NCBI GenBank assembly: GCA_020435415.1
Contig: JAGQZQ010000002.1
Coordinates: 26,301-90,300 of the forward strand
Reading direction: 5' to 3'
From: Flavobacteriales bacterium
GTDB taxonomy: Bacteria; Bacteroidota; Bacteroidia; JACJYZ01
Length of the DNA: 64,000 nucleotides
Part shown: in pieces, positions 1 through 64,000 of the stretch
How positions within the stretch are numbered: position 1 is the first letter of the stretch
Layout of the letters: each line of letters opens with the position of its first letter
Made by a program: the position numbers and the translations under genes
The notes under the pieces: model-generated
Database searches by the model: none
Told to the model about the DNA's origin: nothing
Seen by the model: only the letters and a program-made list of their open reading frames with translations

Positions 1-783
1 ATGCTCATCATCGCCGATGAGCTTGCGTTCCGGATCGGCAGACAACGTGGTTTTTCCCGTACCGGACAATCCGAAGAACACAGCAGTATCCCCTTTTTGT
101 CCGATGTTAGAAGAACAGTGCATCGCCAATACATTTTTTTGATGGGGCAATACAAAATTCAGAACAGAAAATATTCCTTTTTTGATCTCTCCGGTATACG
201 CCGTTCCACCGATCAGGATCACCTTTCTGGTGAAATTCAGGATGGCAAAATTCGGGTTCCGTGTGCCGTCCTTCTCCGGATCCGCATAAAACCCGGGGGC
301 GGCTACAACCGTCCATTCCGGATCAAACGTCATTAGCTCTTCTCTTTCAGGCCTCAGGAAGAGATTATGGGCAAAAAGATTTTGCCATGGAAATTCCGTC
401 AGCACCCGGATGTTGGTGCGATACTCTGGTTCTGCACAGGCATACGCATCTCGCACATAAACCTCTTTACCGGACAGGTAAGCCATGACCTTATCGTAAA
501 GCCGATCGAATTTCTCCGCATCATAAGGCTGATTGATATCACCCCACCAAACCGCTTCTTCGGTGATGGCATCCTTCACGATATACCGGTCTTTGGGACT
601 TCTCCCTGTAAATTCTCCGGTATCAATGACAAGGGCCCCTGTATCGGCCAGGAGCCCTTCACCCCTGATCAGGGTTTCTTCTACTAATTCTGCCGGACTC
701 AGGTTCCAGTAAGCTGCGGTTACGTGATGTAATCCAAGGTCTTTAACACTCGCGTCCGGAGCTTTAATTCCGTGTTCATTCAT
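1..783 (-). CDS. pckA: Phosphoenolpyruvate carboxykinase (ATP), N-terminal part. The gene continues beyond the window start.
   Basis: Manual minus-strand translation from ATG (revcomp of 781-783) gives MNEHGIKAPDASVKDLGLHHV...VIDTGEFTGRSPKDRYIV...GLSGTGKTTLS (kinase-1a P-loop), matching ATP-dependent PEPCK. There is no stop before position 1, which is why the ORF track lacks it. The plus-strand ORFs 1..336 and 367..687 are antisense artefacts. Confidence 0.85.
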   Translation of the reverse strand, partial: MNEHGIKAPDASVKDLGLHHVTAAYWNLSPAELVEETLIRGEGLLADTGALVIDTGEFTGRSPKDRYIVKDAITEEAVWWGDINQPYDAEKFDRLYDKVMAYLSGKEVYVRDAYACAEPEYRTNIRVLTEFPWQNLFAHNLFLRPEREELMTFDPEWTVVAAPGFYADPEKDGTRNPNFAILNFTRKVILIGGTAYTGEIKKGIFSVLNFVLPHQKNVLAMHCSSNIGQKGDTAVFFGLSGTGKTTLSADPERKLIGDDEH

Positions 784-988
784 GACTCTCGACTGTTGGT
801 TCTCGCTCTATTTTTTGGAAAGAAAGCACAAAAGTATACGAAAAATCCTTACAAACCGGCCTTTTCCGTGATCTTCTATTCACAATTGTGATACTTTTTT
901 TCACATTAATACAATATTCGTCATTGGAAATCAATAAGGGATAATACTGGCAAAGTCCTATCAATGTTACATTTAGAACAAATCTCTT

Positions 989-1390
989 TTAGGAAGTCCG
1001 ACGGACGCCCAAAACCAGGCATAACCAGCCCGTGATCAGCATCAGTCCACCCAACGGTGTCACCGGACCCAACCACATCAAACCTGCCAAGCCGGTAATC
1101 TCACGTGTACTCAACAAGTACAACGAACCGCTGAAACAAACAATGCCGGCCAAAAACGCCAGAAAGGAAATGCGTAACCATCGCTCGTTTATTTTATCTG
1201 AAAGTGCGGCCAATGCGAGTAAGGCCAGACTATGAAACATATGATACTGGGTTGCTGTCGTAAAGGCATGTCCGTGTGCTTCACTAACCATCGGAACAAT
1301 TTTATGAGCGCCCAGAGCGCCCAGGGCCACCGCTAGTGCTCCGGAAATTCCGGACCAAAGGATGATACGATTTTGCAAAAGTTTGGTCAT
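989..1390 (-). CDS. DUF423-family small integral membrane protein
   Basis: 133 aa with four hydrophobic segments and a GAHG/GAHK motif typical of DUF423 (YgdD-like). Confidence 0.55.
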   Translation of the reverse strand: MTKLLQNRIILWSGISGALAVALGALGAHKIVPMVSEAHGHAFTTATQYHMFHSLALLALAALSDKINERWLRISFLAFLAGIVCFSGSLYLLSTREITGLAGLMWLGPVTPLGGLMLITGWLCLVLGVRRTS

Positions 1391-1478
1391 GGTGCAAAGA
1401 TAGTAGATAGTAGTTAGTACGAGACGCGTTGAGATTAGAGGGAGGGTTTGATCCGGTGCACGTGGGGGATGTGTTATT

Positions 1479-1536
1479 TGGTGATGTGGTGAGGTGGTGA
1501 TTTGGTGATTTGGTGATTTAGTGATGTGGTGATTTG
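1479..1536. repeat. Tandem octamer array GGTGATTT x7 (with GGTGATGT/GGTGAGGT variants)
   Basis: Read directly. The same octamers occur in copies B and C of the composite element. Confidence 0.9.
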
Positions 1537-1753
1537 TCCCGTCGATGTTATGCAGAGAATATACAGTGCATACAAATCCCTCGCGTCTGGATAACAGGAT
1601 GTGAGGAATTCAATCATCACACCAGCCTGCACTGTCCTAAGCTTCGGCTGGCAGGTTTTCAAATTGATGAATTTTCAAATCGTCACATTAGCACATGATA
1701 GCATTCATCTCTTATTAATGCTACACGCCGGATCCTCTTATCAAGCCCGGCAA

Positions 1754-1799
<46 letters not shown>

Positions 1800-1860
1800 A
1801 CACCCTCTCCCCAACATTTATTAGCTTAGTCCCGGCAAAATCATTCCTTAGTTTATACAT

Positions 1861-3196
1861 CATGAAAAAAATTCTCGTGCTGGGCGCCGGCAAATCGGCT
1901 TCATCATTAATCAAATACCTGCTGGATAATGTTTCCGGAAACCAATGGCAGATTACCGTCGCTGATGTTTCGGAATCCATGGCCAGAAAAAAAACCGGTG
2001 ACCATGCTCACGCACAAGCAGTCGCACTGGATGTGACCAGTGAGGAAGAACGAACGAAAGCGATACATAAGCATGACATTGTCTTATCTCTCCTGCCTCC
2101 ACAATTACATGAACTTGCCGCCAAAACCGCGTTGGAAGTGGGTAGAAATCTGGTGACCGCCTCATACACCTCCACCAACATGCAGCAACTTGACAGTGAG
2201 GTGCGCAGGAAAGGGCTGATCTTTCTGAATGAGTGTGGACTTGATCCGGGCATCGACCACATGTCCGCCATGAAAGCCATTGACCATATCAAAGCGTCCG
2301 GCGGAGAACTGATTGCATTCCGATCATACACGGGAGGATTGGTGGCACCGGAATCCGCCGACAATCCATGGGCCTATAAATTTACATGGAACCCAAGGAA
2401 TGTTGTCATGGCCGGACAAGGAACTGCCAAATTCATTGAAGACGGAAAGTACCGCTATATACCATACAGCAGGCTATTCACGGATACCGTGCCTATCGAG
2501 GTGAAGGGCCACGGTCGCTTTGAAGGATATGCCAACCGTGATTCGCTTCTTTACCGAAAAGCATATGGGATTGAAAACATCCCTACGCTGATCAGAGGTA
2601 CGCTTAGGGTAGATGGCTTTTGCAAAGCCTGGGATGCGCTGATCAAATTAGGGTGGACCGATGATTCATGCATCATACATAATGACAACCTCACCTATAC
2701 GGATTTGCTGGAAGCTTATCTACCAAAGGGAAACGGTGATATCAAAGCAAGGGTCATGCAATTCCTAAACCCGGAAGAGGACCCCGGACTGACCGAACGG
2801 CTGGAATACCTGGGCCTCTTCGATCACATTCCCCTGAAAGGTGATCATAAAACCGCCGCTGTGTTCCTTCAGGAACTCCTTGAACAAAAGTGGGCTCTGG
2901 GAGAAAAGGATATCGACATGATCGTGATGCAGCACCAATTCACCTACATGCAAGAAGGAAACAAAAAACACCTTACTTCAAGTCTGGTGGTCAAAGGCGA
3001 TGATGCCACTTACACCGCCATGGCCAAGACCGTGGGTATTCCTATGGGCATTGCAGCAAAATTAATCTTACAGGATAAAATACAATCACGGGGTGTAATG
3101 ATACCTGTGAGCCAGGAAATTTACCAACCTGTTCTGGAAGAACTGGAATCTCTGGGTATCGGTTTTACAGAAGAAGAGGTCCCGGCGGAAGCTTAA
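1861..3196 (+). CDS. Saccharopine dehydrogenase family oxidoreductase (NAD(P)-binding)
   Basis: N-terminus MKKILVLGAGKSAS is a Rossmann GxGxxG motif, and GLDPGIDHM is conserved in saccharopine dehydrogenases. The ORF-track start at 1601 lies upstream in the repeat-laden intergenic region, so the internal ATG at 1861 is preferred. Confidence 0.8.
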
Positions 3197-3210
3197 CTTT
3201 CCAATGGAAA

Positions 3211-3765
3211 TTATTCGGCAGCGTTCCCGTTGCTGTCGTTGGAATCATATACCTCTTTGAGGCCTTCAGGGATAAACATGGTGATTGATCGTAGTTCGCG
3301 ATTGACGTTCGCTACCCACTCCCGATTCAATGGCACCAGACGCTCAGTTCCCTTGTCATCCAATTGCAGGACAGGCTGCCCCGGGCGCTCCATCACCTCC
3401 GTGACCGTTCCATAGGAAATACCGTGTGTATCTATCACTTCAAAACCGATCACTTCATAGAAGTAAAAGTCATTGCCAACTTTTTCGGGAAGGGTTTCCA
3501 GCGGCAGAAACACCGCTTTTCCGATAAGTGGTTCCACCTCGGACGACGTGGCTAGATCCTCAAAAGCCAGGATGGCTTCATGGTCGTTACGCAGATTAAC
3601 ACCTCGTAAAAAAAAAGGAAGTAGTCTACCATCTTGTTCGATGTACACTACTTCCTGATTTAAAATATATTCGGGATGATCTGCGTCCAGTTTAAGGAGA
3701 ACCTCTCCCTGGTAGCCGTGGCACTTCTTCACATAACCCAACACATAGCCTTCGTGCGGCTCCAT
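3211..3765 (-). CDS. rimM: 16S rRNA processing protein RimM
   Basis: About 180 aa, immediately downstream of rpsP (conserved rpsP-rimM synteny). The N-terminal GxVxKxHGxxGEV pattern fits a PRC-barrel-like RimM. Confidence 0.75.
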   Translation of the reverse strand: MEPHEGYVLGYVKKCHGYQGEVLLKLDADHPEYILNQEVVYIEQDGRLLPFFLRGVNLRNDHEAILAFEDLATSSEVEPLIGKAVFLPLETLPEKVGNDFYFYEVIGFEVIDTHGISYGTVTEVMERPGQPVLQLDDKGTERLVPLNREWVANVNRELRSITMFIPEGLKEVYDSNDSNGNAAE

Positions 3766-3776
3766 GGTGCGCAGAC

Positions 3777-4310
3777 TTATGCCTTCTCTTCAGCGCTATC
3801 TTCAGCCTTTGGGGCTTCCTCTGCAGGGGCAGCAGCCTCTGCTTCAGCGGCAGGTGCTTCGGGAGCGGCAGCTTCAGGAGCATTTGCTTCGGCTTCCTTC
3901 TTCTTAGCTTCTGCCTTGGCCTTGGCTTTTGCTTCTTTCCTGGACTGTTGCTTGTTTACTTTTTCCTCCGCACGCTTCTCTTTACCACTCACCCAGGCAC
4001 TGAATTTCTTCTCGGCATCCTCTGCCGTCAAAGCGCCCTTGGTCACACCCTGATCGAGATGCTTCTTCAACATCACACCTTCCTGTGACAGGAGTACGCG
4101 GCAGGTATCGGAGGGCTGTGCACCCTTCTTTACCCATTCCACGGCACTGTCGAAGTTCAAGGTCACAATGGCCTTCTCGTGATTGGGATCATAGCTGCCC
4201 AGTCTTTGGATGAAACGTCCGTTTCTGGGGGAACGACTATCGGTTACCACAATGTGGTAAAAAGGACGCTTCCGTCTTCCGTGTCGTTGTAATCTGATCT
4301 TTACTGACAT
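3777..4310 (-). CDS. rpsP: 30S ribosomal protein S16 with a long Ala/Lys/Glu-rich C-terminal extension
   Basis: [22 protein letters not shown] is the canonical S16 N-terminus, so the start is the internal Met at 4310 rather than the ORF-track start at 4382. The low-complexity [10 protein letters not shown] tail is ~95 aa. Confidence 0.9.
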
Positions 4311-4491
4311 AAGTTCGATTCTGTTTGCTAAAAACAATAGCCCTGAAAGGGGGTGCAAAGATGCAACAAATACCAAAAACAAGCAAACAATTGCGAAACT
4401 TTAGATTTTGAGCGGGAAACACCGGCCATTACGGGACCACGACACTTTTCAATACTTTTCAACACCGGCGCGTGCCCACCCTCTTGATTTG

Positions 4492-4499
4492 TAACTTTG
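4492..4499 (+). promoter_or_regulatory. Bacteroidetes sigmaA -7 motif TAacTTTG upstream of dnaE, with a TTG about 20 bp further upstream
   Basis: TAnnTTTG consensus lies 43 bp before the dnaE ATG. The same motif at a similar spacing precedes trxA and cspA. Confidence 0.4.
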
Positions 4500-4541
4500 T
4501 TAGCCCGTACAAGTCGTCTTCCGAACCAATAATTATCGCAT

Positions 4542-7500
4542 ATGCCTACCTTTTCCCATCTGCACGTTCACACCCAGTTTTCCCTGCTTGATGGCGCTTC
4601 CGACATCTCAAAGTTAATGGAAAAGGCAAAAGCAGACGGCATGCCCGCCGTGGCCCTGACCGACCATGGCAATATGTTTGGAGCATTCAAATTCGTGGCA
4701 GAAGCCAACAAAGCAGGGGTCAAACCCATTGTCGGCTGCGAATTTTATGTGGTGGAAGACCGATTCAGAAAGACATTCACGAAGGAAAACAGAGATCATC
4801 GTTATCACCAGCTATTGCTGGCAAAGAATGAAGATGGATACCGCAACTTGTCTAAGTTATGCTCCCTCGGATACATTGACGGCCTTTACAGCAAATGGCC
4901 CCGGATAGATAAGGAAATTCTGCTTCAATATAAAGATGGCCTGATCGCCACCACTTGTTGTATTGGCGCGGAAGTTCCACAAGCCATCATACACAAGGGG
5001 GAAGAGGAAGCGGAGAAAATATTCCGCTCCTGGCTGGATATTTTCGGGGAAGACTACTACATCGAATTACAACGGCACCACATCAACAATATAGATAATA
5101 CCGGTGTCAGCCAGGAAGACATCAACCAGCTCCTACTTAAATGGGCGGCAAAGTATAATGTTAAAACCATCGCCACCAACGATTCACATTACACAGACCA
5201 GGTGGATGCGGAAGCCCACGACATCCTGTTGTGTGTCAATACGGGAGAATTAAAAAGCAAGCCGGTGGGTGACGGTCAGGGTTTCCGTTTCGGCTTTCCA
5301 AACAATGAGTTCTTTTTCAAGAGCCAGGCGGAGATGGCAAAATTGTTCAGCGACCTACCGGAAGCACTGGACAACACCAATGAGATCGTGGATAAGATCA
5401 CTCCGCCTCAATTAAAAAGAGATATCCTCCTACCGAATTTCATACTCCCCGAAGGATTTCAAACTGAAGATGACTACCTGAAACACCTGACCTTTGAGGG
5501 TGCAAAAAAACGTTACCATGAGGTAACTGCAGAGACTGAGGAACGCCTGAACCATGAGCTGAATATCATTAAGACGATGGGCTTTGCCGGATACTTCCTC
5601 ATCGTTCAGGATTTCATCGCAGCAGGCCGGAATCTGGGTGTCTCCGTCGGGCCCGGACGCGGATCCGCTGCGGGATCTGCCGTGGCATTCTGCATAGGCA
5701 TCACCAACATTGACCCCATCAAATATGACCTGCTGTTCGAACGCTTCCTCAACCCGGAACGTGTCTCCATGCCTGATATCGACATCGATTTTGATGATGA
5801 AGGCAGACAAAAGGTCATTGACTATGTCGTGGATAAATACGGCCGGCAACAGGTAGCTCAGATCATCACCTTTGGAACCATGGCCGCAAAATCATCCATC
5901 CGTGACGTGGCACGTGTTATGGACTTTCCTTTGGCAGATTCGGACCGGCTTGCCAAACTGATACCTGAAACACCAGGCATCAGTCTGAAAAGGGCATTTG
6001 ATGAAGTACCCGAGTTAAAAGACGCCCGGAAAAAAGATGATAGCCAGGGAGCTGTTCTGAAATTAGCCGAACAACTGGAAGGATCTGTTCGCAACAGCGG
6101 AATCCACGCCGCCGGAATTATCATTGCCCCGGACGATATCACCAAGTACATTCCGGTGTGTACCTCAAAAGATACCGATCTTTGGGTCACCCAATTCGAT
6201 GGCAAATACATCGAAGATGCCGGCATGCTGAAGATGGACTTCCTGGGCCTCAAAACCCTGACCATCATTAAGGATGCCATAGATATTATCCGATTAAGGC
6301 ATCAGATCCACATCGATCCGGATGAGATCCCACTGGATGATCTTAAAACATTTGAATTATACCAGAAGGGTGATACCATCGGAACTTTCCAGTTCGAATC
6401 GGAAGGTATGCGTACCTACCTCCGTGACCTGAAGCCCACGAACATTGAGGACCTTATCGCCATGAACGCATTGTACCGGCCGGGTCCCATGGATTTCATC
6501 CCTCAATATATTTCCCGGAAGCACGGAAAAGAAAAGGTAGAATATCCTCATGAGTTGCTGGAAGGCATCCTGAAAAACACTTTCGGCATCATGGTTTACC
6601 AGGAGCAGATCATGCAAGCAGCCCAGATCATGGCTGGCTTCTCGCTCGGCGCTGCGGATCTTCTTCGAAGGGCCATGGGAAAGAAGAAGCACGATGTGAT
6701 GGAACAGCAAAAAGCTGTATTCGTTGAAGGAGCCGGGCAAAAAGGAATCGACGCAAAGAAAGCTGCGGATGTTTTCGACGTGATGGCCAAGTTCGCATCA
6801 TATGGTTTCAACCGTTCACACTCCGCCGCATATTCCGTGGTGGCCTATCAGACCGCATACCTCAAAGCCAATTACCCCGCCGAGTACATGGCCGCCGTGC
6901 TTACCAATAATATGAATGACATCAAGAAGATCAATTTCTTCATGGATGAATGCAAGCGGCAGAACATTCCCGTGCTGGGTCCTGATGTGAATGAAAGTTC
7001 ACTCAAATTCACCGTGAACCCGGAAGGCGCCATCCGGTTTGGACTCGGCGCTGTGAAAGGCGTTGGTGAGGGCGCCGTACATGCCCTCATCGGGGAGCGC
7101 CAGGAAGAAGGTCACTATAGGAATATCTTTGACCTTGTTCGCCGGGTAAACCTCCGTGCCGCCAATAAAAAGTGCCTCGAAAGTCTGGCACAAGCAGGTG
7201 CATTCGATAGTTTCGAAGGTAGCCACCGTGCACAGTACTTCTATCAGGAAGCCAATGAGGGACCCATATTCCTGGAAAAGGTGATCCGTTTTGGAAGCAC
7301 CTATCAGGAAGCCAAAACAAGTTCACAGACCTCCCTTTTCGGTGATGACGAATCGTTGATCCAGATCCCGGAGCCTTCCCTGCCCGATTGCGATACCTGG
7401 GGGAAGCTCGACAGGCTGCAAAAGGAAAAAGAAGTAACCGGCATTTATCTGTCGGGACATCCTTTGGACGACTACAAACTGGAAATGGACAGCTTCTGTA

Positions 7501-8048
7501 CCTCCGGGGTGGAATCTCTCAAAGACCTCGATGCGCTCAAGAACAAAAGCATAAGTGTGGCAGGTGTGATCATCTCTGCCCGGCACCGGACCACCAAAAA
7601 TGGCGTGCCCTTCGGCAGTTTTGTACTTGAGGATTTTTCGGATTCCATAACCTTAAACCTTTTCCAGGAAAGCTATATGAAGTTCAAGCATTTCCTGGAA
7701 ACCGGCACATTCGTATTTATCAAAGGCAAGGTACAACCGCGGTTCCGAAACAGCGATAGCATGGAATTCTCCGTAACAGATATTCAGTTGCTTTCGGAGG
7801 TAAGGGAAAAGCTGGCCAAAACGATCGAGTTTAATCTGACACTTGGAGATATCTCTGATGAATGGGTGGAAAAGTTCACACAACTGGTAGATAAACATCC
7901 GGGCCCCTGCCGCATCAGGTTTAATATTACAGATCCATCGGAAAAATGGAAGATTTCCATGCCCTCCAAGAAAAAAAGCGTAAGCCTGAGCAAGGAGTTT
8001 ATCGACTCACTGCAAGCCATGCAGGATCTGGAGTTTCAATTGAATTGA
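4542..8048 (+). CDS. dnaE: DNA polymerase III alpha subunit
   Basis: 1168 aa with N-terminal PHP domain (HLHVHTQFSLLDGA), polymerase core and a C-terminal OB fold. Length and motifs are typical of DnaE. Confidence 0.95.
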   Translation: MPTFSHLHVHTQFSLLDGASDISKLMEKAKADGMPAVALTDHGNMFGAFKFVAEANKAGVKPIVGCEFYVVEDRFRKTFTKENRDHRYHQLLLAKNEDGYRNLSKLCSLGYIDGLYSKWPRIDKEILLQYKDGLIATTCCIGAEVPQAIIHKGEEEAEKIFRSWLDIFGEDYYIELQRHHINNIDNTGVSQEDINQLLLKWAAKYNVKTIATNDSHYTDQVDAEAHDILLCVNTGELKSKPVGDGQGFRFGFPNNEFFFKSQAEMAKLFSDLPEALDNTNEIVDKITPPQLKRDILLPNFILPEGFQTEDDYLKHLTFEGAKKRYHEVTAETEERLNHELNIIKTMGFAGYFLIVQDFIAAGRNLGVSVGPGRGSAAGSAVAFCIGITNIDPIKYDLLFERFLNPERVSMPDIDIDFDDEGRQKVIDYVVDKYGRQQVAQIITFGTMAAKSSIRDVARVMDFPLADSDRLAKLIPETPGISLKRAFDEVPELKDARKKDDSQGAVLKLAEQLEGSVRNSGIHAAGIIIAPDDITKYIPVCTSKDTDLWVTQFDGKYIEDAGMLKMDFLGLKTLTIIKDAIDIIRLRHQIHIDPDEIPLDDLKTFELYQKGDTIGTFQFESEGMRTYLRDLKPTNIEDLIAMNALYRPGPMDFIPQYISRKHGKEKVEYPHELLEGILKNTFGIMVYQEQIMQAAQIMAGFSLGAADLLRRAMGKKKHDVMEQQKAVFVEGAGQKGIDAKKAADVFDVMAKFASYGFNRSHSAAYSVVAYQTAYLKANYPAEYMAAVLTNNMNDIKKINFFMDECKRQNIPVLGPDVNESSLKFTVNPEGAIRFGLGAVKGVGEGAVHALIGERQEEGHYRNIFDLVRRVNLRAANKKCLESLAQAGAFDSFEGSHRAQYFYQEANEGPIFLEKVIRFGSTYQEAKTSSQTSLFGDDESLIQIPEPSLPDCDTWGKLDRLQKEKEVTGIYLSGHPLDDYKLEMDSFCTSGVESLKDLDALKNKSISVAGVIISARHRTTKNGVPFGSFVLEDFSDSITLNLFQESYMKFKHFLETGTFVFIKGKVQPRFRNSDSMEFSVTDIQLLSEVREKLAKTIEFNLTLGDISDEWVEKFTQLVDKHPGPCRIRFNITDPSEKWKISMPSKKKSVSLSKEFIDSLQAMQDLEFQLN

Positions 8049-8158
8049 TGACATTAACAGCATACAACACCCGGAACATGAATGTAAAAGCGTCGGGTTA
8101 ATTTCATAATAAATGTCAAAATGTCACAGAATATACCATGGCAATGTTTTTGACTACG

Positions 8159-8166
8159 TATCTTTG
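8159..8166 (+). promoter_or_regulatory. TAtcTTTG -7 promoter motif for trxA
   Basis: Exact TAnnTTTG 36 bp upstream of the trxA ATG. Confidence 0.4.
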
Positions 8167-8201
8167 TAAATAGAATTACTAACCTTTAAATTCAAGCAAC
8201 A

Positions 8202-8519
8202 ATGGCTTTAGAGATCACAGATTCAAACTTCCAGGAGGTGGTATTAAATTCGGACAAGCCTGTGCTGGTGGATTTTTGGGCAGAATGGTGCGGACCTTGC
8301 CGGATGGTAGGCCCGATCGTGGAAGAGCTGTCCAAAGATTATGACGGCAAGGCTGTGGTCGGCAAAATGAATGTGGACGACAACCCCGAAATTCCAATGA
8401 AATACGGGATCCGAAATATCCCAACCCTTCTCGTTTTCAAAAACGGAGAGATGGTTGACAAGCAGGTAGGCGCTGCACCCAAGTCCGTACTATCCGGAAA
8501 ACTGGAAGCACAGATGTAA
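8202..8519 (+). CDS. trxA: Thioredoxin
   Basis: 105 aa with a WCGPC active site. Confidence 0.95.
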   Translation: MALEITDSNFQEVVLNSDKPVLVDFWAEWCGPCRMVGPIVEELSKDYDGKAVVGKMNVDDNPEIPMKYGIRNIPTLLVFKNGEMVDKQVGAAPKSVLSGKLEAQM

Positions 8520-8546
8520 GGCAACATGCCACTGGTAACACCTAAA

Positions 8547-8581
8547 CGGCAGGCAGATCGAAAGATCCCTGCCGTTTTTTT
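8547..8581 (+). terminator. Rho-independent terminator of trxA
   Basis: Hairpin cggcagg...cctgccg followed by TTTTTTT. Confidence 0.75.
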
Positions 8582-8596
8582 CATACCTTCACTACC

Positions 8597-9541
8597 ATGA
8601 GTAATCACGGGCAAATAGACCTTCAAAGTCTGACGCATTTTGACAACCTGGAGCTGGTGGCCCGCCAGGTGGTGGAAGGCTTTATCACCGGGCTTCACAA
8701 AAGTCCGTTCCATGGATTTTCCGTTGAGTTCGCCGAACACCGACTTTACAACAAGGGAGAATCAACCCGGGACCTAGACTGGAAATTATTCGGGCGAACA
8801 GAAAAGTTGTTCGTGAAACGGTATGAAGAAGAAACGAATCTCCGCTGCCAGATCGTAATTGACAATTCTTCATCCATGTATTTCCCCTATGATGAATTCA
8901 ATGAATCCGGCCAGCCCTTCAATAAAATGGTGTTCTCGGTATATGCTGCGGCCGCGCTCATCCAGCTGTTTCGCAAGCAACGGGATGCGGTAGGCCTGAG
9001 CCTGTTTTCTGAACAACTGGAAATGAATACCGAAGCCCGTTCAAGCTCCCTGCATACCAAACGGTTGTTTCATGAACTGGAGAAATTGCTTGTTCCGGCA
9101 GACCGGAATGACCGAAAACCAACAGCTGCCAGCGGCGTATTGCATGAGATCGCTGAGAAGCTACATAAGCGTTCACTGGTCATCATCTTCAGCGACATGA
9201 TGGAGTCTTCAGGTGACCCTGAGGCCGTATTCTCTGCACTTCAACACCTGCGCCATAATAAGCACGAAGTTCTCCTTTTTCATGTGACAGATAAAAAACG
9301 GGAAGTGGATTTCGACTATGACAACCGCCCATACCGATTCATTGACGTTGAAAGCGGCGAGGAATTGAAACTGCACCCCAAGGAAGTCAGGGAGCAATAC
9401 AGAGAGCAGGTGGGTAAGTTTTTCAAGGAACTCAAAATACGATGCGGCCAGTACCAGATTGATTTCATTGATGCGGATATCCGGGAAGGGTTCCGGCAGG
9501 TGCTTCTACCCTACCTTCTAAAACGGCAAAAGCTATATTGA
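8597..9541 (+). CDS. DUF58 domain protein (vWA-like, MoxR/Bat-associated family)
   Basis: 314 aa. The N-terminal region fits DUF58 and an IIFSDMME segment looks like a degenerate vWA/MIDAS. No partner ATPase is present in the window. Confidence 0.6.
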   Translation: MSNHGQIDLQSLTHFDNLELVARQVVEGFITGLHKSPFHGFSVEFAEHRLYNKGESTRDLDWKLFGRTEKLFVKRYEEETNLRCQIVIDNSSSMYFPYDEFNESGQPFNKMVFSVYAAAALIQLFRKQRDAVGLSLFSEQLEMNTEARSSSLHTKRLFHELEKLLVPADRNDRKPTAASGVLHEIAEKLHKRSLVIIFSDMMESSGDPEAVFSALQHLRHNKHEVLLFHVTDKKREVDFDYDNRPYRFIDVESGEELKLHPKEVREQYREQVGKFFKELKIRCGQYQIDFIDADIREGFRQVLLPYLLKRQKLY

Positions 9542-9571
9542 ACGATATGTTAACTTTGTTCAATCAAAGCG

Positions 9572-10027
9572 ATGCCGAAAAAAAAGGACAAACGAACGAT
9601 CGGAAGGAAAGACAAGATTGACCTTCCGGACCTGGACCTGATCGACCTGGATGCCAAAGTAGATACAGGCGCCTACACCTCCGCTTTACATTGTCATAAC
9701 TTCTCTACCAAAAAGGTAAAAGGCAAGGAGTGGGTTTGCTTTCAGCTCCTCGACCCCGAACACCCATTGTACAACGAACAGACTTACAGTCTTCCGGTAC
9801 ACACACGCCGGACCATCAAGAATTCCTTCGGATCAAGTGAAGAACGCTTCACAATCCTGACCACCATTGTGATCTTCGGAAAAAAACGCCCTATTGAAAT
9901 GTCACTTTCCAACCGCAGTGACCTCAGGCATCCGGTACTTCTCGGCAGAAAATTTCTGAGGAGCAAGTTTGTAGTCGATGTCAATAAGTTCAATCTTTCA
10001 TACCGGTTAAAACAGAAGCCTGACTAA
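9572..10027 (+). CDS. Retropepsin-like aspartic protease domain protein (DUF785, the 'putative ATP-dependent zinc protease' family associated with RimK)
   Basis: 151 aa with D(T/S)GA-like DTGAYTSAL motif. The family usually clusters with rimK and an AstE/AspA-family gene. Confidence 0.55.
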   Translation: MPKKKDKRTIGRKDKIDLPDLDLIDLDAKVDTGAYTSALHCHNFSTKKVKGKEWVCFQLLDPEHPLYNEQTYSLPVHTRRTIKNSFGSSEERFTILTTIVIFGKKRPIEMSLSNRSDLRHPVLLGRKFLRSKFVVDVNKFNLSYRLKQKPD

Positions 10028-10039
10028 GGTCCTCCATCC

Positions 10040-10993
10040 ATGTCTACATCTCCTCTAGTGATCAATGGCACGGAAGTGCTTCCCGGCGAACGTAAAATCA
10101 TCAACCTGAATATTGCCAGTCTGCCCAGCCGCACACCCATTGACATTCCAATACACATCTTCCGGAGTAAAAAAGAGGGACCAACGATGTTGCTTCTGGC
10201 TGGCATGCACGGAGATGAGGCCGGTGGAATTGAGATCATACGTCGCATCATCAGTGACGCCCGAATGAAGCGCCTTCTTAAAGGAACGGTGATGGCCATC
10301 CCAATTCTTAACATGTATGGATTCCTGAACTACTCCAGGGAGGTTCCGGACGGAAAAGATGTAAACCGCAGCTTTCCCGGTAACAGGGCAGGATCTTTGG
10401 CCAGCAGGGTTACATGGCATTTTGCCCACGAGATCATGCAATTTGCAGACTACATTATAGATTTTCATACCGGAGGTGCAAGTCGGAGCAACTACCCTCA
10501 GGTTCGATGTGTGTTGGACAGGGGTCCCATTGAAGAAATGGCGGTGGCCATGGGTGCGCCCTTTGTGATCAATGCCAACCTTAGGGACCGGTCACTGCGC
10601 TGGTATGCCACAAAAAAGGGGATTCCTGCCCTGGTATACGAAGCAGGTGAATCGCTGAGGTTTGACGAACATGCCATCTCGGAAGGAGTAGATAGCGCCT
10701 TTCGGTTTATGAAGCACCTGAAAATGATCTCAAAGGCCCCACAATCAAACAATGTAACCATCCTTCGAAGAAGCGGTTGGATCAGGGCCAAATCGGCAGG
10801 CTTGTTCAGACCGTTTGTGGAAAGTGGTGAGAAAGTACGTAAAGGTACCATTATAGGTACCATCTCAGGCCCGTTTGGCGACTACAACAAGAATGTTCGC
10901 GCGAAAGAAAGCGGTTACATTATCGCGGTAAACCATATGCCAGTGATCAATCAGGGCGATGCACTGTTTCACATGGGATATGTTTCTGTCTAG
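10040..10993 (+). CDS. Succinylglutamate desuccinylase/aspartoacylase family zinc hydrolase
   Basis: GMHGDEAGGIE and DFHTGG motifs fit the AstE_AspA zinc-binding pattern. It lies 13 bp downstream of the DUF785 gene. Confidence 0.7.
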   Translation: MSTSPLVINGTEVLPGERKIINLNIASLPSRTPIDIPIHIFRSKKEGPTMLLLAGMHGDEAGGIEIIRRIISDARMKRLLKGTVMAIPILNMYGFLNYSREVPDGKDVNRSFPGNRAGSLASRVTWHFAHEIMQFADYIIDFHTGGASRSNYPQVRCVLDRGPIEEMAVAMGAPFVINANLRDRSLRWYATKKGIPALVYEAGESLRFDEHAISEGVDSAFRFMKHLKMISKAPQSNNVTILRRSGWIRAKSAGLFRPFVESGEKVRKGTIIGTISGPFGDYNKNVRAKESGYIIAVNHMPVINQGDALFHMGYVSV

Positions 10994-10994
10994 A

Positions 10995-11172
10995 AGTTAG
11001 TAGATAGTACTTAGTAGTTAGTAGTTAGTGCATTGACTACGCGAAAGGAGGTTTGCCTTCTGTTATGCCTGGGATCTGGACGCTGAGACTTTGGATGTTA
11101 GAAGATACCACATTGGATCATGGAATCCGCATTGACCCTCAACTAACTACTAAGTACTATCTACTAACTACT
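10995..11172. repeat. Perfect ~32-bp inverted repeat (agttagtagatagtacttagtagttagtag / ctactaactactaagtactatctactaact) flanking a ~110-bp core, built from the TAGTAGA heptamer family
   Basis: Direct reverse-complement comparison. It lies between convergent genes 10040..10993(+) and 11178..12017(-), and may double as a bidirectional terminator. Confidence 0.7.
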
Positions 11173-11177
11173 TTATA

Positions 11178-12017
11178 CTATTTCGACATATGCACCTGCA
11201 CCTGCGGGAATGGGATTTCAATGCCCTGTTCGTTGAATGCCTTATAAACTTTGTCGTTCATATCAAAATAGACAGCCCAGTAATCAGGCGATTTCACCCA
11301 GGCTCTTACCACAATGTTTACGGAACTATCGGCCAGTGCGGAGACTGCGGTAAACAATTCAGGGTCTTTGAAGATACGTTCATCCTGTGAAGCAAGATTT
11401 GCGATGATCTCCCTGGCTTTATCTGTGCTTGTTCCATAACCGACACCAAAAGTCCAATCCACCCTCCTCTTGTCTTCCGTGGAATAATTGATCATCGAAT
11501 TAGTGGCTAATTGTCCGTTGGGTATGATGATCGTTTTAAAATCAGGTGTATTCAAAATGGTATTGAAAATCTGAATCTCCTTTACGGTACCGGTATACCC
11601 GGATGCTTCGATCACGTCACCTACTTTATACGGTTTGAAGATGAGGATCATCACACCACCGGCCAGGTTTTGAAGTGTTCCGGACATCGCCATACCGATG
11701 GCAATACCTGCCGCACCAAGGAACGCAATAAAAGAGGTCATTTCCACCCCGAGCGTACCCAGCACACTCAGCACAAGCATGATCTTCAGGAGGGTATTGA
11801 TCAGGCTTTTCATGAACGGTTTCAATGACGGATCCAGGTGGCGCTTTTCCATCACCGTATTCAATCCACGGACCACACCCCGGATCACCCAAAGCCCAAT
11901 AACCCATACGGCAATCGCCACTAAAAGACGACCACCAACTGTGTACCCCCAGGTACGTGCCAACTCAATCAATTGATTGGGATCTGTAGATAGTCCCACG
12001 GATTCTAATTCATTCAT
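11178..12017 (-). CDS. Mechanosensitive ion channel (MscS family)
   Basis: 279 aa with N-terminal TM helices and a conserved MscS beta-domain region (PYKVGDVIEASGYTGTVKEI). Confidence 0.8.
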   Translation of the reverse strand: MNELESVGLSTDPNQLIELARTWGYTVGGRLLVAIAVWVIGLWVIRGVVRGLNTVMEKRHLDPSLKPFMKSLINTLLKIMLVLSVLGTLGVEMTSFIAFLGAAGIAIGMAMSGTLQNLAGGVMILIFKPYKVGDVIEASGYTGTVKEIQIFNTILNTPDFKTIIIPNGQLATNSMINYSTEDKRRVDWTFGVGYGTSTDKAREIIANLASQDERIFKDPELFTAVSALADSSVNIVVRAWVKSPDYWAVYFDMNDKVYKAFNEQGIEIPFPQVQVHMSK

Positions 12018-12039
12018 TGCAAGTGATTTTTTACCGGAT

Positions 12040-13299
12040 TTACTCCGGAGATTGTTCTACTTTCTTTTCACCATGTTCGTATTCGGCTTCTTCAGTCAGG
12101 TGGCCTTCTTCATCAAACACCCTATAGGTACCATGAGGTTCACCTTTATCGTCATAGCTCATACTTGCCTTGGTGGTGCCATCCGGGTAATAGACCACCC
12201 ATTGACCCGATCTGACGCCGTTGGCAAAATTACCCTTTCTGTTCAAACTTCCATCGGGGTGGTAAAAAAACCACATTCCGCTTTCCTTTCCTTCTGAAAA
12301 AGAGCCGGTTTGTTTCGGTTTCCCATTCGGATAATACAGGAGCCATTCTCCGGTGTACATGCCCTTGCTATATTGGCCCTGCATATATAATTGCCCGTTT
12401 GGATGATAGAAGTACCATACTCCATCACGTTCTCCGTTTACATAATGCCCTTTTTCATACGGTATTTCCTTTTTCCCAGAGGCTGAATCGACCGTTGCAC
12501 TGTAGAAAGACTCATACAATCCTTCGATCTTATTATGGACATAATTGCACCTGTTCATCAATGAACCGTCGGGATGGAAGCCCTGAAACGGACCATGAAG
12601 CTGACCGTTTTCGTAGAAGCATATCTTTTGAACACTGCCGTCGGGACCATCCTTGTAATAACCGGTAAACAAACTATCATATACGCCGTTACGCTTAAAT
12701 GATTTTTCACGGATATGACCGTTATCAAACCAAACCTGCTGGGAGCCCTGTTCTAAATCATGTCTTATGGTTTTGATAAAATGCCTGTTTCCATTTTCGA
12801 AATAAGACTCCGATTCACCGTGCAGATGCCCATCCACGTAATCGGTTTTCTCACGAAGTGAACCATCCTCATAAAATATTTTCACCTCTCCGTTGACAAG
12901 ATCATTTTTATAGGGTATCTCCTGATAAAGTGATCCGCTTTCATAATACACCTTTAACCGCCCCTGCAATCTTCCTTGCTCATATGGAAGTTGCTGCTTC
13001 AGCTTTCCATTGTAATGGTAGTCCTTCCAGATACCAACCATATTGCCATGCTCATACGTTCCTTCCTGCCAAAGCGTGCCGTTGTCATAATAGATCCGGT
13101 ATTCACCATGACGCACATTCTTACCATCTGCGTCCTCATACGTCCAGGTTTCCCTGACCTGGCCGGGCACATCATCATAATAAGTGGTTTCTGTATGTTG
13201 CGCCTTTATTTCCGCCCCACACACAAAGGTGCAGACCACAAAAAGGATAATGGATTTCAGAAAAAATGGATGATAATAGGTCACGGCATATTTATTCAA
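12040..13299 (-). CDS. MORN-variant (YwqK-like) repeat protein with N-terminal signal/TM
   Basis: About 14 tandem ~23-aa repeats of pattern G.W..YYpNG.L...G.Y.NG..HG. Confidence 0.65.
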   Translation of the reverse strand: MNKYAVTYYHPFFLKSIILFVVCTFVCGAEIKAQHTETTYYDDVPGQVRETWTYEDADGKNVRHGEYRIYYDNGTLWQEGTYEHGNMVGIWKDYHYNGKLKQQLPYEQGRLQGRLKVYYESGSLYQEIPYKNDLVNGEVKIFYEDGSLREKTDYVDGHLHGESESYFENGNRHFIKTIRHDLEQGSQQVWFDNGHIREKSFKRNGVYDSLFTGYYKDGPDGSVQKICFYENGQLHGPFQGFHPDGSLMNRCNYVHNKIEGLYESFYSATVDSASGKKEIPYEKGHYVNGERDGVWYFYHPNGQLYMQGQYSKGMYTGEWLLYYPNGKPKQTGSFSEGKESGMWFFYHPDGSLNRKGNFANGVRSGQWVVYYPDGTTKASMSYDDKGEPHGTYRVFDEEGHLTEEAEYEHGEKKVEQSPE

Positions 13300-14122
13300 T
13301 CATGATCTGAACCGCCTCCAGCGCCGAACGATGGCCATAATCCAGAACAGCTGCCAGGGCATACTTCCGGCCTTTCTTGATATCCGACTTTGGAATGGTA
13401 AGTTTGAAAACCCCTTTACTTCCAGGCACCAGCGTTTTCTTGGTGGGTGAATAGCGGATCTCTTCTCCTGACTGGATGTCGGCCAGCACCAGATAGACTT
13501 TGGACTCCAACATTTTATCACCGGAATTCATCACTTCTACTTCGAATTCTCTTGAGGCAGGGTCTTTTGAGATCGGTAGCTCAGTCAGGTTCTGAATTTT
13601 TCCCTGGAAATTCGTATTGGATTTGGGAGACTGGCTTACAAAGATCACGATTCGCGGTTTCAGGAGCACACCGGCTGCCACGTTCTTATCTACATCCAGC
13701 GAAGTACGCTCTGTGGCAGCTTGTACATAAATAATTCCCCACCGGGTTTCCGAACCGTTCTTTGGTACGGTCATGATCACATTCACTTCAGCTTCTTCAT
13801 TGGGTTTCAACTCCAGAAAACCAGGATTCACGCTGATCCAGTCCGCACAACTTCTCGATGCTGTTCCTGGAGGCAGTCGTTTCTTTTCTCCGTTATCATC
13901 CACCTCATAATCACCCAATTTGAATTCAAAATGCTGGGTTGTATTGGCATGATTCCGGATCAATACTTTTTCCGTGGCGATCCCTCCGGGCTCCACCGAA
14001 AAGTTCAACACCACCGGCGACACCTCAAAATCCTGGGTATATGCAGTGACATGTACCAGGAGCATGGCTAAAACAAACGCCCATTTTATGCGGATTTCAA
14101 CATTTTTGATCATCATGGTCAT
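13292..14122 (-). CDS. Secreted ~250-aa two-beta-domain protein of unknown family. Speculatively a periplasmic Ig-fold chaperone-like protein.
   Basis: Signal peptide (KWAFVLAMLLVHVTAYTQ) and a beta-rich alternating pattern. It overlaps the start of the MORN gene by 8 nt (same minus-strand operon) and is divergent from the 14387-18847 cluster. Confidence 0.4.
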   Translation of the reverse strand: MTMMIKNVEIRIKWAFVLAMLLVHVTAYTQDFEVSPVVLNFSVEPGGIATEKVLIRNHANTTQHFEFKLGDYEVDDNGEKKRLPPGTASRSCADWISVNPGFLELKPNEEAEVNVIMTVPKNGSETRWGIIYVQAATERTSLDVDKNVAAGVLLKPRIVIFVSQSPKSNTNFQGKIQNLTELPISKDPASREFEVEVMNSGDKMLESKVYLVLADIQSGEEIRYSPTKKTLVPGSKGVFKLTIPKSDIKKGRKYALAAVLDYGHRSALEAVQIMIE

Positions 14123-14356
14123 AGGTCAATAATACACATTTGTGATTTTCAAAGATAATGATTCATGTGCTCAACAACAGTAATCGTTTATGCAAAGAAA
14201 AACTTACAAATTATCGGGTTAATTGGTTGATTAATCGAAACTTTTGCGGAAAACATACCCAAAAATACATATCCATCAACACTTTACGTAACCCGTCTGG
14301 AACATTACCAGTATAAACCACTGCATTGGTGTCCAAACCAAAAAACCAAATTGTAT

Positions 14357-14383
14357 AACAAACAAACAAACAAACAAACAAAC
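14357..14383 (+). repeat. (CAAA)6-7 tetranucleotide SSR ending 3 nt before the ATG at 14387
   Basis: aacaaacaaacaaacaaacaaacaaac read directly. The ORF-track TTG start at 14351 would translate the repeat (NKQTNKQT), but the signal peptide begins at MKRNLLF. Confidence 0.9.
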
Positions 14384-14386
14384 GTT

Positions 14387-15091
14387 ATGAAAAGGAACTT
14401 ACTGTTTATTGGTATGCTGGGTATTATATCCCAGGTATCTTTCGGACAGGCTGTAAGGGATAGACAAGTGATTCCTGTAGCCGTTAACTTGAACCAGGTA
14501 TTGCGTATGACCATTACGAATGGCGGCAATATCGAGTTCGTATTTAATACCATCGATGATTATAAGAATGGTTTATCTGGGGACCAGGGTACATCATCTT
14601 CTGCGAACCCTGCAGCTTCCGAGCCTTTCTATAAGTCAGACTTCACCGTAGCTTCTTCCACCCGTTGGAAAGTGACCTATGGTTCAGAGGAAGCCACTTT
14701 CATCGGAACCGATAATCCGGCCAATACACTGGCACTTGATAATGTTGGCTTTACCATCGTAAACGGTGGTGGACACAACTTTGAAGGTACAGGTCTGGCC
14801 AAGGCAACCACCGCGGGTGCAGAGCTTTTCAGCACACCTACGGACAATGCCAATACCGGAACCGCGCTACAGGCGTATCCCGTTGACCTGATTGAGGACA
14901 ATGATGATGCGACCAGCGCCAACGCCGGTGATGCCACCGACAACTCTTTCCAGTTGGTATGGCGCTGCGGAACCGCAGAGGCCTTCACAGTGAATCCGAT
15001 GAATACGGTCAAGCTGATCGATCAGCAACCGTCTCCAACACCGGATCGCTATGTGACCAATGTGTTGTTCGAATTGGCCATTGACAACTAA
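14387..15091 (+). CDS. Secreted protein of unknown family (candidate fibre/pilin-like subunit A)
   Basis: Signal peptide MKRNLLFIGMLGIISQVSFGQA and a Gly/Thr/Asn/Asp-rich beta-type composition. Motif NIEFVFNTIDDYKNG is shared with the downstream paralog, and the C-terminus has an alternating hydrophobic strand (YVTNVLFELAI). Confidence 0.5.
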   Translation: MKRNLLFIGMLGIISQVSFGQAVRDRQVIPVAVNLNQVLRMTITNGGNIEFVFNTIDDYKNGLSGDQGTSSSANPAASEPFYKSDFTVASSTRWKVTYGSEEATFIGTDNPANTLALDNVGFTIVNGGGHNFEGTGLAKATTAGAELFSTPTDNANTGTALQAYPVDLIEDNDDATSANAGDATDNSFQLVWRCGTAEAFTVNPMNTVKLIDQQPSPTPDRYVTNVLFELAIDN

Positions 15092-15115
15092 TCCAACAAT
15101 TCGTTATGCGAAGGG

Positions 15116-15150
15116 ACCAGCCGTACTTAACTGTGCGGCTGGTTTCTCGT
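15116..15150 (+). terminator. Hairpin accagccg-N12-cggctggt plus weak T tract between the two subunit-like genes (possible attenuator)
   Basis: 8-bp perfect stem read directly. The T tract is short. Confidence 0.35.
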
Positions 15151-15206
15151 ATAATACTTCAAGTTTCGAGACCAGTCCGTGATCACTAAAAACTGAACAC
15201 AGGAAA

Positions 15207-15773
15207 TTGAAAGGCATGGTCAAATTATCACTGGTATTGCTGCTTACAACATTCGGGTTAAGTGCCTATGCACAAGACTGGAACACCGCACGGTTGAGTA
15301 TACTTTCAGGAGGAAATATTCCCTTCTATTTCAATACCCTTGACAAATACAATAGCGGTATTGAAGTAACCAACGGCACCGTGCTTGGTATCAATATCGC
15401 AGATTTGCCCACAGATCCGCCAACCCCGAATTCAACACTCGTAGGCTGGTCTCTTGAATTCAATTCCTACAATGGTGCCACGGATCTTCAGGGCAGCGGT
15501 GCAAACACACTGCCGCTGAATACCATTCAACTTGAGGCCACCAACAACATTGGCCTGGATCCGGCTGACGCCACCTACTACGGACTAAAAGACCTGACCG
15601 TAGCCGGTGAAGTTCTGATGGAAACAACCAATGCGGCACACTTGAACTGTGACTGGACAACCCACCAGGTAAATATCACATACCAGGCAGGAATGGCGAA
15701 TGGAAGTTTGTTGGGAGAAACACCGGATTATTATGTCGTGGAAATTGAGATCATTCTTATTCCACAATTTTGA
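15207..15773 (+). CDS. Secreted protein, paralog of 14387..15091 (candidate subunit B)
   Basis: Signal peptide LSLVLLLTTFGLSAYAQ. Motif NIPFYFNTLDKYNSG parallels NIEFVFNTIDDYKNG, and the C-terminal strand is YYVVEIEIILIPQF. Confidence 0.5.
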   Translation: MKGMVKLSLVLLLTTFGLSAYAQDWNTARLSILSGGNIPFYFNTLDKYNSGIEVTNGTVLGINIADLPTDPPTPNSTLVGWSLEFNSYNGATDLQGSGANTLPLNTIQLEATNNIGLDPADATYYGLKDLTVAGEVLMETTNAAHLNCDWTTHQVNITYQAGMANGSLLGETPDYYVVEIEIILIPQF

Positions 15774-15790
15774 TTGACTGGTCCTAAAAA

Positions 15791-18700
15791 ATGAAAAAGC
15801 GCATCCTCCACTTAACAAGCCTCCTGCTGTTTGCTACGGCGGGTGTTCTGCTTGCCCAGGATACGCTGAACACAAACCCTGCGCCTGGCGAGACCATTGA
15901 CAGTACCAACACAACACCACCAGACTCTGCGGGAACAGCAAAAAAAGAGGACCCTAACAAGGTACTCGTCTTCACGCGCGATCATATCGAACAAAGCGCA
16001 GATTCTACCTTTTTTAATGTATTAAAGGTCAAGAACACATCATCTGAACCGATGACAGGAACCATAGAGTTCTTTGTCCCTTTCGGTTGGGGAATCGCAT
16101 ACACACCCAAGGCAAGGTATACCATCGCTCCCGGACAAACAGAATACATTCCATTCAGATTATCTATCCCGGGAGAAGCAAAGGGCGGAATGGCACATGT
16201 GGTTAACGTTACCTTCAGAACCAACCAGGCACTATACTCCGAGAATTGCTATATCAAAATCATACGAAAGAGCAGGTGGAGCTTAAGCACCAATGCCAAC
16301 GTGGTTTACTTCAATGCCTACTATAACGACGTTCAATTCAAGGTCATCTTGTCTAACAAAGGGAATACACCAGAGGTGGTTTACCTGCAATTTGATGTTG
16401 GCAAAAATCTGATCATGCCGGAATTCAACGGTGTAAAGAATGCCAGATACGTGGAACTACCACCCTACACCGATACCACGCTGACCTTTGCCGTGGGAGG
16501 TGCTATGAAGGATGAAGATACCCCCTCATACCTTGAACAGATATGGAAAGAATCAACGGTGACCATTAATGCTTCGACAGACTACACCAAACTCAAGGAA
16601 ACGATCTGGTTCAAAAAAGTGGATAGCGAATATATCAACACCAAAGAGCAATCTGCGTCGCCATTGAATGCTGAAGTTCAGTTTTACAACCTGATGAGCA
16701 CGGCTCAACCAAGAATCAATACTTCCGTATTCGGGTCTGTGCTGTTTCCGGAGTCCAGGGAAGTCAATTATCTGGTGAATGCCAGAAATATTCCCTTTTC
16801 CCCTGGAGGAAGCAGAAGTGGTATATTCGTTGAACCTCAGAATTTAACGGCCTATGTACGTTACCGCGATACCAAATGGAATGTGATTGCCGGGGAAAAC
16901 ATTATTTCAACGGGTATCTTCAATTCCAGCGGTAGAGGCGTATCTGCCAACTACAAATTTAACAGGGACTACGATGTATACGCTTCCGCCTTTCAAAACA
17001 CCCTGTATCCCATCTATAACTATTCGGTCGGAGGAAGCGCCCTGGTATTAAAAAAGTTTCGGGTTAGCAGTGGTCTGAGTTATGAAGACAACCAGCGGAA
17101 CAGTACTTCTTCCCTCGCTTATCAATTGATGACCGGCACGACGCTTTTCAAAAAGCATTCCATCAACGGCGGTGTGATCCTGGGGCGCTCCACATTTAAC
17201 AAAACCCCTACCATTCCATCTTCATTTGACACAACCCTGTATGGATTCCGATACCGTCTCTCGTACAACTTCTCGGGAACCAAACTAAAGGTGAATGCCA
17301 CCACCACCGGAAGCACCAGGTACTTTGCACGTGGTGGCGGAAACTCAAATGCCAGGGCTGCATTCATGTATATGCTGGATAAGAAAAAGAGGGTGAATCT
17401 CATTTATGATCGCTATGGTCAAATGGCCAGCAGATTTCCGGATATTCTGTATTATGATGGCAACCGGTTCGACCATGATATGGTTCGGTTGACATTATCC
17501 GAAAACCGCAGTCAGAATTTGTATATAGAAACCGGTCCCACAGCCCGCCGTACAAAACGGTCTGCATACTATCCCGCTTACAATTTCACCACCCGTACCC
17601 TGAACACTTATGCCGGCATGTATATTTCAGCCAGGTACAGCATCTCCAACACTCAATCAATCACACCCACGGCCATTGCGGGATATTCATTCATTAAGGA
17701 AACCAATTTCGATTCCGTGCAGGTTTTTACTCCGGACAGGGGCATCTTCAGCACGAATTTAAGTCTGAGCTATCGCATGCGTCACTGGACCTTAGGCGCC
17801 TATTATGTTTACGGATCACTGAATATTGTAGATGCCCAATACCTGATCCAGACCGGTAAAATGAATCAGGTATTTTATCTGCGTCCCAACTACGAGCGTT
17901 GGTTGCGGAACAGGACCCTGAAGATCTCACTGTACATGAATTACAGCATCAGAATGCCTTCTAACCGCGAAAACAGCAGCATGAGCGCCCGCATTGACGT
18001 GTTCTCAAAGAAAGGTTGGATATTCTATGGCATGGGCAATGCCTTTATCAATTCATGGACGGATATAGAAGAAGGAAGACAATCCTATAAGACTTACAAT
18101 TTCTCCCTTGGTGTGAGAAAATCATTTGACCTGCCCCAGCCCCGGTTGAAATATTACAATGTAAAAGTAGTATGCTTCCGTGACGTAAACGGAAACAAAA
18201 AGAAGGATGAAGGTGAGCCTATGATCGCTAATATCCTGACAGACATCAAACGCCTGGAATATGACAAAGCCCGTGGTCATGGTAACTTTGCCCAGATGGA
18301 ATTGCTCACCGGACCCAATGGTGAGATTAACTATTACAATCTGCCGGAAGGAAGCTACCGCCTTACATTCCTGCCGCTGACCAACCTCGGGGATCTGTAT
18401 AATGTGAATGGTGACAAGCAGACCATTGTGGTGAAAAGTCACACCACGGTTTACATTCCTTTTGCCGCATCCTACAAGATCAAAGGAAAGATCGTGCTGT
18501 TAAGGGATAAATTCAGCAGCGACGGCGCCATCAATGTGGAAGGTATACGCGTGACCGCAACGGGTCAGAATGGTGATACTTATAGTGTTCTGACCGACAA
18601 AAACGGAGAGTATATATTGAACGTACCCCAGGCGGGCTATTTCACGGTGAAAGTAAATAACATCTTTGGTGACCGGTTCAAATCGGACAAGGAAGAATTC

Positions 18701-18847
18701 CTGATTGAGTTCAATGGTTTTGATACCTTTAATGTGGACTTCACTTTCACGGAGAAGAAACGCCAGATCAATCTGCAGGGAGGCGATTACCAATTCCAGT
18801 TCCTGAAGGGAGATAATCAGGAAGAAGATGATGATGGCGGAGAATAA
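15791..18847 (+). CDS. 1018-aa secreted/outer-membrane protein of unknown family (candidate usher-like assembly platform)
   Basis: Signal peptide. The N-terminal ~250 aa are Ig-like. The central ~500 aa are rich in Y/F/N/S/T/R alternations typical of an OM beta-barrel. The C-terminal ~250 aa resemble a carboxypeptidase-regulatory-like beta-sandwich, with an acidic tail. Confidence 0.45.
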   Translation: MKKRILHLTSLLLFATAGVLLAQDTLNTNPAPGETIDSTNTTPPDSAGTAKKEDPNKVLVFTRDHIEQSADSTFFNVLKVKNTSSEPMTGTIEFFVPFGWGIAYTPKARYTIAPGQTEYIPFRLSIPGEAKGGMAHVVNVTFRTNQALYSENCYIKIIRKSRWSLSTNANVVYFNAYYNDVQFKVILSNKGNTPEVVYLQFDVGKNLIMPEFNGVKNARYVELPPYTDTTLTFAVGGAMKDEDTPSYLEQIWKESTVTINASTDYTKLKETIWFKKVDSEYINTKEQSASPLNAEVQFYNLMSTAQPRINTSVFGSVLFPESREVNYLVNARNIPFSPGGSRSGIFVEPQNLTAYVRYRDTKWNVIAGENIISTGIFNSSGRGVSANYKFNRDYDVYASAFQNTLYPIYNYSVGGSALVLKKFRVSSGLSYEDNQRNSTSSLAYQLMTGTTLFKKHSINGGVILGRSTFNKTPTIPSSFDTTLYGFRYRLSYNFSGTKLKVNATTTGSTRYFARGGGNSNARAAFMYMLDKKKRVNLIYDRYGQMASRFPDILYYDGNRFDHDMVRLTLSENRSQNLYIETGPTARRTKRSAYYPAYNFTTRTLNTYAGMYISARYSISNTQSITPTAIAGYSFIKETNFDSVQVFTPDRGIFSTNLSLSYRMRHWTLGAYYVYGSLNIVDAQYLIQTGKMNQVFYLRPNYERWLRNRTLKISLYMNYSIRMPSNRENSSMSARIDVFSKKGWIFYGMGNAFINSWTDIEEGRQSYKTYNFSLGVRKSFDLPQPRLKYYNVKVVCFRDVNGNKKKDEGEPMIANILTDIKRLEYDKARGHGNFAQMELLTGPNGEINYYNLPEGSYRLTFLPLTNLGDLYNVNGDKQTIVVKSHTTVYIPFAASYKIKGKIVLLRDKFSSDGAINVEGIRVTATGQNGDTYSVLTDKNGEYILNVPQAGYFTVKVNNIFGDRFKSDKEEFLIEFNGFDTFNVDFTFTEKKRQINLQGGDYQFQFLKGDNQEEDDDGGE

Positions 18848-18854
18848 CCGTGCC

Positions 18855-19280
18855 TTACAGATTGAATTTATCCGCTACAAGTTTCCTGCAGTATTCCCTT
18901 ATCTCATCTCTTGTATCAGCGAATGCCTTTTTGATCTCCCCTTCTGACCCTGTTGCCTTTGCGGGATCCGTAAAGCTGTGATGCACCCTTTCCGCTTCAG
19001 TTGGAAACCATGGACAATTCTCACGTGCATGATCACACACGGTAATAACCAGATCAAACGGCACTTCCCGATATTCATCAATATGATTAGATGTGTGTCC
19101 GGAGATATCGATATGATCCTCCGCCATGGTTTCTATAGCCCTTGGATTTACGCCATGGGTTTCAATGCCTGCACTGTAAATGGCATGTTTTCCTCCCGTA
19201 AAATGCCTGAGGTAGCCTTCGGCGATCTGACTTCTGCAGGAATTTCCCGTGCATAAAACCAGAATATTCTTCCTATTCAT
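18855..19280 (-). CDS. arsC: Arsenate reductase, LMW-PTP family (thioredoxin-coupled)
   Basis: CTGNSCRS P-loop plus downstream Cys residues. It is the last gene of the ars operon. Confidence 0.85.
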   Translation of the reverse strand: MNRKNILVLCTGNSCRSQIAEGYLRHFTGGKHAIYSAGIETHGVNPRAIETMAEDHIDISGHTSNHIDEYREVPFDLVITVCDHARENCPWFPTEAERVHHSFTDPAKATGSEGEIKKAFADTRDEIREYCRKLVADKFNL

Positions 19281-19283
19281 TTA

Positions 19284-19955
19284 TTAAGCGTTATTATCAT
19301 TAATGGTATGTTTTGACTGTAAAAAACGGCAAAGCAGAACGGCAGTGGCAACTCCGGCTAGCGGTCCTGCCAGATAAATCCAGAAGCCATTCCAATGCCC
19401 CGACATAATTGCGGGTCCCAGTGTTCTGGCTGGATTCATGGAAGCCCCGGTAACAGGTCCGCCAAATAATGCCCCAATCGTTACCGTTGCGCCTATTGCA
19501 ATGGCTGCGGTAATGCCCTTTTCTTTTGCGCCGGTTGATACCGAAAGAATCACCATCATCAGGACAAATGTCAGGATAACTTCCACGCCCAATCCGGTGA
19601 AGTACCTGTCATTGACAGGGATCGTCTCTCCAAACGTAGCTGTTTCTGGAAACAACAACCACAACAATGCGCTTGCTGCAATCGCACCAATACCCTGCGC
19701 CAGGATATACATGGATACTTGTGATCCGGGAAATCGTCCTGCCAGACTAAACCCAATCGTTACAGCAGGATTCAGGTGTGCACCGGAAATATCACCCACC
19801 GCATAAATCATCACCATCACGATCAGACCAAACATAGCGGAGATACCGATATGCCCTAGCAATTCTCCGTAAATGCTGTTAATAACCACCGCCCCGGTGC
19901 CAAAGAACACCAGGGCGAAGGTTCCGATCAATTCAGCCACCCACTGACGTTTCAT
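19284..19955 (-). CDS. MIP-family aquaglyceroporin (AqpS-like arsenite channel)
   Basis: Two NPA boxes (HLNPAVT, NPAR) and six TM segments. Its 4-nt start overlap with the arsM stop indicates an operon. Confidence 0.8.
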   Translation of the reverse strand: MKRQWVAELIGTFALVFFGTGAVVINSIYGELLGHIGISAMFGLIVMVMIYAVGDISGAHLNPAVTIGFSLAGRFPGSQVSMYILAQGIGAIAASALLWLLFPETATFGETIPVNDRYFTGLGVEVILTFVLMMVILSVSTGAKEKGITAAIAIGATVTIGALFGGPVTGASMNPARTLGPAIMSGHWNGFWIYLAGPLAGVATAVLLCRFLQSKHTINDNNA

Positions 19956-20788
19956 GCGCAGCAGCCATCACCACAGCATGCTTCCGCTTTTCTTCCGAAA
20001 ACTGTAATGCTGTATATTCCGGTACTGCCCGAACGAAACGTTTCGATCTGATCCTTATCCATGTATTTTAAAAGAATATCATCAGGAATAAAGATGACCT
20101 TTTCCTTTTGGACCGTAATGTCTACAAATCCTGCTTTGCTGATTAAATCCAGATACGTGCCTTTCTGGATGGCACCGGATACACAACCGGCATACATCTC
20201 CGCAGCCTGCCTGATAGCTTCAGGTAATTCGCCTTCCAATACAATATCCGAAACGCTGAAGTGACCTCCCACCTTCATGATCCGGAACATTTCCGAAAAC
20301 ACGCGGGGTTTATCCGGTACCAGGTTCAGCACGCAATTGCTGACCACCACATCTGCCATTTCAGATTTCATCGGGATATTCTCCAGATCGCCAAGGCGGA
20401 ACTCAACGTTACCATAATCCAACTTGGCGGCATTGGCTTTTGCCTTGGTGATCATGGCCTCAGAGAAGTCGATACCGATCACACGCCCGTCGGCACCCGT
20501 GGCAGCCCTTGCCACAAAGGCATCGTTACCTGCTCCGGATCCAAGATCCACAACAGTATCACCCTCCTTAATTCCGGCGAATTCCGTTGGGAGTCCACAC
20601 CCGAGGCCCAGATCCGCATCAGGAACATACCCATCCATTGGGCTGTAGTCATCAGTCATTATATTATACACTTCGGTGGAGCATTCACCCGCTCCGCAAC
20701 ATGAGGACCGGTTTACGGATACCTCCTGGTTCGCAATGGCCGTATACTTCTGACGGACCATTTCCTTTAGTTCATTATTATCATTCAT
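19952..20788 (-). CDS. arsM: Arsenite S-adenosylmethionine methyltransferase
   Basis: SAM-binding VVDLGSGAG motif, N-terminal Cys pair (SSCCGAGEC) and a C-terminal Cys-rich tail characteristic of ArsM. Confidence 0.8.
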   Translation of the reverse strand: MNDNNELKEMVRQKYTAIANQEVSVNRSSCCGAGECSTEVYNIMTDDYSPMDGYVPDADLGLGCGLPTEFAGIKEGDTVVDLGSGAGNDAFVARAATGADGRVIGIDFSEAMITKAKANAAKLDYGNVEFRLGDLENIPMKSEMADVVVSNCVLNLVPDKPRVFSEMFRIMKVGGHFSVSDIVLEGELPEAIRQAAEMYAGCVSGAIQKGTYLDLISKAGFVDITVQKEKVIFIPDDILLKYMDKDQIETFRSGSTGIYSITVFGRKAEACCGDGCCA

Positions 20789-20818
20789 AACATCGCATTT
20801 AGACGATTATACATAAGC

Positions 20819-21148
20819 TCAGCAACAATCCTTCATGGATGGCTTCACATTGAAGAAAGCTTCAAATATTTCCCTGGACTTCCCCCAGGCCTCCAGATCA
20901 ATACAATAGCACACACTCTTCCCATCTACGTTCCCTTTAATAAGACCTGCGCTCTTTAATTCCTTGAGGTGCTGAGAAACGGTAGATTGCGATAAAGGCA
21001 TCTCATTCACAATGTCTCCGCAGTAACAGGATTCCTGTTCAAGCAAAAACCTCAAAATAGCCACTCTTGCAGGATGTGACAACGCTTTTGCAATCACTGC
21101 TATCCGGTTATCCCGAAGACTAAATTCATCTGACTTTGATATTCCCAT
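20819..21148 (-). CDS. arsR: ArsR/SmtB family metalloregulator
   Basis: HTH with a CxC metalloid-binding motif (ESCYCGDIV) immediately before the recognition helix. It is the first gene of the operon. Confidence 0.8.
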
Positions 21149-21558
21149 ATCGCAATATTACGATTAATAAGTATAACTACCAAACTTTTTTAGAAAAAAG
21201 ACACATTTGCTCTTCAAACAGGTAAGATCAACTCACATATTAGTACAATTACTTGCAGATCATTCAACAAGAAATTGGTATAAAGACAATGTTTTATAGA
21301 GAACAGGCGCCTGCAGACCTTATCTCATTCACCCGAAACAGATGGTATTCTAGCCATTTCACACACAACCCATCCTACCTCCTATTGTCTTCAACCGCCA
21401 GTACATCTAAGAAAAGACATAGTTCAGCCAGCGTGATGGATTGCTTAAAAAATTGATTTCTTACAAATGGCAAATCTCTGATCTCAATTGGCTTACATTT
21501 AGCGGTGCATAAATGACCGCTCAATAGCATACATAACTAACTTTAAAAAACAAGATTC

Positions 21559-22119
21559 ATGGAAGGAACGATTGGAGAAATCAGAATGTTCGGGGGAAAC
21601 TTTGCCCCGCGTACCTGGGCCCTGTGTGATGGTCAACTGTTACCCATCTCACAAAACACAGCGCTGTTCTCAATACTGGGAACCACCTACGGAGGAGACG
21701 GACGAACCACTTTTGCCTTGCCCGATATGAGGGGAAGGGTAGCCGTTCACGCCGGAAGCGGCCCCGGTTTATCAACTTACAGGCTCGGACAAAAAGGTGG
21801 AATTGAGCAAACCACATTAAACGTATTGAACATGCCGTCACACAATCACACGGCTGTTCCAAACCTGACCACCACGGTACAGGTAAACAATTCCGATGGA
21901 GAAGACACACGCCCGAATGGAAACTTTCTTGGACAACCTACCTCAGGTGACCTTTACATTGATTCGGCCGGAAGTAATCAAAAACTGGGTGGAGTAGCCA
22001 CCTCCGGCACCGTGGACATTGGCAACAATGGCGGCAGTCAACCATTCAGCAATGTACAGCCGTTCTGTACGGTGAATTACATCATTTGCCTGATGGGTAT
22101 TTTTCCTTCAAGAAACTAA
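21559..22119 (+). CDS. Phage tail collar domain protein (MdpB-like 'microcystin-dependent protein')
   Basis: N-terminal MEGTIGEIRMFGGNFAPRTWALCDGQLLPISQNTALFSILGTTYGGDG matches the Phage_Tail_Collar consensus. Confidence 0.8.
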   Translation: MEGTIGEIRMFGGNFAPRTWALCDGQLLPISQNTALFSILGTTYGGDGRTTFALPDMRGRVAVHAGSGPGLSTYRLGQKGGIEQTTLNVLNMPSHNHTAVPNLTTTVQVNNSDGEDTRPNGNFLGQPTSGDLYIDSAGSNQKLGGVATSGTVDIGNNGGSQPFSNVQPFCTVNYIICLMGIFPSRN

Positions 22120-22145
22120 AATCATAACCGAAAAGGAGGGGAAAT

Positions 22146-23303
22146 TTGCATCACCCCTCCTTTTTTCTTCTCTTTACATTTCTTATGGCACTGGGAATCA
22201 TATTGCCATCTTCCTCCCTTTACCCCCATTTGTCGTCCGATTTCATGAACGGACTCCGTCTGGGCCTGGGCAATCATTTGCTTTCAGATCTCTTTCATTT
22301 TGAAAGCATAGGCAAGGGATCAGACCCCGACAAGGTATCGGGAGTTATTCAGAAATTGCAGCTCCAACACGGGTGTACCCGGATCATCGCATGGTTTGCA
22401 AACCCGCTTGCTTCTTCCATTTATCCACTATTTACCGATGGCAACTGCACCCTGATACATACCAATGCAGGTGCACATCTGCCGCCTGAAGTGAATTCTC
22501 CCTACGTCGTATACCACTCCATTGATGCCTGGCAATCCACCTGGTCACTCGGAAAATACATGGCCACCCAGGGGCTTAAAAAAGTATTTTATATCGGCAC
22601 ATTTTACGACGGAGGCTACCAAACTGCCTACGCCCTGGACCAGGGACTATCAGAAGGTGGCGCTCAAATAACCGGATGGCATATTCCAAAACCTTCAGCA
22701 CCCGACTTTGGTCTGGACATTTTAAAGAGCACCATTAAAGAGTCCGATGCTCAAGCCGTATTTCTTTCCCTTTCCGATCCGGATGCCGGCCCTTTCCTTC
22801 AGATGTTGCACGAAGAAAAAATGCTGGATGCACAACCCGTATTCTGCAGTCCGCTCATGACCGCTTCGAAAGATCTGGCTTACCATGAATTCGGAACTTC
22901 ATTGACCAGCGCTACTTCCTGGATGCATGCCATTATACCCAACGAAGACAATCCGTTCGTTACCGCTTATTTGGATGCGCATCCTTCTCCCCCATCCGTA
23001 TTTGCCCTGCTTGGATATGAATGCGGATTTCTGGCAAGCCTTACCTCTGCCGGCACACCTGTAAACCAGTTGATGCATGAAAAACTGGCCACATGGAGAA
23101 GTCCACGGGGCTTTCAGCAATTTATACCGAAACTGGGGAAGACAGAATCTTCCCACCAGCTTCTGAAATGGTCCACGGGTGATACCCAGGATGCCTGGCA
23201 ATGGCTCGACATCCTTCCTTCCCCGGAAGCACTGGACGAGAAATTATTCAAAAGCCGCCAACAGGCATTCACCCTTTGGAAAGAACCCTATTTTTGCAAT
23301 TAA
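22146..23303 (+). CDS. Hypothetical protein, possibly a periplasmic-binding-protein-like fold
   Basis: 385 aa with weak N-terminal hydrophobic segment. The KVFYIGTFYDGGYQ...AQAVFLSLSD pattern is reminiscent of type-I PBPs. Low certainty. Confidence 0.35.
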   Translation: MHHPSFFLLFTFLMALGIILPSSSLYPHLSSDFMNGLRLGLGNHLLSDLFHFESIGKGSDPDKVSGVIQKLQLQHGCTRIIAWFANPLASSIYPLFTDGNCTLIHTNAGAHLPPEVNSPYVVYHSIDAWQSTWSLGKYMATQGLKKVFYIGTFYDGGYQTAYALDQGLSEGGAQITGWHIPKPSAPDFGLDILKSTIKESDAQAVFLSLSDPDAGPFLQMLHEEKMLDAQPVFCSPLMTASKDLAYHEFGTSLTSATSWMHAIIPNEDNPFVTAYLDAHPSPPSVFALLGYECGFLASLTSAGTPVNQLMHEKLATWRSPRGFQQFIPKLGKTESSHQLLKWSTGDTQDAWQWLDILPSPEALDEKLFKSRQQAFTLWKEPYFCN

Positions 23304-23328
23304 TGATGTTGATGTAAAACAAAATCCT

Positions 23329-26223
23329 ATGAAACCAAACACCTACCTGGTTTGCCTGATGAGCCTCCTGTCCACCTTCGGCGTGGCTCAAACAAATCTA
23401 CACACAGAATCCTTTGAAACAGATGGAGAAGGAAGTCGTTATACATCCGGTACATTTGCGGTGGTTTCCGGAGATTATTTTTTAAGAACCACAAGTGCAT
23501 TTGCAGATTTAGAAGGCGATGTTTCGAGCGGAATAGATGGTTCCTATTTTTGGGTGGGTGAAGATGTTGATGATGCTACCAATAACCCCTTTTCACCACA
23601 GGCCATCCTGCAATTGCAGGATATCGATGTAGCCGGTTACAGCACACTCGAATTAAAAGTTTTGCTTGCTCAAACAGAAACCCCAAATGCGGATAGATTT
23701 GAGAACAATGACGGCCTTATTTTCCAGTACGCGATGGATGGTAATATTGGCACAATCATACCCGGAAGTGGCACTACCAGCGGCACATATACGACATTTG
23801 CGACCTTCCGAGGAAATGTATCCGGAGGTTTAGGAAGTCTTGCTTTAGATACCGACATGAACGGTGTAGGAGATGGCTCTGCTGTGACCTCAACACTTCA
23901 GGACTTCACCTTGTCTATTCCGGTTACAGGATCTACTTTGTCAATTCGTATTATCATGGCACAAGATCAGGGAACAGAAGAAATATACATGGACAACCTC
24001 CGCATCGAAGGAACGGTTGCCTGCACCGATCCCGACATCCCTACCGTTACCGCAACCGCATCCACCATATGCCCGGGGGCATCCTCAACACTTCAGATAA
24101 CCGGCAGTCTCAACGATGCCACAGCCTGGAATGTCTACACCGGAAGCTGCGGTGGCAGTCTTCTGGGAACCACAGCTACTTCAAGCTTCAATGTTTCTCC
24201 GGCATCAACCACCACGTACTATATTCGCGGAGAAGGTGGGTGTGTAACCCCGGGAAGCTGCGGCACGGTTACGGTGACGGTGCAGGACAACACCGATCCG
24301 ACCATCACCTGCCCAGGTAACCAGACCCTCATTGCCAATTCATCATGCCAGGCATCCTTACCCGACTATACCGGACTTGCCACTGCATCCGATGATTGCG
24401 ATGCATCACCCACCATCACGCAATCTCCTGCACCGGGAACCACGGTCACAGGAGATGTGACTGTGACCCTGACCGCCACCGATGCCTCCGCGAACACCAA
24501 ACAATGCAATTTCAATGTCGTCTTTTCAGACACCACCCGACCTTCTATCAGTTGTCCGGGCGATCAAACGGTTTATGCAAGTGCATCCTGCCAGACTTCC
24601 TTACCTAATTACACAGGACTGGCTGTCACTACTGATAATTGTGACGGATCTCCCGTTGTGACCCAGTCCCCTACCGCGGGCAATCCTATCTCTGCGAACA
24701 CGGTTGTGACCCTGACTTCAACAGACGCCACCGGAAACACCAACACCTGTTCATTCAATGTGACCTTTTCAGACACCACCAGACCGGTCATCACCTGCCC
24801 ATCGGATCAATCCCTTTATGCGGATGTCTCCTGCCAGGCATCTTTGCCCGACTATACCGGGATGGCTTCTTCTTCCGATAATTGTGACGGATCTCCTGTG
24901 ATTACACAATCTCCTTCCGCAGGAAACATTATCACCGCGGACACAATGGTGGTGCTGACATCAACAGACGCTTCAGGCAATACCGACACCTGTTCGTTTA
25001 TGGTGCACTTTTCAGACACCACACGTCCTGTTCTGGTGTGCCCTTCGGACCAGATTGCATACGTCAACGGGTCATGCCAGGCCACCATTGGGGATTATAC
25101 AAGCTCCGTTACGCTATCGGACAACTGTGACGGTAGCCCGATACTGACACAGGCACCTCCTTCTGGAACTGTTATCACCGCAGACGCGGTCGTGACCATG
25201 ACGGCAACGGACGGCTCTGGCAATGTGGCGACATGCACGTTCAATGTATTGTTTACAGACACCACCAAACCTGTAATCACCTGTCGGACGGATACGTTGA
25301 TCTGCAATCCGGTATTCAGCTACACCCCACCGATAGGAACCGATCAGTGTGCGGGAGCCATCACCACCCAAACCGATGGCTCAGGGTATACATCAGGAAG
25401 CACATTCCCGACAGGCGAAACAGTACAGCAATATACAGTGACCGATGCCGGTGGAAATCAGGCCACCTGCCAGTTTACCGTGACCGTACCTCCCCCAAGC
25501 CAGGCCAATGCAGGCAATGACTTCTTCATTTGCAGTGCGGATGGTATGCTTGATGGAAATGTACCGCAGTACGGCACAGGAAGGTGGAAACTGATCCTGG
25601 GTTCTGCCAAGGTTCAGGACTCACTTGATCCGAAAAGTTCAATTACCGTGCTGGTTCCGCTACCCAGCGTAGCCTATTTCGAATGGTTTATTCAGGGGCC
25701 ATGTGACTCCAGCAGAGACACGGTGATGGTCACACGCTATGCGCCTGTTGAACCTACGGTAATGGTAACGGATAGTCTTCTGACCTGCAATCCGGTTGCA
25801 ACCACCTATCAATGGTTTTTAAATGGCGATACCATACCCGGCGCTACCAATAAAACATATGTTGCGCTTGTAACAGGCAGCTATACCGTTCATGTGCTGG
25901 ACACAAACGGATGTCGCGACAGTTCGGAAATTGTGAACGTAATCATCACCGGCATTGCCGATGGTGGCAATCCTTACCAGGTGGAAGTTTTCCCCAATCC
26001 GTTCAGCCAGCAGATAAACATGGGCTTTACCCTTCCCGCAGGTCAAACATACCGGATCACGATGTATAATATCCTGGGCAAAGCAGTTGCCGGAGGTACC
26101 GGTACAGCATCAGGAGGCAGACAATCACATGCGATGGATGCAGCGGCGTTGCGCCCGGGTGTGTATTTTGTTTCGTTTGAATCAGGTCAGTACAAGGTTA
26201 TGCATAAGCTGATCAGGGAGTAA
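23329..26223 (+). CDS. HYR (hyalin-repeat) domain adhesin with T9SS C-terminal sorting domain
   Basis: True start is MKPNTYLVCLMSLLSTFGVAQ, an internal start that removes the overlap with the upstream ORF. It carries five tandem ~82-aa DTTRPxIxCPxDQ...NCDGSP...C.F.V.F repeats and a C-terminal FPNPFSQQINMGF...GVYFVSFESG CTD. Confidence 0.8.
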   Translation: MKPNTYLVCLMSLLSTFGVAQTNLHTESFETDGEGSRYTSGTFAVVSGDYFLRTTSAFADLEGDVSSGIDGSYFWVGEDVDDATNNPFSPQAILQLQDIDVAGYSTLELKVLLAQTETPNADRFENNDGLIFQYAMDGNIGTIIPGSGTTSGTYTTFATFRGNVSGGLGSLALDTDMNGVGDGSAVTSTLQDFTLSIPVTGSTLSIRIIMAQDQGTEEIYMDNLRIEGTVACTDPDIPTVTATASTICPGASSTLQITGSLNDATAWNVYTGSCGGSLLGTTATSSFNVSPASTTTYYIRGEGGCVTPGSCGTVTVTVQDNTDPTITCPGNQTLIANSSCQASLPDYTGLATASDDCDASPTITQSPAPGTTVTGDVTVTLTATDASANTKQCNFNVVFSDTTRPSISCPGDQTVYASASCQTSLPNYTGLAVTTDNCDGSPVVTQSPTAGNPISANTVVTLTSTDATGNTNTCSFNVTFSDTTRPVITCPSDQSLYADVSCQASLPDYTGMASSSDNCDGSPVITQSPSAGNIITADTMVVLTSTDASGNTDTCSFMVHFSDTTRPVLVCPSDQIAYVNGSCQATIGDYTSSVTLSDNCDGSPILTQAPPSGTVITADAVVTMTATDGSGNVATCTFNVLFTDTTKPVITCRTDTLICNPVFSYTPPIGTDQCAGAITTQTDGSGYTSGSTFPTGETVQQYTVTDAGGNQATCQFTVTVPPPSQANAGNDFFICSADGMLDGNVPQYGTGRWKLILGSAKVQDSLDPKSSITVLVPLPSVAYFEWFIQGPCDSSRDTVMVTRYAPVEPTVMVTDSLLTCNPVATTYQWFLNGDTIPGATNKTYVALVTGSYTVHVLDTNGCRDSSEIVNVIITGIADGGNPYQVEVFPNPFSQQINMGFTLPAGQTYRITMYNILGKAVAGGTGTASGGRQSHAMDAAALRPGVYFVSFESGQYKVMHKLIRE
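24283..25495 (+). repeat. Five tandem 246-bp near-identical DNA repeats encoding HYR domains
   Basis: Period-246 repetition is visible in the protein (DTTRP...) and in the mirrored spurious minus-strand ORFs. Confidence 0.8.
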
Positions 26224-27185
26224 TGAAGGTTGCCGTATTTTTAAATTCTTACCTGGGCATTCCGGCGCTGGAAGAGATCCATCGATCCGGCATGCTGGGT
26301 CTGGTGGTCATTCCATCTGTGAATCACAGTGGAACGATCCGTGTTCAGGATATGATCAATGAAGGGAACCTTCCTTATGTCAGGGTCAGCCAGGACGACA
26401 TGTCAACCAGGTTACCCGATATAATGCGTAAGGCAAATATTGACATCACGCTGGTATTCACATTCCCTTACCGCATTCCTGAAAATGTTCTGAATGCGCC
26501 CATCCTTGGGAGCATCAATTTTCATTTCGGAAAGCTACCAAAGTATCGCGGTGCCGAACCGGTTTTCTGGCAGATACGGAACGGAGAAAAAGAAGGCGCC
26601 ATTGCCGTACATCGCATGACAGCAGACCTCGATGCAGGCCCCGTTTATCTCCAAAAAACACAACCGATTTCTCCCGGAGAGACACATGGGCTTCACATGA
26701 TCAGACTGGCATTTCGCGCTGTTGAAGTACTGAAAGAGGCGTGGCCCATGATTACCGACCCGGCATTTCTACCCATCCCTCAGGAACGCTACGAAGGGCG
26801 GCATGCGAACAAACCCAGGTTGAACGACCTGTTGGTCGACTGGACATGCGATGCGGAAGATATTGCCGCACTGGTACGGTCCTGCAATCCCTGGAACCGC
26901 GGGGCAATCGCCTCCTTCAAAGGCATGGAGATCCGAATTACGCAGGTTTCGCCGCTACCTTCACATGGAGCGAATCCTGCTTCCCCGGGAACTATTCTCA
27001 CTTCCAATGAGGTGGATGGTGTAACCATCCAATGCGGCTCGTCCACGTGTGTCCGGCTTGATGTGGTCTCTATGGACGAAGGCATCATGACAGGCATAGC
27101 CCTTTCAAGGCTTGGCTTTCCGGCAGGCGATCGGTTTGAAAATCTTGCCAAACGCACTCCACCTGTACATTCAGATCCCATTTAA
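26223..27185 (+). CDS. Formyltransferase family protein (methionyl-tRNA formyltransferase-like)
   Basis: 320 aa with the N-terminal Formyl_trans_N pattern (SINFHFGKLPKYRGAEPVFW) and a C-terminal domain. Confidence 0.65.
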   Translation: MKVAVFLNSYLGIPALEEIHRSGMLGLVVIPSVNHSGTIRVQDMINEGNLPYVRVSQDDMSTRLPDIMRKANIDITLVFTFPYRIPENVLNAPILGSINFHFGKLPKYRGAEPVFWQIRNGEKEGAIAVHRMTADLDAGPVYLQKTQPISPGETHGLHMIRLAFRAVEVLKEAWPMITDPAFLPIPQERYEGRHANKPRLNDLLVDWTCDAEDIAALVRSCNPWNRGAIASFKGMEIRITQVSPLPSHGANPASPGTILTSNEVDGVTIQCGSSTCVRLDVVSMDEGIMTGIALSRLGFPAGDRFENLAKRTPPVHSDPI

Positions 27186-27212
27186 GGGCACACCTTTCCG
27201 GAATGCCCTTAA
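27182..27212. terminator. Bidirectional hairpin between convergent genes
   Basis: ttaagggca-N13-tgcccttaa, a perfect 9-bp stem. Confidence 0.45.
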
Positions 27213-27248
27213 ATGGTCATGAAAATTTATTGAAACCGGGAACGCTCT

Positions 27249-27677
27249 TCAGGCAATCTCCACCAGGGTGATCTCAAATGTCAGATCTTTTCCTGCCAGT
27301 GGATGATTGGCATCCACAACAATGCTCTCCTCTTTCACTTCGGTTACGGTAACCACCATAGGCTGGCCACTGTCTTGCTGCGCCTGCAACTGCATACCGA
27401 TCTCAGGTTTTAGCTCAGGCGGCAGGTTGGACTTGGCAACCTCTCCGATCAACTCTTCACGCACAGGACCATAAGCCTCGGCCGAAGGAATATTAACGGT
27501 TTTGTTCTCGCTTATGGACATTCCAACAACCGCCTGATCAAAACCAGGGATCACTTGTCCTTCTCCTACTGTAAACTCCAGAGGATCGCGTCCTTCTGAG
27601 GAGTCGAAAACTTCGCCGTTCTGAAGCGTTCCTTTATAGTGAACTTTTACGGTGTCTTTGTCTTTAGCTACGCTCAT
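27249..27677 (-). CDS. FKBP-type peptidyl-prolyl cis-trans isomerase (SlyD/FkpB-like)
   Basis: 142 aa. KVHYKGTLQNGEVFDSS...PLEFTVGEGQVIPGFDQAVVGM is the FKBP signature. Confidence 0.85.
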   Translation of the reverse strand: MSVAKDKDTVKVHYKGTLQNGEVFDSSEGRDPLEFTVGEGQVIPGFDQAVVGMSISENKTVNIPSAEAYGPVREELIGEVAKSNLPPELKPEIGMQLQAQQDSGQPMVVTVTEVKEESIVVDANHPLAGKDLTFEITLVEIA

Positions 27678-27803
27678 GATTGTAAATTAATCGATGTTGG
27701 CAGTCGTCTTTCGACTGCTTCCTTAGGGGGTCCTGTGGCGGCATAGCTTTTTCCGGCACGGGAGTATAAAGGTATGGAAAACATGGAGGAGAGCAAATTT
27801 GGG

Positions 27804-27887
<84 letters not shown>

Positions 27888-28113
27888 GGTTAGCAAATTT
27901 GTTGGCATTGGGTTTTGTATTAATAATTAGTGAATACAAAATTCGATGAATGTGCTTACCTCTTCTGTTCCGTCAATGTTGTATTGTCAATGCATGCAGG
28001 ATACTCAACATGTTTGAGCCATTTTTGCATTTGATAAATCATTCAATTATTCGACGTATGATTCGCGCCGGTATATCTAATTGTCTAATTTCATCCCCGA
28101 ACTTACAAATGCC

Positions 28114-28503
28114 ATGAAAAAATCATCCTTCATACTCGGAATGGCAGCCCTGCTGCTCATCCTTGCAGCTGCCACCAACCCTTCTTCAGAAAAACACCGT
28201 GATGCGGTAAAATCCAAAGTGGAAAAGAAATTCAAAGACGTGGACAAGGAAAATAAACCGGAAAGTGCGCTGGGACGAATGGGCAAATCTTTGGGGCTGA
28301 TGTTCGGAAAAGCATTCATGAATGAGATTACCGATAAGCTGGTGGACTGCGACAACTACATCTTCTTCTCCCTCACCAAGGTAAAAACCGACAACGGGGA
28401 ACGGGTGATCGGCATGGGGATTTTCGGTCATGTGTTCTTATCTGAAAAAGTGGACCAGGCCATCAATGGCGAACTATCCGAAGATGACTGGGAATCATTG
28501 TAA
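28114..28503 (+). CDS. Hypothetical exported protein (DUF4359-like)
   Basis: Signal peptide MKKSSFILGMAALLLILAAA. Confidence 0.45.
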   Translation: MKKSSFILGMAALLLILAAATNPSSEKHRDAVKSKVEKKFKDVDKENKPESALGRMGKSLGLMFGKAFMNEITDKLVDCDNYIFFSLTKVKTDNGERVIGMGIFGHVFLSEKVDQAINGELSEDDWESL

Positions 28504-28765
28504 TTAACCGCTTGAATTCTTAACCTCCATGAAACAATATCCTCCACTGCAAATTGCAACAGCCGTTGGGTTGGTGCTTATCGCTTCTTTGCTTATCCAA
28601 ATGGCCATGGATATTTCTCCGGTTTACTCTTCCACGATCTTGAAAGCCTTCAGTATGAATTTCCTGATCTTCTTTATTGATCACGATCAAAAACCAAAAC
28701 TCACAAAAAGTATGAGCACACTCGCTTTTGACACATAAATATATGTAACACCTAACCTCCGAAAA

Positions 28766-29188
28766 ATGAACCTCCACACCACAAACTACACAAACACATT
28801 TATTACAGTAGCAGAAGATTGCCCGGCTAAAACAGGCGAAATCCCACCGGCAGAAAAAGACAGATTAACTGCAGCAGCCATACAACATGAATGCATTATC
28901 AAACATCCATACCAGTACACATCGGATGACATTCTGTTTTTGGTCTATGCCCTGCACAACGAACTCAGCCTGTCGGAATATGACACCGCCAGAGAAGTGT
29001 TCTTCTCCAAGGATCAGCCATGTTTCAGATCCTCCCCTTTGCCCAGACGCTATGGATGGGGAGTGCATTTTGATGCACGAGGCAAGATCGCCATTTATGG
29101 AATGGAAACACCGGACTACAAGAAATTCGCGGAAGACAGGAACCTGAATGTGATACAAGCCATGCGATCCTCCAAGCTTATCAGATGA
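28766..29188 (+). CDS. Hypothetical cytoplasmic protein (DUF6157-like)
   Basis: 140-aa ORF, with a 4-nt overlap with the downstream MFS gene. Confidence 0.4.
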   Translation: MNLHTTNYTNTFITVAEDCPAKTGEIPPAEKDRLTAAAIQHECIIKHPYQYTSDDILFLVYALHNELSLSEYDTAREVFFSKDQPCFRSSPLPRRYGWGVHFDARGKIAIYGMETPDYKKFAEDRNLNVIQAMRSSKLIR

Positions 29189-30372
29189 CATCCACCAGAT
29201 CTCCTTTGTTCACGATCGTGCTCTCGCAATTCTGCTGCACGTCGTTATGGTTTGCAGGCAACGCCGTCATGGGAGATCTGGTAAAGGATTTCGGTCTTCA
29301 AGCTGGCAGCCTGGGACATTTAACTTCAGCTGTGCAATTCGGGTTTATCACCGGCACGCTTGTTTTCGCCCTTCTCACCATTGCAGACCGATACTCACCG
29401 TCAAAGGTTTTTTTGATCAGTGCATTGCTGGGCAGCATGTTCAATGCAGGTGTGATCTGGGAAGGAAATACCATTAGCACCCTTCTCATTTTGCGGTTTC
29501 TCACAGGTTTTTTTCTGGCCGGTATTTATCCCATTGGCATGAAGATCGCCGCAGATCATTATGAAAAAGGACTGGGAACATCGTTGGGATTCCTGGTTGG
29601 CGCACTCGTGCTTGGCACAGCTTTCCCTCATTTGCTAAAGGCGTTGACATCCGGACTACCCTGGCGGATGGTTCTCATGCTCACCACATGCCTGGCCATC
29701 TTCGGCGGACTACTCATGAAAACCCGGGTAAGCGACGGACCATACCGAAAGGCAGGGCAAAAACTAAAACCAGCAGGCCTGTTTACAGCGTTTCAGGACA
29801 CCCGGCTAAGGGCTGCCACATTTGGCTACTTCGGTCATATGTGGGAGCTATATACTTTCTGGGCATTTGTGCCGGTGATGCTCACAGCCTATGTTTCGGA
29901 ACATTCACAAGCCAGTCTGCACATTTCCGCATGGTCTTTTGCCATCATTGCCATTGGTGGTCCTGCCTGTGTTGCAGGCGGGTATCTTTCCAAACGATGG
30001 AGTGAGAAACGAACTGCGGCACTGGCGTTATCCATCTCCGGATTGTGTTGCATTTTGTCATTGTGGTTCTTTCACGTGAACAATTCCATAGCATTCCTTT
30101 CGTGCATGCTGATCTGGGGCATGTCGGTCGTGGCAGACTCCCCCTTGTTCTCAACACTGGTCGCCCGCCATGCCCAACCGGAAATCCGTGGAACGATACT
30201 CACGATGGTAAACTGTATCGGTTTTGCCATTACCATAGTGAGCATCCAGGTTATGAACTTTTTAAAGAACGTATGGCACATGGAAGATGCCTACTGGATC
30301 CTGGCCTTAGGTCCTGCACTGGGGTTGATCGGAATGTTCCGAAAAAAGCAGAAGGTCCATGATATGGCCTGA
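29185..30372 (+). CDS. MFS transporter
   Basis: 12 predicted TM segments and an MFS loop 2-3 motif (GxLaDr-like). Confidence 0.8.
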   Translation: MTSTRSPLFTIVLSQFCCTSLWFAGNAVMGDLVKDFGLQAGSLGHLTSAVQFGFITGTLVFALLTIADRYSPSKVFLISALLGSMFNAGVIWEGNTISTLLILRFLTGFFLAGIYPIGMKIAADHYEKGLGTSLGFLVGALVLGTAFPHLLKALTSGLPWRMVLMLTTCLAIFGGLLMKTRVSDGPYRKAGQKLKPAGLFTAFQDTRLRAATFGYFGHMWELYTFWAFVPVMLTAYVSEHSQASLHISAWSFAIIAIGGPACVAGGYLSKRWSEKRTAALALSISGLCCILSLWFFHVNNSIAFLSCMLIWGMSVVADSPLFSTLVARHAQPEIRGTILTMVNCIGFAITIVSIQVMNFLKNVWHMEDAYWILALGPALGLIGMFRKKQKVHDMA

Positions 30373-30448
30373 TTTCTCAGAAGTGTATCCGTTTGATAAT
30401 ATCGTAAAAGAATAGAAATGTTTTCCTTTGCACATTCAACAGGAAAGC

Positions 30449-31570
30449 ATGATCAGGAGAATACTCAAACGCATACTCACGGGAACACTTGTACTGATAT
30501 TAAGCATCATTATCATGGCAACAATATTCACCAAAGTGAGTCCGCAATTCGGGGGCAGTCACAGTTCGGCGGACCAGGAACGTTATCGCGCATCCGGGCA
30601 CTACAACAATGGCAAATTTGAAAATCTGATCTCCACTGAGCTGAACGCAGGCCCGAAGGTCATACTCGGATGGATGAAAGAAACAATCAAGGGCATTCCC
30701 AACAGAGAACCCGCACATGCGCTTCCCATCGAGCACGTAGACTCTTTAACCCTTGTTGATCATGACAGGGCCGACCGGCTTCTATGGTTCGGCCACTCGG
30801 CATTCCTTTTGCAACTGGAGGGTAAAAACATCCTGCTGGACCCTATGCTGGGAGAAGTATGTGCGCCACATCCATGGCTCGGACCAAAGCGTTATTCAGA
30901 TGAACTTCCAATTGAACTTGAAAAGTTGCCGGTGATTGATGCGGTGATCTTCTCCCACGATCATTATGATCATCTCGACTACCCTTCTGTGATGAAACTG
31001 AAGGATAAAACAAAAGCCTTTTATGTACCGCTCGGCGTGGGTGCACACCTGCGCTCCTGGGGCATTGAACCTGATCGGGTGCATGAATTGAATTGGTGGG
31101 AGACCGTATCCCATGAGCACATCACATTTACCTTCACACCCAGTCGGCACTTCTCCGGAAGAGGGATGACAGACCGCTATACCACCCTTTGGGGGGGCTG
31201 GGTGATCAAGGGAAGCAACAGAAATATTTACTTCAGTGGAGACAGCGGGTATGGTCCGCACTTCAAAGAAACCGGTGAGAAGTTCGGACCGTTTGACCTG
31301 GCATTGGTTGAATGCGGCCAGTACAATATGCGGTGGCATGACATCCATATGATGCCGGAAGAATCCGCACAGGCGGCCGTGGACCTGAACACGAAGGTTA
31401 TGATGCCCATCCACTGGGGCGCTTTTACCCTCTCTTTGCACGCATGGAATGAGCCTCCGACACGCCTGATAAAGAGTGCATCGGAACTGAACATGCCCGT
31501 TATCACACCCAAAATCGGTGAGATGATTTTATTGGATCATTTGATGGAGTCCGGTTCAAAATGGTGGTAG
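30449..31570 (+). CDS. MBL-fold metallo-hydrolase (NAPE-PLD-like)
   Basis: HDHYDHLD metal-binding motif and an N-terminal TM anchor. The ATG at 30449 is preferred over the TTG at 30428. Confidence 0.75.
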   Translation: MIRRILKRILTGTLVLILSIIIMATIFTKVSPQFGGSHSSADQERYRASGHYNNGKFENLISTELNAGPKVILGWMKETIKGIPNREPAHALPIEHVDSLTLVDHDRADRLLWFGHSAFLLQLEGKNILLDPMLGEVCAPHPWLGPKRYSDELPIELEKLPVIDAVIFSHDHYDHLDYPSVMKLKDKTKAFYVPLGVGAHLRSWGIEPDRVHELNWWETVSHEHITFTFTPSRHFSGRGMTDRYTTLWGGWVIKGSNRNIYFSGDSGYGPHFKETGEKFGPFDLALVECGQYNMRWHDIHMMPEESAQAAVDLNTKVMMPIHWGAFTLSLHAWNEPPTRLIKSASELNMPVITPKIGEMILLDHLMESGSKWW

Positions 31571-31730
31571 CGCATACGAATAAATTCCACCCTTCACTAT
31601 CCGCTCCACCATGTTCAAAAGGTCAATACAACAGCCACACTTCTTGCTATATTCCCAATTTTGCGCTTTCTTTAGTGCATACGTCCGACCGGAAGTTGGA
31701 AAGGATGCCTGATAATAGTGTCATGGAAGA

Positions 31731-32531
31731 ATGAGAAGGCTTGTCTATATTATTTTTATTGCCGGAATTCTGAATTCATTCGGAGCACATGGACAATCAA
31801 ATGCCGATACATCCGAAGTTCGTGCGAATGAATTGCTGGAGAAGCTGGCCTTCTATCCACTGACCCTTGATGAAAAGAACGAGCTCAGACATATCACTTT
31901 TTATATCCAGAACAAGGGTTTTCTACTGGAAGAGCAACATCGTAAGTACCGCGCCGCACTTAACTACATTGATAAAGCCTTGTATATCTGGCATGCGGTC
32001 AAAGACACTTTGAGCGAAGCCAATCTCCGAAAATACAGGGGCCTTTTACTGGGGCAACTGGAGCGCTATAACGAAGGTAAACATGAGATCCACATCGCGG
32101 AAAATTTATATGGACTTGTAGGTTTTACCGACGGATTGGCTGTGTGTCATTTTGATCTCGCCAAAGTTTATGGCCTGGAGGGGCGTTATGACTCTGCCTG
32201 CTTTTATGCACAAATGGCCATGGATCACTGGGATGCAAAGAAGGACACTTTCCGGATTGTGACCGTTCGCAACCTTATGATCCACCTCAATCTGAGCAAT
32301 AACGATCTACAGGCCGCTGCCGAATTGGTCAGGATCACCGAGCCATTTCTGGTTTACCGGGGACTGCACTGGCTGCCCATGATCGATTTTTACTTTCTGG
32401 GATATGAAGTACATAAACTAATGAATTCGGGAGACCTGGCTGATAAATACCATACCCTTTATTACGACAGGCTGGTATGGTTGAAACAAAAAGAGATAGA
32501 AGCACGGTCAACGTACGCTCCGGATTCCTGA
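31731..32531 (+). CDS. Hypothetical secreted helical-repeat protein
   Basis: Signal peptide and TPR-like helical content. Confidence 0.35.
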   Translation: MRRLVYIIFIAGILNSFGAHGQSNADTSEVRANELLEKLAFYPLTLDEKNELRHITFYIQNKGFLLEEQHRKYRAALNYIDKALYIWHAVKDTLSEANLRKYRGLLLGQLERYNEGKHEIHIAENLYGLVGFTDGLAVCHFDLAKVYGLEGRYDSACFYAQMAMDHWDAKKDTFRIVTVRNLMIHLNLSNNDLQAAAELVRITEPFLVYRGLHWLPMIDFYFLGYEVHKLMNSGDLADKYHTLYYDRLVWLKQKEIEARSTYAPDS

Positions 32532-32590
32532 TAAAAAAAGAACCGTCCCTTTTCAGGAACGGTTCTCTACAATCCGATTGATTTCTTTTA

Positions 32591-34681
32591 TTACCAGATC
32601 ACAGCCCGCTTATCCCCGGACTGCACCATGGCATCGCCTTCTGAACATCCGAATGCTTCCTTGAATTCGGAAATATTCGCAAGCGGTCCGAGGATGCGCT
32701 GACGTCCGGGTGCATGAGGATCGGTGACCAGACGCTGACTCAACTCAGCATCATTGATGTTCTGCTTCCACACATTGGCCCATCCGAAGAAGAACCGCTG
32801 ATGATAGTTGTATCCATCAATATCCGCAGGCTTTTCTTTTCCCTCGTATGACTTTTCAAGTGCGTAATACGCAAGTATCAATCCACCCAGGTCTGCAATA
32901 TTCTCTCCGAGCGTCAGGCTTCCGTTTACAAACTCTCCCGGCAGCGCCTCGAATTGATTAAACTGTGAGACCACCATTCCGGAACGGTCGTCAAAGCGCT
33001 TGCGGTCTTCATCACTCCACCAGTTATTCAGATTACCACTGCCATCATATTTACTGCCCTGATCATCAAACCCGTGGGTAAACTCATGGCCGATCACCGC
33101 ACCGATCCCGCCGTAGTTCACAGCGTCATCCGCGTTCGGGTTATAGAACGGTGGCATGAGAATGCCAGCTGGAAAAACGATCTCATTCTGGTTCGGACTG
33201 TAATATGCGTTCACCGTTTGCGGCGACATGAACCACTCGTCTTTATCAATAGGCTTGCCCAGCTTGTCCACCATTTCCTTGAACTCATACTGTGACGCAC
33301 GCTGACTGTTCAACACCAGGGATTCCCGGTCGATATGAAGTGAACTGAAATCCTTCCACTTATTCGGGTATCCGATCTTGTAGGTAAACGCTTCCAGTTT
33401 TTTCAGGGCACTGGCTTTTGTTGAATCACTCATCCATGTTAATCCGTTGATTCTTTCACGGAAAGCGGAGCGAAGATTTTCAACCATTTGCTCCATGTAC
33501 TTCTTGGAAGAGGGAGGAAAATATTTCCCCACAAATGCCCTTCCCAATGCTTCACCCAATGCACCATTGGTCATTTGGAGCGCCTTTTTCCAGCGTGTCT
33601 TTTGCTCTTTTGTTCCCCTTAATACGGTATTGTAAAATGCAAAATCCGCATTCACGAAATCGCTGCTCAGGTAAACGGAGGAATGTTCCAGCAGATGCCA
33701 GATCATGTATGTTTTCCAATCATCCAGTTTCACATTGGTCAGGGTCACCTGAAGCGCTTTGAAAAATTCCGGTTGTCCTACCACAAACTCTCCTGCCACT
33801 TCACTATTCACACCCGCTCCGGCCAGAAAAGCATCCCAGTCCAATGAAGGGGCAAGGCTTTTCAACTTGGCCAGTGGCATCTTGTTATAATTCTTTTCCG
33901 GGTCCCTTAATTCAATCCGGGTGCGCGAAGCTTTCGCCAGTTTGGTTTCAATGTCCATTACGGTCTTGGCTTTGGCGGCTGCAGTGGCTTCATCGGCACC
34001 GATCAATTTGAACATGGTAGCCAGATGCTTCAGGTATTCATCCCGGATCATTTTGGAACGATCATCGGTATTGAAATAGTAGTCGCGATCCGGAAGCCCC
34101 AAACCACCTTGATAAAGCTGAGAAATGTATTGTGAACTATTGCGATCGTCCTGAGCTACAAAAAAGCCGAAAAGATTACGCACTCCTTTGGTTTGAAGGT
34201 TGGCAGAAAGCGTGGTCAGTTCCTTCAGTGAGGTAATGGCATTGATCTCTTCCAATTGGGCTTTGAGGTCTGAAGCGCCCTTCTTTTCAATATTATCGGT
34301 ATCCAGTGCGGAGTAATAGTAGTCGGCTGCAACCTGCTCATAACTTCCCACCGACAGGTTTTCCTTTTGCAACAGTTCTTCGAGCAGACCTTTGAGCCGT
34401 TCATTATTTTCTTCTCCCAGAATATTAAAGCTACCCCAGCGACTTTCCGTTGAAGGCACCGGATTGTTCTTGATCCAGTTCCCAACGGCAAACTGCTCAA
34501 AGTTGGCACATGGCGATACTGTCGTATCCATGTAAGCAATATCAAAACCGACGGGACCGGCCGGCTTGCTTTCACCTGCAGTTTCTTCGCCGGTGGTTTT
34601 TTTTCCTTCACCGCATGCGGTCATGATCAGGGCCAACGAATAGGCCAGAACCCTTGCGGGACTAGTAAATGGGTGTTGCAT
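32591..34681 (-). CDS. M13 family zinc metallopeptidase (PepO / endothelin-converting enzyme-like), lipoprotein
   Basis: HEFTHGFD (HExxH) and ENIADLGG motifs, plus lipobox LIMTAC. Confidence 0.9.
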   Translation of the reverse strand: MQHPFTSPARVLAYSLALIMTACGEGKKTTGEETAGESKPAGPVGFDIAYMDTTVSPCANFEQFAVGNWIKNNPVPSTESRWGSFNILGEENNERLKGLLEELLQKENLSVGSYEQVAADYYYSALDTDNIEKKGASDLKAQLEEINAITSLKELTTLSANLQTKGVRNLFGFFVAQDDRNSSQYISQLYQGGLGLPDRDYYFNTDDRSKMIRDEYLKHLATMFKLIGADEATAAAKAKTVMDIETKLAKASRTRIELRDPEKNYNKMPLAKLKSLAPSLDWDAFLAGAGVNSEVAGEFVVGQPEFFKALQVTLTNVKLDDWKTYMIWHLLEHSSVYLSSDFVNADFAFYNTVLRGTKEQKTRWKKALQMTNGALGEALGRAFVGKYFPPSSKKYMEQMVENLRSAFRERINGLTWMSDSTKASALKKLEAFTYKIGYPNKWKDFSSLHIDRESLVLNSQRASQYEFKEMVDKLGKPIDKDEWFMSPQTVNAYYSPNQNEIVFPAGILMPPFYNPNADDAVNYGGIGAVIGHEFTHGFDDQGSKYDGSGNLNNWWSDEDRKRFDDRSGMVVSQFNQFEALPGEFVNGSLTLGENIADLGGLILAYYALEKSYEGKEKPADIDGYNYHQRFFFGWANVWKQNINDAELSQRLVTDPHAPGRQRILGPLANISEFKEAFGCSEGDAMVQSGDKRAVIW

Positions 34682-34783
34682 AGAATTAGTTTTGAAACGT
34701 TAAGGGAGCCCCAAGATATTAATCCTTTTGGAGATTCCGAACAACAGACGGTAATAATTATGCGATGTTGCAGCAGGTTGAAC

Positions 34784-36529
34784 TTACTTGACAAGAACTT
34801 CATAGGAAGGGCTGGACGCCCACCGGGTTTCCTGCAACTCACTCAGGTGAAAGCTCAGCATATAAACCCCTCGCTTCTCCGGCGTGGGAATACGCACCCT
34901 ATGCACAACGGTATCCTGCCAGGGACGATCCACATCAAACACCGATGCATCCCAGGTGATGAGTTCATTGTGCTCTATATCCCGAAAATCAGCTGAAATA
35001 AATATCGGGTGATCTTCCGGACCAGGTGGCATGATGACTTTTCCCGGCGGAATAACAATACTAAGCGTGGCTCCGGCATAACGATCTTTGTGGAAAGTTG
35101 AAGCGATCTTCACCGCACTGATCTTCACAGCTCTCCAGTCATGAAAAGCATGAAGGTCCTGAACACGTAAGGGTATGCCGGTCGGGCTGACCATGGTATC
35201 ACCGCCAAGTAAGTACTGATCCACCAACAACACCGAACGACCTTCCAGTTCATCATATCCGTTTGTCAGGTCAAACTGGTTGGGGCGGCGGCTGATGTTC
35301 AGCGGCATAACCTGCTCCCCTCCGTAATACCACAACTTGGACGCCAGCTGATATCCGCCGGCCACAACCGGACGACCACCGGCCCTGTCCATGATCTTCC
35401 CGGCGAAGGTCTTCCACCCATGAAATTCAGACAACTTTTCATTCATCGGACCAAAAGAAGCATCGGGAAAAAACATCATCAACCTAACGGTGAGCAAACA
35501 AGCAGTAACCGGACCTGCTATCCATAAAAATACTTTTCTCAAATCCTGTCGTTCAGATAAAAATCCATGGGCCAGGTATATCAAAGGAAACAAGGCCGAC
35601 GCGGTCCAGTTGGCTTCCATCTTTCCCTGGATCGACCATCCAAGGAAAAAAAGGAAGATGCCTGCTAGGATAAATTTAAGGGTACGCTCATAGGGATTGT
35701 CACGACGATGACGCAAGGCAGCATACCAGATAAGCAATCCGCTCAACGGTCCCATCACAATGGCCTGACCGCTCAGGTAATCCAATACATTCATGATATT
35801 CGGAGTGCCTTCAAACCTTCCGTTCAGGGCAAAACCGATACCATCAGCTCCCCTGCTGTTCAACCACCAGAGGTGCGGCAGATATAACACAACGGAGGCC
35901 AGTGTCATCAGCCAGAACGAACGCCTCATCAGCCAGGACGGATTCGCCATCACCGTAAGGAGGATCACAATGGCACCATGATACTTACTGTACATCACGA
36001 AGGTAATACTGAGCACCATAAAGAGAACTGCCTTCGGTGTTGGTGCCTCCATATATTTTCTCAATGCCATGTAATAGCAAGTGACCGCCAGACCCAGCGG
36101 ACTATCGGGAGCGGTAACAAAGCCTCCGGCATTCAACAGGATATTGGAAGATATGAGAGCGATCAATAAAAGAGGATCTTTAAAAGAAAGCATTCGCGCC
36201 CATAGCCATATGACCAGGGTTGAGGCGATTACCGTAAGGAAGCGAACACCCAGTTCTCCGTGAAAAATGCTGGTTCCTGCTTTGATCCATAGCGCCACCA
36301 TCGGAGGATGCTCAATGTATCCCCAGGCGGGAAACAAAGACCATGTCCAGTAATAAGCCTCATCATGTGCCAGCTCCACCCATGCGGCCTGGAATAGATT
36401 AAGTAGCGTCCAGCCTATCAGAAATGATGGGAAAAGAAGTCGGTATGTACTGCCCGGTGATGACATGAGAAACAAATATAAAGGTTCAAAAGGAGATGAA
36501 TGATGAATGTATTTCAATGCCTTCTCCAT
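34784..36529 (-). CDS. Glycosyltransferase family 39/83 (ArnT/PMT-like) membrane protein with C-terminal beta domain
   Basis: N-terminal multi-TM region with the DEAYYW motif characteristic of GT-C ArnT/PMT enzymes. An alternative start is at 36466. Confidence 0.65.
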   Translation of the reverse strand: MEKALKYIHHSSPFEPLYLFLMSSPGSTYRLLFPSFLIGWTLLNLFQAAWVELAHDEAYYWTWSLFPAWGYIEHPPMVALWIKAGTSIFHGELGVRFLTVIASTLVIWLWARMLSFKDPLLLIALISSNILLNAGGFVTAPDSPLGLAVTCYYMALRKYMEAPTPKAVLFMVLSITFVMYSKYHGAIVILLTVMANPSWLMRRSFWLMTLASVVLYLPHLWWLNSRGADGIGFALNGRFEGTPNIMNVLDYLSGQAIVMGPLSGLLIWYAALRHRRDNPYERTLKFILAGIFLFFLGWSIQGKMEANWTASALFPLIYLAHGFLSERQDLRKVFLWIAGPVTACLLTVRLMMFFPDASFGPMNEKLSEFHGWKTFAGKIMDRAGGRPVVAGGYQLASKLWYYGGEQVMPLNISRRPNQFDLTNGYDELEGRSVLLVDQYLLGGDTMVSPTGIPLRVQDLHAFHDWRAVKISAVKIASTFHKDRYAGATLSIVIPPGKVIMPPGPEDHPIFISADFRDIEHNELITWDASVFDVDRPWQDTVVHRVRIPTPEKRGVYMLSFHLSELQETRWASSPSYEVLVK

Positions 36530-36572
36530 GCGGGTTGTGCATATCTTGATGTGATTTGCTTATCTTGTATTT

Positions 36573-36980
36573 ATGCGGACAAGTTCAGATCAACCCATGA
36601 AGCAATCATCCATCGAAACGGTAGATGAATATATAAACAGTCAGGCGGCTCCATTTAAAAAAACGCTGACCGAACTCCGCGAACTGATCCTGTCCGTGGC
36701 ACCTGAGGCAAAAGAGATGATCAGTTACCGTGTGCCATGTTTCAAGTACCATTATATGTTGGTTGGCATTGGTGTAAATAAAAAGTTTTGCAGTCTGTAT
36801 GCCATGAACACCGCACTGCAAAAGGAATTGAAGGAAGACCTCAAAGGCCTGCGCATTTCCGGATCCACCATCCACTTCATACCGGGAGAGCCATTGCCGA
36901 AGAACCTCATCAAAAAAATCGTACGCTTTAAGAAAAAGCAGAATGAGGAAAGGGTGATGAAGAAAGAGAAAAAGAGCTAG
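36573..36980 (+). CDS. DUF1801 (YdhG-like) domain protein
   Basis: ETVDEYINSQ...YRVPCFKYHYM pattern. A paralog lies at 45977..46432. Confidence 0.6.
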   Translation: MRTSSDQPMKQSSIETVDEYINSQAAPFKKTLTELRELILSVAPEAKEMISYRVPCFKYHYMLVGIGVNKKFCSLYAMNTALQKELKEDLKGLRISGSTIHFIPGEPLPKNLIKKIVRFKKKQNEERVMKKEKKS

Positions 36981-36983
36981 CAT

Positions 36984-37826
36984 ATGAGATTGATGGGGAA
37001 ACCCTTTTTCCGATTCGCTATCCATCTCTGCCTGTTTATCTCGCTTACGACGGGAACCCAGGTAGGGGGACTGATCTACCTGGCCTGCCTTCCCCTTTTC
37101 AAAATAATTAACCGAAAATACGCCGGGTACTGGAAACGCCTTACCGGAAAAACCGTCCTTTTCTTTCTTACCTACCTGATCACGGTGGTGACGCTGGTCC
37201 CTCCCCTGGCCGTTCGCCTTGGCAGGGTGCCATTGCCTCTATTCGGGAATAACAACCTTAAACCGTTGACACTGTTTACCTGTCTGCTGAACCGCCATTA
37301 CGTCAAACCGGAACTGAGGGCATCTCTTGAACGCGTCGCCGATCAACTTCAGAAGCAATACCCCGGAACGTCGATCAGTTACCTGGATGCCAATTTCCCG
37401 TTCATTAACAAGTTTCCGTTGTTTCCGCACCTCAGCCACAATGATGGTAAGAAGGTAGATCTGGCATTTTTTTATACACAGAAGGGAATTGAGTTAAACG
37501 GTGTTTGTCCCTCTCCCATAGGATATGGCGTTTACGAAGGACCTGCCAGAAATGAATTTGATCAACCATCCGTCTGTGCTGCGCAAGGATACCGGCAATA
37601 CGGGCTTCTTGAAAAACTGGTACCGCAATCTAAAAAAGGGCAAATGCCTTTTGACTCCGCCAGAACCAGAACGCTGGTTAACATGCTTGCCGGAGAACCC
37701 TTCATAGGTAAAATCTTCATTGAACCACACCTGAAAACCCGGCTGAACCTTCACTCCACCAAGATCAGATTTCACGGTTGCCAGGCCGTGCGGCATGACG
37801 ACCATGTGCATGTTCAGCTTCGTTAA
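36984..37826 (+). CDS. Hypothetical membrane-anchored protein, possibly a metal-dependent hydrolase
   Basis: N-terminal TM helices. HLSHNDGKKVDL and VRHDDHVHV look like His/Asp metal ligands. Low certainty. Confidence 0.3.
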   Translation: MRLMGKPFFRFAIHLCLFISLTTGTQVGGLIYLACLPLFKIINRKYAGYWKRLTGKTVLFFLTYLITVVTLVPPLAVRLGRVPLPLFGNNNLKPLTLFTCLLNRHYVKPELRASLERVADQLQKQYPGTSISYLDANFPFINKFPLFPHLSHNDGKKVDLAFFYTQKGIELNGVCPSPIGYGVYEGPARNEFDQPSVCAAQGYRQYGLLEKLVPQSKKGQMPFDSARTRTLVNMLAGEPFIGKIFIEPHLKTRLNLHSTKIRFHGCQAVRHDDHVHVQLR

Positions 37827-37875
37827 TCAAGCACAACCCCGGAAAGAGGTCGAAACACCTAACCTTTCGGTTCCC

Positions 37876-37910
37876 CACCTCGTAAATAATTACGAGGTGT
37901 GGCTTTATTT
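37876..37910 (+). terminator. Rho-independent terminator
   Basis: cacctcgtaa-ataa-ttacgaggtg stem followed by a T-rich tract. Confidence 0.55.
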
Positions 37911-38086
37911 AGAAAACTAAAATTTTTTTAGTAATTTCGTTCCATGCCCCCAAGGCATAATTGGTAGAGACTTAGAGTGTAATTCTGTATTTATTGCTTC
38001 ACGAACCGACCGGGTGTTTAAACCCATGGTCGAATATAGCGGGTATTTCGTTAGATCGGAAACCTAAATATTTCGTAACCTAAACG

Positions 38087-39310
38087 TTGAACGAAATGAA
38101 TGTTCATGTCCGTAACCTGATCATTGTATTCCTGTTGATGTGCGCTACAAACATCAGGGCACAAATCCATTCTCACCATGAATCATTGCCCTCCTGGGAT
38201 GAAATCATGGCAGAAGAGGCCATCCAAACACAAGTCGTTCTCGACTATCATTTCCTGAACATTGAACTCAAGGAAGCCATCTTCAGGAGACTAAGGGACG
38301 CTCATCCGGAATTTGCTTCCATGCATGAGTTCTACTTCAAACACTATTACCTGATCACGGATGGCATGTACTATGAACTGGCAGGCAAACCATCCGTCAC
38401 CCCGGCTGAATTAAAGGAAACGGTTGACCGTCTTGCTGAATCCATGATCGGACACTTTAAGAATTCCGGGTATACTCAATCTGCAAATACCAATGCAGTC
38501 ACTCCTATTGACCCTATCAAGCTAAGCCAGGATAAGTTCAGACGGACACCTCAGGGCCCGGGAGATGATTGCAACAACCCCGATTTCGAAACGTGTGACT
38601 TCACCGGCTGGGAAACCTATATAGGTGAAGTGAATCCTAATCCATACCAAATGGTGAACATCACCTCCACCAATGTCTGGTGCAGCGAAGTCACCAACCA
38701 GTGCACCAATATGCCACCACCGGACCCGACCTGCGGATGCGACCTGGGTAACGGGCAAACCCAATGTGGAAATGGCTGTACGGGATCTTCTACGATCAAT
38801 GGTGTTTGTACCTGCACCAGTTGTCCATGTGCAACCAATAGCCACCACTATATTGTGAACGGTGGCATAGATGAAGTCAGCAATGTGATTCCAAAAGTAT
38901 TTCCTGGCGGCGGCGGGTGCACAGCCCTGATCGGCGATAAGACCGGAACCGGTGGCAAGGCAGCCAGCATCGTTCAAACTTTCAGGGTTAGTAAGGCAAA
39001 CGCAAACTTTATCTACCACTGGGCGGCTGTACTGCAGGATCCCGGTACAAGCCATACAGCAGGAGAAAAACCTTTTATCAAGATCAACTTTTACGATTCC
39101 AATGGCAATACGATCCCATGCGGAAACTATGAGGCCTACTCAGGAGACGGCAAAGACGGATGGGTCGCCGGAGGTGCATTCAGTCAGTTTGTGTACAAGA
39201 ACTGGACAACGGTATTTGTTCCGTTGGATGCCTTTATCGGTCAGGAGTCACTTTTGAATTCATTGTCGGAGACTGCTCACAGGGAGGACACTACGGCTAT
39301 GGATATGTAG
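38087..39310 (+). CDS. N-terminal fragment of a large SprB/PKD/CHU_C adhesin (frame A)
   Basis: Signal peptide MNEMNVHVRNLIIVFLLMCATNIRAQ. The last ~25 aa look non-native, and the ORF overlaps the next one by 151 nt in another frame. Confidence 0.6.
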   Translation: MNEMNVHVRNLIIVFLLMCATNIRAQIHSHHESLPSWDEIMAEEAIQTQVVLDYHFLNIELKEAIFRRLRDAHPEFASMHEFYFKHYYLITDGMYYELAGKPSVTPAELKETVDRLAESMIGHFKNSGYTQSANTNAVTPIDPIKLSQDKFRRTPQGPGDDCNNPDFETCDFTGWETYIGEVNPNPYQMVNITSTNVWCSEVTNQCTNMPPPDPTCGCDLGNGQTQCGNGCTGSSTINGVCTCTSCPCATNSHHYIVNGGIDEVSNVIPKVFPGGGGCTALIGDKTGTGGKAASIVQTFRVSKANANFIYHWAAVLQDPGTSHTAGEKPFIKINFYDSNGNTIPCGNYEAYSGDGKDGWVAGGAFSQFVYKNWTTVFVPLDAFIGQESLLNSLSETAHREDTTAMDM

Positions 39311-42300
39311 ACCTCAGTTGTAACTCCTTTGACATCCTCGTAGGCTCGGAAGTCCCCTGCGGTGAAACAACACTGTGCGCCCCTGCCGGTGCAGCATCTT
39401 ACCAATGGTCTACCGGTGAAACCACCGAATGCATCAACCCTCCGGTCACCGATGATTACTATGTAACCGTGACACCATACACGGGTGTTTCCTGTTCCGC
39501 CGTACTTGACACCTCCGTGGTCATCGGTCCGAAATCCGTGACGGCAGATTTCACTGCTACCAGCGGTTGTATTGGTGACGTGATCAACTTTACGGACAAC
39601 TCAACCGCCTCTGGAACAACATTGGATACCTGGTCATGGGACTTTGATAACAACGGTACCATAGATGATACCAACCAGAACCCAACCCACATCTACAATA
39701 CCGCCGGCACCTATACCGTAAAACTCACGGTAACAAGCCCGGATGGTTGCACCCACACCATCACACACACCGTAACGATTTCAGAATGCGGCGTTGATGT
39801 GGATCTTACCGGCGACGTCATCTGTGAAGGTGAATGCACGGACCTGGAAGCCACCATCGTATCCGGCGCAGGCCCCTTTACCTTCAGCTGGAGCCATGAC
39901 CCGTCACTTACCGGGGCCGGACCGCACCAGGTCTGCCCAACCGTAACCACCGACTATACTGTAACCATTACCAACGGCTCAGGGTTTACGGACCAGGCCA
40001 CTGCCACGGTCACTGTCAACCCGTTGCCCACGCTCACCACCTCCATGACAGGAACATCCTGCGGCGCCTGCGATGGTAGCATTACTGTTAATGCATCCGG
40101 CGCCACATCATACACCTATCAATGGAGCAGTGGTTGCTCAACTGCCACCTGCAACAACGTTTGCGCCGGGCCCTATTCTGTCACAGTAACCAGCGATGCA
40201 GGCTGCGTGTCCACAGCATCCGTTACCGTAACCAATACCAACGGACACCAGATTGAACTCGACTCAACAGATGTCGCCTGCTTTGGTGATTGCACGGGAA
40301 CTGCTACCGCCAACGTGACCGTACCCGGTACACCACCATATACCTATACCTGGTCCAATGGTGCAACAGGGAACGGAACCAGCCACACGATTACCGGATT
40401 GTGTGCCGGAACATACGATGTGACCGTCACAGATGCCTCGGGTTGTGAGGCTATCGGAAGTACATCCGTTAACGAACCACCCGCATTGGTCATCAGCCAT
40501 ACGTCGGTTAACAACCCATGCTTCGGAGATGCTTTGGGGTCAATCGACCTTACCGTCTCAGGAGGAACATCAACGTATACCTATGACTGGGACAACGACG
40601 GAACCGGTGACAATAATGACACCGAGGATTTATCCAACCTGCCGGCAGGCACTTACTCAGTTACGGTAACAGACGCCAACGGATGCACCATCACCGATCA
40701 GGTAGTGATCACCGAACCAACCCAACTTGTAGTCAGCACAGTGGTAACGAATGTTAGCTGCGGAGGGGCCGACGGAGCCATTAACCTGACCGTTTCCGGG
40801 GGTACAACGGCATACACTTTCAACTGGAGCAACACCGCAACCACCGAAGACCTGACGGGTATATCGGCGGGTATCTATACCGTAACGGTCACCGATGCGA
40901 ACGGCTGCACGATCAGCATCACCGACACAGTGATCGAACCTTCAGCCGTCGTATTGTCCGTGACCACGGTTGATAATCCGTGTTTTGGAGATCAAAGCGG
41001 AAGCATCGACCTGACCGCCAGCGGAGGCAACCCGGGATACACTTTCAATTGGAGCAATGGCTCAAATGCGGAAGACCCAACAGGTCTTGCCGCAGGGACC
41101 TATACAGTTACTGTGACGGATGCCAGTGGTTGTACGAAAACAATATCGGCTATCATTAACGAGCCTGCACCACTGGTGATCACCGGCTCCACCACCGATG
41201 AAAGCTGTGAAAACTCAAATGGAACGGCTACCATTTCTGCCTCCGGTGGCACACCAAATATTGGATACCTCTGGGATAACAATGCCACTACCTCTGCTAT
41301 ATCCGGGCTTCCTGCAGGAACCTATTGTGTCACGGCCACAGACGACAATGGATGTACCATTGACACCTGCCTGAGTCTCATCAATATTCCGGGTCCGGTT
41401 GCAGGTATCACCGGCACGAATGTTTGCCTGGGAACTCCAACGGATTTCACTGACCTGTCCACCGGAAATGTCGCTACCTGTTTGTGGGATTTCGGTGATG
41501 GCACAACCTCAACAACATGCGGAGATCAACCACATACCTATCAGGACACGGGCACCTATACGGTCATACAATGTGTTGCAGATGCAGGTGGTTGCCAGCA
41601 TTGTGACAGCACCCAGGTGAGTGTTTACCCTGCACCGGTGGTCTGCTTCAGCGACTCTCTTACCGGATGCGTACCGCTCACTCAGCAATTCACGAATTGT
41701 TCCCAGTTCACCGGTACATGCTATTGGGATTTCGGAGACGGCAGCACCTCAACCGACTGCAACCCGAGCCATGTATTTACCATACCAGGATGTTATGACA
41801 TCACCCTGACCGTCACATCACCGCAAGGGTGTGTGAGTTCACTTACCAAAGATTGTTATATCGAAGGGTATCCATGGCCAACTGCAGACTTTATCAGCAA
41901 CCCTACAGAGGTCTCCGTGCTGGACCCCATTATCGATTTCTTTGATAAGAGCACGGATGCCGTGAGCTGGGAATGGGATTTCGGCGACAGCACATCGGCT
42001 GAATTCATCCAGAACCCGAACCATACATACCAGGATACTGGCTGCTATACAGTAAGACTGATCATCGAGAACCAGTATGGCTGCATTGACACCATGTACA
42101 GGGATGTTTGTGTGAAGGACATCTCTTCCATTTATGTACCCAACGTCTTCTCTCCGAACGAAGACGGCGTCAACGACATCTTCAGACCGGTCCATTACGG
42201 TTATTGCGAACTGGAGATGTATATCTTCGATAGATGGGGCAACCTGATTTACCAGACCACCTCACTGACCGGAGGCTGGGATGGAACAGCGAATAACGGC

Positions 42301-42402
42301 CCGGATCCCGTCCAGGAAGACGTATATATCTGGCTGATCAAAGCGGTGGATTGCAATGGCGAACCATGGAAAAGAATAGGCCATGTTAGTGTTGTACGAT
42401 GA
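39160..42402 (+). CDS. C-terminal part of the same adhesin (frame B): SprB repeats, PKD domains and a gliding-motility CHU_C C-terminal domain
   Basis: Repeated ...SCGGADGAINLTVSGG...Y.F.WSN...GTYTVTVTDANGC (SprB-type) units, PKD-like GTYTV.L.VTS..GC, and C-terminal YVPNVFSPNEDGVNDIF...WDRWGNLIY (CHU_C). Confidence 0.75.
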   Translation: MGRRRCIQSVCVQELDNGICSVGCLYRSGVTFEFIVGDCSQGGHYGYGYVDLSCNSFDILVGSEVPCGETTLCAPAGAASYQWSTGETTECINPPVTDDYYVTVTPYTGVSCSAVLDTSVVIGPKSVTADFTATSGCIGDVINFTDNSTASGTTLDTWSWDFDNNGTIDDTNQNPTHIYNTAGTYTVKLTVTSPDGCTHTITHTVTISECGVDVDLTGDVICEGECTDLEATIVSGAGPFTFSWSHDPSLTGAGPHQVCPTVTTDYTVTITNGSGFTDQATATVTVNPLPTLTTSMTGTSCGACDGSITVNASGATSYTYQWSSGCSTATCNNVCAGPYSVTVTSDAGCVSTASVTVTNTNGHQIELDSTDVACFGDCTGTATANVTVPGTPPYTYTWSNGATGNGTSHTITGLCAGTYDVTVTDASGCEAIGSTSVNEPPALVISHTSVNNPCFGDALGSIDLTVSGGTSTYTYDWDNDGTGDNNDTEDLSNLPAGTYSVTVTDANGCTITDQVVITEPTQLVVSTVVTNVSCGGADGAINLTVSGGTTAYTFNWSNTATTEDLTGISAGIYTVTVTDANGCTISITDTVIEPSAVVLSVTTVDNPCFGDQSGSIDLTASGGNPGYTFNWSNGSNAEDPTGLAAGTYTVTVTDASGCTKTISAIINEPAPLVITGSTTDESCENSNGTATISASGGTPNIGYLWDNNATTSAISGLPAGTYCVTATDDNGCTIDTCLSLINIPGPVAGITGTNVCLGTPTDFTDLSTGNVATCLWDFGDGTTSTTCGDQPHTYQDTGTYTVIQCVADAGGCQHCDSTQVSVYPAPVVCFSDSLTGCVPLTQQFTNCSQFTGTCYWDFGDGSTSTDCNPSHVFTIPGCYDITLTVTSPQGCVSSLTKDCYIEGYPWPTADFISNPTEVSVLDPIIDFFDKSTDAVSWEWDFGDSTSAEFIQNPNHTYQDTGCYTVRLIIENQYGCIDTMYRDVCVKDISSIYVPNVFSPNEDGVNDIFRPVHYGYCELEMYIFDRWGNLIYQTTSLTGGWDGTANNGPDPVQEDVYIWLIKAVDCNGEPWKRIGHVSVVR

Positions 42403-42476
42403 GTTGATCGGTCATTTCCATTCGAAATATGGTTTGAATGGTTGAAAAGGAAATTTGGCAATGTCGGAAATAACAC

Positions 42477-42484
42477 TATCTTTG
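42477..42484 (+). promoter_or_regulatory. TAtcTTTG -7 promoter motif for cspA
   Basis: Exact TAnnTTTG 36 bp upstream of the ATG at 42520. Confidence 0.4.
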
Positions 42485-42519
42485 GCTCTTAACACATTTT
42501 TTAACAGTACAATACAATA

Positions 42520-42711
42520 ATGAAAAAAGGAACAGTAAAGTTCTTCAATGAAACAAAAGGTTTTGGTTTCATCAATGAAGACGAGTCAAAGAACGAATAC
42601 TTCGTACACGTATCGGGATTGATTGATGAGATCAGACAAGGTGACGTAGTGGAGTTTGAACTCAAAGAAGGAAAAAAAGGCATGAATGCAGTAAACGTGA
42701 AAGTCGTTTAA
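42520..42711 (+). CDS. cspA: Cold-shock protein (CspA family)
   Basis: 63 aa. KGTVKFFNETKGFGFI contains RNP1, and VHVSGL contains RNP2. Confidence 0.95.
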   Translation: MKKGTVKFFNETKGFGFINEDESKNEYFVHVSGLIDEIRQGDVVEFELKEGKKGMNAVNVKVV

Positions 42712-42736
42712 TCATTCTACCTTAAACTTTTAACTG

Positions 42737-42766
42737 AAGCCCGCTGGTACCAGCGGGCTTTTTTTG
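42737..42766 (+). terminator. Rho-independent terminator of cspA
   Basis: aagcccgctgg-tac-ccagcgggctt plus TTTTTTT. Confidence 0.8.
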
Positions 42767-42774
42767 TGGATGTT

Positions 42775-42980
42775 GCTAGGTGTGAGGTGGTGATTTGGTG
42801 ATGTGATGACCTGCCAGCCGAAGCGCCAGCCATTGTGATAGCAGGCTGGCCTGCCAGCCGAAGCATTAGCCATTGCGCAGGCAGGCTGGTTGGGAAATTG
42901 CTACACTTCGGGTAACGACAAGCATACGGTACGGCAACTTTAAACCTTAAACCTTAAACTTTAAACCAGAAACTAACTTT
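42775..42980. repeat. Composite intergenic repeat element, copy B: GGTGATTT octamers, two CCTGCCAGCCGAAGC REP-like hairpins, a ~40-bp core (cttcgggtaacgacaagcatacggtacggcaac) and TTTAAACC repeats
   Basis: About 88% identical to the reverse complement of 57812..58015 over ~200 bp (aligned by hand). Confidence 0.85.
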
Positions 42981-43572
42981 CCAACGACCGCCACAAATAC
43001 CAGCAACCGATGGTCCGGTAAGGTTTCCATGGGCTAGATATGCGGTTCATCGTGCGTTCGGAGGGGCCGGATTTAAAGCCGTATTGTTCCCGTATCGCCC
43101 GTTGAATGCCCACATCACCTACCGGAAGGATATCCATCCGGTTAAGGGAGAACATCAGGAACATATCTGCGGTCCAGCTTCCGATCCCTTTCAATTCAAT
43201 CAGGTTCTTTTTAACCGTCTCGTCATCCATGTTTTTCATGGCATGGAAATCCACCATCCCTTCATGCACACGTTTTGACAAGTCCAGCACCCAGCTGGCT
43301 TTGGCATTGGATAATCCGGCGGCCCGTAATTGATCCGGGGAGTATCTTAATATGTTTTGCGGATTCATATCGTGATTAATGACATCCATCATCCGTTTCC
43401 AGATGGTATCAGCAGCTTTGGTAGACAATTGCTGGGAAACGATGGCCCCAAGCAAGGAGTGGTAGGGTTCTTTAGGCTTAAGGGTATATGGTCCATGGTC
43501 ACGGATCAATTGCTTCATCACCGGATCAGCAGTAGATAAATGGTTAAGGATTTCTTCTTTCTTCATGGACAT
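42973..43572 (-). CDS. alkA: DNA-3-methyladenine glycosylase II (HhH-GPD family)
   Basis: 199 aa with a helix-hairpin-helix GPD region (LIELKGIGSWTADMFLMF...D) containing the catalytic Asp. Confidence 0.75.
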   Translation of the reverse strand: MSMKKEEILNHLSTADPVMKQLIRDHGPYTLKPKEPYHSLLGAIVSQQLSTKAADTIWKRMMDVINHDMNPQNILRYSPDQLRAAGLSNAKASWVLDLSKRVHEGMVDFHAMKNMDDETVKKNLIELKGIGSWTADMFLMFSLNRMDILPVGDVGIQRAIREQYGFKSGPSERTMNRISSPWKPYRTIGCWYLWRSLES

Positions 43573-43720
43573 TGAAATTTGATAAGGCCTTACGCGCAGC
43601 CGCCAAATTAGACAAACTCCTGTTTTTTATTTACCCCCGCACGAAAATGCGATAACTTTTCCCAACGGTATAATCCATCTGCCATAACTTGTGATCGGGG
43701 TGGGGCCTGCAGCGTCCCTC

Positions 43721-43760
43721 ACTAACTACTATCTACTATCTACTAACTACTATCTACTAA
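43721..43760. repeat. Tandem heptamer array CTACTAT/CTACTAA x5
   Basis: Read directly, in the divergent region between alkA(-) and osmC(+). Confidence 0.9.
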
Positions 43761-43794
43761 TTCGTAACTTCGGGGTTCACAAAAAAACATAACC

Positions 43795-44232
43795 ATGTCT
43801 ATCAGAAAAGCCAATGCCGTATGGAACGGCACACTCAAAGAAGGAAAAGGCACCATGGCCTTTACCGGATATAACGGTCCGTTTACTTTTGCTTCCCGTT
43901 TTGAGGAAGGCTCCGAAACCAATCCGGAAGAACTGGTGGGTGCTGCCCATGCAGGATGTTTCTCCATGTTTCTTTCCGCTTTGCTCTCTGGCGAAGGACT
44001 GAACCCTGAAAGCATTGAGACCGTTGCCAGTGTGACGCTGGAAAGAGATGATACCGGTCCGGTCATCAACCGCATTGTTCTGAACAGCAAAGTAAAATGC
44101 GAAGGACTTTCAAAGGAAAAGTTTGATGAACTGACCGCCAAAGCAAAAGCCAACTGCCCCATCTCACGTTTGTATGCCGGAAGCACGGCAGAGATTGTGC
44201 TGGAAGCAAGTTTGCAGACAGTTCTTGCGTGA
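43795..44232 (+). CDS. osmC: OsmC/Ohr family peroxiredoxin-like protein
   Basis: 145 aa with two conserved Cys (GCFSM, ANCPIS) in the OsmC pattern. Confidence 0.8.
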   Translation: MSIRKANAVWNGTLKEGKGTMAFTGYNGPFTFASRFEEGSETNPEELVGAAHAGCFSMFLSALLSGEGLNPESIETVASVTLERDDTGPVINRIVLNSKVKCEGLSKEKFDELTAKAKANCPISRLYAGSTAEIVLEASLQTVLA

Positions 44233-45884
44233 ACGGGCAGTTCACGCCAAAGTTTTTCACTTTACTAAAACAAGGCATTTCCAGAAAGCAACTGGGTATC
44301 GACGTCATGTCCGGTATCGTTGTAGGCATCGTAGCGTTGCCTCTGGCTATTGCTTTTGCCATAGCTTCGGGAGTATCACCTGAAAAAGGATTGATAACAG
44401 CGATAGTTGCCGGCCTGACTATTTCCATCTTTGGAGGCAGCAAGGTCCAGATCGGTGGTCCTACCGGAGCTTTTATAGTGATCGTATTCGGCATTGTACA
44501 GCAACACGGTGTAGGTGGCCTTATAATAGCAACGTTCCTGGCCGGTTTTCTCTTAATCGCTCTGGGGTTGGTTCGTGCAGGTAAGTACCTTCGTTTTATC
44601 CCACATCCACTGATCATTGGTTTTACCAGTGGCATAGCGGTTGTGATATTTTCTTCGCAAATCAATGAACTGTTGGGGTTAGGGATTGACCATATTCCCG
44701 CTGGATTTGTGGAAAAATGGAGATCATACACCTCGCATATAAACAGCCTCAACATCTATGCTTTGGGGATTGCTGCCGGCACTATTATTATTACCGCGAG
44801 CTTTCACAGATTGTCTCGAATGGTTCCGGGGTCTATCATCGCTATTCTCCTCTCCACAATTGCCGTTTACGTTTTCCACCTGCCTGTTGACACCATTGAA
44901 AGTCGTTTCGGTGAAATCCCGGGCAGTCTGAGTTTGCCGGTGATTCCCGAAGTAGACTTCAACACCATGGGTTCGTTAATCAGGCCCGCTATTACCATTG
45001 CATTATTAGGAGCGATCGAATCACTTTTATCGGCCGTGGTAGCAGACGGGATGATCGGGGGAAGGCACCGACCCAACATAGAGCTGGTGGCACAAGGTGG
45101 TGCCAATATCATATCGGCGATGTTTGGAGGTATCCCTGCGACAGGAGCCATTGCACGTACAGCCACCAACATAAGGAATGGAGGAAGAACCCCCGTTGCC
45201 GGGATTGTACACGCGCTTACCCTTCTGATCATCATGATAGCATTGGCTCCATACGCCAAACTCATACCACTAAGTTGTCTTGCGGGAATACTTTCAGTGG
45301 TTGCTTATAACATGAGTGAATGGCGTCAGTTCGTATCAATACTAAGGAGCCGCAACCTTGAGATACTGATCCTTCTGACTACATTTCTACTTACAATTAT
45401 TTTTGACCTTGTACTGGCTATTGAAATCGGGTTGCTGTTATCCTGTTTTCTTTTCATGAAAAGAATGAGTGATACCTTTTTGGTTCAGGGCGCAATTGTC
45501 AATCATAAAAGAGAGGATGAACTTTTCCAGCAAGAACTGAATTACCCTGCTGATAAGGTCACGTTATATGAGATTAACGGACCACTATTCTTTGGCGCTG
45601 CTCAGCAATTTGCCGATACATTGACCGACTTACGTGTCAAGCCCGGCATCATTATTCTGAGGATGCGTTATGTGCCGTTTATTGATGCAACGGGCTACCA
45701 CAGACTTAAAGAAGTTATTCGTTCTTTTGAAAAGCAAGAAACATGTGTGTTAATTTCCGGCGTAAGTGAGGAACTCATGAAAGATTTTGAAGTCAACAAC
45801 CTATTCACTTATGTCAAACAAGAAAGAGTATTTAAGGAAATTGAAGGTGCATTGAACTACGTACGGTCCGAACTAATTTGCTGA
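44229..45884 (+). CDS. SulP family anion transporter with C-terminal STAS domain
   Basis: 551 aa, multi-TM core plus STAS region. It has a 4-nt overlap with osmC. Confidence 0.85.
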   Translation: MNGQFTPKFFTLLKQGISRKQLGIDVMSGIVVGIVALPLAIAFAIASGVSPEKGLITAIVAGLTISIFGGSKVQIGGPTGAFIVIVFGIVQQHGVGGLIIATFLAGFLLIALGLVRAGKYLRFIPHPLIIGFTSGIAVVIFSSQINELLGLGIDHIPAGFVEKWRSYTSHINSLNIYALGIAAGTIIITASFHRLSRMVPGSIIAILLSTIAVYVFHLPVDTIESRFGEIPGSLSLPVIPEVDFNTMGSLIRPAITIALLGAIESLLSAVVADGMIGGRHRPNIELVAQGGANIISAMFGGIPATGAIARTATNIRNGGRTPVAGIVHALTLLIIMIALAPYAKLIPLSCLAGILSVVAYNMSEWRQFVSILRSRNLEILILLTTFLLTIIFDLVLAIEIGLLLSCFLFMKRMSDTFLVQGAIVNHKREDELFQQELNYPADKVTLYEINGPLFFGAAQQFADTLTDLRVKPGIIILRMRYVPFIDATGYHRLKEVIRSFEKQETCVLISGVSEELMKDFEVNNLFTYVKQERVFKEIEGALNYVRSELIC

Positions 45885-45976
45885 TATTTATCAAATATGA
45901 TATTCTCTTATATGGTTTTTTCACAAAGAATATCCATTTTTAGATTAATATATAGGTTAACAATATAACATAACCC

Positions 45977-46432
45977 ATGCAGGTCAAAGCAAATTCCCCG
46001 GAAGATTACATCCGGAAGATACCGGAGGAAAGACAGGCGACAATGCAAAAACTGCGGCAGGTGATCAGTGATCACTTGCCGCCGGGTTTCACCGAAACCA
46101 TGAACTATGGCATGATCGGGTATGTTGTGCCTCACTCCGTTTACCCCGATGGATACCACTGTGACCCAAAACAACCCCTGCCTTTCATGAATATCGCTTC
46201 ACAGAAGAACTATATCTCGGTATATCACATGGGATTGTATGAGGGGCCCCTGCTCGATTGGTTTAAGACCGAATATCCAAAGCACACCGGTGCCCGGCTG
46301 GATATGGGAAAATGTTGCATACGTTTCAAAAAGCCGGAACAGATACCGTTTGAACTGATCGGTACACTTGCCGGAAAGGTAACTACAGAAGAGTGGATCC
46401 GGATCTATGAAAGTCAAATCAAGAAGCAGTAA
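45977..46432 (+). CDS. DUF1801 domain protein (second copy)
   Basis: Shares the YG(M/I)IGYVVPHS pattern and the same family as 36573..36980. Confidence 0.55.
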   Translation: MQVKANSPEDYIRKIPEERQATMQKLRQVISDHLPPGFTETMNYGMIGYVVPHSVYPDGYHCDPKQPLPFMNIASQKNYISVYHMGLYEGPLLDWFKTEYPKHTGARLDMGKCCIRFKKPEQIPFELIGTLAGKVTTEEWIRIYESQIKKQ

Positions 46433-46434
46433 GA

Positions 46435-46923
46435 ATGGGAAAAATAAGCACTGAGATAAAATGGGCTTTGATTTTTGTTGTGACTTCCCTCACCTGGGTC
46501 ACAGCGGAAAAACTTGCCGGTATGCATGATGAACATATCGATGTACATATGCTCACCACTTCTTTGTTTGCCATACCGGCACTCCTTATTTATGTGCTCG
46601 CTCTTCTTGAAAAAAGAAAGAAGTCGTTCGGTGGATTCATGACCTACAAGCAGGGTTTTTTGAGTGGCATGATCATCACCCTGATCATTACCGCCCTCAG
46701 CCCGGTTAGTCAAGTGATCAAATCCCTCGTGATCACACCGGATTATTTTGCAAACATGATTCAATATACTGTGGACCACGGACTGCTGCTTCCGGAAGAT
46801 GCCGCTGCAGAATTCAATCTGACCAGATATATCAAAGGAAGCATATTCGGCGCATTTTTTATGGGTACCATTACAGCCGCAATCCTGGCGTTTTTCACCA
46901 AAAAACTACCCAACGGGCAATGA
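46435..46923 (+). CDS. DUF4199-like small membrane protein
   Basis: 162 aa with four TM helices. Confidence 0.45.
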   Translation: MGKISTEIKWALIFVVTSLTWVTAEKLAGMHDEHIDVHMLTTSLFAIPALLIYVLALLEKRKKSFGGFMTYKQGFLSGMIITLIITALSPVSQVIKSLVITPDYFANMIQYTVDHGLLLPEDAAAEFNLTRYIKGSIFGAFFMGTITAAILAFFTKKLPNGQ

Positions 46924-47408
46924 ACGACTATTCAGATATTCTGACCGATATCCGTAAGATCGTTCGCTCGGTGAACCTGGAGTCTAAAAGGATTCAAAAG
47001 GATTTCGGAATCAGCATTCCCCAACTTCTTTGCCTATCACATCTGAGTCAATGTGAAGAATTCCAATCGACCCATAAAGACCTTACACGAATTCTTCACC
47101 TCAATTCCAGCACCGTTACCGGTATTGTAAACAGACTGGAAAAGAAAGGCCTGATCGCCCGGTTACCAAAAAAGGACGACAAGCGCGTTACCAATATCGC
47201 ACTCACATCCGCCGGGTACGAAATGCTTGAAAAGACCCCTGATCTGCTGCATCAAAAACTGCTGGCCAGGATTACCGCATTGCCTGAAGAGCAGGTTCAC
47301 TCCATTAAAGCTGCCCTTCAACTGATCATCACCGCCCTTGGCGTTGAGAACCTGGACGCCTCCCCGATGCTCACCATCGAAGACAACATCACACGGGACG
47401 CTACCTAA
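46920..47408 (+). CDS. MarR family transcriptional regulator
   Basis: Winged-HTH region PQLLCLSHLSQCEE...TRILHLNSSTVTGIVNRLEKKGLIAR. Confidence 0.8.
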   Translation: MNDYSDILTDIRKIVRSVNLESKRIQKDFGISIPQLLCLSHLSQCEEFQSTHKDLTRILHLNSSTVTGIVNRLEKKGLIARLPKKDDKRVTNIALTSAGYEMLEKTPDLLHQKLLARITALPEEQVHSIKAALQLIITALGVENLDASPMLTIEDNITRDAT

Positions 47409-47642
47409 ACACATCACCCCACCTTTCCCCTTGAACCTGTCACAATAGGCTTTATCTTTCTTTTTTGTATATTTGTTGTATCGAACATATTTTTAGATTT
47501 AATATGTCTATTTTACCCTTTTAAGTTTTAATTTATTCCTAAAATAACGTAATCATCAATTTTTTTAATAGCAATATCCTTTATAAACGTTATTTTGTTT
47601 CTACACAACCTTTCAGGTCACTAACTGCAAACCCCGACCGTT

Positions 47643-49169
47643 TTGCCTGAACATAAAAGCAAACGGTCCTCTTACCACGCCATACACCACCATGTGTTCT
47701 GGCCATCCCTGGCGGTGATCATTCTGTTTATCGTGGTTACACTGCTGAATCACAAACGTACCGGCGCCTTTTTCTCCGACATACAAACCATGATCTCGGT
47801 GAATACAGGCTGGCTAATGATCCTGGTTGTAAATATCCTTCTGATATTCTGCCTCTACCTGGCATTTGGGAAGTATGCCAATATCCGGCTCGGAGGACCA
47901 CGCGCTAAACCGGAATTCTCTACATCTGCCTGGTTTGCCATGCTGTTCAGCGCCGGAATGGGTATCGGACTTTTATTCTGGAGCGTCGCAGAGCCGATCT
48001 CCCACTATGCCAATCCCCCTACCGGAACCGGAATGACACCAGCTGCCGCACAAACAGCGATGAATGTGACTTTTCTGCACTGGGGACTCCACGCATGGGG
48101 AATTTACGCACTGGTTGGACTGGCATTGGCGTACTTCACCTTTAATAGGAAGCTCCCTCTCACGATCAGTTCACTGTTTCATCCGATCCTCGGAAAACAC
48201 GTAAACGGCCCGATCGGACACATCATTGATACCCTTGCCGTCATCGCTACGCTGTTCGGATTAGCAACCTCACTCGGTTTAGGTGCCAGACAGATCAATG
48301 CCGGTTTGCATTTCCTTCTCGAAACAGAAATCAGTACCAACGTGCAGATTTTCATCATCGCCGGGACAACCCTGGTAGCTACCGCTTCCGTTGTACTAGG
48401 ACTAAAAAACGGGGTGCGGCGACTGAGCGAACTGAACATGTACCTGGCCGCCGCATTTCTCGCAGCCATGCTGTTGTTCGGTCCCACATTATTTATCATC
48501 GACTCCTTTGTTCAGAACACGGGGAGTTACATTCAACAGCTACCCCGCCTGAGCTTTTGGGCAGAAGCCTACAAACAAACCAGCTGGCAGAATGACTGGA
48601 CCATATTCTACTGGGGGTGGTGGATCGCATGGTCACCATTCGTAGGAATGTTCATCGCCCGTATATCCAAAGGACGTACCATCCGGCAATTTGTTCTTGG
48701 GGTATTGCTGGTGCCCACCCTGCTTACATTCATATGGCTGTCAACATTCGGCGGGGCCGCCCTTCATTTGCAGATCACCGGTATGGCAGACATTGTGGGC
48801 GCTGTAAACGATAATGTGGCTACAGCCCTGTTCAAACTGCTCGCCCATTACCCCTACGCCTTTATTTCCTCCACCATCGGACTTGTGCTCATTTGCAGCT
48901 TTTTTGTCACATCCTCGGACTCGGGCTCACTGGTCATCGACAGCATCACCTCGGGTGGCCGGCTGGATGCACCTGTCGGACAAAGGATCTTCTGGGCTCT
49001 CACCGAGGGCGTCGTTGCAGCCATTCTTCTGATCGGAGGCGGATTACAGGCATTACAAACCGCTTCAATTACGACCGGACTTCCTTTTGCCGTGGTGTTG
49101 CTGGTCGTTTGCTACTGCCTTTACAAAGAATTAAATAAACACGAATCACCAAAAAAACAACAACCATGA
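47643..49169 (+). CDS. BCCT family (betaine/carnitine/choline) transporter
   Basis: 508 aa, 12 TM, with conserved BCCT segments (GWWIAWSPFVGMFIARIS, WTIFYWGWW). Confidence 0.9.
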   Translation: MPEHKSKRSSYHAIHHHVFWPSLAVIILFIVVTLLNHKRTGAFFSDIQTMISVNTGWLMILVVNILLIFCLYLAFGKYANIRLGGPRAKPEFSTSAWFAMLFSAGMGIGLLFWSVAEPISHYANPPTGTGMTPAAAQTAMNVTFLHWGLHAWGIYALVGLALAYFTFNRKLPLTISSLFHPILGKHVNGPIGHIIDTLAVIATLFGLATSLGLGARQINAGLHFLLETEISTNVQIFIIAGTTLVATASVVLGLKNGVRRLSELNMYLAAAFLAAMLLFGPTLFIIDSFVQNTGSYIQQLPRLSFWAEAYKQTSWQNDWTIFYWGWWIAWSPFVGMFIARISKGRTIRQFVLGVLLVPTLLTFIWLSTFGGAALHLQITGMADIVGAVNDNVATALFKLLAHYPYAFISSTIGLVLICSFFVTSSDSGSLVIDSITSGGRLDAPVGQRIFWALTEGVVAAILLIGGGLQALQTASITTGLPFAVVLLVVCYCLYKELNKHESPKKQQP

Positions 49170-49993
49170 TGACGAAGGATTTGATGAAAGAGAAAAAGAA
49201 CCAGGATTTTGGAAATAATCCAACTGAAGTCAGGGAAACAGATCACTACAAAGACGAATACGTTCACAAGTTCGTAGAAAAGTGGGACGAACTTATCGAC
49301 TGGAAAGCCCGCGGCGAAGGCGAGGGTAAATTCTTTATTGATGAGTTAAAGAAGCGGGGTAAGCATAAGATCCTGGATGTGGCTACCGGCACCGGTTATC
49401 ATTCCGTGAAACTACTGGATGAAGGCTTTGAAGTGTGGAGTGCAGACGGAAGTCCGGTCATGCTCTCAAAAGCCTTTGAAAATGCCAGAAAACACGGTCA
49501 CCTTATGCATACCATTTATGCAGACTGGCGTTGGCTTAACAAGGATGTGCATGGTAAATTCGATGCCATCATCTGCCTTGGCAATTCTTTTACACACCTG
49601 TTCTCGGAAAACGACCGCCGCAAGGCACTGGCTGAGTTTTATTCCGCACTGAAACACGATGGGATACTCATCATCGATCACCGTAATTATGATGCCATAC
49701 TGGATAATACGGAATTCACCAACAAGCATACATTCTATTATGCCGGAGATAAGGTCAAGGCTGAACCTGAGCATGTGGATGAAGGCCTGGCCCGTTTCAG
49801 GTACGAGTTCCCCGACAAGTCGGAGTTTCATCTCAACATGTTTCCACTTCGGGAAAAATATGTGCAAAACCTGTTAAAGCAGGTGGGTTTTCAAAACATC
49901 TCCACGTACGGAGACTTTCAGGAAACATACCGTTCCGAAACACCGGACTTCTTCATACACATTGCCGAAAAATCATACAGAGAAAACGAATAG
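49166..49993 (+). CDS. Glycine/sarcosine N-methyltransferase (GSMT)
   Basis: SAM motif ILDVATGTGYHSVKLLDEGFEVWSADGSPVMLSKAFEN closely parallels characterised halophile GSMTs. It overlaps the BCCT stop (ATGA). Confidence 0.8.
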   Translation: MMTKDLMKEKKNQDFGNNPTEVRETDHYKDEYVHKFVEKWDELIDWKARGEGEGKFFIDELKKRGKHKILDVATGTGYHSVKLLDEGFEVWSADGSPVMLSKAFENARKHGHLMHTIYADWRWLNKDVHGKFDAIICLGNSFTHLFSENDRRKALAEFYSALKHDGILIIDHRNYDAILDNTEFTNKHTFYYAGDKVKAEPEHVDEGLARFRYEFPDKSEFHLNMFPLREKYVQNLLKQVGFQNISTYGDFQETYRSETPDFFIHIAEKSYRENE

Positions 49994-49996
49994 ATC

Positions 49997-50836
49997 ATGA
50001 GCACAAACGAACTGATCCATACGACCAAAGCTTATTACGACAGCAACGATGCCGATGAGTTTTACCACCGCGTGTGGGGTGGCGAAGATATTCATGTAGG
50101 CATCTACGAACTGCCGGACGAACGCATCTTTCAGGCAAGTCAACGAACCGTTCAGCAGATGATCTCCATGCTACGGTATATTGACGAGAACACAGATGTT
50201 CTTGACATCGGCTCTGGATACGGAGGTGCTGCACGCTACCTTTCCTCCAGATTCAAATGCACTGTTACCTGTCTGAATCTTAGCGAAAAGGAAAATGAAC
50301 GAAACCGCAAAAAGAACAAGGAAGTAGGCCTGGGTGCCTTTATCGACGTACATCAGGGAAATTTTGAGTATATTCCCTTTCCGGATAACTCATTCAACGT
50401 GGTTTGGTCGGAAGACGCCATTCTGCATAGCGACAACAAAGCCAAAGTTTTTCATGAGGTATCCCGTGTACTTAAGACCGGTGGGCAGTTTATCTTTACC
50501 GATCCGATGCAAAGTGATGATTGCCCTGCAGATGTACTCAAGCCGGTGCTTGACCGTATTCACCTGAAAGAACTGGGGTCTGTGAAACTATACCGAGCCC
50601 TTGCATCAGCCAATGGATTGGAAGAAGTACGTATCATGGAAATGCCGGAACAACTGGTGAACCATTATTCCTCGGTAAAAAGAGAGCTCCAGGGAAAAAA
50701 GGAAGAACTGAAAGATTATGTGAGTGATGACTATATCACCCGGATGCTTGCTGGCCTGGACCATTGGATAGATGGAGGGAAAAAAGGCTACCTGAACTGG
50801 GGAATCCTTCAGTTTAAAAAATCGGGTAAAGCGTGA
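49997..50836 (+). CDS. Sarcosine/dimethylglycine N-methyltransferase (SDMT)
   Basis: N-terminal YYDSNDADEFYHRVWGGEDIHVGIY and VLDIGSGYGGAARYL are hallmark SDMT segments. It starts 3 nt after GSMT. Confidence 0.8.
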   Translation: MSTNELIHTTKAYYDSNDADEFYHRVWGGEDIHVGIYELPDERIFQASQRTVQQMISMLRYIDENTDVLDIGSGYGGAARYLSSRFKCTVTCLNLSEKENERNRKKNKEVGLGAFIDVHQGNFEYIPFPDNSFNVVWSEDAILHSDNKAKVFHEVSRVLKTGGQFIFTDPMQSDDCPADVLKPVLDRIHLKELGSVKLYRALASANGLEEVRIMEMPEQLVNHYSSVKRELQGKKEELKDYVSDDYITRMLAGLDHWIDGGKKGYLNWGILQFKKSGKA

Positions 50837-51083
50837 TGATGTCCGATTAAGAACAAGCCGTGACCCCAGCTTTCCTGTACGACTATCTATATTTAAACAA
50901 GCCTCTGTTCTTGTGATATTTATCAACATAAATATCAGATTTCCATACCTTAATGTAGATGGGTATATCGCAGACACCCCTTCCAAATGCTTTCGTAGTT
51001 TGCTATAAGAAAGCGTATTCGTAATTTTCCACCGGAGGTAGAGTCGTTAGGCACATTGTCTATCGCCGCGAAACAATTCGAGT

Positions 51084-52595
51084 ATGCACAAGGAAAGCCT
51101 GTTCAACCTGATCAAATCACTGAACCGCAACGAAAAGGGGTACTTTAAAAAGTTTGTGTCCAGCCGTACGGATTCATCACGCAACAATTACATCAAGTTG
51201 TTTGACATCATCGACAAACAGGATGTATATGATGAAGCGGCCCTGAAGGAGAAGGTGGATGTAAAGAAGATCGCTAAGAACCTCAGTGTTTACAAGAACT
51301 ATCTGTACGGCTCAATCCTTAAAAGCCTGAGATCATACCACCAGGAAATTTCCGTGGATGCAACCCTCCATGAAATGCTCAGGGATGCAGAGATTCTGTT
51401 CAACAAGTCGCTGTTGCGGGATTGTGAATCGGTGATACGCAAAGCAATTTCCCTTGCCTATAAACATGAAAAGTTCACTGCCCTGCTTGATCTCTACGCA
51501 CTTCTTCACCGGTTGATCATGCAACTGGAGAACAGCGACGATGCCTATCAGCAATCCTTTACCGTACACTTCCAGGAACAGCAAAACATCCTTAATGCCT
51601 ATGCTGAACTCGTGCATATGCGCATGCTGAATTCCCGGATGCGCCACTTCTTCACCAACAAATGGGAAGAGCCGGAGAAAAGCATGGAAGGCATGAAAAA
51701 GATCATGGAAGACCTGGCTGAACAGGAAAAGGCCCGACCCGTTTCATACAAAGCCGGCATCTACCACCATTACCTGCTCAGCTTTATCCACGGTTACTAT
51801 TTTGAAGACAATCAAAAGGGTTACGAACACAGCATGAAGTTGGTGGAACACATCGAATCCAACCCGGTTTTGCTGAACGACGAACCGGAATCCTATATCA
51901 CGGCACTGAACAACCTCATGATACGTGAGGTGAAATTGAAGAAGGACAGTGAATTCAATCTCACCCTGGAGAAACTCAAGAACATTCCGAATAAGTTTAT
52001 CAACCGCGAGATCCGGATCATAGAAAAAGTCTGGAATGTAAGTCTGATGTACTTCATCGAACGCGGTAAGATTGATGAAGGAATCCTATTCGTAAAGGAA
52101 AATGAAGCGCTCTTTACTTCTTATGAAGAAGCCATCCCATCCAGCCTTCGTCTGGCTATTTATGATAGCGTGGTGTCCCTCTATTTTATCAACGGCGATA
52201 TGTCGGCCGCCCTTCGCTGGGTGAACAAGATCATCACCAGAAAGTGGCACGGCAGGGAAGACTTTCAGTCATTCGCCAGGCTGCTGGCCATGATGATCCA
52301 TTTTGAAAAAGGGAACAGTGATGTCATAGAAAGCAAGTACAACAGTTACTACCGCTTCATCACCGGATACCTTGGCAAAGATGGTCCGGAGGAAATATTG
52401 GTATCCTTTCTGCGTAAGGTCAGCCGCCTCACCGATCCTTCGTCCGTCAACCGCGCTTTCTCAAAGATCCTGGAGGAGTGGCCCTCGGATCACCGGAATG
52501 CACGAATATTCGAATGTGTGGATGTCCGCCTGTGGTTCCGTTCCAAGATCGAAAAGAGACCGTTGAAAGCACTTCACATCGAGCAAACCAGGTAG
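51084..52595 (+). CDS. Hypothetical all-helical cytoplasmic protein (503 aa)
   Basis: No signal peptide. Content is TPR/helical-repeat-like. Confidence 0.35.
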   Translation: MHKESLFNLIKSLNRNEKGYFKKFVSSRTDSSRNNYIKLFDIIDKQDVYDEAALKEKVDVKKIAKNLSVYKNYLYGSILKSLRSYHQEISVDATLHEMLRDAEILFNKSLLRDCESVIRKAISLAYKHEKFTALLDLYALLHRLIMQLENSDDAYQQSFTVHFQEQQNILNAYAELVHMRMLNSRMRHFFTNKWEEPEKSMEGMKKIMEDLAEQEKARPVSYKAGIYHHYLLSFIHGYYFEDNQKGYEHSMKLVEHIESNPVLLNDEPESYITALNNLMIREVKLKKDSEFNLTLEKLKNIPNKFINREIRIIEKVWNVSLMYFIERGKIDEGILFVKENEALFTSYEEAIPSSLRLAIYDSVVSLYFINGDMSAALRWVNKIITRKWHGREDFQSFARLLAMMIHFEKGNSDVIESKYNSYYRFITGYLGKDGPEEILVSFLRKVSRLTDPSSVNRAFSKILEEWPSDHRNARIFECVDVRLWFRSKIEKRPLKALHIEQTR

Positions 52596-52649
52596 GACAC
52601 AACAGTGTACCATTGATCAAAAGATCGCGTTATATACAAAAGCGCGGCC

Positions 52650-53984
52650 ATGAAAAAATCCCTGTTGATCCTCCTGTTGCCCGTGATAGCCTATGCACAG
52701 GAACTTCCCCTTCCCTATTTGCAGGCACCACTTACCGATGAGGTGAAATCCGCCATGCAGCAAATCATTGCCTCCGGCAACCTTAAAGAAACCATTACCA
52801 TCCCCTTGCTCTCCATAAAAGAGATACGGAAACTCAACATCGGTCAGCAAGCTGAACTGTCGCGCCACCGCGCCCTTCTGATCAGGGACTATTGCGTGGA
52901 AGAACTACAATTCAACCCTTATGACATAAACATCGCGGTGACTCCTTTTCAATGTGAGAACACCGCCAAACGCGGAGGACAAACTATCACTACCGCACAA
53001 TACCAGTCGTTCACCAACCAACAGGGTATCTCACAATTGGTATTAAATAAAACCGGAAACCTGTTCGATTATTCCGGATCATGTATACCTGTGGACACAC
53101 TGCCCTATGAAGAGTTCACCGTATCCAATGAAGAAGAGCAAGTCATCATTACCCGTCAGGGCGTCAGGGTGATATTCCCGGTGCATGCTTTCCGTTTAAA
53201 ATCCACCGACTGCTACGAGGTTACCTTGCGTATCAAAGAATTCCTGACCACCGAAGATATCATCCGGTCACAACTCACAACACACTCCGGAACCCAGTTA
53301 CTGGAAACAGGAGGCATGATCTCCATTGAAGCCACCTGTAACAACAAAAATATAGCCCTTCTCAAGCCGATCACCATTAAGATCCCCACCACAGGACAAT
53401 CCAAAGACATGGACCTGTTCCGCGGGCATCAGGCACAGGACCTGATCAACTGGACAAAAGATGCAGGCACGAAGGTGTACCGGCAGCCAATAGGCTCACT
53501 GGTGACCGATGAACCTACAACAAACGTGCTGGTCACCACCAATGTGAATGAAGAAGGATTTTTGGATGAAGATGTATGGGAAGGTGAAGGCGAAAGCGCA
53601 TTTGAATCCGAGATGGATTATTTTGTCATGAAAACCACCAAACTGGGCCTGATCAATTGCGATATCTTTCTGGATGTTCCGGAACCCAGGGAACTTCTGG
53701 TCAGAACAGATAGCACCAACATGATCGTCCGGCTGGTGTTTAAGGATATTCGAAGTATTCTTCCCGGTTATTATTTCGATAATAACAGAAGAGATATTAA
53801 ATTATCAGGAATCCCAAATGGCATGCAGGCCACCCTGCTGGTTTTCGCTGATAAAGGGAAAGGTCAGGTCAGGTGGGCCGCACAACCCATCACAATAGGC
53901 ACCGACCGTATTGTAGAAAACATGGCTTATGCGGTTTCCTCCAAAGAAGAATGGGGAAACTACCTGAAAAGCCTTCAATGGTAG
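52650..53984 (+). CDS. Hypothetical secreted protein (444 aa)
   Basis: Signal peptide MKKSLLILLLPVIAYAQ. Confidence 0.4.
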   Translation: MKKSLLILLLPVIAYAQELPLPYLQAPLTDEVKSAMQQIIASGNLKETITIPLLSIKEIRKLNIGQQAELSRHRALLIRDYCVEELQFNPYDINIAVTPFQCENTAKRGGQTITTAQYQSFTNQQGISQLVLNKTGNLFDYSGSCIPVDTLPYEEFTVSNEEEQVIITRQGVRVIFPVHAFRLKSTDCYEVTLRIKEFLTTEDIIRSQLTTHSGTQLLETGGMISIEATCNNKNIALLKPITIKIPTTGQSKDMDLFRGHQAQDLINWTKDAGTKVYRQPIGSLVTDEPTTNVLVTTNVNEEGFLDEDVWEGEGESAFESEMDYFVMKTTKLGLINCDIFLDVPEPRELLVRTDSTNMIVRLVFKDIRSILPGYYFDNNRRDIKLSGIPNGMQATLLVFADKGKGQVRWAAQPITIGTDRIVENMAYAVSSKEEWGNYLKSLQW

Positions 53985-54045
53985 TGATCTCTCGCGCACA
54001 TCGTGGCAATACATTCAAAAATCATATATATTTGCTACGAGTGTT

Positions 54046-54576
54046 ATGAGACAAGCCTCCTCTATCCTGTTATTGTTTTCCCTGCTGTTCAGCATAGCAG
54101 GCCCATATTCCTTGTTTCATATACTGCAATACCAGGCGAGAAGGGAGATGAAAACAGCCATCAAGAGTGGCATTCCCGAGAAAGACCTGCAACGCATCGT
54201 CTTTTCATCTGAACATGAGATCCATTGGGAAAAGCCCGGCAAGGAATTCCGGGTGGGCAACCGCCTGTTCGATGTGATCCGGTATGAAAAAACCGAAGAA
54301 GGGTTAGTCTTCACCTGCATCAACGATATACAAGAATCACAACTATTTGCCAACCTCGACGAATTGGTCAGAAGCAATGTCAATGACCAACGTTCTTCCC
54401 GATACCCCCTGACCAGGGTGGCTGTGAAACTTCTATCACAGGTTTACCTACCCGTGGAGCATTCTACCATATTTACAGATGTTCTCCACACGGTTCATCA
54501 CACTGCGGTGCAGGCATCCCTTGCTTGTCCGGTTATTGAAACGCCTTCCCCTCCGCCCGACAATAGGTTCGCATAA
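54046..54576 (+). CDS. Hypothetical membrane-anchored protein (176 aa)
   Basis: N-terminal TM SSILLLFSLLFSIAGPYSLF. Confidence 0.35.
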   Translation: MRQASSILLLFSLLFSIAGPYSLFHILQYQARREMKTAIKSGIPEKDLQRIVFSSEHEIHWEKPGKEFRVGNRLFDVIRYEKTEEGLVFTCINDIQESQLFANLDELVRSNVNDQRSSRYPLTRVAVKLLSQVYLPVEHSTIFTDVLHTVHHTAVQASLACPVIETPSPPPDNRFA

Positions 54577-54647
54577 CGAGTCTATTATTTATCTTCCGGG
54601 CATCGGTCCCGGTTGCAACCTATTGTTATTCTATAAAATCTATTACT

Positions 54648-55070
54648 ATGAAACGCAATTTGCTCATTGCATTCGTGGCTGTGGCATGTGTTCTTACAGC
54701 TTGCAAAAAATATGAAGAAGGCCCGGCCTTCAGTTTACGTTCCGCCAAAGCCCGCCTTTCCGGCGACTGGAAAGTGGCGTCCTTTTCCATTGACGGCGTT
54801 GACCAAACGGCGTCCTACCTGGCCACCATTGGTAACAACTTTGTCATTGACATCGAAAAAGATGGCAAATACCGTGTTGAAGGCAGCTTCACCGACGAAG
54901 GCAGCTGGGAACTCGGAGAAGACGGGGACGATGTCCGCTTCAAGTCGGATGCAGCCGGTTCTACTGAAGATTCATACCGGATTCTTAAGTTAAAGAACAA
55001 AGAATTGTGGCTCAAGCAAACCCAGACCAATGGCGAGGTGCATGAGACACACTTCGAGCCTGCCGACTAA
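54648..55070 (+). CDS. Small lipoprotein (lipocalin-like?)
   Basis: Lipobox VLTAC. Confidence 0.45.
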   Translation: MKRNLLIAFVAVACVLTACKKYEEGPAFSLRSAKARLSGDWKVASFSIDGVDQTASYLATIGNNFVIDIEKDGKYRVEGSFTDEGSWELGEDGDDVRFKSDAAGSTEDSYRILKLKNKELWLKQTQTNGEVHETHFEPAD

Positions 55071-55139
55071 CTAAACCTTGTATAACCTCTGGTCCGCATT
55101 TGTTTCATCAGGTGCGGACCGGCATGGTTCTTTATCATC

Positions 55140-57395
55140 ATGAGAATCGTTTTTTTATGGCTGCTTTGCCTGGTGTGGGCTGCGGCATATCCACAGGTAT
55201 GCATTACAGGGAAGGTTGTGTCGGATTCTTCCGGAACACCCGTTACCCTGGCCAATGTGTACATTCCTGAATATGGGGTTGCCTCCGCCACTGACCACGA
55301 CGGAGCATTTACCTTATGCAAACTTCCGGAGGGAACGGTGCACCTCCAGGTGACCTATGTGGGATACCGGACCTTTATATCCAGGGTACAGATCAGTGAT
55401 ACGCTACAAGAAATTAATATCACCCTGACACCTTCTGCCATCGATTACCAGGAAGTGACGGTGTACGGTGAACAAACCTCCGCGTCAAATGCAACGGCCA
55501 ACAACATCGCGTCGCTGTCTACCATTTCTATGAGACAGCAAGGTGCACTGACGCTGGTGGATGGAATGGCCCAATTACCGGGCGTGCAGAAACTAACCAC
55601 CGGTCCGGGCATATCCAAGCCGGTCATCCGCGGACTGTACGGCAACCGCATTCAAACTGTTGTATTCGGATTGAAGTATGACAGTCAGCAATGGCAGGAT
55701 GAACACGGTCTCGGCCTCACAGATATGGGTGTTGACCGCATCGAAGTGATCAAAGGCCCGGCATCTCTGCTTTACGGTTCAGAGGCCATGGGAGGGGTTC
55801 TGAATATCCTTGAAGAGAAACCGGCGCCGGTCGGACAGACATTGGGAGATGCTACCGTGCGTTTCTCATCCAATACATTGGGCTTGTCTACCGATGCGGG
55901 CATCAAAAGTTCGACAGAAAATAATCACTGGCGTATACGTCTGGGTGAAGAAAATCATGCAGACTATACAGATGGCCGGGGAGAACGCGTACTGAATTCC
56001 CGATTCGCAGGTTATCATGCCAAGGCTTCCTACGGACATCTTTCAGGCAAATGGACCTCCGAAAACAACTATGCATTCTCCCTGAGCCACATGGGTTTCC
56101 TGCTTGAAGCCGGACAACCACTCGTTCCGGACGACCGCAACAGCAGGAGTTTTCAGCTTCCGCATCATACGGTATTCATGCACATTCTTGCGACCAAAAA
56201 CACATTTTACCTGGGCCGTTCCGTCCTCAAAACAAACATTGGGGTTCACCTGAATAACCGTCAGGAGCAGGAAGGTGGCAACCGCATCAGTCTGGACATG
56301 CAACTGAACAGCTACACCGGAAATACGATATGGTCAAGGAGAATCGGAAAAAATTCAGAGGTGAGTGCCGGCATCCAGGCCATGCACCAGACCAATGTCA
56401 ATAACGGCTCCCGGTCCATTGTCCCCGATGCATCGATCAGCGAGGGTTCAATCTTCACCTATTTAAAACATCATTTCAAATCGCTGGTGATGGAGGGTGG
56501 TTTCCGTTATGACCTGAAACATATCAACACACTGCCTACCGGCACCATTAACAACGACTTCCCCAATAATCCCGGGAAAGAGGTCATCCCCTTCAGCCGA
56601 ACCTATGGCACTGTGAATAGTTCCGCCGGCGTGAGCTTTGTTAAAAAACACTGGAATGTAAAAGCAAACATCTCCACCGGCTACAGGGCAGGCAACCTGG
56701 CAGAGCTTTCATCCAACGGCTTGCATGAAGGCACCATCCGCTATGAGATCGGCAACATCCATTTGCCCATAGAACAAAATGCCTGCACCGACCTCACCGC
56801 CACCTATGAAGTTCGGGCATTGACAGTATCCGCCTCCGGATTTTACAATCAATTTCACGACTACATTTTCCTGGCTCCCATCAACAAGGAATACATCGGA
56901 TTTCCCATTTACCTGTACATACGCGACAATGCCTCACTCATAGGATGGGAGGGCGATGTGCAGCTTCACCCGAAGGCCTTTGGAAATGTATCGCTTCGTG
57001 CAACATGTGCACAGGTAACCGGCAAGGCAGGTAATGGCGATTATCTGCCATTCATTCCCGCAGGAAAGATCACCGGCGAAGTGAAATGGAAATCGAAGGA
57101 AAACATCAAACGCAGACAAACTTTTGCGGGCTTCGGTGCAGATCACATCTTACCACAGGATCATCCCGCGCAATTCGAAACAAGCAGTCCGGGCTATACG
57201 CTCATCCATGCTTCGGCAGGTGTCAGCTTCATTGGTCAGCGACGCGATGTGATGCTGTCGGTGGCCGCCACCAACCTTTTGAATGAAGTCTACTTCGATC
57301 ACTTATCACGCTACAAGTATTACAACATCTTTGACATGGGAAGAAACATTTCCGTGCACTGTCATATCACATTTCACAAAAAATCAACCTTATGA
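55140..57395 (+). CDS. TonB-dependent receptor with N-terminal carboxypeptidase-regulatory-like domain
   Basis: 751 aa. The segment running DYQEVTVYGE...VIRGL through GLKYDSQQWQ...VIKGPASLLYGSEAMGGVLNI is the plug domain, and the protein ends with a C-terminal aromatic residue, as in the TonB-dependent receptor family. Confidence 0.85.
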   Translation: MRIVFLWLLCLVWAAAYPQVCITGKVVSDSSGTPVTLANVYIPEYGVASATDHDGAFTLCKLPEGTVHLQVTYVGYRTFISRVQISDTLQEINITLTPSAIDYQEVTVYGEQTSASNATANNIASLSTISMRQQGALTLVDGMAQLPGVQKLTTGPGISKPVIRGLYGNRIQTVVFGLKYDSQQWQDEHGLGLTDMGVDRIEVIKGPASLLYGSEAMGGVLNILEEKPAPVGQTLGDATVRFSSNTLGLSTDAGIKSSTENNHWRIRLGEENHADYTDGRGERVLNSRFAGYHAKASYGHLSGKWTSENNYAFSLSHMGFLLEAGQPLVPDDRNSRSFQLPHHTVFMHILATKNTFYLGRSVLKTNIGVHLNNRQEQEGGNRISLDMQLNSYTGNTIWSRRIGKNSEVSAGIQAMHQTNVNNGSRSIVPDASISEGSIFTYLKHHFKSLVMEGGFRYDLKHINTLPTGTINNDFPNNPGKEVIPFSRTYGTVNSSAGVSFVKKHWNVKANISTGYRAGNLAELSSNGLHEGTIRYEIGNIHLPIEQNACTDLTATYEVRALTVSASGFYNQFHDYIFLAPINKEYIGFPIYLYIRDNASLIGWEGDVQLHPKAFGNVSLRATCAQVTGKAGNGDYLPFIPAGKITGEVKWKSKENIKRRQTFAGFGADHILPQDHPAQFETSSPGYTLIHASAGVSFIGQRRDVMLSVAATNLLNEVYFDHLSRYKYYNIFDMGRNISVHCHITFHKKSTL

Positions 57396-57808
57396 AACCG
57401 CAACTAAAATCAGGAAGTCTATTGGTCATGCTCGCGCTGACGGTCTCCTTCTTTTCATGCAAAAAAGAAAAAGATGCGCATGTGCCGCCGGATGTGGTAT
57501 TCAAAACAAGTGCAGGCTACACGTCCGCCGATGCCACGGTAGGCCAGGGAGACACGCTGCTGGTAGGCATTGTGGCCACTAAAACAGAAGACGATCTGAA
57601 AAGCTTTAATGTCTCTTATGCCTACGACGGCGCCTCAAGCACCACCACATTTCACAACTACTTTATGACCTCATCGGAGTATGAAGGCTATTCCGCCGAC
57701 ACCGAGATCATCACGCGCAACCAGGTCGGCACAGAGAAGTGGGTTTTCTCCATCGTGGACCGGGATGGAAATATCACACAAAAGACGTTGATCCTGACGG
57801 TGCAGTAG
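57392..57808 (+). CDS. Lipoprotein translationally coupled to the TonB-dependent receptor
   Basis: ATGA stop/start overlap and lipobox SFFSC. Confidence 0.45.
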   Translation: MKPQLKSGSLLVMLALTVSFFSCKKEKDAHVPPDVVFKTSAGYTSADATVGQGDTLLVGIVATKTEDDLKSFNVSYAYDGASSTTTFHNYFMTSSEYEGYSADTEIITRNQVGTEKWVFSIVDRDGNITQKTLILTVQ

Positions 57809-57811
57809 GGA

Positions 57812-58015
57812 GGGTAGTTTCTGGTTTCTGGTTTAAGGTTTAAAGTTGCCGTACCGCATGCTTGTCGTTACCCGAAGAGTACTGCAATCACCAAACCAGC
57901 CTGCCTGCGCTATAGCTAATGCTTCGGCTGGCAGGCCAGCCTGCCCTGCAATGGCCTAAGCGGCGGCTGGCAGGTCATCAAATCATCACATCACCAAATC
58001 ACTCAATCACCAAAT
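57812..58015. repeat. Composite intergenic repeat element, copy C (inverted relative to copy B)
   Basis: The reverse complement aligns with 42775..42980 with the same order of modules (TTTAAACC repeats, core, REP hairpins, octamers). Confidence 0.85.
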
Positions 58016-58076
58016 GTTACCGTTTAGCGTACCGCAGACATCCTGCTTGTCGGCCATACAACATACGGGAACGCCA

Positions 58077-61000
58077 TCACTCCACGACCAACCGCTTACT
58101 TTCGATGCCGTATCTGGAACTACCGGTGACCAGGTAAACGCCGGGCTTGAGTTTATCTAACATATCCAGTGCCAGAATAACGGATCCCGCCTGGCTCAGA
58201 AACACAACCTTCGAGTAATGTGTTTTTCCGAACATGTCCTGCAGGACAACCAGGACTTCTTCCTCCTGTTTGCTTGTGCGTTCAAGCATCACATAGGTGG
58301 TTGTTTTTGCCGGGTTTGGAAATATTGTCATGAATGATGCTCCGCTTCCGTCGTTGTTATTCACCGGCACCGGTGCAAATGTTTCTGTCTTCCCATCGAA
58401 GTCTGTTTGCTTCAGGCGATAGTACGACAACCCTTCATAGGGATGTGCATCAATGGTAGCATAGTGTCTTATTGTTTGACTATTACCTGCTGCTTCCAGG
58501 GTATCGATGGCTTCATAATGAATACCGTCCTTACTCCTTTCAACGGTAAAGAAATGGTTGTTTGTTTCCGTGGCTGTCCTCCAATCTACATTTACTGTAT
58601 CATTATTAAGGGCAGCATCAAAGAACAACAGTTCTATGGGAAGTGCCTCATCCCCATCACCACCTGTCATATCACTGAAAGAGGTCACACCGTTCCATGT
58701 AAGGGTATTCGTGCCAGTGTTTACGGATCCACCCGTAAGCCAGCTGCCTCCGGAATATTTCATGGCAATGTATTGTGATTCATCTCCGTTGATATCCGCA
58801 TCCACGTAGGTATAGCTCATATCATATTCAATGTCACCGGCACCCTCATCGCAGGCCCCGTTACAGGATATACCTGATGGTGTTACCACCCAGTACCTGG
58901 ATATATAATCAGAAGTACCGCTGAGGTTGGGGTGTTTTGAATCCTTGACTTTAATGGTCACATACGCCAGTCCGCCAAGTGTTCCATCCTGAAGCGTAAA
59001 CGTAAAAGGAGAATAATCATTGACATCTCCCAATGGCATGGTAAAAGCCGGTGCAGGCACAGAAGTATATATTTTCTTTAACACCCCGATACCATCCGCC
59101 TCTATGTAGCTTGAGCTACTTCCATTTGAAATGGTTGCAGAAGCACCCATAGTCAGATCAAAGCTCCCTAGTTCCAGGTTGCCGGAGGACATATCCAGGA
59201 CACCGTTTATGGTAGTGTTACGCAAGAGTTTCACATTTCCGGAAGATTTACTGATGGTCAGATCAGTGAATGTCTGAGCCGTATTGGCAGTCAGATTTTG
59301 CGTACCGGCTCCATCAAAGATCACCGAAGCTGATCTTGGCGTAAATGTTCCATTGTTGTTCCATTTCCCCCCCAGGTTGATGTCATAATTGCTGCCTGAC
59401 ACATCCAACGTAATGCCACTTCCGGTGATCAGCAGATCGCTATCCACATCCACATTTCCTGCCAGGGTCTTGGTTCCCGATCCGCTCAGGGTCAATTTGT
59501 AATAATTCAATGCAGCTACATCCTGGTTTCCGGATGCGCCGTAATTCACCGTTCCGGTACCTGCATTAAATGTACCGGTGTTGGTTATTGTTCCAAGGTC
59601 CACCGTCAAACTTTTGTTGTTCAGATTAAGTGTTCCATTAATTGTAAGGGAACCTATCGACTGGTTGGCGGTCAAATCCACCACGTGTCCTGTTGCGATC
59701 AATGCATCTTCTCCGGTTCCAGGTACGATACCTATCAGCCATGTGGTGGGATCGTCAAAGTCTCCGGTTTGCTGGGTGATGTTCTGCCCTACGACCACCG
59801 TCATGTAGTCCCCATCAGCTACGGCTACTGAAGTAGCCCGGTAATTGCTTCCACTGACATAGATCAATGGATACATCGTGGCTCCCGAAGAAAAGTCACC
59901 ATCTCCATCCACGGCCAGCATCATGGCCTGATACCCGGCCGGTTTTGCATCAAAAAGCGAGGTATCAATGGTCACGGAAATGGTCCCGACATCACCGGTT
60001 TCACCAAACCGCCACTCCCTTTCAATGCGCTCTGATCCTGAAGCGGTGGGCGCTTCTGTCGATGTCCAGCTATCCACTGCACCATCATCATGACCGAAGA
60101 GAAGATATTCTCCATCTCCCATCGCACTGGCATTGTGTACAAGGAACATTCCTGCAGACTGCGCGGCGGTATGCAGATTCGAAGCATCTTCACGGCCGAT
60201 TCCCGCTACATCATAGTTGTGTCCCGCGTCATAGGAGAATTTATCATTTACTATGGTCACTCCGTATTTGGACGACAGGTAATTGTTGACAATGATCTGC
60301 TGGGCATCATTCAATACTGTGTTATACAGGATCACCTCCGCGATACTTCCGGCATAATAGCCCCATGCAGTATGTCCTCCAACGACCATGCCCGCTTCCC
60401 AGTTGAAATCGGAACCACCCTTGGTACCGGTCTTCACACTCGCCTCATTAATGAACAACTCCTGTCCGGAACCGCTGGTCACCTGGATCTCTGCAATCCT
60501 GGCCGTATTGTCGTTGTAGTTCGAGGCGGTGCTGATGACCTCTGTATTGTATATACGGCTGGACAGCTTATTACTGCTCAGTCCGAACTGACGGTCATGG
60601 GCTCCACCGGTGTATGTAGCCGGACTCGCTATGGTGGTGAATGGCCCGGTTACATCGGATGATTTGAAGATGACAAACTCCGTGTAGTTCGTTTCCGGGA
60701 TGTCACTGGTCACAATGCTCATCCAATCAGCTGTACCGTCAAAGGTCAAAACACTTTGCCCATTGATACTGTTAGTCACCAGGGTAGGCTGACTGCCGCC
60801 GGTGGTCTGCACCGCATCATTGCCATTCCCGGAACGGTCATGCCACTCCTGAACTGCCGTCCCGTTTGTAGCCTCCGTAGATCCCGCATCGGTATACACA
60901 TAGTCATTTGCAGACAGCCATATCTTGTTGTTGGTGGCCTCTCCCACACCTCCCGGCCCCACGTAGCCATCATTGTCGTCATCATTGATGGTAAGGGTCG

Positions 61001-64000
61001 TCACCAGATCCGTTCCGGGATCGGCATTGGTGGGATTGGACAATGTAACTTCTATGGTTTCTTCCGCCTCCACCAAGGCATCATCTATGATATCAATACT
61101 GATATCTCCGGTTGTATCACCCGCCGCTATGGTGAGCGTACCATCAGCCAGGGTAAAGTCTACACCACTACCGGAGGCGGTGCCGCCGGTCACGGAATAA
61201 TCAACGGTCACATCAATTCCGGTCGGTGCAGACAAGATCACCGCCAAAAGAGCAGGTGAAGTATACTCATTGTTGCTTGATGTGAGCTGGGCAAACTCAA
61301 TTGTTGGTTTCGTATCATTATCCGTAATGGTATAGGTATAGGTGGTATTGGAGCTTAGCAGGTTACAATTCGAAGGACTATACAGAACCACGGTTATCGT
61401 TTCATCATCTTCATATGTGGCATCATCGGTAATGGCAATATCAAATGTAATGCTGTCTTCGTTGGCAGGAATGGTTGCGGTACCTGTAGCCAATACGTAA
61501 TCGCTTCCATTGACGGCCGTACCACCGGAAACGGCATACATCACGGTGGTCGGGTTCACCGCATCAACGGAGTTAATCTGGACGGTAACCGATACAGGAC
61601 TAACAGCTTCATCACCGCTCCCTGTGGTAGTTCTGAACGATACTTTCCGGGAGTTGTCATCATCATTGATACGCAGGGTATCCGAAACATTGTCACCTAT
61701 TTCTATTCCCGAGGTCGGATTTGACAGCGTAACCACCATGGTTTCATCGGACTCCACTTCCACATCATTAATGATGGACACATTCAGGTTGGTGGTAGTA
61801 TTCCCTGCAAGAATAGTGGCTGTTCCATCTGCAAACACGTAGTCTACATTAGGTGTGGCTGTACCGGAGGTTACGGCATAATCCACGGTTACATCAGCAT
61901 CCAGTGCAAAACTCAGAGATATTTGCATGGTGGCCGGACTGTTGGGTTCGAATTTACTTGAACTCACTGACGTGAATTGGATAATTGGTCTTACAACGGC
62001 TATTGCCAAATAATTACCATCCGAAACGGAAACGTTACTGGCCTGGTAATTGCTCCCTCCGGTGTTACTCATCGGATAAAGGGTGGCTCCTGAGGAGAAA
62101 TTCCCGTCTGCATCCACCAGCAGAAAGTATCTTGTATAACCGGACGGGCGTGCAGGAAGGTCGGTCGTATCTATTCCGATACTCACATTCCCCACATCAC
62201 CGGTTTCATCAAGTCTCCACTCCCTGGCCAAACGCTGAATATTTGTTCCGGCATTAGGCGCTTCTGCGGTTGTCCAGGTGGTAATATCGCCTTTGTCATG
62301 ACCAAAAAGGAGGTAGTCGCCATTGCCCAGAGAAGTGGCACTTCCTACTTTCAGGATGCCTGCGGATTGTGCCGCCAGGTGTTCATTGGAAGCATCCTCA
62401 CGGCCGATTCCCGCAACATCATTCTTATGGCTGGCGTCATAACCATAACGGTCATTTGCAATGGACACACCATATTTTGAGGACAGGTAATTATTCACAA
62501 TGATCTGTTGAGCATCGTTCAGCAAGGTGTTGTACAGAATAACCTCGGCAATCGCACCGCTGTAGTAACCCCAGGCGTTATGCCCACCCAGCACCATTCC
62601 TGTTTCCCAGTTGAAATCAGACGCACTCTTGCTACCGGTTTTCACACTCGTTTCGTCGATGTATATCTCCTGCCCCACTCCGTTGGTAACCATCCACTCG
62701 GCAATATGGGTATTGTTGTCATTGTAACTGGTGGCAGTACTAATGGTTTCATCGCTCCATATTCTGCTACTCATCTTGTTTGCCTTCAACCCGAACTGGC
62801 GGTCATGGGAACCACCCGAATAGCTTACAGGATCCGTAATGGCAGTAAAACATCCGTCACCATCACTTGATTTGAAGATCACAAACTGTGTGTAATTGGT
62901 CTCAGGAATATCTCCTGTTGTGATCCCCATCCAATCCGCACTGCCGTCAAAAGTCATTACACTTTGACCGTTGATGCTGTTGGTGGTTAAGGTGGGCTGA
63001 CTGCCGCCGGTGGTTTGCACCGCATCATTGCCATTGCCGGAACGATCGTGCCATTCTTCCACACTTTCACCGTCAGATGCCTCTGTGGTACCCGCATCGT
63101 TGTACACGTTATCATTGGCCGACAGCCATATCTTATTGGAATTTTCATCCCCTACACCGCCGGGTCCGGTAAAGCCGGTATTATCGTCATCACTGATCGT
63201 AAACTCGTGCGTTGTCTGACTTCCCAACGTCGCATTACCAGGGTTTGACAGGGTGATTGTGAAACTTTCACCACCTTCTTCAATGGCATCGTTGATGATC
63301 TGAGGGGAAATAAAATAGTAACTGCTGTCTTTGGGGATCGTTAGTGTTCCATCCGCAAGAGTATAGTCTACACCACCACCGGTTGCAGTTCCCGGCGTGA
63401 TCGTATAATCCACCGTAATGTCCTGTCCTGCAACAGTAGAAACCTTCACCTGGATATTTGCAGGACTTATACTTTCCAGTCCGCTGGATGCGGCCAATGC
63501 AAATTCTACCTCCGGTTCAGTATCATTATCATTAATGGTATATGTGAATGACGTGGTAGCACCCAGGTTGGCGTTTATTGGATTGGAAAGTGAAATTACA
63601 ATGGTCTCATCAGCTTCATCCAGTCCATCCTCGTTGATAAATATATCCACCGTCACATTATTATCTCCGGCAGCAATCGTTGCAGTACCGTCCGCCAGGA
63701 TATAGTCCACGCCTCCACCCGTTGCACTTCCTCCGGAAATGATATAATCCACCGTGGTTGGATTACTTCCATCCGTAAGGTTTATCTCCAAAGCGAACTG
63801 ACCGGGCGTTACACTTTCATCCCCATTGCCGGAGGCCGCACTGAACGTGATCTTACGTGGATTATCATCGTCATGAATGGTAAACGTATGCTGTGTGTTG
63901 GTGCCAAGCGTCCCCAGGGATGGATTGGACAATTCCACAATAAAATCCTCGTCATCTTCAATGTCTGTGTCATTGGTCAGGGGTACGCTGAGATCAACGG
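58077..64000 (-). CDS. Giant Calx-beta + LamG-like (concanavalin-type) repeat protein with T9SS C-terminal sorting domain, >1950 aa. Its 5' end is beyond the window.
   Basis: Multiple Calx-beta units (DDDxxR/K...ExF-type), two copies of a LamG-like module with WHDRSGNGNDA, and a C-terminal FPNPAKTTTYVML...GVYLV CTD. The ORF-track Met at 63938 is probably internal, because the open frame continues to 64000. Confidence 0.75.
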   Translation of the reverse strand, partial: VDLSVPLTNDTDIEDDEDFIVELSNPSLGTLGTNTQHTFTIHDDDNPRKITFSAASGNGDESVTPGQFALEINLTDGSNPTTVDYIISGGSATGGGVDYILADGTATIAAGDNNVTVDIFINEDGLDEADETIVISLSNPINANLGATTSFTYTINDNDTEPEVEFALAASSGLESISPANIQVKVSTVAGQDITVDYTITPGTATGGGVDYTLADGTLTIPKDSSYYFISPQIINDAIEEGGESFTITLSNPGNATLGSQTTHEFTISDDDNTGFTGPGGVGDENSNKIWLSANDNVYNDAGTTEASDGESVEEWHDRSGNGNDAVQTTGGSQPTLTTNSINGQSVMTFDGSADWMGITTGDIPETNYTQFVIFKSSDGDGCFTAITDPVSYSGGSHDRQFGLKANKMSSRIWSDETISTATSYNDNNTHIAEWMVTNGVGQEIYIDETSVKTGSKSASDFNWETGMVLGGHNAWGYYSGAIAEVILYNTLLNDAQQIIVNNYLSSKYGVSIANDRYGYDASHKNDVAGIGREDASNEHLAAQSAGILKVGSATSLGNGDYLLFGHDKGDITTWTTAEAPNAGTNIQRLAREWRLDETGDVGNVSIGIDTTDLPARPSGYTRYFLLVDADGNFSSGATLYPMSNTGGSNYQASNVSVSDGNYLAIAVVRPIIQFTSVSSSKFEPNSPATMQISLSFALDADVTVDYAVTSGTATPNVDYVFADGTATILAGNTTTNLNVSIINDVEVESDETMVVTLSNPTSGIEIGDNVSDTLRINDDDNSRKVSFRTTTGSGDEAVSPVSVTVQINSVDAVNPTTVMYAVSGGTAVNGSDYVLATGTATIPANEDSITFDIAITDDATYEDDETITVVLYSPSNCNLLSSNTTYTYTITDNDTKPTIEFAQLTSSNNEYTSPALLAVILSAPTGIDVTVDYSVTGGTASGSGVDFTLADGTLTIAAGDTTGDISIDIIDDALVEAEETIEVTLSNPTNADPGTDLVTTLTINDDDNDGYVGPGGVGEATNNKIWLSANDYVYTDAGSTEATNGTAVQEWHDRSGNGNDAVQTTGGSQPTLVTNSINGQSVLTFDGTADWMSIVTSDIPETNYTEFVIFKSSDVTGPFTTIASPATYTGGAHDRQFGLSSNKLSSRIYNTEVISTASNYNDNTARIAEIQVTSGSGQELFINEASVKTGTKGGSDFNWEAGMVVGGHTAWGYYAGSIAEVILYNTVLNDAQQIIVNNYLSSKYGVTIVNDKFSYDAGHNYDVAGIGREDASNLHTAAQSAGMFLVHNASAMGDGEYLLFGHDDGAVDSWTSTEAPTASGSERIEREWRFGETGDVGTISVTIDTSLFDAKPAGYQAMMLAVDGDGDFSSGATMYPLIYVSGSNYRATSVAVADGDYMTVVVGQNITQQTGDFDDPTTWLIGIVPGTGEDALIATGHVVDLTANQSIGSLTINGTLNLNNKSLTVDLGTITNTGTFNAGTGTVNYGASGNQDVAALNYYKLTLSGSGTKTLAGNVDVDSDLLITGSGITLDVSGSNYDINLGGKWNNNGTFTPRSASVIFDGAGTQNLTANTAQTFTDLTISKSSGNVKLLRNTTINGVLDMSSGNLELGSFDLTMGASATISNGSSSSYIEADGIGVLKKIYTSVPAPAFTMPLGDVNDYSPFTFTLQDGTLGGLAYVTIKVKDSKHPNLSGTSDYISRYWVVTPSGISCNGACDEGAGDIEYDMSYTYVDADINGDESQYIAMKYSGGSWLTGGSVNTGTNTLTWNGVTSFSDMTGGDGDEALPIELLFFDAALNNDTVNVDWRTATETNNHFFTVERSKDGIHYEAIDTLEAAGNSQTIRHYATIDAHPYEGLSYYRLKQTDFDGKTETFAPVPVNNNDGSGASFMTIFPNPAKTTTYVMLERTSKQEEEVLVVLQDMFGKTHYSKVVFLSQAGSVILALDMLDKLKPGVYLVTGSSRYGIESKRLVVE
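58800..63170 (-). repeat. Internal ~2.2-kb tandem duplication (two ~720-aa Calx-beta/LamG modules at ~70% amino-acid identity)
   Basis: The GPGGVG(D/E)...NKIWLSAND...WHDRSGNGNDAVQTTGGSQPTL blocks occur twice. The mirrored plus-strand ORFs 60090..60662 and 62298..62870 lie 2208 bp apart. Confidence 0.75.

Follow-up and report, generated by a model that had tools for sequence, protein, structure and literature searches.

A five-gene Bacteroidota cluster as a candidate for building donor-strand-exchange pili of the TLP-1 type

Results

A conserved five-gene cluster outside the known pilus families

In a 64,000-nucleotide stretch of Flavobacteriales DNA (contig JAGQZQ010000002.1; hereafter the window), we identified a five-gene cluster, A, B, C1, C2 and D, which we interpret as encoding a donor-strand-exchange pilus of the TLP-1 type made by a chaperone-usher-like pathway whose components lie outside the known families. 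We assign this reading a probability of roughly 0.7. The fibre-building function is inferred and not demonstrated, as no experiment ties the genes to a fibre. An undescribed, chaperone-usher-like pathway for making pili remains the best reading of the locus. The initial annotation of this DNA had proposed a candidate undescribed fibre-assembly system with chaperone/subunit/usher-like architecture, and this core reading survived all tests run. The features of the locus are as follows.

12040..13299, minus strand: A, a 419-aa secreted MORN_2 (YwqK-like) repeat protein (Pfam MORN_2, E 1.7e-47)
13292..14122, minus strand: B, a 276-aa (NCBI: 274 aa) periplasmic two-domain Ig-like protein
14150..14157, minus strand: Bacteroidota-type -7 promoter box (TATCTTTG), from a pattern scan, consensus match only
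14357..14383, plus strand: (AACA)6.8 simple repeat (TRF), located 5' of C1 in an A-rich leader, with its end 4 nt upstream of the ATG
14387..15091, plus strand: C1, a 234-aa putative major fibre subunit that is homologous to the TLP-1a/b protomer
15103..15155, plus strand: RNA hairpin directly 3' of C1 (region MFE -43.2 kcal/mol, z = -5.75)
15207..15773, plus strand: C2, a 188-aa putative minor subunit, paralog of C1 without the 13-residue N-terminal donor strand
15791..18847, plus strand: D, a 1018-aa predicted outer-membrane protein

The open reading frames of B, C1, C2 and D delimited in the initial annotation are present at these positions, but the conserved genes number five and not four, the MORN-repeat gene being added to the module. 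The basic and hydrophobic N-termini of B, C1, C2 and D are typical of Sec signal peptides, no lipobox cysteine was found in the first 40 residues of any of them, and Por_Secre_tail stayed below the Pfam/NCBIfam cut-off in all, in agreement with the reported lack of a T9SS C-terminal domain. Sec would be the route of all five proteins across the inner membrane. Pfam and NCBIfam scans of the five proteins and of the family alignments returned only MORN_2 in A above threshold. The statement that the secreted proteins belong to no recognisable family is thus correct for these thresholds in B, C1, C2 and D, but the subunit does have a solved relative, TLP-1.

C1, C2 and D were linked in all 56 loci (56/56), always with C2 between C1 and D, and the genes co-occur across many Bacteroidota, a point that the initial annotation had suggested checking. 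A and B were adjacent to the cluster in 27 of 35 surveyed loci, and the genes flanking the cluster varied from locus to locus. In the other eight loci, neither A nor B was present within some 3 kb, and no diverged B or A was found in them even at relaxed HMM thresholds; in these loci, B is perhaps unlinked or not needed. Within Bacteroidota, to which the system is confined, the family is present in at least 159 species genomes (GTDB). Neither of the two outcomes named as refuting the initial proposal, matches to unrelated characterised families or a lack of conserved co-occurrence, was encountered.

Gene A lies downstream of B and overlaps its end by 8 nt. We regard the two as co-transcribed and A as a conserved accessory gene of the module, the secreted product of which would act in a role that is unknown. 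Orthologs of A adjoin B in all five other fully examined loci carrying B (L001, L003, L004, L007 and L008), whereas gene A is missing from the TLP-1-like loci described below.

C1 is homologous to the TLP-1 protomer

TLP-1a/b are fibrils from pond water whose structures were determined by cryo-EM (PDB 9IKJ/9IKK; CryoSeek, Wang et al. PNAS 2024; PMC11494351). They polymerise by insertion of the N-terminal β1 strand into the β2/β7 cleft, with exchange between protomers n and n+4, giving an 8-nm helical tubule with a 15-Å lumen (PMC11494351); we read the n+4 exchange as four parallel donor-strand-linked strands. Their organism, genes and assembly machinery remained unidentified in that study, metagenomics and mass spectrometry having failed to find them (PMC11494351).

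When the C-family profile was compared with the whole PDB, only 9IKK and 9IKJ were matched. Alignment of the mature C1 family to the TLP-1-like family with hhalign gave 95.2% (E 2.9e-8) over 200 columns, end to end, as against 0.2% for the reversed control, and a TLP-1b fragment used as the query retrieved C1 ORFs alone among 1915 locus ORFs. Judged by these sequence comparisons, C1 is homologous over its full length to the TLP-1 protomer (9IKJ/9IKK). The two have the same mature length, an N-terminal donor-strand segment, an F-V-F core motif and a C-terminal Y-x-x-N-V-x-F strand. In the window protein, the donor strand is predicted to be formed by the mature N-terminus (QAVRDRQVIPVAVNL...) and the groove-edge strand by the C-terminal stretch (...PDRYVTNVLFELAIDN). 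Since identity to TLP-1 is only about 22–30%, C1 belongs to a different subfamily and its quaternary structure may differ from that of TLP-1. The C1 family comprises 896 clusters at 55–84% identity. A Pfam search with 14 C proteins gave no match at E<=10, including to Fimbrial (PF00419), SCPU (PF05229) and WxL, and hhalign of the C family against FimA gave 3%, a null result from a weak test with a single E. coli template.

The expectation that the small proteins are donor-strand-exchanging subunits is therefore met by homology to the TLP-1 cryo-EM fibre, not by direct structure. On this homology, C1 is predicted to polymerise by donor-strand exchange via its N-terminal extension: the protein would have an incomplete Ig-like fold, and in the fibre a second C1 would supply its N-terminal strand (VIPVAVNL) to fill the β2/β7 groove.

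In metagenomic loci whose subunit gene is about 70% identical to TLP-1, the gene order is again chaperone-like protein, major subunit, minor subunit and barrel. The C1 of locus L100 matches 9IKJ over its full length at E 8e-79. In L100 and L104, the TLP-1-like C1 is accompanied by B (E 1e-36 to 1e-37), a C2-like gene and D (E 7e-98 and 3e-112); in L095 and L102, C1 is joined by a C2-like gene and D (to E 6e-95), with no B visible, and B adjoins C1 in L090 and L108 (to E 4e-42). Proteins near TLP-1 are, by sequence, encoded in the same B/C1/C2/D cluster type. These loci differ from that of the window in that the N-terminus encoded by the C2-like gene is longer and contains Cys, and that D ends in a SPOR-like tail.

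C2 lacks the donor segment

C2 is 22% identical to C1, with F-x-F-N-T and C-terminal Y-x-V-x-[IV] motifs in common, and the longer motif that had been noted in both small proteins was confirmed (NIEFVFNTIDDY in C1, NIPFYFNTLDKY in C2). The spacing from the mature Q to F-x-F is 30 aa in 84/84 C1 and 16–17 aa in 58/61 C2; correspondingly, the 13-aa donor segment is present in every C1 (84/84) and missing from 58 of 61 C2. With a groove and no donor strand, C2 could therefore be placed only at the distal end of the fibre, and it is predicted to be a tip or initiator subunit that accepts a strand and is unable to donate one.

B has a PapD-like and WxLIP-like fold

The AF2 model of B (pLDDT 91) has a two-domain PapD-like fold, and Foldseek gave a probability of 1.0 to WxLIP, CfaA, CsuC, Caf1M and FimC. 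The fold is that of an L-shaped two-domain chaperone, and chaperone-usher chaperones of every class were matched; the top match was WxLIP (E 3e-10), which was also matched when bound to long WxL. The structural comparison that had been suggested for this protein thus agrees with its description as a two-domain, chaperone-like protein. At the sequence level, no significant match to PapD_N or PapD_C was found in B. A PDB sequence search gave nothing useful with B alone and only FaeE (E about 0.2) with the B profile; the motif NPSFLELKPNE...VPK...W aligns with this chaperone, a resemblance at the motif level only (E 0.24). Alignment of the B family to FimC with hhalign gave 0.2%, again with one E. 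coli sequence as a weak template. The window B scores 15.9 bits against WxLIP_PGBD, below the cut-off of 27.3, whereas matches of up to E 1.5e-6 occur among members of its family, one of which is named a DUF916 protein by NCBI. On the strength of the model, B is a candidate pilus chaperone with a PapD-like/WxLIP-like fold. In the periplasm it would cap the C1 groove and keep subunits assembly-competent; that it chaperones both C1 and C2 is an inference.

D is a predicted barrel flanked by Ig-like domains

The AF2 model of D (pLDDT 76, pTM 0.48), made from an 8-sequence alignment, consists of a signal peptide and disordered linker (1–53), two Ig-like domains (~59–282), a barrel of ~26 strands (~289–782) and SdrD_B-like and CarboxypepD_reg-like beta-sandwiches (~788–988). 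In this model no domain is inserted in the barrel and no plug is seen. N-terminal Ig-like domains, a central segment resembling an outer-membrane barrel and a C-terminal beta-sandwich region had been proposed for this protein, and the model reproduces them. Relatives of D carry OmpA and SPOR tails, so the termini are taken to be periplasmic. The family is large, with no annotation at all and 709 or more clusters at 50% identity; a word-based single-sequence search recovered only 8 relatives, a sensitivity artefact, as an exhaustive profile search found hundreds. No usher-specific similarity was detected in D, which is not a member of Usher (PF00577), and hhalign of the D family against FimD was null, the single E. 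coli template once more making a weak test. PDB sequence searches yielded nothing useful with D alone and only the SdrD B-domain with the D profile.

From the modelled architecture, D is a candidate pore for secretion and assembly, comparable to an usher. With Ig-like domains in the periplasm on either side of the barrel, it would take B-subunit complexes and let the subunits polymerise and exit, although its role as the conduit is inferred. How an 8-nm, four-strand TLP-1 tubule would be assembled at one pore of this size is hard to explain, which counts against our best reading.

Promoter, repeat and hairpin

The -7 box is located some 30 nt 5' of the B start and is a candidate promoter of the B-A transcript, by consensus match only. 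A simple repeat had been placed at the start of the first subunit gene; it is present, but in the 5' leader, outside the ORF called by NCBI. Among 81 further loci checked, none showed an (AACA)n repeat upstream of C1, so that of the window is lineage-specific, and there is no evidence that it has a function. A conserved phase-variation switch at this repeat was rejected on the same absence, and no evidence of switching was found.

The terminator-like hairpin reported between the two subunit genes is real by folding energy and z-score, but the terminator scan did not call it and it has no U-tail. Strong hairpins of unrelated sequence were found at the equivalent position in those related loci that were folded (L001, L003, L004, L006 and L007); that of L006 is followed by a U-run, unlike that of the window. 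The hairpin is a candidate attenuator, partial terminator or mRNA stabiliser, and its inferred effect is on subunit stoichiometry, by which C1 would be kept in excess over C2 and D.

Discussion

Comparison with known pilus and surface systems

The resemblance to chaperone-usher pili is one of architecture. The domain layout of D parallels that of ushers overall (AF2, pLDDT 76), but ushers have a 24-strand barrel with an inserted plug, a periplasmic NTD, CTD1 and CTD2, whereas the D model has about 26 strands and no visible plug, and two N-terminal Ig domains stand in place of the NTD. The cluster does not belong to the Usher, PapD_N/C, Fimbrial or SCPU families of the Fim/Pap, CFA/I and Csu/CupE systems. 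In those systems the chaperone is of the PapD_N/PapD_C families and holds the C-terminus of the subunit with Arg/Lys residues of its cleft. The analogy to archaic (Csu/sigma) loci drawn in the initial annotation has no sequence backing, with zero Usher, PapD_N, SCPU and Fimbrial matches and null hhalign results in the weak test against single E. coli templates (FimD, FimC and FimA). The exchange also differs: it runs from n+1 to n along a single chain in chaperone-usher pili and from n+4 to n in the TLP-1 tubule. Type V pilins are protease-processed lipoproteins that need neither chaperone nor usher. The type V (FimA/Mfa) pili of Bacteroidia are from the same phylum and, like the fibre proposed here, are built by strand exchange, but the proteins here have no lipobox and no FimA/Mfa family match. 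Cyanobacterial tubular (CT) pili of Microcystis, from a different phylum, come from a comparable gene set, a cluster in which a pilin gene and a pilin-like gene are joined by one for an outer-membrane porin, for which a role analogous to that of an usher has been proposed (PMC12397347); TLP-1 is not mentioned in that paper (PMC12397347).

The closest solved structure to B comes from the WxL/WxLIP (DUF916-DUF3324) clusters of Enterococcus, Lactobacillus and Listeria. WxLIP has two roughly perpendicular Ig-like domains, is predicted to insert strands into its WxL partners and is described as a surface anchor, not as a chaperone (PMC10599100). It has a C-terminal transmembrane helix, in contrast to B, whose sequence stops with the second domain and which falls below the WxLIP_PGBD cut-off. 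The WxL domain of the partners is absent from the C proteins, and C profiles miss the WxL chain of 9i25. WxL systems are monoderm, with no outer-membrane component and no fibre described, whereas the cluster here includes the D barrel.

Alternative explanations

In a rival reading, C1 might be exported via D and polymerise by itself outside the cell, with B (and A) as a periplasmic or surface anchor or adaptor; we consider this unlikely, without dismissing it. TasA fibres and archaeal cannulae self-polymerise outside the cell by donor-strand exchange. Donor-strand polymerisation without a chaperone exists (PMC12518558), and the reading would fit the eight of 35 loci without adjacent B and A, a best Foldseek match interpreted as an anchor binding WxL proteins (PMC10599100) and a four-strand n+4 architecture that is hard to thread through one pore. 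However, B accompanies C1 in most loci, including the distant L007 and L008 and the TLP-1-like loci, its fold is matched to every chaperone class with a Foldseek probability of 1.0, and an incomplete Ig fold needs protection while crossing the periplasm of a diderm. Somewhat less probable again is a surface adhesin complex resembling WxL clusters, in which B binds C1 and C2 by strand insertion, the envelope is covered with the resulting oligomers instead of long pili, and D is an outer-membrane anchor or exporter. WxLIP, alone and with long WxL, does top the Foldseek matches of B, WxLIP_PGBD matches occur in the B family, with one member named a DUF916 protein, and the gene sets correspond in having a single two-domain Ig protein with two small secreted paralogs (PMC10599100). 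Yet C1 has end-to-end homology with a protein seen as micrometre-scale fibrils, the C proteins match neither the WxL Pfam family nor PDB WxL chains at E<=10, B has no C-terminal transmembrane helix, and a donor segment invariant in C1 and absent in C2 fits the logic of a polymer.

D as a nutrient transporter, TonB-dependent or Sus-like, with the small proteins as surface substrate-binding proteins, was already disfavoured, and we find it very improbable: no Plug, TonB_dep_Rec or SusD match was found in D, 46 D relatives or the neighbouring genes, the N-terminus of D consists of Ig-like domains without a plug, the C proteins have no lipobox, unlike SusD/E/F-type surface lipoproteins, and C1 is a homolog of the TLP-1 fibre protein.

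Implications

TLP-1a/b were presented as a showcase of 'structure first' discovery of abundant environmental fibrils, and no later paper filling the gap in their organism, genes or assembly was found in the literature searched. The TLP-1 protomer family is now placed in a conserved Bacteroidota cluster with a candidate chaperone, tip subunit and outer-membrane pore, and since candidate components are named, the question of TLP-1 biogenesis becomes directly testable. The n+4 exchange brings with it a mechanistic puzzle, that of a four-strand tubule and a pore of this size. In structure, the resemblance of B to WxLIP gives a hint of common ancestry with the enterococcal and listerial WxL surface systems. 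We see an even chance that the cluster type represents a distinct class of pilus biogenesis found throughout Bacteroidota ('TLP-type pili'), in which Pfam-less pilins, a WxLIP/PapD-like chaperone and a new pore family (~26 strands, no usher sequence relation) together build tubular, multi-strand, donor-strand-linked fibres. If true, this class would show from which phylum the orphan TLP-1 fibrils come, which genes encode them and what machinery probably makes them, and it would suggest that the Gram-positive WxL/WxLIP clusters are relatives, in monoderms, of the same chaperone-subunit module. The cluster would also give Bacteroidota, a phylum believed to depend on type V (lipoprotein) pili, a pathway of the chaperone-usher-like kind.

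A conserved five-gene module includes four secreted proteins outside standard families

The locus had been read in the initial annotation as a four-gene cluster of secreted proteins that belong to no standard family and might assemble a surface fibre in a chaperone/subunit/usher-like manner. All four open reading frames (ORFs) are present where they had been placed and encode a chaperone-like protein (B), two small secreted paralogs (C1 and C2), and a barrel protein (D). The proposed Sec signal peptides are supported by basic and hydrophobic signal-peptide-like N-termini on all four proteins, none of which contains a lipobox, and all of them fall below the Pfam and NCBIfam cut-offs, in agreement with the initial reading. 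Sub-threshold matches were obtained to Ig-like and PapD-like-clan families for B and to SdrD_B, CarboxypepD_reg, and NPCBM_assoc for D. C1 and C2 do share a motif, which reads NIEFVFNTIDDY in the former and NIPFYFNTLDKY in the latter. The cluster is conserved, but the module consists of five genes rather than four, with the MORN-repeat gene (A) included.

Features of the locus (positions in the window)
12040-13299, minus strand: A, MORN-repeat gene, overlapping the end of B by 8 nt
13292-14122, minus strand: B, chaperone-like protein, 276 aa
~30 nt upstream of B, minus strand: Bacteroidota-type -7 box TATCTTTG
14357-14383: (AACA)6.8 repeat, ending 4 nt before the C1 ATG
14387-15091, plus strand: C1, small secreted protein, 234 aa
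15103-15155: strong hairpin directly after the C1 stop codon, z -5.75
15207-15773, plus strand: C2, small secreted protein, 188 aa
15791-18847, plus strand: D, barrel protein, 1018 aa

A word-based search with D as query retrieved eight proteins, and on all eight contigs small-subunit genes were followed by D amid unrelated flanking genes. Homologs of B (~265 aa) and A (~400 aa) were present on all but one of these contigs, usually divergent from C1-C2-D and co-linear in L007. An exhaustive profile search (E<=1e-30) yielded 709 representative clusters with full-length matches for the D family; the B family comprised 274 clusters and the C1 family 896, the top 120 of which were at 55-84% identity and all unannotated. 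C1 was found in 159 genomes when one genome per GTDB species was scanned, and the genome bins behind the 80/80 retrieved C1 loci were all Bacteroidota, with Paludibacter, Crocinitomix, Putridiphycobacter, and further Bacteroidales and Flavobacteriales among them. Co-occurrence of the genes across related genomes, on which the fibre proposal had been made to depend, was confirmed with an HMM for each of the five families: C1, C2, and D followed one another in this order in all 56 loci with enough sequence. A and B adjoin C1-C2-D in 27 of 35 loci, either upstream of C1 in divergent orientation or downstream of D in convergent orientation. In the other eight (L033-L037, L051, and L066, of Paludibacter/Porphyromonadaceae type, plus L006), even relaxed HMM thresholds revealed neither gene within ~3 kb of C1-C2-D in either direction.

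Variant layouts were also observed. In two distant versions of the cluster, three small subunit genes of ~165-177 aa replace the C1/C2 pair in L007 (6197-7913) and a single 150-aa subunit replaces it in L008 (2052-2504), so that subunit number and size vary across the wider family. A Flavobacteriales genome bin (L070, 4744-13634) displayed an apparent tandem partial duplication in the order A, B, C1, truncated C2, truncated A, B, C1, C2, D, with identical HMM scores for both B copies and likewise for both C1 copies; either a recent duplication or an artefact of assembly could account for this arrangement.

The region immediately past D contains an arsenic-resistance-like operon (18855-21148, minus strand) encoding an LMW-phosphatase-type ArsC, a MIP-family channel, an ArsM-like SAM methyltransferase, and an ArsR-type HTH regulator. 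These same genes also follow the cluster in a 65%-identical locus, L001, but do not do so in more distant loci, and we therefore place them outside the module. A 186-aa ORF (21559-22119, plus strand; MEGTIGEIRMFGGNFAPRTWALCDGQ...) precedes a periplasmic-binding-protein-like ORF, and its syntenic counterpart in L001 bears a phage tail-collar (PF07484) domain.

C1 is related to the TLP-1 fibril protomers

Among the 177,635 distinct sequences of the PDB searched, a profile of the small proteins matched only 9IKK (E 0.04) and 9IKJ (E 0.19), in two collinear segments, one at the N-terminal strands and the other at the C-terminal strand. The two structures, TLP-1b and TLP-1a respectively, are 8-nm helical tubules that were obtained from the water of Tsinghua Lotus Pond and determined de novo by cryo-EM. 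Protomer n has its Ig-like fold completed by beta1, the N-terminal strand of protomer n+4, and neither the source organism nor the genes could be identified by the authors (PMC11494351). When the aligned 61-residue TLP-1b fragment was compared with the 1915 ORFs of the collected loci, only C1 ORFs matched, and the same fragment recovered 22 loci at 61-75% identity from JGI metagenomes. The TLP-1-like protein of L100 matched 9IKJ over the whole mature chain (E 8e-79). Furthermore, mature C1 (n=78) and mature TLP-1-like proteins (n=18) aligned from end to end in a profile-profile comparison (200 columns, probability 95.2%, E 2.9e-8), against 0.2% for the reversed control. These comparisons demonstrate, at the level of sequence, that C1 is homologous to the TLP-1 protomer family, the subunit family that TLP-1 and the window cluster have in common.

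TLP-1-like genes sit in the same type of cluster, though no single short contig shows everything. L100 and L104 contain B (E 2e-37 and 5e-36), a TLP-1-like C1, a C2-like gene, and D (E 7e-98 and 3e-112); L095 and L102 contain C1, a C2-like gene, and D (E 7e-104 and 6e-95), with B not in view; in L090 and L108, B (E 2e-36 and 4e-42) stands immediately before C1. A Bacteroidota source is indicated for L100 by the T9SS sorting domain (Por_Secre_tail, 42.5 bits versus a cut-off of 27) at the end of its upstream neighbour. This contig also carries a Uma2-family endonuclease gene between B and C1 (6862-7461) and, immediately after D, a 530-aa protein (13076-14668) that contains four prolyl-isomerase domains of FKBP type and could be an additional periplasmic folding factor of the TLP-1-like subfamily.

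C2 lacks the donor segment

The F-x-F core motif lies at a distance of exactly 30 residues from the Gln predicted to start the mature protein in 84/84 C1 proteins, and of 16-17 residues in 58 of 61 C2 proteins. The 13 residues missing from C2 (AVRDRNVIPVAVN) are the counterpart of the TLP-1 donor strand, and the groove-edge C-terminal strand is retained. C2 would accept a strand but could not donate one, and would thus be confined to one end of a polymer built by donor-strand exchange, the place taken in chaperone-usher pili by the tip adhesin or initiator.

Predicted folds of B and D

The AF2 model of B (76-sequence alignment, pLDDT 91.3) contains two beta-sandwich domains, and is weak only in a loop (residues ~141-160) that leads into the final long strand of domain 1. 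The structural comparison suggested in the initial annotation, run with Foldseek on this model, did find chaperone folds: behind the best matches, to WxLIP, come CfaA, CsuC, CupB2, Caf1M, and FimC (E 1e-8 to 1e-6, probability 1.0). The TM-scores of the Foldseek matches are moderate (0.43-0.55). As modelled, B has the two-domain pilus-chaperone fold. Two stretches of B aligned with pilus chaperones without reaching significance: NPSFLELKPNE...VPK...W (residues 97-128) with FaeE TPSFFKVKPNGQ...LPKDKESVYW (E 0.24), and the invariant C-terminal AA(V/I)LDYGH (residues 256-264) with FimC TINDYGA (hhalign). Judged from sequence, these motifs may be remnants of ancestry common with PapD-family chaperones.

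For D, the AF2 model rests on an alignment of only eight sequences (pLDDT 76, pTM 0.48). It predicts a disordered segment (1-53), two Ig-like domains (~59-282), ~26 long strands without an inserted domain (289-782, mostly pLDDT 85-95), and two beta-sandwiches (~788-988). The suggestion that D is usher-like holds for this layout but not for usher-specific features or a visible plug, neither of which is seen, and D is on this model an outer-membrane barrel with no usher signature. Some homologs, including P0006 and P0007, have C-terminal SPOR-like or OmpA peptidoglycan-binding domains (alignment columns ~1340-1471), and others reach 1200-1400 aa with extra N-terminal regions. Within the family, the outer-membrane component is modular.

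Sequences flanking C1

The annotated hairpin between the subunit genes is indeed present. It has no U-tail and was not called by a terminator scan. Hairpins of unrelated sequence occupy the same place after C1 in L001, L003, L004, L006 (with a U-run), and L007, which fits attenuation or transcript stabilisation favouring the major subunit, for which there are no experimental data. The simple repeat assigned to the start of C1 exists, as (AACA)6.8, but it ends before the ATG and is found in this genome only among 82 loci compared upstream of C1. In all 82, the leaders are uniformly A/T-rich and without a Shine-Dalgarno sequence, as is typical of Bacteroidota, and the tract resembles a leader of this kind that has expanded locally.

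A donor-strand-exchange pilus as the favoured reading

We favour, with a probability of about 0.68, biogenesis of a TLP-1-type donor-strand-exchange pilus that works like the chaperone-usher pathway. In this scheme C1 would be the subunit that polymerises and C2 would form the tip or act as initiator; B would serve as chaperone in the periplasm and D as assembly pore in the outer membrane, with A an accessory of unknown role. Every one of these functional roles is only inferred; homology, folds, architecture, the donor segment missing in C2, and gene linkage are what has been demonstrated. Open problems for the pilus reading are the absence of usher-specific features and of a visible plug in D, the loci without an adjacent B, and the four-strand (n+4) tubule assembly, which is hard to explain. 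The eight loci without nearby A or B would suit self-assembly without a chaperone, in which B serves as an anchor, yet the pilus-chaperone fold predicted for B speaks against this, and we consider it unlikely. That the genes build a WxL-like surface complex instead of a fibre appears somewhat less probable still, and a nutrient transporter is very improbable.

Judged by sequence, the cluster does not belong to the classical, alternate, or archaic chaperone-usher families, and it likewise falls outside type V pili, WxL clusters, and TonB/Sus systems. No paper was found that ties TLP-1 to genes or machinery, or that treats this Bacteroidota cluster; coverage of the literature was incomplete, so earlier descriptions are possible.

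A pilus of the kind we favour would have its operating logic in common with chaperone-usher pili but not its sequence families. The best Foldseek matches of B were to recently deposited E. faecium structures (E 3e-10; PDB 9i1y and 9i25, including a complex with 'long WxL') of WxLIP, the two-domain Ig-like protein of Gram-positive WxL clusters. This model-based match hints that the Gram-positive WxL and Bacteroidota clusters share an ancestral module, a two-domain Ig protein with strand-complemented partners.

Follow-up and report, generated by a model that had tools for sequence, protein, structure and literature searches.

The window, i.e. the whole stretch of 64,000 nucleotides of the Flavobacteriales contig that was analysed, contains a conserved gene cluster at positions 12040-18847. 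On the minus strand this cluster encodes a MORN-repeat protein and a PapD-like chaperone, and on the plus strand two subunits and a 1018-aa putative outer-membrane protein. Its gene order was kept in the closest relative as well as in about 50 further loci. The 264-nt divergent intergenic region of this chaperone-assisted pilus cluster carries, at its 3' end, a CAAA repeat tract that abuts the first subunit gene. The features of the locus are listed in Table 1.

Table 1. Features at the repeat-bearing locus, with positions counted from the first letter of the window (n, number of CAAA units)
Feature	Position	Strand	Basis and remarks
PapD-like periplasmic chaperone candidate, 276 aa, two Ig domains	13292..14122	-	fold; divergent from the subunit gene
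Exact TANNTTTG -7 box	14150..14157	-	28-35 nt upstream of the chaperone-like gene; outside the repeat
Second exact TANNTTTG -7 box	14260-14267	-	outside the repeat
Blocks in common with the 84% relative: CGTAACCC, AACAT, TATAAA, GCATT, TGTCC, AAAAACC	14287..14347	+	alignment; candidate non-canonical promoter or regulatory region
Upstream in-frame TTG	14351..14353	+	in frame at n=3, 6 and 9 only; as a start, unconserved in homologues
GTATAAC, predicted 5' stem arm	14353..14359	+	prediction; complement of GTTATG at 14384-14389, with the repeat as loop
Perfect tetranucleotide tract AA(CAAA)6C	14357..14383	+	minus strand reads (TTTG)n
gtt spacer and ATG start	14384..14389	+	TT at -2/-1 is the family consensus (75% and 78% T)
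TLP-1-like donor-strand-exchange pilus major subunit, 234 aa, secreted	14387..15091	+	fold, homology
Second subunit, paralogue, 188 aa	15207..15773	+	31% identity over 116 aa, E 4e-8
1018-aa protein with Ig-like N- and C-terminal domains	15791..18847	+	weak Pfam matches, conserved synteny

The gene directly downstream of the tract encoded a protein with a typical signal peptide at its N-terminus (MKRNLLFIGMLGIISQVSFGQA), for which no match to a Pfam or NCBIfam model was found. It belongs to a large family that is strongly conserved in Bacteroidota, with 614 matches of which the best ones showed 55-84% identity. An AlphaFold model of the subunit (38 homologues, pLDDT 85) was compared to known structures with Foldseek. 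Best matches were 9ikk (TLP-1b) and 9ikj (TLP-1a) with E values of 1e-6 and 2e-6, respectively, and TM scores of about 0.45-0.48, followed by the donor-strand-exchange pilins CfaB, CooA, CS17, EcpA, PapA and SafA as well as by TasA and archaeal cannulae. A profile-to-PDB sequence match to 9ikk/9ikj was weak (E 0.14) and located in the region of the N-terminal strand. According to the predicted model, the protein has the fold of a TLP-1-like donor-strand-exchange pilus subunit, and the description of this gene as fibre-subunit-like in an earlier note on this DNA was borne out by the matches to TLP-1a/b and donor-strand-exchange pilins.

The divergently encoded chaperone candidate showed fold matches to CfaA, CsuC, CupB2, Caf1M, FimC and WxLIP (E 1e-10 to 1e-6). 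Signal peptide, fold and synteny together describe a secreted subunit with a dedicated PapD-like chaperone encoded nearby. The weak Ig-like matches of the 1018-aa protein and its conserved position suggest that it may represent an outer-membrane usher. TLP-1 fibrils were found in pond water with the CryoSeek approach and were described as bacterial pili that are potentially uncategorised and whose source is unknown, with the nearest predicted structure coming from a Flavobacteriales bacterium (PMC11494351). The cluster described here, which is conserved in Bacteroidota and encodes a PapD-like chaperone, can be linked to these orphan cryo-EM fibrils. It supplies both a gene context and a Bacteroidota source, neither of which was given by the CryoSeek study.

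The repeat itself reads aacaaacaaacaaacaaacaaacaaac and is followed by the trinucleotide gtt and the ATG of the subunit gene. It comprises 27 nt, or 6.75 perfect units, and ends 3 nt 5' of ATG 14387. Tandem Repeats Finder reported a period of 4, 6.8 copies, 100% matches, no indels and a score of 54. A 16-nt piece of the tract had a single site in the window and occurred in none of 100 dinucleotide-preserving shuffles, and CAAACAAAC was found at just one further place in the 64 kb. No other period-4 array was present in the window, nor did one occur among related Bacteroidota loci totalling 926 kb, and arrays of at least 3.75 units were found in none of the 113 fetched loci. The length and perfection of the tract are far above chance expectation; the earlier note was right to single out a perfect and statistically exceptional CAAA repeat abutting the start codon. 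With its 6.75 uninterrupted units over 27 nt the tract is a simple sequence on which slippage can act, and at 6-7 tetranucleotide units it is among the shorter tracts when compared with known contingency loci. The density of tandem repeats in this genome segment was 0.17 arrays per kb versus 0.05 per kb in related loci (about 3.5 times higher), which suggests a slippage-prone background. An assembly artefact is unlikely as the 27 nt are shorter than the read length; the consensus sequence of a MAG would mask heterogeneity.

We compared the locus with its relatives by a genome scan (80 loci), a metagenome scan (25 loci) and look-ups of the relatives with 84% and 79% protein identity. The closest relative (84% protein identity, syntenic) was represented by five independent assemblies that were identical in their upstream sequence and free of the repeat. 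In the intergenic alignment its leader was 14 nt shorter, with a gap equal to 3.5 units placed after the AAAAACC block, and a degenerate AACCAATCAAACACC was found at the homologous place of the repeat. The CAAA array was also absent from the 79% relatives and from about 105 further homologous loci, which had AT-rich leaders. Look-ups with the exact proteins (the subunit from both starts, P0001, and the 188-aa and 1018-aa proteins) yielded no other contig, and the only other contig of the species, a metagenome contig with an identical chaperone-like gene, ends about 200 nt before the tract. Given the conserved blocks, the 14-nt gap and the lack of an array in all relatives surveyed, the alignment indicates that the tract grew recently and in this lineage from an A/C-rich proto-repeat.

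The blocks shared with the 84% relative all sit upstream of the tract, from which we infer that the tract is transcribed as part of the leader, although it may be partly or wholly untranscribed. The earlier note had assumed a -7 promoter box whose spacing to the start codon would be altered by the repeat. The Bacteroidia -7 box, TAHHTTTG, is nearly invariant in F. johnsoniae, where leaders have an average length of 33 nt (PMC6847099). No exact TANNTTTG was found on the plus strand of the 264-nt intergenic region, which leaves this assumption without its promoter element. The best plus-strand candidates agreed at five of six positions and lay at -148 and -252 relative to the ATG. The two exact boxes on the minus strand are suitably placed for the chaperone-like gene. 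Within the subunit family -7 boxes were scattered between -27 and -260 with no fixed position, so that homology gives no position for the start site.

Other kinds of leader and promoter elements were also considered. An invertible promoter, which is the usual mechanism in Bacteroides, was rejected, with no convincing inverted repeats flanking the intergenic region. A search of the leader against Rfam gave no match to any RNA family or riboswitch, and motifs of the Hfq (ARN)n and Crc AAnAAnAA types were rejected on inspection because the period of the tract is 4 and not 3. In one sub-clade of the subunit family (L033, L041, L088 and L095) we observed a G+C-rich hairpin (for example ccggtgccccggga...cggggtgcc) that spans positions of about -45 to -12 relative to the subunit gene. 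It is flanked by an exact TATTTTTG -7 box (about -60) on one side and the ATG on the other, and may form a leader stem-loop.

The upstream in-frame TTG at 14351 named in the earlier note does exist, and an ORF 14351..15091 is contained in the ORF listing. Homologues of the subunit were 226-238 aa long with a nearly invariant M1, and in every locus M was followed by K or R and then by a hydrophobic core. No counterpart of the 12-codon extension that would result from the TTG was found in the homologues, including the 84% relative. As all homologues begin with the residue encoded by ATG 14387 and none has the extension, this ATG is the start and the tract is located outside of the ORF. Ending 3 nt before this conserved ATG, it does not have the position inside an ORF by which a simple sequence repeat (SSR) in a contingency locus changes the reading frame. 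The earlier claim that a change in unit number shifts the frame relative to TTG 14351 is correct for a 4-nt unit, but it does not describe a switch: the TTG is not a conserved start, and frame changes relative to it therefore cannot turn the real ORF off. With 5 or 8 units, an ORF initiated at the TTG would stop at a TGA that overlaps the ATG, and with 4 or 7 units it would continue for 77 nt within the gene.

Initiation in F. johnsoniae is favoured by A at positions -14 to -11 (especially -12 and -13), -6 and -3 and by low structure, while Shine-Dalgarno sequences are unused (PMC6847099). In 93 non-redundant upstream regions of the subunit family anchored on the ATG (L002-L113, positions -30 to -1), A was present at -13, -12 and -11 in 78, 86 and 83%, respectively, T prevailed at -2 and -1 (Table 1), and G was nearly absent from -20 to -8. 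At the level of sequence, this upstream signature matches the experimentally defined translation initiation region (TIR) of F. johnsoniae (PMC6847099). The leader in the window contains A at -14, -13, -11, -10, -9, -7, -6 and -5, has kept TT at -2/-1 and carries no G from -30 to -4. With 20 A and 3 G+T in 30 nt it ranks first in A content and last in G+T content among the leaders of the 39 ORFs of the window. It resembles the Shine-Dalgarno-less TIRs of Bacteroidia (Baez et al. 2019, PMC6847099) in being A-rich and G-poor, in having A at -14, -13, -11 and -6, in lacking a Shine-Dalgarno sequence and in showing little predicted structure, and the AAA signature at -13 to -11 is shared by its family. 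It differs from them by the C at -12 and the G at -3, and by the repeat itself, as ordinary TIRs contain no tandem repeats. The predicted mean probability of being unpaired between -20 and +15 was 0.70 at n=6 compared to 0.72-0.74 in the relative, i.e. structure was low in both.

When leaders with different unit numbers were compared, bases -24 to -1 were identical for all n of at least 5, owing to the periodicity of the repeat and its fixed distance of 3 nt to the ATG. This stretch contains the positions that were shown to tune initiation in Flavobacterium (PMC6847099).

Two further leaders deserve mention. Another A/C-rich and G/T-poor leader (aaataaacacgaatcaccaaaaaaacaacaacc) was found at 49136-49165 before the ORF 49166-49993 and showed no repeat structure. 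Paludibacter-type homologues of the subunit (L030, L031, L032 and L092) carry a run of 9-10 A followed by G and 4-5 T directly before the ATG, and these homopolymers vary by one base among close relatives (9A+4T, 10A+4T and 9A+5T). Such one-base differences indicate that leaders of the subunit family tolerate small changes in length.

The possible influence of unit number on structure was addressed by folding the leader with 0-12 units in a thermodynamic model, using six assumed 5' ends. A 6-bp stem was predicted between the two arms given in Table 1. The modelled probability of an unpaired AUG rose from 0.09-0.11 at n=1-2 through 0.45 at n=4 and 0.55 at n=6 to 0.62 at n=12. Across n=5-7 it ranged from 0.51 to 0.58, so that one unit corresponded to a change of about 0.03-0.04. 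This trend was kept for five of the six assumed 5' ends and failed for one, and the relative's leader reached about 0.5. In the model, short tracts would sequester the AUG in the predicted stem, and 5 or more units would free it. Following this curve, any effect of unit number would be gradual and would have reached its plateau with the present number of units.

The explanation that we favour, with modest confidence, is that the tract represents a recent, lineage-specific slippage microsatellite in an A/C-rich, G-poor, Shine-Dalgarno-less leader, where it acts at most as an unstructured spacer. Replication slippage would have expanded a short A/C-rich proto-repeat such as the one in the closest relative. 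Bacteroidia ribosomes, which ignore Shine-Dalgarno sequences and prefer unstructured A-rich and G-poor leaders, would readily accept (CAAA)n, which contains neither G nor U and should be unable to pair with itself. Gain or loss of a unit would leave the ORF and the 24 nt seen by the initiating ribosome untouched and would alter only the length of the unpaired spacer between GTATAAC and GTTATG, the latter including the AUG. The tract would be tolerated since the initiation region is preserved, and it may help to hold the AUG-sequestering stem open. We infer both the slippage origin and the accessibility effect. Because a unit change leaves the TIR and the ORF alone, the tract would act as a tolerated and possibly mildly beneficial unstructured leader or spacer, and not as a binary phase switch.

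The phase-variation switch proposed in the earlier note is thus unsupported by the position of the tract outside the ORF, the lack of a plus-strand -7 box, the invariance of -24 to -1 at n of at least 5, the narrow range of modelled accessibility at n=5-7 and the absence of the tract from the 84% relative and more than 100 other homologous loci. Several points speak against the spacer reading. The tract may be partly or wholly untranscribed, and the folding trend, predicted for a 6-bp stem, failed for one assumed 5' end. The A at -12 and -3, which are positive determinants in F. johnsoniae (PMC6847099), are replaced by C and G, and an uninterrupted perfect tract would be expected if slippage were ongoing or selected. 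On present evidence the locus would represent a microsatellite that has grown within an A-rich initiation region without disturbing it.

Surface-fibre subunit genes are often phase-variable, and the position of a perfect tetranucleotide tract, exceptional in the genome and among relatives, directly upstream of such a gene might indicate an SSR contingency rheostat. Slippage would then change the leader length or the distance to regulatory sites, and thereby tune transcription, mRNA stability or translation of the major subunit. The 14-nt difference in leader length from the closest relative shows that this length is evolutionarily labile, and graded AUG accessibility was predicted below about 5 units. 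We nevertheless consider such a rheostat unlikely. The predicted effect is level at the present length, the TIR is unaltered by unit changes, and the search for promoter elements gave none with a spacing that would be affected. As the sole such tract in 64 kb it gives no sign of a phase-variable gene repertoire, and phase variation in Bacteroides as covered in a 2025 review is invertase-mediated (PMC11868660).

Precedents for such tuning are found outside the Bacteroidota in UspA2 and NadA. In Moraxella catarrhalis uspA2, the number of AGAT copies in the 5'UTR ranges from 6 to 23 between strains and affects expression (Attia & Hansen 2006, summarised in PMC4679880). The repeat of uspA2 is a tetranucleotide repeat between the promoter region and the start of a surface-protein gene, and the CAAA tract probably has a similar position; both lie outside the ORF, so that any effect would be graded and without frameshift. 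Copy-number variation and an effect on expression are known for uspA2, whereas the CAAA tract is known from one sequence. Its host furthermore belongs to the Shine-Dalgarno-independent Bacteroidia, and its initiation region consists entirely of the tract, which ends 3 nt before the ATG. The TAAA repeat of Neisseria meningitidis nadA (PMC2791445) is likewise an A-rich tetranucleotide repeat upstream of an adhesin gene and works by spacing and not by frame. It is, however, located upstream of the core promoter between the NadR and IHF operators, whereas all conserved blocks are found upstream of the CAAA tract, where neither operators nor promoter boxes were identified.

That the locus is a working contingency locus, in which slippage of (CAAA)n tunes leader length and with it the production of a TLP-1-like pilus in a free-living member of the Flavobacteriales, appears to us still less probable, indeed improbable. 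If true, it would be the first SSR-based variation in Bacteroidota, and one acting via a Shine-Dalgarno-independent initiation region. To our knowledge, SSR-based (as opposed to invertase-based) phase or rheostat variation has not been described in this phylum before. If the tract varies, SSR-based surface variation would be extended to environmental Bacteroidota, and the locus would offer a natural test of leader length in Shine-Dalgarno-independent initiation.

The tract might also be read as an array of protein-binding sites. In RNA it would be recognised by a single-strand RNA-binding or an S1/cold-shock-type factor, and in DNA the minus-strand (TTTG)n would act like a promoter element of the divergently transcribed chaperone operon. 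[quoted passage not shown] The TAACTGA heptamers of Beggiatoaceae, Cyanobacteria and a few Bacteroidetes (PMC4679880) are similar to the CAAA tract in that these short tandem repeats end a few nt from the start codon. The heptamers occur at many loci per genome, whereas in the 64-kb window the tetranucleotide tract is confined to a single locus and does not belong to a genome-wide set. On the minus strand, TTTGTTTG matches TANNTTTG at five of six positions, but the mismatch concerns the second-position A of the -7 box, which is nearly invariant (PMC6847099) and is T in TTTGTTTG, and the two exact -7 boxes are closer to the chaperone-like gene. Together with the lack of an Rfam match and the absence of the tract from all homologous loci, this makes a binding array very unlikely.

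We give almost no credence to an ON/OFF switch via TTG 14351, in which the in-frame state would yield an N-terminally extended subunit and the out-of-frame states an overlapping upstream ORF hindering initiation at ATG 14387: the TTG is in frame at n=6, is surrounded by an A-rich context and would open the ORFs that end over the ATG at n=5/8 or enter the gene at n=4/7, but the extension was found in none of the homologues with their nearly invariant M1, relative L107 has no equivalent TTG, a first base of the start codon other than A is a negative determinant in F. johnsoniae (PMC6847099), and the TIR of ATG 14387 would be unchanged in every frame state.

Apart from the CAAA tract, the window contains intergenic heptanucleotide arrays of AGATAGT/ACTATCT (with the variants ACTAACT and TAGTAGT) in up to 9 copies, none of them at the subunit gene. 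They are located at 1398-1419 and 1765-1798, at 10991-11029 and 11142-11181, at 27804-27866 and at 43721-43759. Twice they form an inverted pair around a segment of 110-350 nt, and they recall repeats of the TAACTGA type (PMC4679880).

Follow-up and report, generated by a model that had tools for sequence, protein, structure and literature searches.

Two inverted copies of a composite intergenic repeat

The window analyzed here is a stretch of 64,000 nucleotides from one contig of a Flavobacteriales bacterium. Two similar sequences lie in it about 14.8 kb apart. Both are intergenic and flanked by convergent genes, and the coordinates of these genes bear out an earlier reading made from the letters alone (the sequence-only reading), which had placed both copies in intergenic spaces. 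The left copy separates csp (42520-42711, plus strand) from alkA, a HhH-GPD glycosylase gene (42973-43572, minus strand), and the right copy separates the gene for a 138-aa protein (57392-57808, plus strand) from a giant gene for a 1953-aa Calx-beta/T9SS protein (58077-63938, minus strand). The heptamer ends of the two copies are 0 and 9 nt away from the co-oriented gene's stop codon. Each copy abuts the stop codon of one gene, alkA on the left and the 138-aa gene on the right, and has the same polarity with respect to that gene, which is why the copies face in opposite directions. In a terminator scan neither alkA nor the 138-aa gene nor the giant gene had a canonical terminator. The intervening block had been described as containing alkA, osmC, sulP, marR, a BCCT-GSMT-SDMT betaine module, three hypothetical proteins and a TonB-receptor/lipoprotein pair. 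This list is largely right, but the ORF at 45977-46432 is a DUF1801 gene, MarR is encoded at 46920-47408, and there are more hypothetical proteins than three (503, 444, 176, 140 and 138 aa).

When 42775-42980 was aligned globally with 57812-58015 in reverse complement, there were 171 matches, 25 mismatches and 18 gap columns. The identity is therefore 87% over aligned bases (171/196), or 80% with gaps counted, in good agreement with the value of about 88% obtained previously by hand. The local alignment score of the pair is 230, compared with 26 for the best of 300 shuffles, and the perfect runs shared by the copies extend over 30 nt (the longest), 27 nt and 20 nt. As had been claimed, the modules follow the same order in both copies: octamers of the GGTGATKT type, two tandem hairpin units of 39-40 nt with CCTGCCAGCCGAAGC as their 5' start (42810-42889; 57896-57974), a core, and heptamers of the AACCTTA/AACCAGA type at the other end (Table 1). 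The 33-mer CTTCGGGTAACGACAAGCATRCGGTACGGCAAC has just two matches in the window, one in each core and on opposite strands, with a chance expectation of 0. No third copy of the core was present in the window or in any fetched locus. A 20-mer from the core had no match in metagenome contigs and a 25-mer had none in viral contigs, blastn of the element against plasmids and phages returned nothing relevant, and a six-frame peptide concatenate of both copies had no match in a protein database at E values up to 10.

Table 1. Positions of the repeat copies, their modules and related features in the window
Feature	Position	Strand	Basis or remark
csp intrinsic terminator	42736..42761	+	upstream of left copy, outside repeat; only canonical terminator near either copy
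Left copy, composite repeat	42782..42980	+	pair alignment, module scans
Left copy, modules	octamers 42782-42809; u1 42810-42849; u2 42850-42889; core 42890-42938; heptamers 42936-42975	+	
Conserved 33-nt core, left copy (CTTCGGGTAACGACAAGCATACGGTACGGCAAC)	42906..42938	+	one difference from 57845-57877
Right copy, composite repeat, inverted	57812..58015	-	pair alignment, module scans
Right copy, modules	octamers 57975-58015; u3 57936-57974; u4 57896-57935; core 57845-57895; heptamers 57812-57847	-	
Conserved 33-nt core, right copy	57845..57877	-	motif scan
Third mosaic element, differently assembled	1465..1810	+	module matches, R1; divergent intergenic region, no core
Third element, modules	GGTGATTT octamers 1465-1536; hairpin unit 1619-1663; ACTATCT heptamers 1753-1798		one hairpin unit, in opposite relative orientation
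TAGTAGA-type heptamer array	1398..1419	.	directly upstream of minus-strand gene starting at 1390
Inverted heptamer-array pair	10991..11181	.	TAGTAGT 10991-11029, ACTAACT 11142-11181; 110-nt spacer
AGTAGAT x9 heptamer array	27804..27866	.	divergent intergenic region beside FKBP gene
ACTATCT-type heptamer array	43721..43759	.	between divergent alkA and osmC, 36 nt upstream of osmC start codon

The best-kept part of the pair is the core, in which 32 of 33 positions are identical; divergence is seen in the first hairpin unit and in the arrays. Selective retention of the core, together with the constant polarity of the copies toward the upstream gene and their position against a stop codon, would fit a paralogous functional RNA or cis-element, with the core and hairpins acting at two genes of the stress block as a 3'-UTR regulatory RNA or a protein-binding site under selection, and not as a selfish repeat. 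This explanation seems unlikely to us. The element has no Rfam match at the gathering threshold and none with E < 0.1 at a permissive threshold, and on both strands the folding of the whole element is no better than that of shuffled sequences (z from -0.06 to -0.66). It contains no promoter-like or terminator-like site, two copies yield no usable covariation, and the orthologous sites of five relatives are without the element.

The block between the copies

It had been proposed that the inverted repeats form the edges of an acquired island or mediate inversion of the segment between them. Neither proposal is supported by the composition of the block, by the search for recombinases, by synteny or by the junctions at the left copy. 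The GC content of the block is 47.2%, compared with 47.0-48.3% in control segments, its tetranucleotide r is 0.956 as against 0.93-0.95 for the controls, and its GC3 is 0.55 versus 0.53; in all three measures the block matches the rest of the window. Pfam domains were scanned in 17 of the ORFs between 39.2 and 63.9 kb. None of these 17 (39160-63938), among them the 15 of the block, encodes a recombinase, integrase or invertase domain, and to this extent the earlier statement that no integrase or transposase is present holds. ARAGORN detected no tRNA or tmRNA in the window, and no direct-repeat att sites of the block were found.

The nearest long relative, GCA_020635855.1 (68-78% amino acid identity), is collinear with the window from one side of the left copy to the other and onward as far as the block's right end. 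The genes at the two ends of the block, alkA-osmC and 176aa-140aa-TonB-138aa, are neighbors in the same relative orientation there, and the stretch that precedes the left copy (M13 peptidase, FKBP, fmt and a giant HYR protein) is also collinear. Since collinearity spans everything between the giant HYR gene and alkA-osmC and is found again at the TonB module, the orientation seen here is ancestral. In the relative, different genes stand in place of the interior of the block (sulP, BCCT, GSMT, SDMT and others), and both copies of the repeat lie at points where the gene content of the two genomes differs. The replacement begins after osmC and stops short of the 176-aa gene, so that its limits are not the repeats, and the unit that the repeats enclose is not what varies between the genomes.

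Replacement of the interior genes might in itself be read as the trace of a horizontally acquired 14.8-kb osmoadaptation island with the repeats as its ends. Such an island would be expected to show foreign composition, an integrase, tRNA or att sites and absence as a unit from relatives. The block instead has the composition of the rest of the window, no integrase among the scanned ORFs, no tRNA in the window and no direct-repeat att sites; the replaced stretch does not reach the repeats, and alkA-osmC and the TonB module are ancestral neighbors. The island-border reading is already largely refuted and is scarcely credible.

A further possibility is that the inverted copies serve as a recombination substrate, allowing the 14.8-kb segment to flip, with both orientations in the population or an inversion in the past. 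Perfect runs of 30, 27 and 20 nt within 200-nt inverted repeats are of about the minimum length commonly cited for RecA-dependent exchange, and the location of both copies where gene content differs from that of GCA_020635855.1 makes a link to rearrangement possible. However, collinearity with this genome marks the current orientation as ancestral, the 13% divergence of the copies would strongly reduce recombination, and no invertase domain, of the kind encoded adjacent to invertons and shufflons, was found among the 17 scanned ORFs (39160-63938). In addition, three independent metagenome contigs from other samples (L121, L132 and L133) span the left copy, and all three have the order csp-element-alkA; none spans the right copy. 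We therefore judge flipping of the segment to be quite unlikely. As far as comparison of the sequences goes, the block between the copies is not foreign and has not been inverted with respect to the nearest long relative, and the tempting inference that the betaine and osmoprotection genes travel on a mobile or invertible cassette is removed.

Four other short contigs (L122, L123, L128 and L130) end inside the element, and these breaks were considered as a sign of multiple copies. Since all contigs of this species are shorter than 2.2 kb and others end outside the element, the breaks are better attributed to low coverage.

Dispersed modules and mosaic repeats of other bacteria

Parts of the element recur elsewhere in the window. 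An exact 15-mer, the 5' start of the hairpin units given above, is present at 1641, 42810, 42850 and 57921, with a two-mismatch copy at 57960, where 0.11 occurrences would be expected. In all, the 64 kb contain five hairpin units at three loci. The hairpin model R1 matched with E < 1e-5 only at 42842-42892, 57893-57943 and 1619-1663, the scores being 39.7 bits for u2, 36.4 bits for u4 and 35.4 bits for the unit in the third element (Table 1). One octamer family is common to 1465-1548 and 42774-42809, and heptamer arrays occupy six intergenic sites of the window. The inverted pair of arrays at 10991-11181 lies between two convergent genes, with one array against the stop codon of each. The unique parts of the third element have no match elsewhere in the window or in the fetched loci.

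These modules appear to be confined to a narrow lineage. In about 112 kb from five related genomes R1 had no match with E below 0.4, and the 7-8-nt arrays are almost absent from the same DNA. The element is missing at the orthologous sites of the five relatives, and the spacer that follows the 138-aa gene, which measures 268 nt here with about 205 nt contributed by the element, is 140, 61, 60, 18 and 5 nt long in the relatives. A csp gene beside the TonB module in GCA_023251035.1 (L256) was considered as a possible empty site and rejected: that genome is distant, with 34% GC and a csp only 63% identical, and the gene upstream of its csp has no match in the window.

The interpretation that we favor, with a probability of roughly 60%, is that a single mosaic repeat, non-coding, intergenic and specific to this lineage, is present here in two diverged copies; it would be comparable to BIME or BOX elements and part of a genome-wide family. 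A REP/BIME-like element had been offered as the alternative to an island or an inversion, and it is the better reading, although only partly shown. Dispersal of the modules in the window and their absence from relatives speak for it, whereas the composite with the core is seen only twice and the units do not carry the GTAG foot.

The BIMEs of Escherichia coli and other enterobacteria, which are built from REP hairpins, resemble the present element in being non-coding, strictly intergenic and typically placed after stop codons or between convergent genes, in being mosaics of GC-rich imperfect palindromes of 35-40 nt with other short motifs, and in having modules that are recombined differently from locus to locus. 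Like the 20-40-nt GC-rich palindromes of REP/BIME, the 40-nt units here have a predicted outer stem of 6-7 bp (CCAGCC/GGCTGG or GCCTGCC/GGCAGGC). On the other hand, BIMEs alternate the orientation of their hairpins and are without 7- and 8-nt tandem arrays, whereas the units here are tandem direct repeats flanked by such arrays. The GTAG/GTGG foot recognized by RAYT is absent, the units beginning with CCTGCCAGCC and neither of their feet containing the motif. REP/BIME sequences number tens to hundreds of copies per genome; the 64 kb here contain five hairpin units at three loci. They have a cognate RAYT (a Y1 transposase), often REP-flanked, and no Y1 transposase was found among the 17 ORFs scanned. 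The BOX elements of Streptococcus pneumoniae (boxA, boxB repeated n times, boxC) are also about 200 nt long, intergenic and devoid of coding capacity, with a variably repeated inner unit of about 40-45 nt and unique end modules. They have no sequence similarity to our element and no 7-8-nt arrays, and their ends are complementary and fold the whole element. Here the ends are not complementary, with GGTGATTT-type octamers at one and AACCAGA-type heptamers at the other, and folding, as noted above, does not exceed that of shuffles. Unlike MITEs, neither copy has terminal inverted repeats or a target-site duplication, and no transposase was found among the scanned ORFs. The heptamer arrays recall the STRR arrays of heterocystous cyanobacteria, which are tandem, confined to intergenic DNA at many loci, lineage-specific in sequence and sometimes joined with small hairpin repeats. 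The STRR belong to another phylum and have other unit sequences, and the arrays here differ from them in often forming inverted pairs at stop codons or lying just upstream of start codons.

Each copy comprises four modules, namely an 8-nt array, two GC-rich hairpin units of 40 nt, a core of 33-49 nt and a 7-nt array, and fills the space between two convergent genes. The family would have spread through the genome by copying of a non-autonomous unit, perhaps by hairpin-directed single-strand transposition with a RAYT or IS200-like enzyme encoded elsewhere or by recombination and gene conversion between 3' regions, and the short arrays would grow and shrink through replication slippage. The element probably forms the 3' untranslated end of the transcript from the upstream gene, in which the hairpins might block 3' exonucleases or assist termination, as REP/BIME sequences do in E. 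coli. Mosaic intergenic repeats are well studied in few model bacteria, and an example from an uncultured flavobacterium, distinctive in its tandem hairpins flanked by slippage-prone arrays, broadens the picture. It also counsels caution to annotators and assemblers, who may meet in this lineage of metagenome-assembled genomes dispersed 200-nt mosaic repeats and many intergenic arrays of 7-8-nt units.

Relation to a hairpin at tRNA CCA ends

A family of hairpins that was collected with the window's own words as query links the 40-nt unit to other phyla. An exact 21-mer of this hairpin is found at the u1/u2 and u3/u4 junctions and in at least 113 metagenome stretches, and in many phyla the trailers behind tRNA genes contain this 21-nt core without a difference. 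The hairpin starts exactly at the tRNA CCA in 111 of 111 tRNA-adjacent cases, and about one third of the full cross-phylum hairpins do not adjoin a tRNA. When the pattern CCTGCCAGCCGAAGCN{10,24}GGCTGG was searched over genome contigs, about two thirds of the matches listed were real cross-phylum hairpins and the remaining third of those listed were chance matches in GC-rich coding DNA. Viral contigs contained no match to the 21-mer. At the gathering threshold Rfam returned only tRNA, tmRNA and rRNA families in 15 hairpin loci and none in the window, and at a permissive threshold it returned noise only. Searches of the literature with sequence strings and phrases found no description of the family.

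The units of the window share the family core GGCTGG-CCTG-CCAGCC-GAAGC and the outer stem CCAGCC/GGCTGG, with R1 scores of 35-40 bits. They depart from the family in three ways. The symmetric GAA/GAA (or GAA/GUA) internal loop is absent, with GCGAAGG on the 3' side changed to GCAGGCA or similar; the inner stem, GC-closed and covarying in the family, is weak; and there is no start at a tRNA or tmRNA CCA end, neither gene being present in the window. The hairpin unit may accordingly be a degenerate, tRNA-less derivative of the cross-phylum hairpin that normally starts at a tRNA CCA end. More specifically, it is possible, although we hold this tentatively, that an undescribed structured element of at least a dozen phyla, native at the CCA of tRNA and tmRNA, escaped from its tRNA context in this flavobacterial lineage and seeded mosaic 3'-UTR repeats, the 40-nt unit being a copy of it that is displaced and in decay. 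The phyla concerned include Alphaproteobacteria, Acidobacteriota, Verrucomicrobiota, Nitrospirota, Patescibacteria and Dependentiae. In the native element the encoded CCA is paired within a hairpin whose outer stem is invariant and which has a GAA/GAA loop and a covarying inner stem; the element would be either a conserved signal for handling the 3' end of precursor tRNAs or a mobile element with tRNA ends as its target. If the family is truly undescribed, it offers a testable lead on one or the other.

The same 21-nt identity to trailers behind tRNA genes might mean that each copy in the window marks a lost tRNA gene whose CCA-hairpin trailer has survived. This is very improbable. ARAGORN found no tRNA in the window, a tRNA model had no match in 42700-43000 even at E values up to 10, the hairpin stands in a different context in the third element, and in another Bacteroidota genome (L020) it is likewise present without a tRNA. 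On the ARAGORN and tRNA-model results, decay of a tRNA was likewise rejected as the origin of the core.

Across phyla, the relatives of the hairpin are often arranged as two inverted hairpins 45-70 nt apart, a layout like that of REPINs, the inverted REP doublets mobilized by RAYT. We know of no RAYT for the cross-phylum family. REPINs are inverted doublets, whereas the units in the window are direct tandems, and REPINs are not tied to the tRNA CCA end, with which the cross-phylum family is in exact register.

The two copies and their gene context

By direct reading, with a repeat finder and in a MAFFT alignment, the left and right copies of the composite repeat (see table) prove to be two versions of a single sequence. 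When the pair is aligned globally, 171 positions match, 25 are mismatched and 18 columns contain gaps, an identity of 87% over aligned bases and 80% when gaps are counted. This bears out the sequence-only reading, which had described an inverted pair of about 200 bp with about 88% identity. The local score is 230, compared with at most 26 in 300 shuffles, and the three longest stretches of perfect identity measure 30, 27 and 20 nt. As had also been described, the modules occur in the same order in both copies: GGTGATKT octamers, two tandem units of 39-40 nt that start with CCTGCCAGCCGAAGC and end with GGCTGG, a core whose 33-mer is found at only two sites in the window, and an array of 7-nt units (AACCTTA/AACCAGA type). 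The copies differ mostly in array length and in the first hairpin unit, which has diverged; the second hairpin unit and the core are nearly identical. The element as a whole shows no folding advantage over its shuffles (z from -0.06 to -0.66), an Rfam search with it returned no family, and the core has no match in metagenome or viral collections. Spurious ORFs overlying other copies of the element were searched for and none were found.

Pfam scans confirmed most of the gene list that had been proposed for the 14.8-kb block between the copies. The block encodes an alkA-like HhH-GPD glycosylase, OsmC, SulP/STAS, DUF1801, DUF4199 and MarR proteins, a BCCT transporter with two SAM methyltransferases, a weak TPR protein, three domain-less ORFs, and a TonB-dependent receptor with a 138-aa protein (the window's proteins include MCB0395200.1 and MCB0395214.1; locus tag KDD36_01090). 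Each copy sits between convergent genes, in keeping with the intergenic placement originally noted. On the side of the gene reading into the copy, the heptamers end at the stop codon itself in the case of alkA (0 nt) and 9 nt from it in the case of the 138-aa gene. The polarity that the copies share relative to this gene is alone sufficient to account for their mutual inversion. A canonical intrinsic terminator is present only at the cold-shock gene csp, where it lies upstream of the element.

Coordinates of repeats, backbone genes and example hairpin loci (window positions unless a locus is named)
Feature	Position	Remark
Left copy of composite repeat	42782-42980 (+)	
Right copy of composite repeat	57812-58015 (-)	
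40-nt hairpin units	42810-42889; 57896-57974; 1619-1663	
Third mosaic element	1465-1810	
TAGTAGA/ACTATCT heptamer arrays	1398-1419; 1753-1798; 27804-27866; 43721-43759	intergenic
TAGTAGA/ACTATCT heptamer arrays	10991-11029 with 11142-11181	paired
Giant HYR gene	ends 26220	backbone
fmt	26223-27137	backbone
FKBP	27255-27677	backbone
M13 peptidase	32594-34681	backbone
alkA + osmC, then 176aa-140aa-TonB-138aa module		later backbone
Example CCA-hairpin loci	L018 2911-3070; L033 7427-7533; L135; L009 1803-2284	other organisms
Short arrays flanking CCA-hairpins	L134 500-545; L032 ~200-250; L056 2700-2790; L063; L203	other organisms

Composition and synteny of the block

Inverted repeats of this length had been taken as possible edges of an acquired island or of an invertible segment. 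Neither possibility is supported by composition, by synteny or by contigs from other samples. The GC content of the block is 47.2%, compared with 47.0-48.3% in three control segments; its tetranucleotide correlation with the rest of the window is r = 0.956 (0.93-0.95 for the controls), and its GC3 is 0.55 versus 0.53. In all three measures the block resembles the controls. In agreement with the sequence-only reading, which saw no integrase or transposase, no recombinase domain was detected by Pfam in ORFs in or beside the block.

Among relatives with a long contig, GCA_020635855.1 is the nearest (68-78% protein identity). One of its contigs, of 891 kb, read in flipped order, carries the giant HYR protein, fmt, FKBP, M13 peptidase, alkA(-) and osmC(+), followed by about 8.6 kb of other genes and then by a 174-aa gene, a 138-aa gene, the TonB receptor and a 137-aa gene. 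The window backbone has the same order and orientation, and the two genomes are collinear across the left copy and up to the right end of the block. Given this shared backbone, the parts that differ are the interior (from after osmC to before the 176-aa gene) and the region that separates the M13 peptidase from alkA. The variation between genomes therefore does not coincide with the repeat-bounded unit; the variable cassette is the block interior. In addition, three metagenome contigs from other samples (L121, L132 and L133) span the left copy completely, with the same flanks.

Within the interior, window positions 44229-53984 (sulP, DUF1801, DUF4199, marR, BCCT, the two betaine methyltransferases and two hypotheticals) differ from positions 304-9427 of the relative's locus (L124), where glycosyltransferases, a T9SS-tail protein, DUF2807 and other genes stand instead, flanked by the corresponding anchor genes. 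Beside the 3' end of alkA, the relative possesses a BglII-like endonuclease and MT-A70 methyltransferase pair (L124 10623-11916), where the window has csp and the left repeat copy (42712-42972). This differing content marks the junction as a hotspot of gene turnover. In a distant genome (GCA_023251035.1, 34% GC; L256 1022-1600), csp lies directly upstream of a 179aa-143aa-TonB-123aa module, and the segment from alkA to the 444-aa gene is absent between them. This adjacency could be a coincidence, since csp paralogues are common, the two csp genes share 63% identity and the gene upstream is not related. The ends of four short same-species metagenome contigs (L122, L123, L128 and L130) fall within the left copy, in the hairpin units or the core. 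Low coverage is the simpler cause, because every contig of this species is shorter than 2.2 kb and some of them end elsewhere than in the element.

Nature of the element

The element is best explained as a mosaic intergenic repeat of the BIME/BOX kind. Like repeats of this kind, it is non-coding and modular, with GC-rich hairpin units joined to other short motifs, and it follows stop codons between convergent genes with arrays of variable length. Unlike REP sequences, the window units have no GTAG foot. Because this foot is lacking, and the other REP hallmark, a RAYT partner, was not among the 17 ORFs scanned with Pfam (39.2-63.9 kb), we file the element as BIME-like and not as a member of the family. 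The REP/BIME-like alternative offered by the sequence-only reading is favoured, although incompletely proven. On this view an uncultured lineage adds a further form to a class of repeats that is already known. A classical MITE was ruled out: neither copy has terminal inverted repeats or target duplications, and none of the 17 ORFs scanned encodes a transposase.

The full composite has been documented at two sites only, in the window and the collections searched, and this would suit a local duplication and nothing more, with recombination across the 30-nt perfect run as a rare possibility. We regard such an explanation as improbable. As for the mosaic repeat, its modules recur in the window. 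The exact hairpin 15-mer occurs four times, with one further copy at two mismatches, at three loci (0.11 expected). The third mosaic element has the same octamer array and one hairpin unit in another arrangement; ACTATCT heptamers are present and the core is absent. The heptamer arrays are often paired in inverted orientation, and often adjoin a stop codon directly or precede a start codon by 8-130 nt. Across about 112 kb of sequence from five relatives, the hairpin model R1 gave no hit better than E = 0.45, and Tandem Repeats Finder detected almost no such arrays. The 176aa-140aa-TonB-138aa module is kept in all five relatives, with a different downstream gene in each; the spacer after the 138-aa gene is 140, 61, 60, 18 and 5 nt in the relatives and 268 nt in the window, about 205 nt of which is the element. 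This pattern looks like a lineage-specific expansion of intergenic repeats. Beside osmC, L124 has other heptamers (AGCATAC and CTGTATG), and this difference suggests that the array habit may predate the sequences themselves.

On this model the element would belong to a larger family in its source genome and would be co-transcribed as the 3' tail of the upstream gene, and its short arrays would change by slippage. It may have spread by a hairpin-directed single-strand mechanism or by recombination.

Two intragenic repeats were also seen, a 2208-bp internal tandem duplication (59984-63416, about 72% identity) in a 1953-aa Calx-beta/T9SS gene and a 243-nt periodic repeat (24502-25293) within the giant HYR-type gene. 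These represent repeated protein domains and have no relation to the intergenic repeats.

A CCA-hairpin family in other phyla

When hairpin words from the window were used as queries, at least 230 loci of other organisms were retrieved. Beyond what the pattern required, 82 of 120 genome and 87 of 113 metagenome loci among the matches listed have the fuller form CTGG-CCTG-CCAGCC-GAA-GC[variable stem-loop]GC-GAA-GGCTGG, which on the tRNA strand reads CCAGCC-UUC-GC[stem-loop]GC-UUC-GGCUGG-CAGG. By record title the loci span many phyla, with low-GC Patescibacteria, Dependentiae and Rickettsiales among them and one cultured isolate (Enterovirga, L055). Among the matches listed, 116 of 173 full hairpins directly abut a tRNA or tmRNA gene of the opposite strand at its 3' end, and in 111 of 111 adjacent cases the CCA of CCAGCC, read on the tRNA strand, coincides exactly with that of the tRNA. 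The inner stem covaries, with 47 double changes where shuffles give 13.3 (none of 500 reaches 47), and 97% of its cells are paired, versus 19-43% with slid partners. Because the search words themselves specified the outer stem and the 5' GAA, the invariance of these parts is uninformative. The hairpin is often accompanied by a second, inverted copy at a distance of 45-70 nt, and other trailers at the same loci have the same architecture with a different sequence, e.g., CCAUGAAGU...ACUUCAUGG in L011.

No Rfam family covers the CCA-hairpin, and searches of a paper library by sequence string or phrase found no description of it. It may be a processing or termination signal, or a mobile element that targets tRNA ends, and as a side lead it may merit separate study. 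The 40-nt units of the window contain the family's 21-nt core and score 35-40 bits with the family model. In them the 3' GAA is lost and the inner stem is no longer clean, and no tRNA lies beside them. A hairpin without a tRNA is also present in another Bacteroidota genome (L020).

Short tandem arrays of 7-9-nt units flank the CCA-hairpin at a few unrelated loci. The L134 array unit ATCACCAG resembles the window's ATCACCAA, on the identical side and strand, a resemblance that could be due to chance (rough estimate 0.06). In L032 the array directly follows the tRNA and each 9-nt unit begins with CCA.

Follow-up and report, generated by a model that had tools for sequence, protein, structure and literature searches.

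In the sea, glycine betaine serves as a major osmolyte and as a currency in which nitrogen and methyl groups are traded, and models of betaine cycling depend on which heterotrophs can make it de novo and which can only take it up. The locus described here, from a marine-type Flavobacteriales genome (MAG), raises the questions of whether its host could make betaine from glycine, whether it would also take it up and what could control both processes. The 64,000-nucleotide stretch of this genome that we have analyzed (the window) contains a three-gene unit, all on the + strand, made up of a BCCT carrier gene followed by the genes of two methyltransferases, a GSMT and an enzyme of the SDMT type (Table 1). 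We consider it likely that this is a compatible-solute operon, in which betaine synthesis and BCCT-mediated uptake are placed under the control of an EctR/CosR-like MarR regulator.

The gene structure agrees with that proposed in the earlier note on this DNA, with the three reading frames co-directional and at the same coordinates. The TGA of the BCCT gene (49167-49169) shares the tetranucleotide ATGA with the ATG of the GSMT gene (49166-49168), and the ATG of the SDMT gene follows the GSMT stop after a gap of 3 nt. The BCCT start codon is a TTG, the sole ATG, GTG or TTG located 5' of the conserved N-terminal residues, and a TTG start is also found in the one similarly arranged contig (L085). 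GSMT could also start at ATG 49169 or ATG 49184, the latter of which would replace the overlap with a gap of 14 nt; in the public annotation, the 275-aa product (P0001) starts at 49166. The ATGA overlap suggests translational coupling of BCCT and GSMT, and the tight packing of the carrier and both methyltransferases behind an AT-rich leader supports one apparent operon, in which the three genes would be co-transcribed. Its transcript might end at a short GC hairpin, called as a terminator-like match on the - strand; on the + strand the same palindrome appears without a T-run.

Table 1. Features of the betaine locus and its surroundings (window coordinates).
Feature	Coordinates	Strand	Basis or remark
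Inverted-repeat arms	42782-42985 / 57805-58002	inverted	~180 nt, 86% identity
MarR-family regulator, EctR/CosR lineage; candidate repressor	46920..47408	+	Pfam MarR, tblastn contexts, signature motifs
AT-rich leader / regulatory region	47409..47642	+	234 nt, 30% GC
-7 box TATATTTG	47468..47475	+	matches Bacteroidota sigma-A -7 element TAnnTTTG
Candidate operator GTTGTATCGAAC, pseudo-palindrome	47475..47486	.	abuts -7 box; motif GTTSTATAGAAC
Second, weaker operator-like site GTTGTGTAGAAA	47598..47609	. (GTTGTGTAGAAA reads on - strand)	34 nt upstream of BCCT start
BCCT-family Na+-coupled-type carrier, 508 aa, short C-terminal tail	47643..49169	+	Pfam PF02028, TIGR00842, TmaT homology
Glycine/sarcosine N-methyltransferase (GSMT)	49166..49993	+	NF051855, 5gwx homology, active-site residues
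Sarcosine/dimethylglycine N-methyltransferase-type enzyme (SDMT or DMT)	49997..50836	+	NF041675 best match, 2o57 homology, GSMT adjacency
Short GC hairpin, possible transcript end	50855..50872	.	19 nt past SDMT stop; weak evidence

Both methyltransferases had been described as carrying the hallmark segments of the characterized halophile enzymes, and they are genuine members of the GSMT and SDMT types, which make up the glycine-methylation route to betaine. The first scored 474.2 bits against the NCBIfam equivalog NF051855 (cut-off 350) over the full length of the model (1-259), and is 66% identical (E = 9e-121) to the crystallized GSMT of Methanohalophilus portucalensis (MpGSMT, 5gwx). The substrate and catalytic residues of the latter are Tyr26, Trp34, Arg43, Leu132, Asn134, His138, Arg167, Tyr185, Tyr206 and Met218 (PMC5146677). 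A lack of glycine-binding residues had been named as a point that would speak against the proposed function; all ten mapped catalytic, substrate- or SAM-binding positions are kept in the window GSMT (Y32, W40, R49, L138, N140, H144, R173, Y192, Y213 and M225). By family and active-site conservation, we assign to it the predicted methylation of glycine and sarcosine with SAM.

The second enzyme has NF041675 as its best NCBIfam match, full length, with 359.8 bits, below the cut-off of 550; this cut-off delimits a narrower clade, since GSMT-adjacent orthologues from Salibacter, Saccharopolyspora and L085, used as a control, also remain under it (345-381). It is 45% identical to the Galdieria SDMT (2o57) over residues 9-278 (E = 3.6e-75), and an SDMT homologue is located immediately 3' of GSMT in 77 of 80 genomes. 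The protein is predicted to be the partner of GSMT, of either SDMT type (acting on sarcosine as well as dimethylglycine) or DMT type (acting on dimethylglycine only).

The pathway is much more widespread than the earlier note assumed when calling it rare and mostly confined to halophilic cyanobacteria, gammaproteobacteria and actinomycetes. Close GSMT homologues were found in more than 557 species-representative genomes belonging to at least 10 phyla, and those of Bacteroidota form a coherent clade, with Salibacter halophilus KCTC 52047 (L004) as a cultured member. An earlier study had described a GSMT together with an OpuD-type carrier in the flavobacterium Mesonia algae (PMC6905171). By gene content, the locus places a Flavobacteriales lineage among the betaine producers, with Bacteroidota having their own pathway clade. 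Linkage to a BCCT gene is less common, at about 12-15% of the loci (11/80 genome loci and ~10/80 of the closest BCCT metagenome loci adjoin the GSMT-SDMT pair), and the order is nearly always GSMT-SDMT-BCCT. We have found the BCCT-first order in only one other contig, L085, which is independent of the window, has the order BCCT-GSMT-SDMT with overlapping genes and shows identities of 65, 77 and 67% for BCCT, GSMT and SDMT, respectively. This is a known pathway in an uncommon gene order.

Another proposal was that the module lies within a block bracketed by inverted repeats, consistent with horizontal acquisition. The bracketing repeat stands, and a mobile island of recent acquisition, with the two arms as its limits, would also be in line with the knowledge that GSMT moves between phyla (PMC10742547) and with the flanking genes (OsmC, SulP, DUF1801, DUF4199 and BT2802-like), which are syntenic in none of the related GSMT loci, the closest included. 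Composition, gene content and phylogeny, however, all speak against a recent acquisition. The comparison of GC and codon usage that the earlier note called for gave values typical of the window: tetranucleotide z-scores over 44-53 kb ranged from -0.6 to +0.5, the codon-usage distances of the three genes had z values of -0.4, -1.0 and +0.1, and GC3 was within 1.4 sd. The 14.8-kb block bounded by the repeats contains genes such as a DNA glycosylase, OsmC, SulP and a TonB receptor, and no transposase, integrase or tRNA-type marker was found in it. The repeat arms are placed between convergent gene ends, with a partial third copy at ~1474-1532, and look like a dispersed intergenic element resembling others in the window. 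Finally, in the trees of GSMT and of SDMT alike, the window protein branches inside a clade made up of Bacteroidota only. A recent mobile island is, on this evidence, very improbable.

The carrier passes the family tests for BCCT proteins (PF02028, 651 bits, E = 1e-195; TIGR00842, 532 bits with a cut-off of 408) and has the BCCT signatures GMGIG (GxGxG, TM3) and WTIFYWGWWIAWSPFVG (the TM8 tryptophan signature). Its substrate is a more delicate matter. With the betaine_BCCT equivalog NF047988 it scored 609.8 bits and did not reach the cut-off of 650; this model does not split the trimethylamine (TMA)-specific TmaT (561) from the GSMT-linked BCCTs (551-624). The nearest solved homologue is precisely TmaT, from Myroides profundi (8zw8), with 566 bits and 53% identity, ungapped over 487 residues (BetP reached 305 bits). 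The aromatic boxes (W147/W152/Y155/W326/W327/W330), M106, G109, the GMGIG motif and the Na+-type glycine are the same in both proteins, which differ in that Asn262 of TmaT corresponds to Glu263 in the window BCCT. TmaT works with a TMA monooxygenase, whose gene adjoins its own. It binds TMA, not betaine (PMC11708041), whereas the window carrier sits inside a betaine-synthesis operon.

The same biosynthetic pair could also be served by a BCCT that imports something other than betaine, such as TMA (like TmaT), choline or sarcosine/dimethylglycine, and imported precursors that are already partly methylated could then be converted into betaine with less SAM. The closeness to a TMA-specific protein from another flavobacterium, the conservation of all TMA-box residues and the score under the betaine_BCCT cut-off point in this direction. 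Against it, the repeated occurrence of BCCT genes beside the GSMT-SDMT pair in several phyla agrees with a substrate linked to the product of the pathway, and no TMA monooxygenase gene was found adjacent to the window BCCT. Besides, the aromatic-box residues are common to BCCTs for quaternary amines generally (PMC11708041). We regard a non-betaine carrier as unlikely and betaine (re)uptake as no more than the probable role of the protein, because its closest solved relative is specific for TMA. The similarity to TmaT is a caution that Bacteroidota BCCTs should not be annotated as betaine carriers by sequence alone.

The region preceding the BCCT gene is the AT-rich leader that had been claimed, its GC content comparing with 47.7% for the whole window and falling to 19% in the core (47451-47600). 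A sigma-70 promoter scan of the leader gave nothing and is uninformative here, because Bacteroidota promoters follow a different consensus. TAnnTTTG, which we take to be the Bacteroidota sigma-A -7 consensus, occurs 17 times per strand in the 64-kb window, and TATATTTG is its sole occurrence on the + strand within 47351-47700. The candidate operator abuts this box. Its motif, GTTSTATAGAAC, was built from three other Bacteroidota loci with homologous MarRs and, at up to one mismatch, has a single match in the 64-kb window (0.31 expected), which is GTTGTATCGAAC. The fusion of -7 box and motif appears also in L178, as TAAATTTGTTGTGTAGAAC, and the motif was located in the expected intergenic region in two of three loci that were fetched afterwards as a test. 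In L085 no operator motif was found in the 164 nt available upstream. The second site, GTTGTGTAGAAA, has two mismatches to the consensus; with up to two mismatches there are seven sites in 64 kb, two of them in the 234-nt leader. GTTGTATCGAAC is a candidate MarR operator, at which repressor binding would take place next to the -7 box of a putative promoter.

Two other features of the leader were set aside. A riboswitch or leader RNA was dropped: Rfam gave no family at gathering score in the window and none at E<=1 in the leader, and a potential TTG-sequestering hairpin (47636-47668, -11.9 kcal/mol) lacks conservation in L085. The 10-nt perfect inverted repeat AAAATAACGT/ACGTTATTTT (47541-47550 / 47587-47596) has no counterpart in related loci.

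The MarR gene is located 234 nt upstream of BCCT-GSMT-SDMT and is thus a neighbor of compatible-solute genes. The earlier note had mentioned neither this EctR/CosR-like regulator nor the candidate operator. A tblastn search with the MarR protein over 72,556 plasmid records (E<=1e-8) gave 32 matches, and the eight that we inspected were all beside ectABC(-ask), proVWX, bcct or ablA-ablB. The protein shares with ect-linked, Vibrio bcct-linked and GSMT-linked MarRs a C-terminal tail, (L/I)(D/E)(A/V)(A/S)P(V/L/M)L, and an N-terminal motif, IL..(I/L)R(R/K)I.R, both absent from an unrelated MarR used for comparison. It is only 23-29% identical to the proteobacterial EctR/CosR, and its membership of this lineage is identified by gene context plus shared signature. 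In five to six loci of other phyla a MarR of this type directly precedes GSMT, and the lineage is found upstream of GSMT-SDMT in Myxococcota, Chromatiales and Verrucomicrobiota. A GbsR-type regulator (PMC6207618) was considered and set aside, given that similarity searches and gene contexts put the protein with the EctR/CosR type. Experiments have established EctR1 and CosR as repressors that act on osmolyte genes when salinity is low (bioRxiv 10.1101/845297; PMC13342039). The lineage and the candidate operator suggest that the window MarR may repress the unit downstream, with relief at high osmolarity.

The regulator could instead be unrelated to the betaine unit. Its start overlaps the stop of the preceding DUF4199 gene, because of which it may belong to the upstream unit and regulate its own DUF1801-DUF4199-MarR operon. 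Most MarRs respond to oxidants or aromatic compounds, and such a sensing role would be in keeping with the nearby OsmC and with the NCBIfam matches, which are all weak and involve general models of the family, OhrR and FabT among them. One homologue locus (L179) has neither the operator motif nor an obvious osmolyte neighbor, and the signal of CosR itself is unknown (bioRxiv 10.1101/845297). Control of the betaine operon would then come from elsewhere, for example from DNA topology at the AT-rich leader or solely from feedback on the enzymes. What makes us doubt this alternative, to which we give little credence, is that the protein carries a lineage-specific signature and selectively retrieves genes in EctR/CosR contexts, that the conserved motif is confined to the leader, and that the homologue loci conserve the downstream transporter/biosynthesis unit and not DUF4199.

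An osmotically regulated synthesis and uptake unit, as originally suggested, is the best reading of the locus, with osmotic control as the part that we infer. GSMT would convert glycine into sarcosine and this into dimethylglycine, and the second enzyme, SDMT or DMT, would carry the methylation on to glycine betaine. Each betaine made in this way would consume three S-adenosylmethionine. The BCCT, as the first gene of the same transcript, would most likely import external betaine or recapture leaked betaine with Na+, allowing the cell to replace costly synthesis by cheap import. The archaeal GSMT is reportedly feedback-inhibited by betaine, and by analogy imported betaine would be expected to inhibit the window GSMT. 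Transcription would probably start at the Bacteroidota-type promoter in the leader, where the upstream MarR would bind the pseudo-palindrome abutting the -7 box and also the weaker of the two sites, close to the start codon, repressing at low osmolarity and releasing at high osmolarity.

Knowledge of how transcription of the glycine-methylation genes is controlled is scarce, and what EctR/CosR regulators sense is not yet known. The more useful lead provided by this locus is the regulatory one, a compact regulator-operator-operon unit with a 12-bp candidate site, which is a directly testable system. A broader and rather speculative reading, which we put forward only tentatively, is that the EctR/CosR lineage of MarRs is a cross-phylum regulator of osmolyte modules that in Bacteroidota uses a conserved operator, GT(T/C)(G/C)TATAGAAC, fused to the -7 box and controls interchangeable cassettes. 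If true, EctR/CosR control would extend to the glycine-methylation route, and the cassettes would include BCCT-GSMT-SDMT here, ablA-SSF-ablB in Fulvitalea and further uncharacterized ones (an SSF with an acetyltransferase, an M20 peptidase and a racemase, or an SSF with OTCase-like and AsnB-like genes); these uncharacterized SSF units may make unknown compatible solutes.

Among known systems, the GSMT/SDMT pathways of Halorhodospira halochloris, Actinopolyspora halophila, Aphanothece halophytica and Methanohalophilus portucalensis have the same two adjacent class I SAM methyltransferases, GSMT then SDMT; the GSMT active site in the window equals that of MpGSMT at the mapped positions, and the second enzyme is homologous to the characterized SDMTs. 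The window differs from them in its host, a Flavobacteriales MAG, and in the BCCT gene that precedes and overlaps GSMT, and, compared with H. halophila and the Roseinatronobacter plasmid, it has no linked metK, ahcY or metF. The GSMT-SDMT-BCCT clusters of Verrucomicrobiota, Myxococcota, Alphaproteobacteria, Cyanobacteria and Thiomargarita (L014, L024, L030, L031, L033, L035, L037, L038, L064, L069 and L079) contain the same three families on one strand, but the transporter comes last and not first, and the BCCTs of these clusters share only 41-57% identity with that of the window. An EctR/CosR-type MarR lies just upstream in L150 (co-directional) and L069 (divergent). With EctR1 of Methylotuvimicrobium alcaliphilum and CosR of Vibrio, the window MarR shares the sub-lineage, the C-terminal tail and the neighboring genes for osmolyte synthesis or transport. 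The operator of EctR1 reportedly overlaps the core promoter, as does the candidate operator of the window. The window MarR, in contrast to both, is co-directional and not divergent, its putative target is a set of glycine-methylation genes and not ect, bet or bcct, and its candidate operator sequence is specific to Bacteroidota.

The three genes of the unit were confirmed as co-directional open reading frames, with the overlap between the carrier and the first methyltransferase and the 3-nt gap before the second one described in the earlier note. Their reading as one operon is well supported and the annotation, in a MAG labelled Flavobacteriales bacterium, is sound. We take the BCCT gene to start at a TTG, since a stop codon closes the frame 21 nt further upstream, a call that is backed by conserved N-terminal residues and by the TTG start in the similarly organised contig L085. 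For the glycine/sarcosine N-methyltransferase (GSMT), ATG 49169 or 49184 are possible alternative starts; an identical protein in the public annotation (P0001) begins at 49166. The leader is indeed AT-rich (30% GC, 19% in its core, versus 47.7% for the window), and an Rfam search detected no riboswitch-like element in it or in the window. One may speculate that protein stoichiometry is set by the weak TTG start together with the overlapping junctions.

Features of the betaine unit, its upstream region and the repeats of the window
Feature	Position	Strand	Remarks
MarR gene	46920-47408	+	162 aa; immediately ahead of leader
Leader	47409-47642		234 nt
TAnnTTTG element	47468-47475
Candidate operator	47475-47486
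Weaker operator-like site	47598-47609
BCCT gene	47643-49169	+	508 aa
GSMT gene	49166-49993	+	275 aa; ATG overlaps BCCT stop as ATGA
SDMT-type gene	49997-50836	+	279 aa; begins 3 nt past GSMT stop
Inverted repeat arms	42782-42985 and 57805-58002		~180 nt, 86% identity
Dispersed intergenic repeats	42782-42985, 57805-58002, about 1474-1810, 10987-11181, 27804-27878, 43720-43759

The first methyltransferase reaches 474 bits (cut-off 350) with the NCBIfam equivalog model of the bacterial GSMT, and its alignment with the crystallised GSMT of Methanohalophilus portucalensis spans 263 residues at 66% identity (E = 9e-121). All ten residues that in this structure bind SAM, glycine or sarcosine or belong to the methyl-transfer channel (Tyr26, Trp34, Arg43, Leu132, Asn134, His138, Arg167, Tyr185, Tyr206 and Met218; PMC5146677) are kept in the window enzyme. 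The sarcosine/dimethylglycine N-methyltransferase (SDMT) model is by far the top NCBIfam match of the second one and is covered entirely, at 360 bits, under its 550-bit cut-off. Since the GSMT-adjacent orthologues of Salibacter, Saccharopolyspora and L085 also score 345-381 bits, this cut-off marks a narrow clade boundary and not a boundary of function. The protein shares 45% identity with the SDMT of Galdieria sulphuraria (structure 2o57, E = 4e-75), and in 77 of the 80 genomes surveyed a homologue of it comes directly after GSMT. It is of SDMT type, either a true SDMT or a dimethylglycine-only enzyme (DMT). Other architectures were also seen. A Thiomargarita sp. locus (L057, 5103-6783) carries a tandem GSMT pair, 67% and 71% identical to the window GSMT, followed by SDMT. 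The only GSMT match among 72,556 plasmid records, on a 137-kb plasmid of Roseinatronobacter sp. S2 (NZ_CP121116.1; L177, 5956-7644), is a single 563-aa methyltransferase gene adjoining metF, with metK ~5 kb downstream; its N-terminal part is 63% identical to the window GSMT, and its length suggests a fused GSMT-SDMT.

The pathway had been considered rare in bacteria, a view that does not hold. With each GTDB species represented by a single genome, at least 557 confirmed GSMT relatives were found, the best 80 of which are 66-77% identical to the window GSMT and come from Bacteroidota, Verrucomicrobiota, Spirochaetota, Actinomycetota, Cyanobacteria, Alpha- and Gammaproteobacteria, Myxococcota, Acidobacteriota and Chloroflexota; at E<=1e-20, 3,966 clusters of homologues are present in the protein database. 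In neighbour-joining trees, which elsewhere largely track phyla, both enzymes branch inside a clade of Bacteroidota genomes and unlabelled metagenome contigs only, the one exception being a MAG labelled Roseobacteraceae that is probably mis-binned. A GSMT with an OpuD-type carrier was already noted in the flavobacterium Mesonia algae (PMC6905171), and a tree of 317 GSMT sequences has been published (PMC10742547). Though a minority trait, the pathway is therefore phylogenetically broad, and its presence in Bacteroidota is not new.

Linkage to a BCCT gene is recurrent as well, and what is rare is the carrier standing first. Of the 80 genome loci, 11 have BCCT behind GSMT-SDMT on the same strand, and none has it ahead of GSMT. 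About 10 of the 80 closest relatives of the window BCCT in JGI metagenomes (50-62% identity) are tied to the methyltransferase pair, in the order GSMT-SDMT-BCCT, and the BCCT-first order was absent from these 80. Only L085 repeats the order of the window, with gene overlaps of 8 and 4 nt and identities of 65/77/67% for BCCT/GSMT/SDMT; its methyltransferases cluster with Saprospiraceae.

The inverted repeat said to bracket the unit is real; a recent acquisition is without support in composition, codon usage, gene content or the nature of the repeat. Tetranucleotide distance to the window mean stays between z = -0.6 and +0.5 over 44-53 kb, and against 39 window ORFs the codon-usage distances of BCCT, GSMT and SDMT are z = -0.4, -1.0 and +0.1 and their GC3 falls within 1.4 sd. 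The 14.8 kb between the arms contains genes for an HhH-GPD glycosylase, OsmC, a SulP permease, DUF1801 and DUF4199 proteins, MarR, the betaine unit, a BT2802-like protein, hypothetical proteins and a TonB-dependent receptor, with no transposase or integrase among them. Each arm sits between convergent gene ends and is built of short tandem motifs and hairpins, and similar pieces occur at about 1474-1810. The inverted pair, the GGTGATTT-type arrays, the CTGCCAGCCGAAGC hairpins and the arrays of the heptamer CTACTAT together resemble a repeat family of REP or MITE type in this genome. Within the block (43795-45884), 3 kb upstream of the unit and on the same strand, the gene for an OsmC-family peroxiredoxin runs into the start of the SulP/STAS permease gene; no such link to a betaine unit was found in the other GSMT loci compared.

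The closest solved structure to the window BCCT is TmaT of Myroides profundi (566 bits, 53% identity, gap-free); BetT, a choline carrier, reaches about 407 bits and BetP 305 bits. TmaT couples trimethylamine uptake to Na+ and binds none of betaine, choline, carnitine and TMAO (PMC11708041). Every residue of its aromatic box is kept in the window protein, plus Met105 and the Na+-type Gly108; these residues are common to quaternary-amine BCCTs generally (PMC11708041). On the NCBIfam betaine_BCCT model the window protein scores 610, GSMT-linked BCCTs 551-624 and TmaT 561, all under the 650 cut-off, and the TmaT score makes sequence-based 'betaine transporter' labels unreliable for Bacteroidota BCCTs. 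The genomic context makes betaine the most plausible candidate substrate.

The regulator gene ahead of the leader offers a lead on control. Its product gave 32 matches (tblastn, E<=1e-8) in 72,556 plasmid and replicon records, and all eight inspected adjoin compatible-solute genes: ectABC(-ask), read divergently, in four cases (Alloyangia, Qingshengfaniella, Leisingera, Sphingobium), ectABC and proVWX in Vibrio nigripulchritudo, a divergent bcct gene in two Vibrio replicons, as published for CosR, and ablA-SSF-ablB, preceded by a homologue of 51% identity, in Fulvitalea axinellae (Bacteroidota). The protein also aligns over the full length with the MarRs encoded directly ahead of GSMT in Kofleriaceae, Myxococcales, Thiohalocapsa, an Opitutales MAG and a metagenome contig. 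Except for the Opitutales protein (L032), the solute- and GSMT-linked MarRs compared have two signatures in common, IL..(I/L)R(R/K)I.R in the N-terminal part and the tail (L/I)(D/E)(A/V)(A/S)P(V/L/M)L at the C-terminus, both missing from an unrelated MarR used as comparison. Identity to proteobacterial relatives is only 23-29%, and it is gene context and these signatures that point to an EctR/CosR-type regulator.

Close homologues in Bacteroidota precede other units. In L166 (5001-10483), L178 (5001-10480) and L180 (5001-10474), a MarR 59-72% identical to that of the window is followed, beyond an intergenic region with the operator-like motif described below, by a conserved uncharacterised unit (SSF transporter, GNAT acetyltransferase, M20 peptidase, one or two alanine-racemase-like genes) that may represent a solute or amino-acid-derivative pathway. 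In Chitinophaga japonensis (L167, 5001-10483) and in Cyclobacteriaceae (L168, 5001-10489) the MarR homologue is followed by genes for small hypothetical proteins, for an SSF transporter and for two enzymes, an OTCase-like carbamoyltransferase and an AsnB-like amidotransferase, with GTTGTATAGAA(A)C upstream; the idea that the product is a solute of carbamoyl or amide type is purely speculative. The Fulvitalea plasmid pFA9 (NZ_AP025323.1; L171, 5998-10828) has an N-acetyl-beta-lysine-type cluster (KamA-family aminomutase, SSF symporter, ablB) behind the MarR of 51% identity and a tandem pair of GTTCTATAGAA(C/T) palindromes.

A palindrome-like GTT(G/C)TATAGAAC is common to the intergenic regions downstream of MarR in L167, L168 and L171. 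Scanned over the 64-kb window with at most one mismatch, it has a single match, inside the leader (chance expectation 0.31 per window, about 0.001 per 234-nt target), which abuts the only TAnnTTTG of the leader, presumably a Bacteroidota -7 element. In a prospective test on three further homologue loci, L178 has TAAATTTGTTGTGTAGAAC in the expected region, nearly identical to the TATATTTGTTGTATCGAAC of the window, L180 has two GTCGCATAGAAC-type sites and L179 has none; nor was the motif found in the 164 nt of upstream sequence of L085. This recurrence and the position next to the putative -7 box support, by analogy with EctR1, the proposed occlusion of the promoter by MarR.

At low osmolarity MarR would sit on the candidate operator and block the promoter; at high osmolarity repression would be lifted and one transcript would provide the carrier and both methyltransferases. 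Betaine would be made from glycine at the cost of three SAM, and external or leaked betaine would be imported with Na+. Betaine inhibits an archaeal GSMT (PMC5146677), and once accumulated it would be expected to inhibit the window enzyme likewise. The arguments from rarity and horizontal transfer are not supported. The gene order of the unit is uncommon, and its regulation offers a lead that can be tested.
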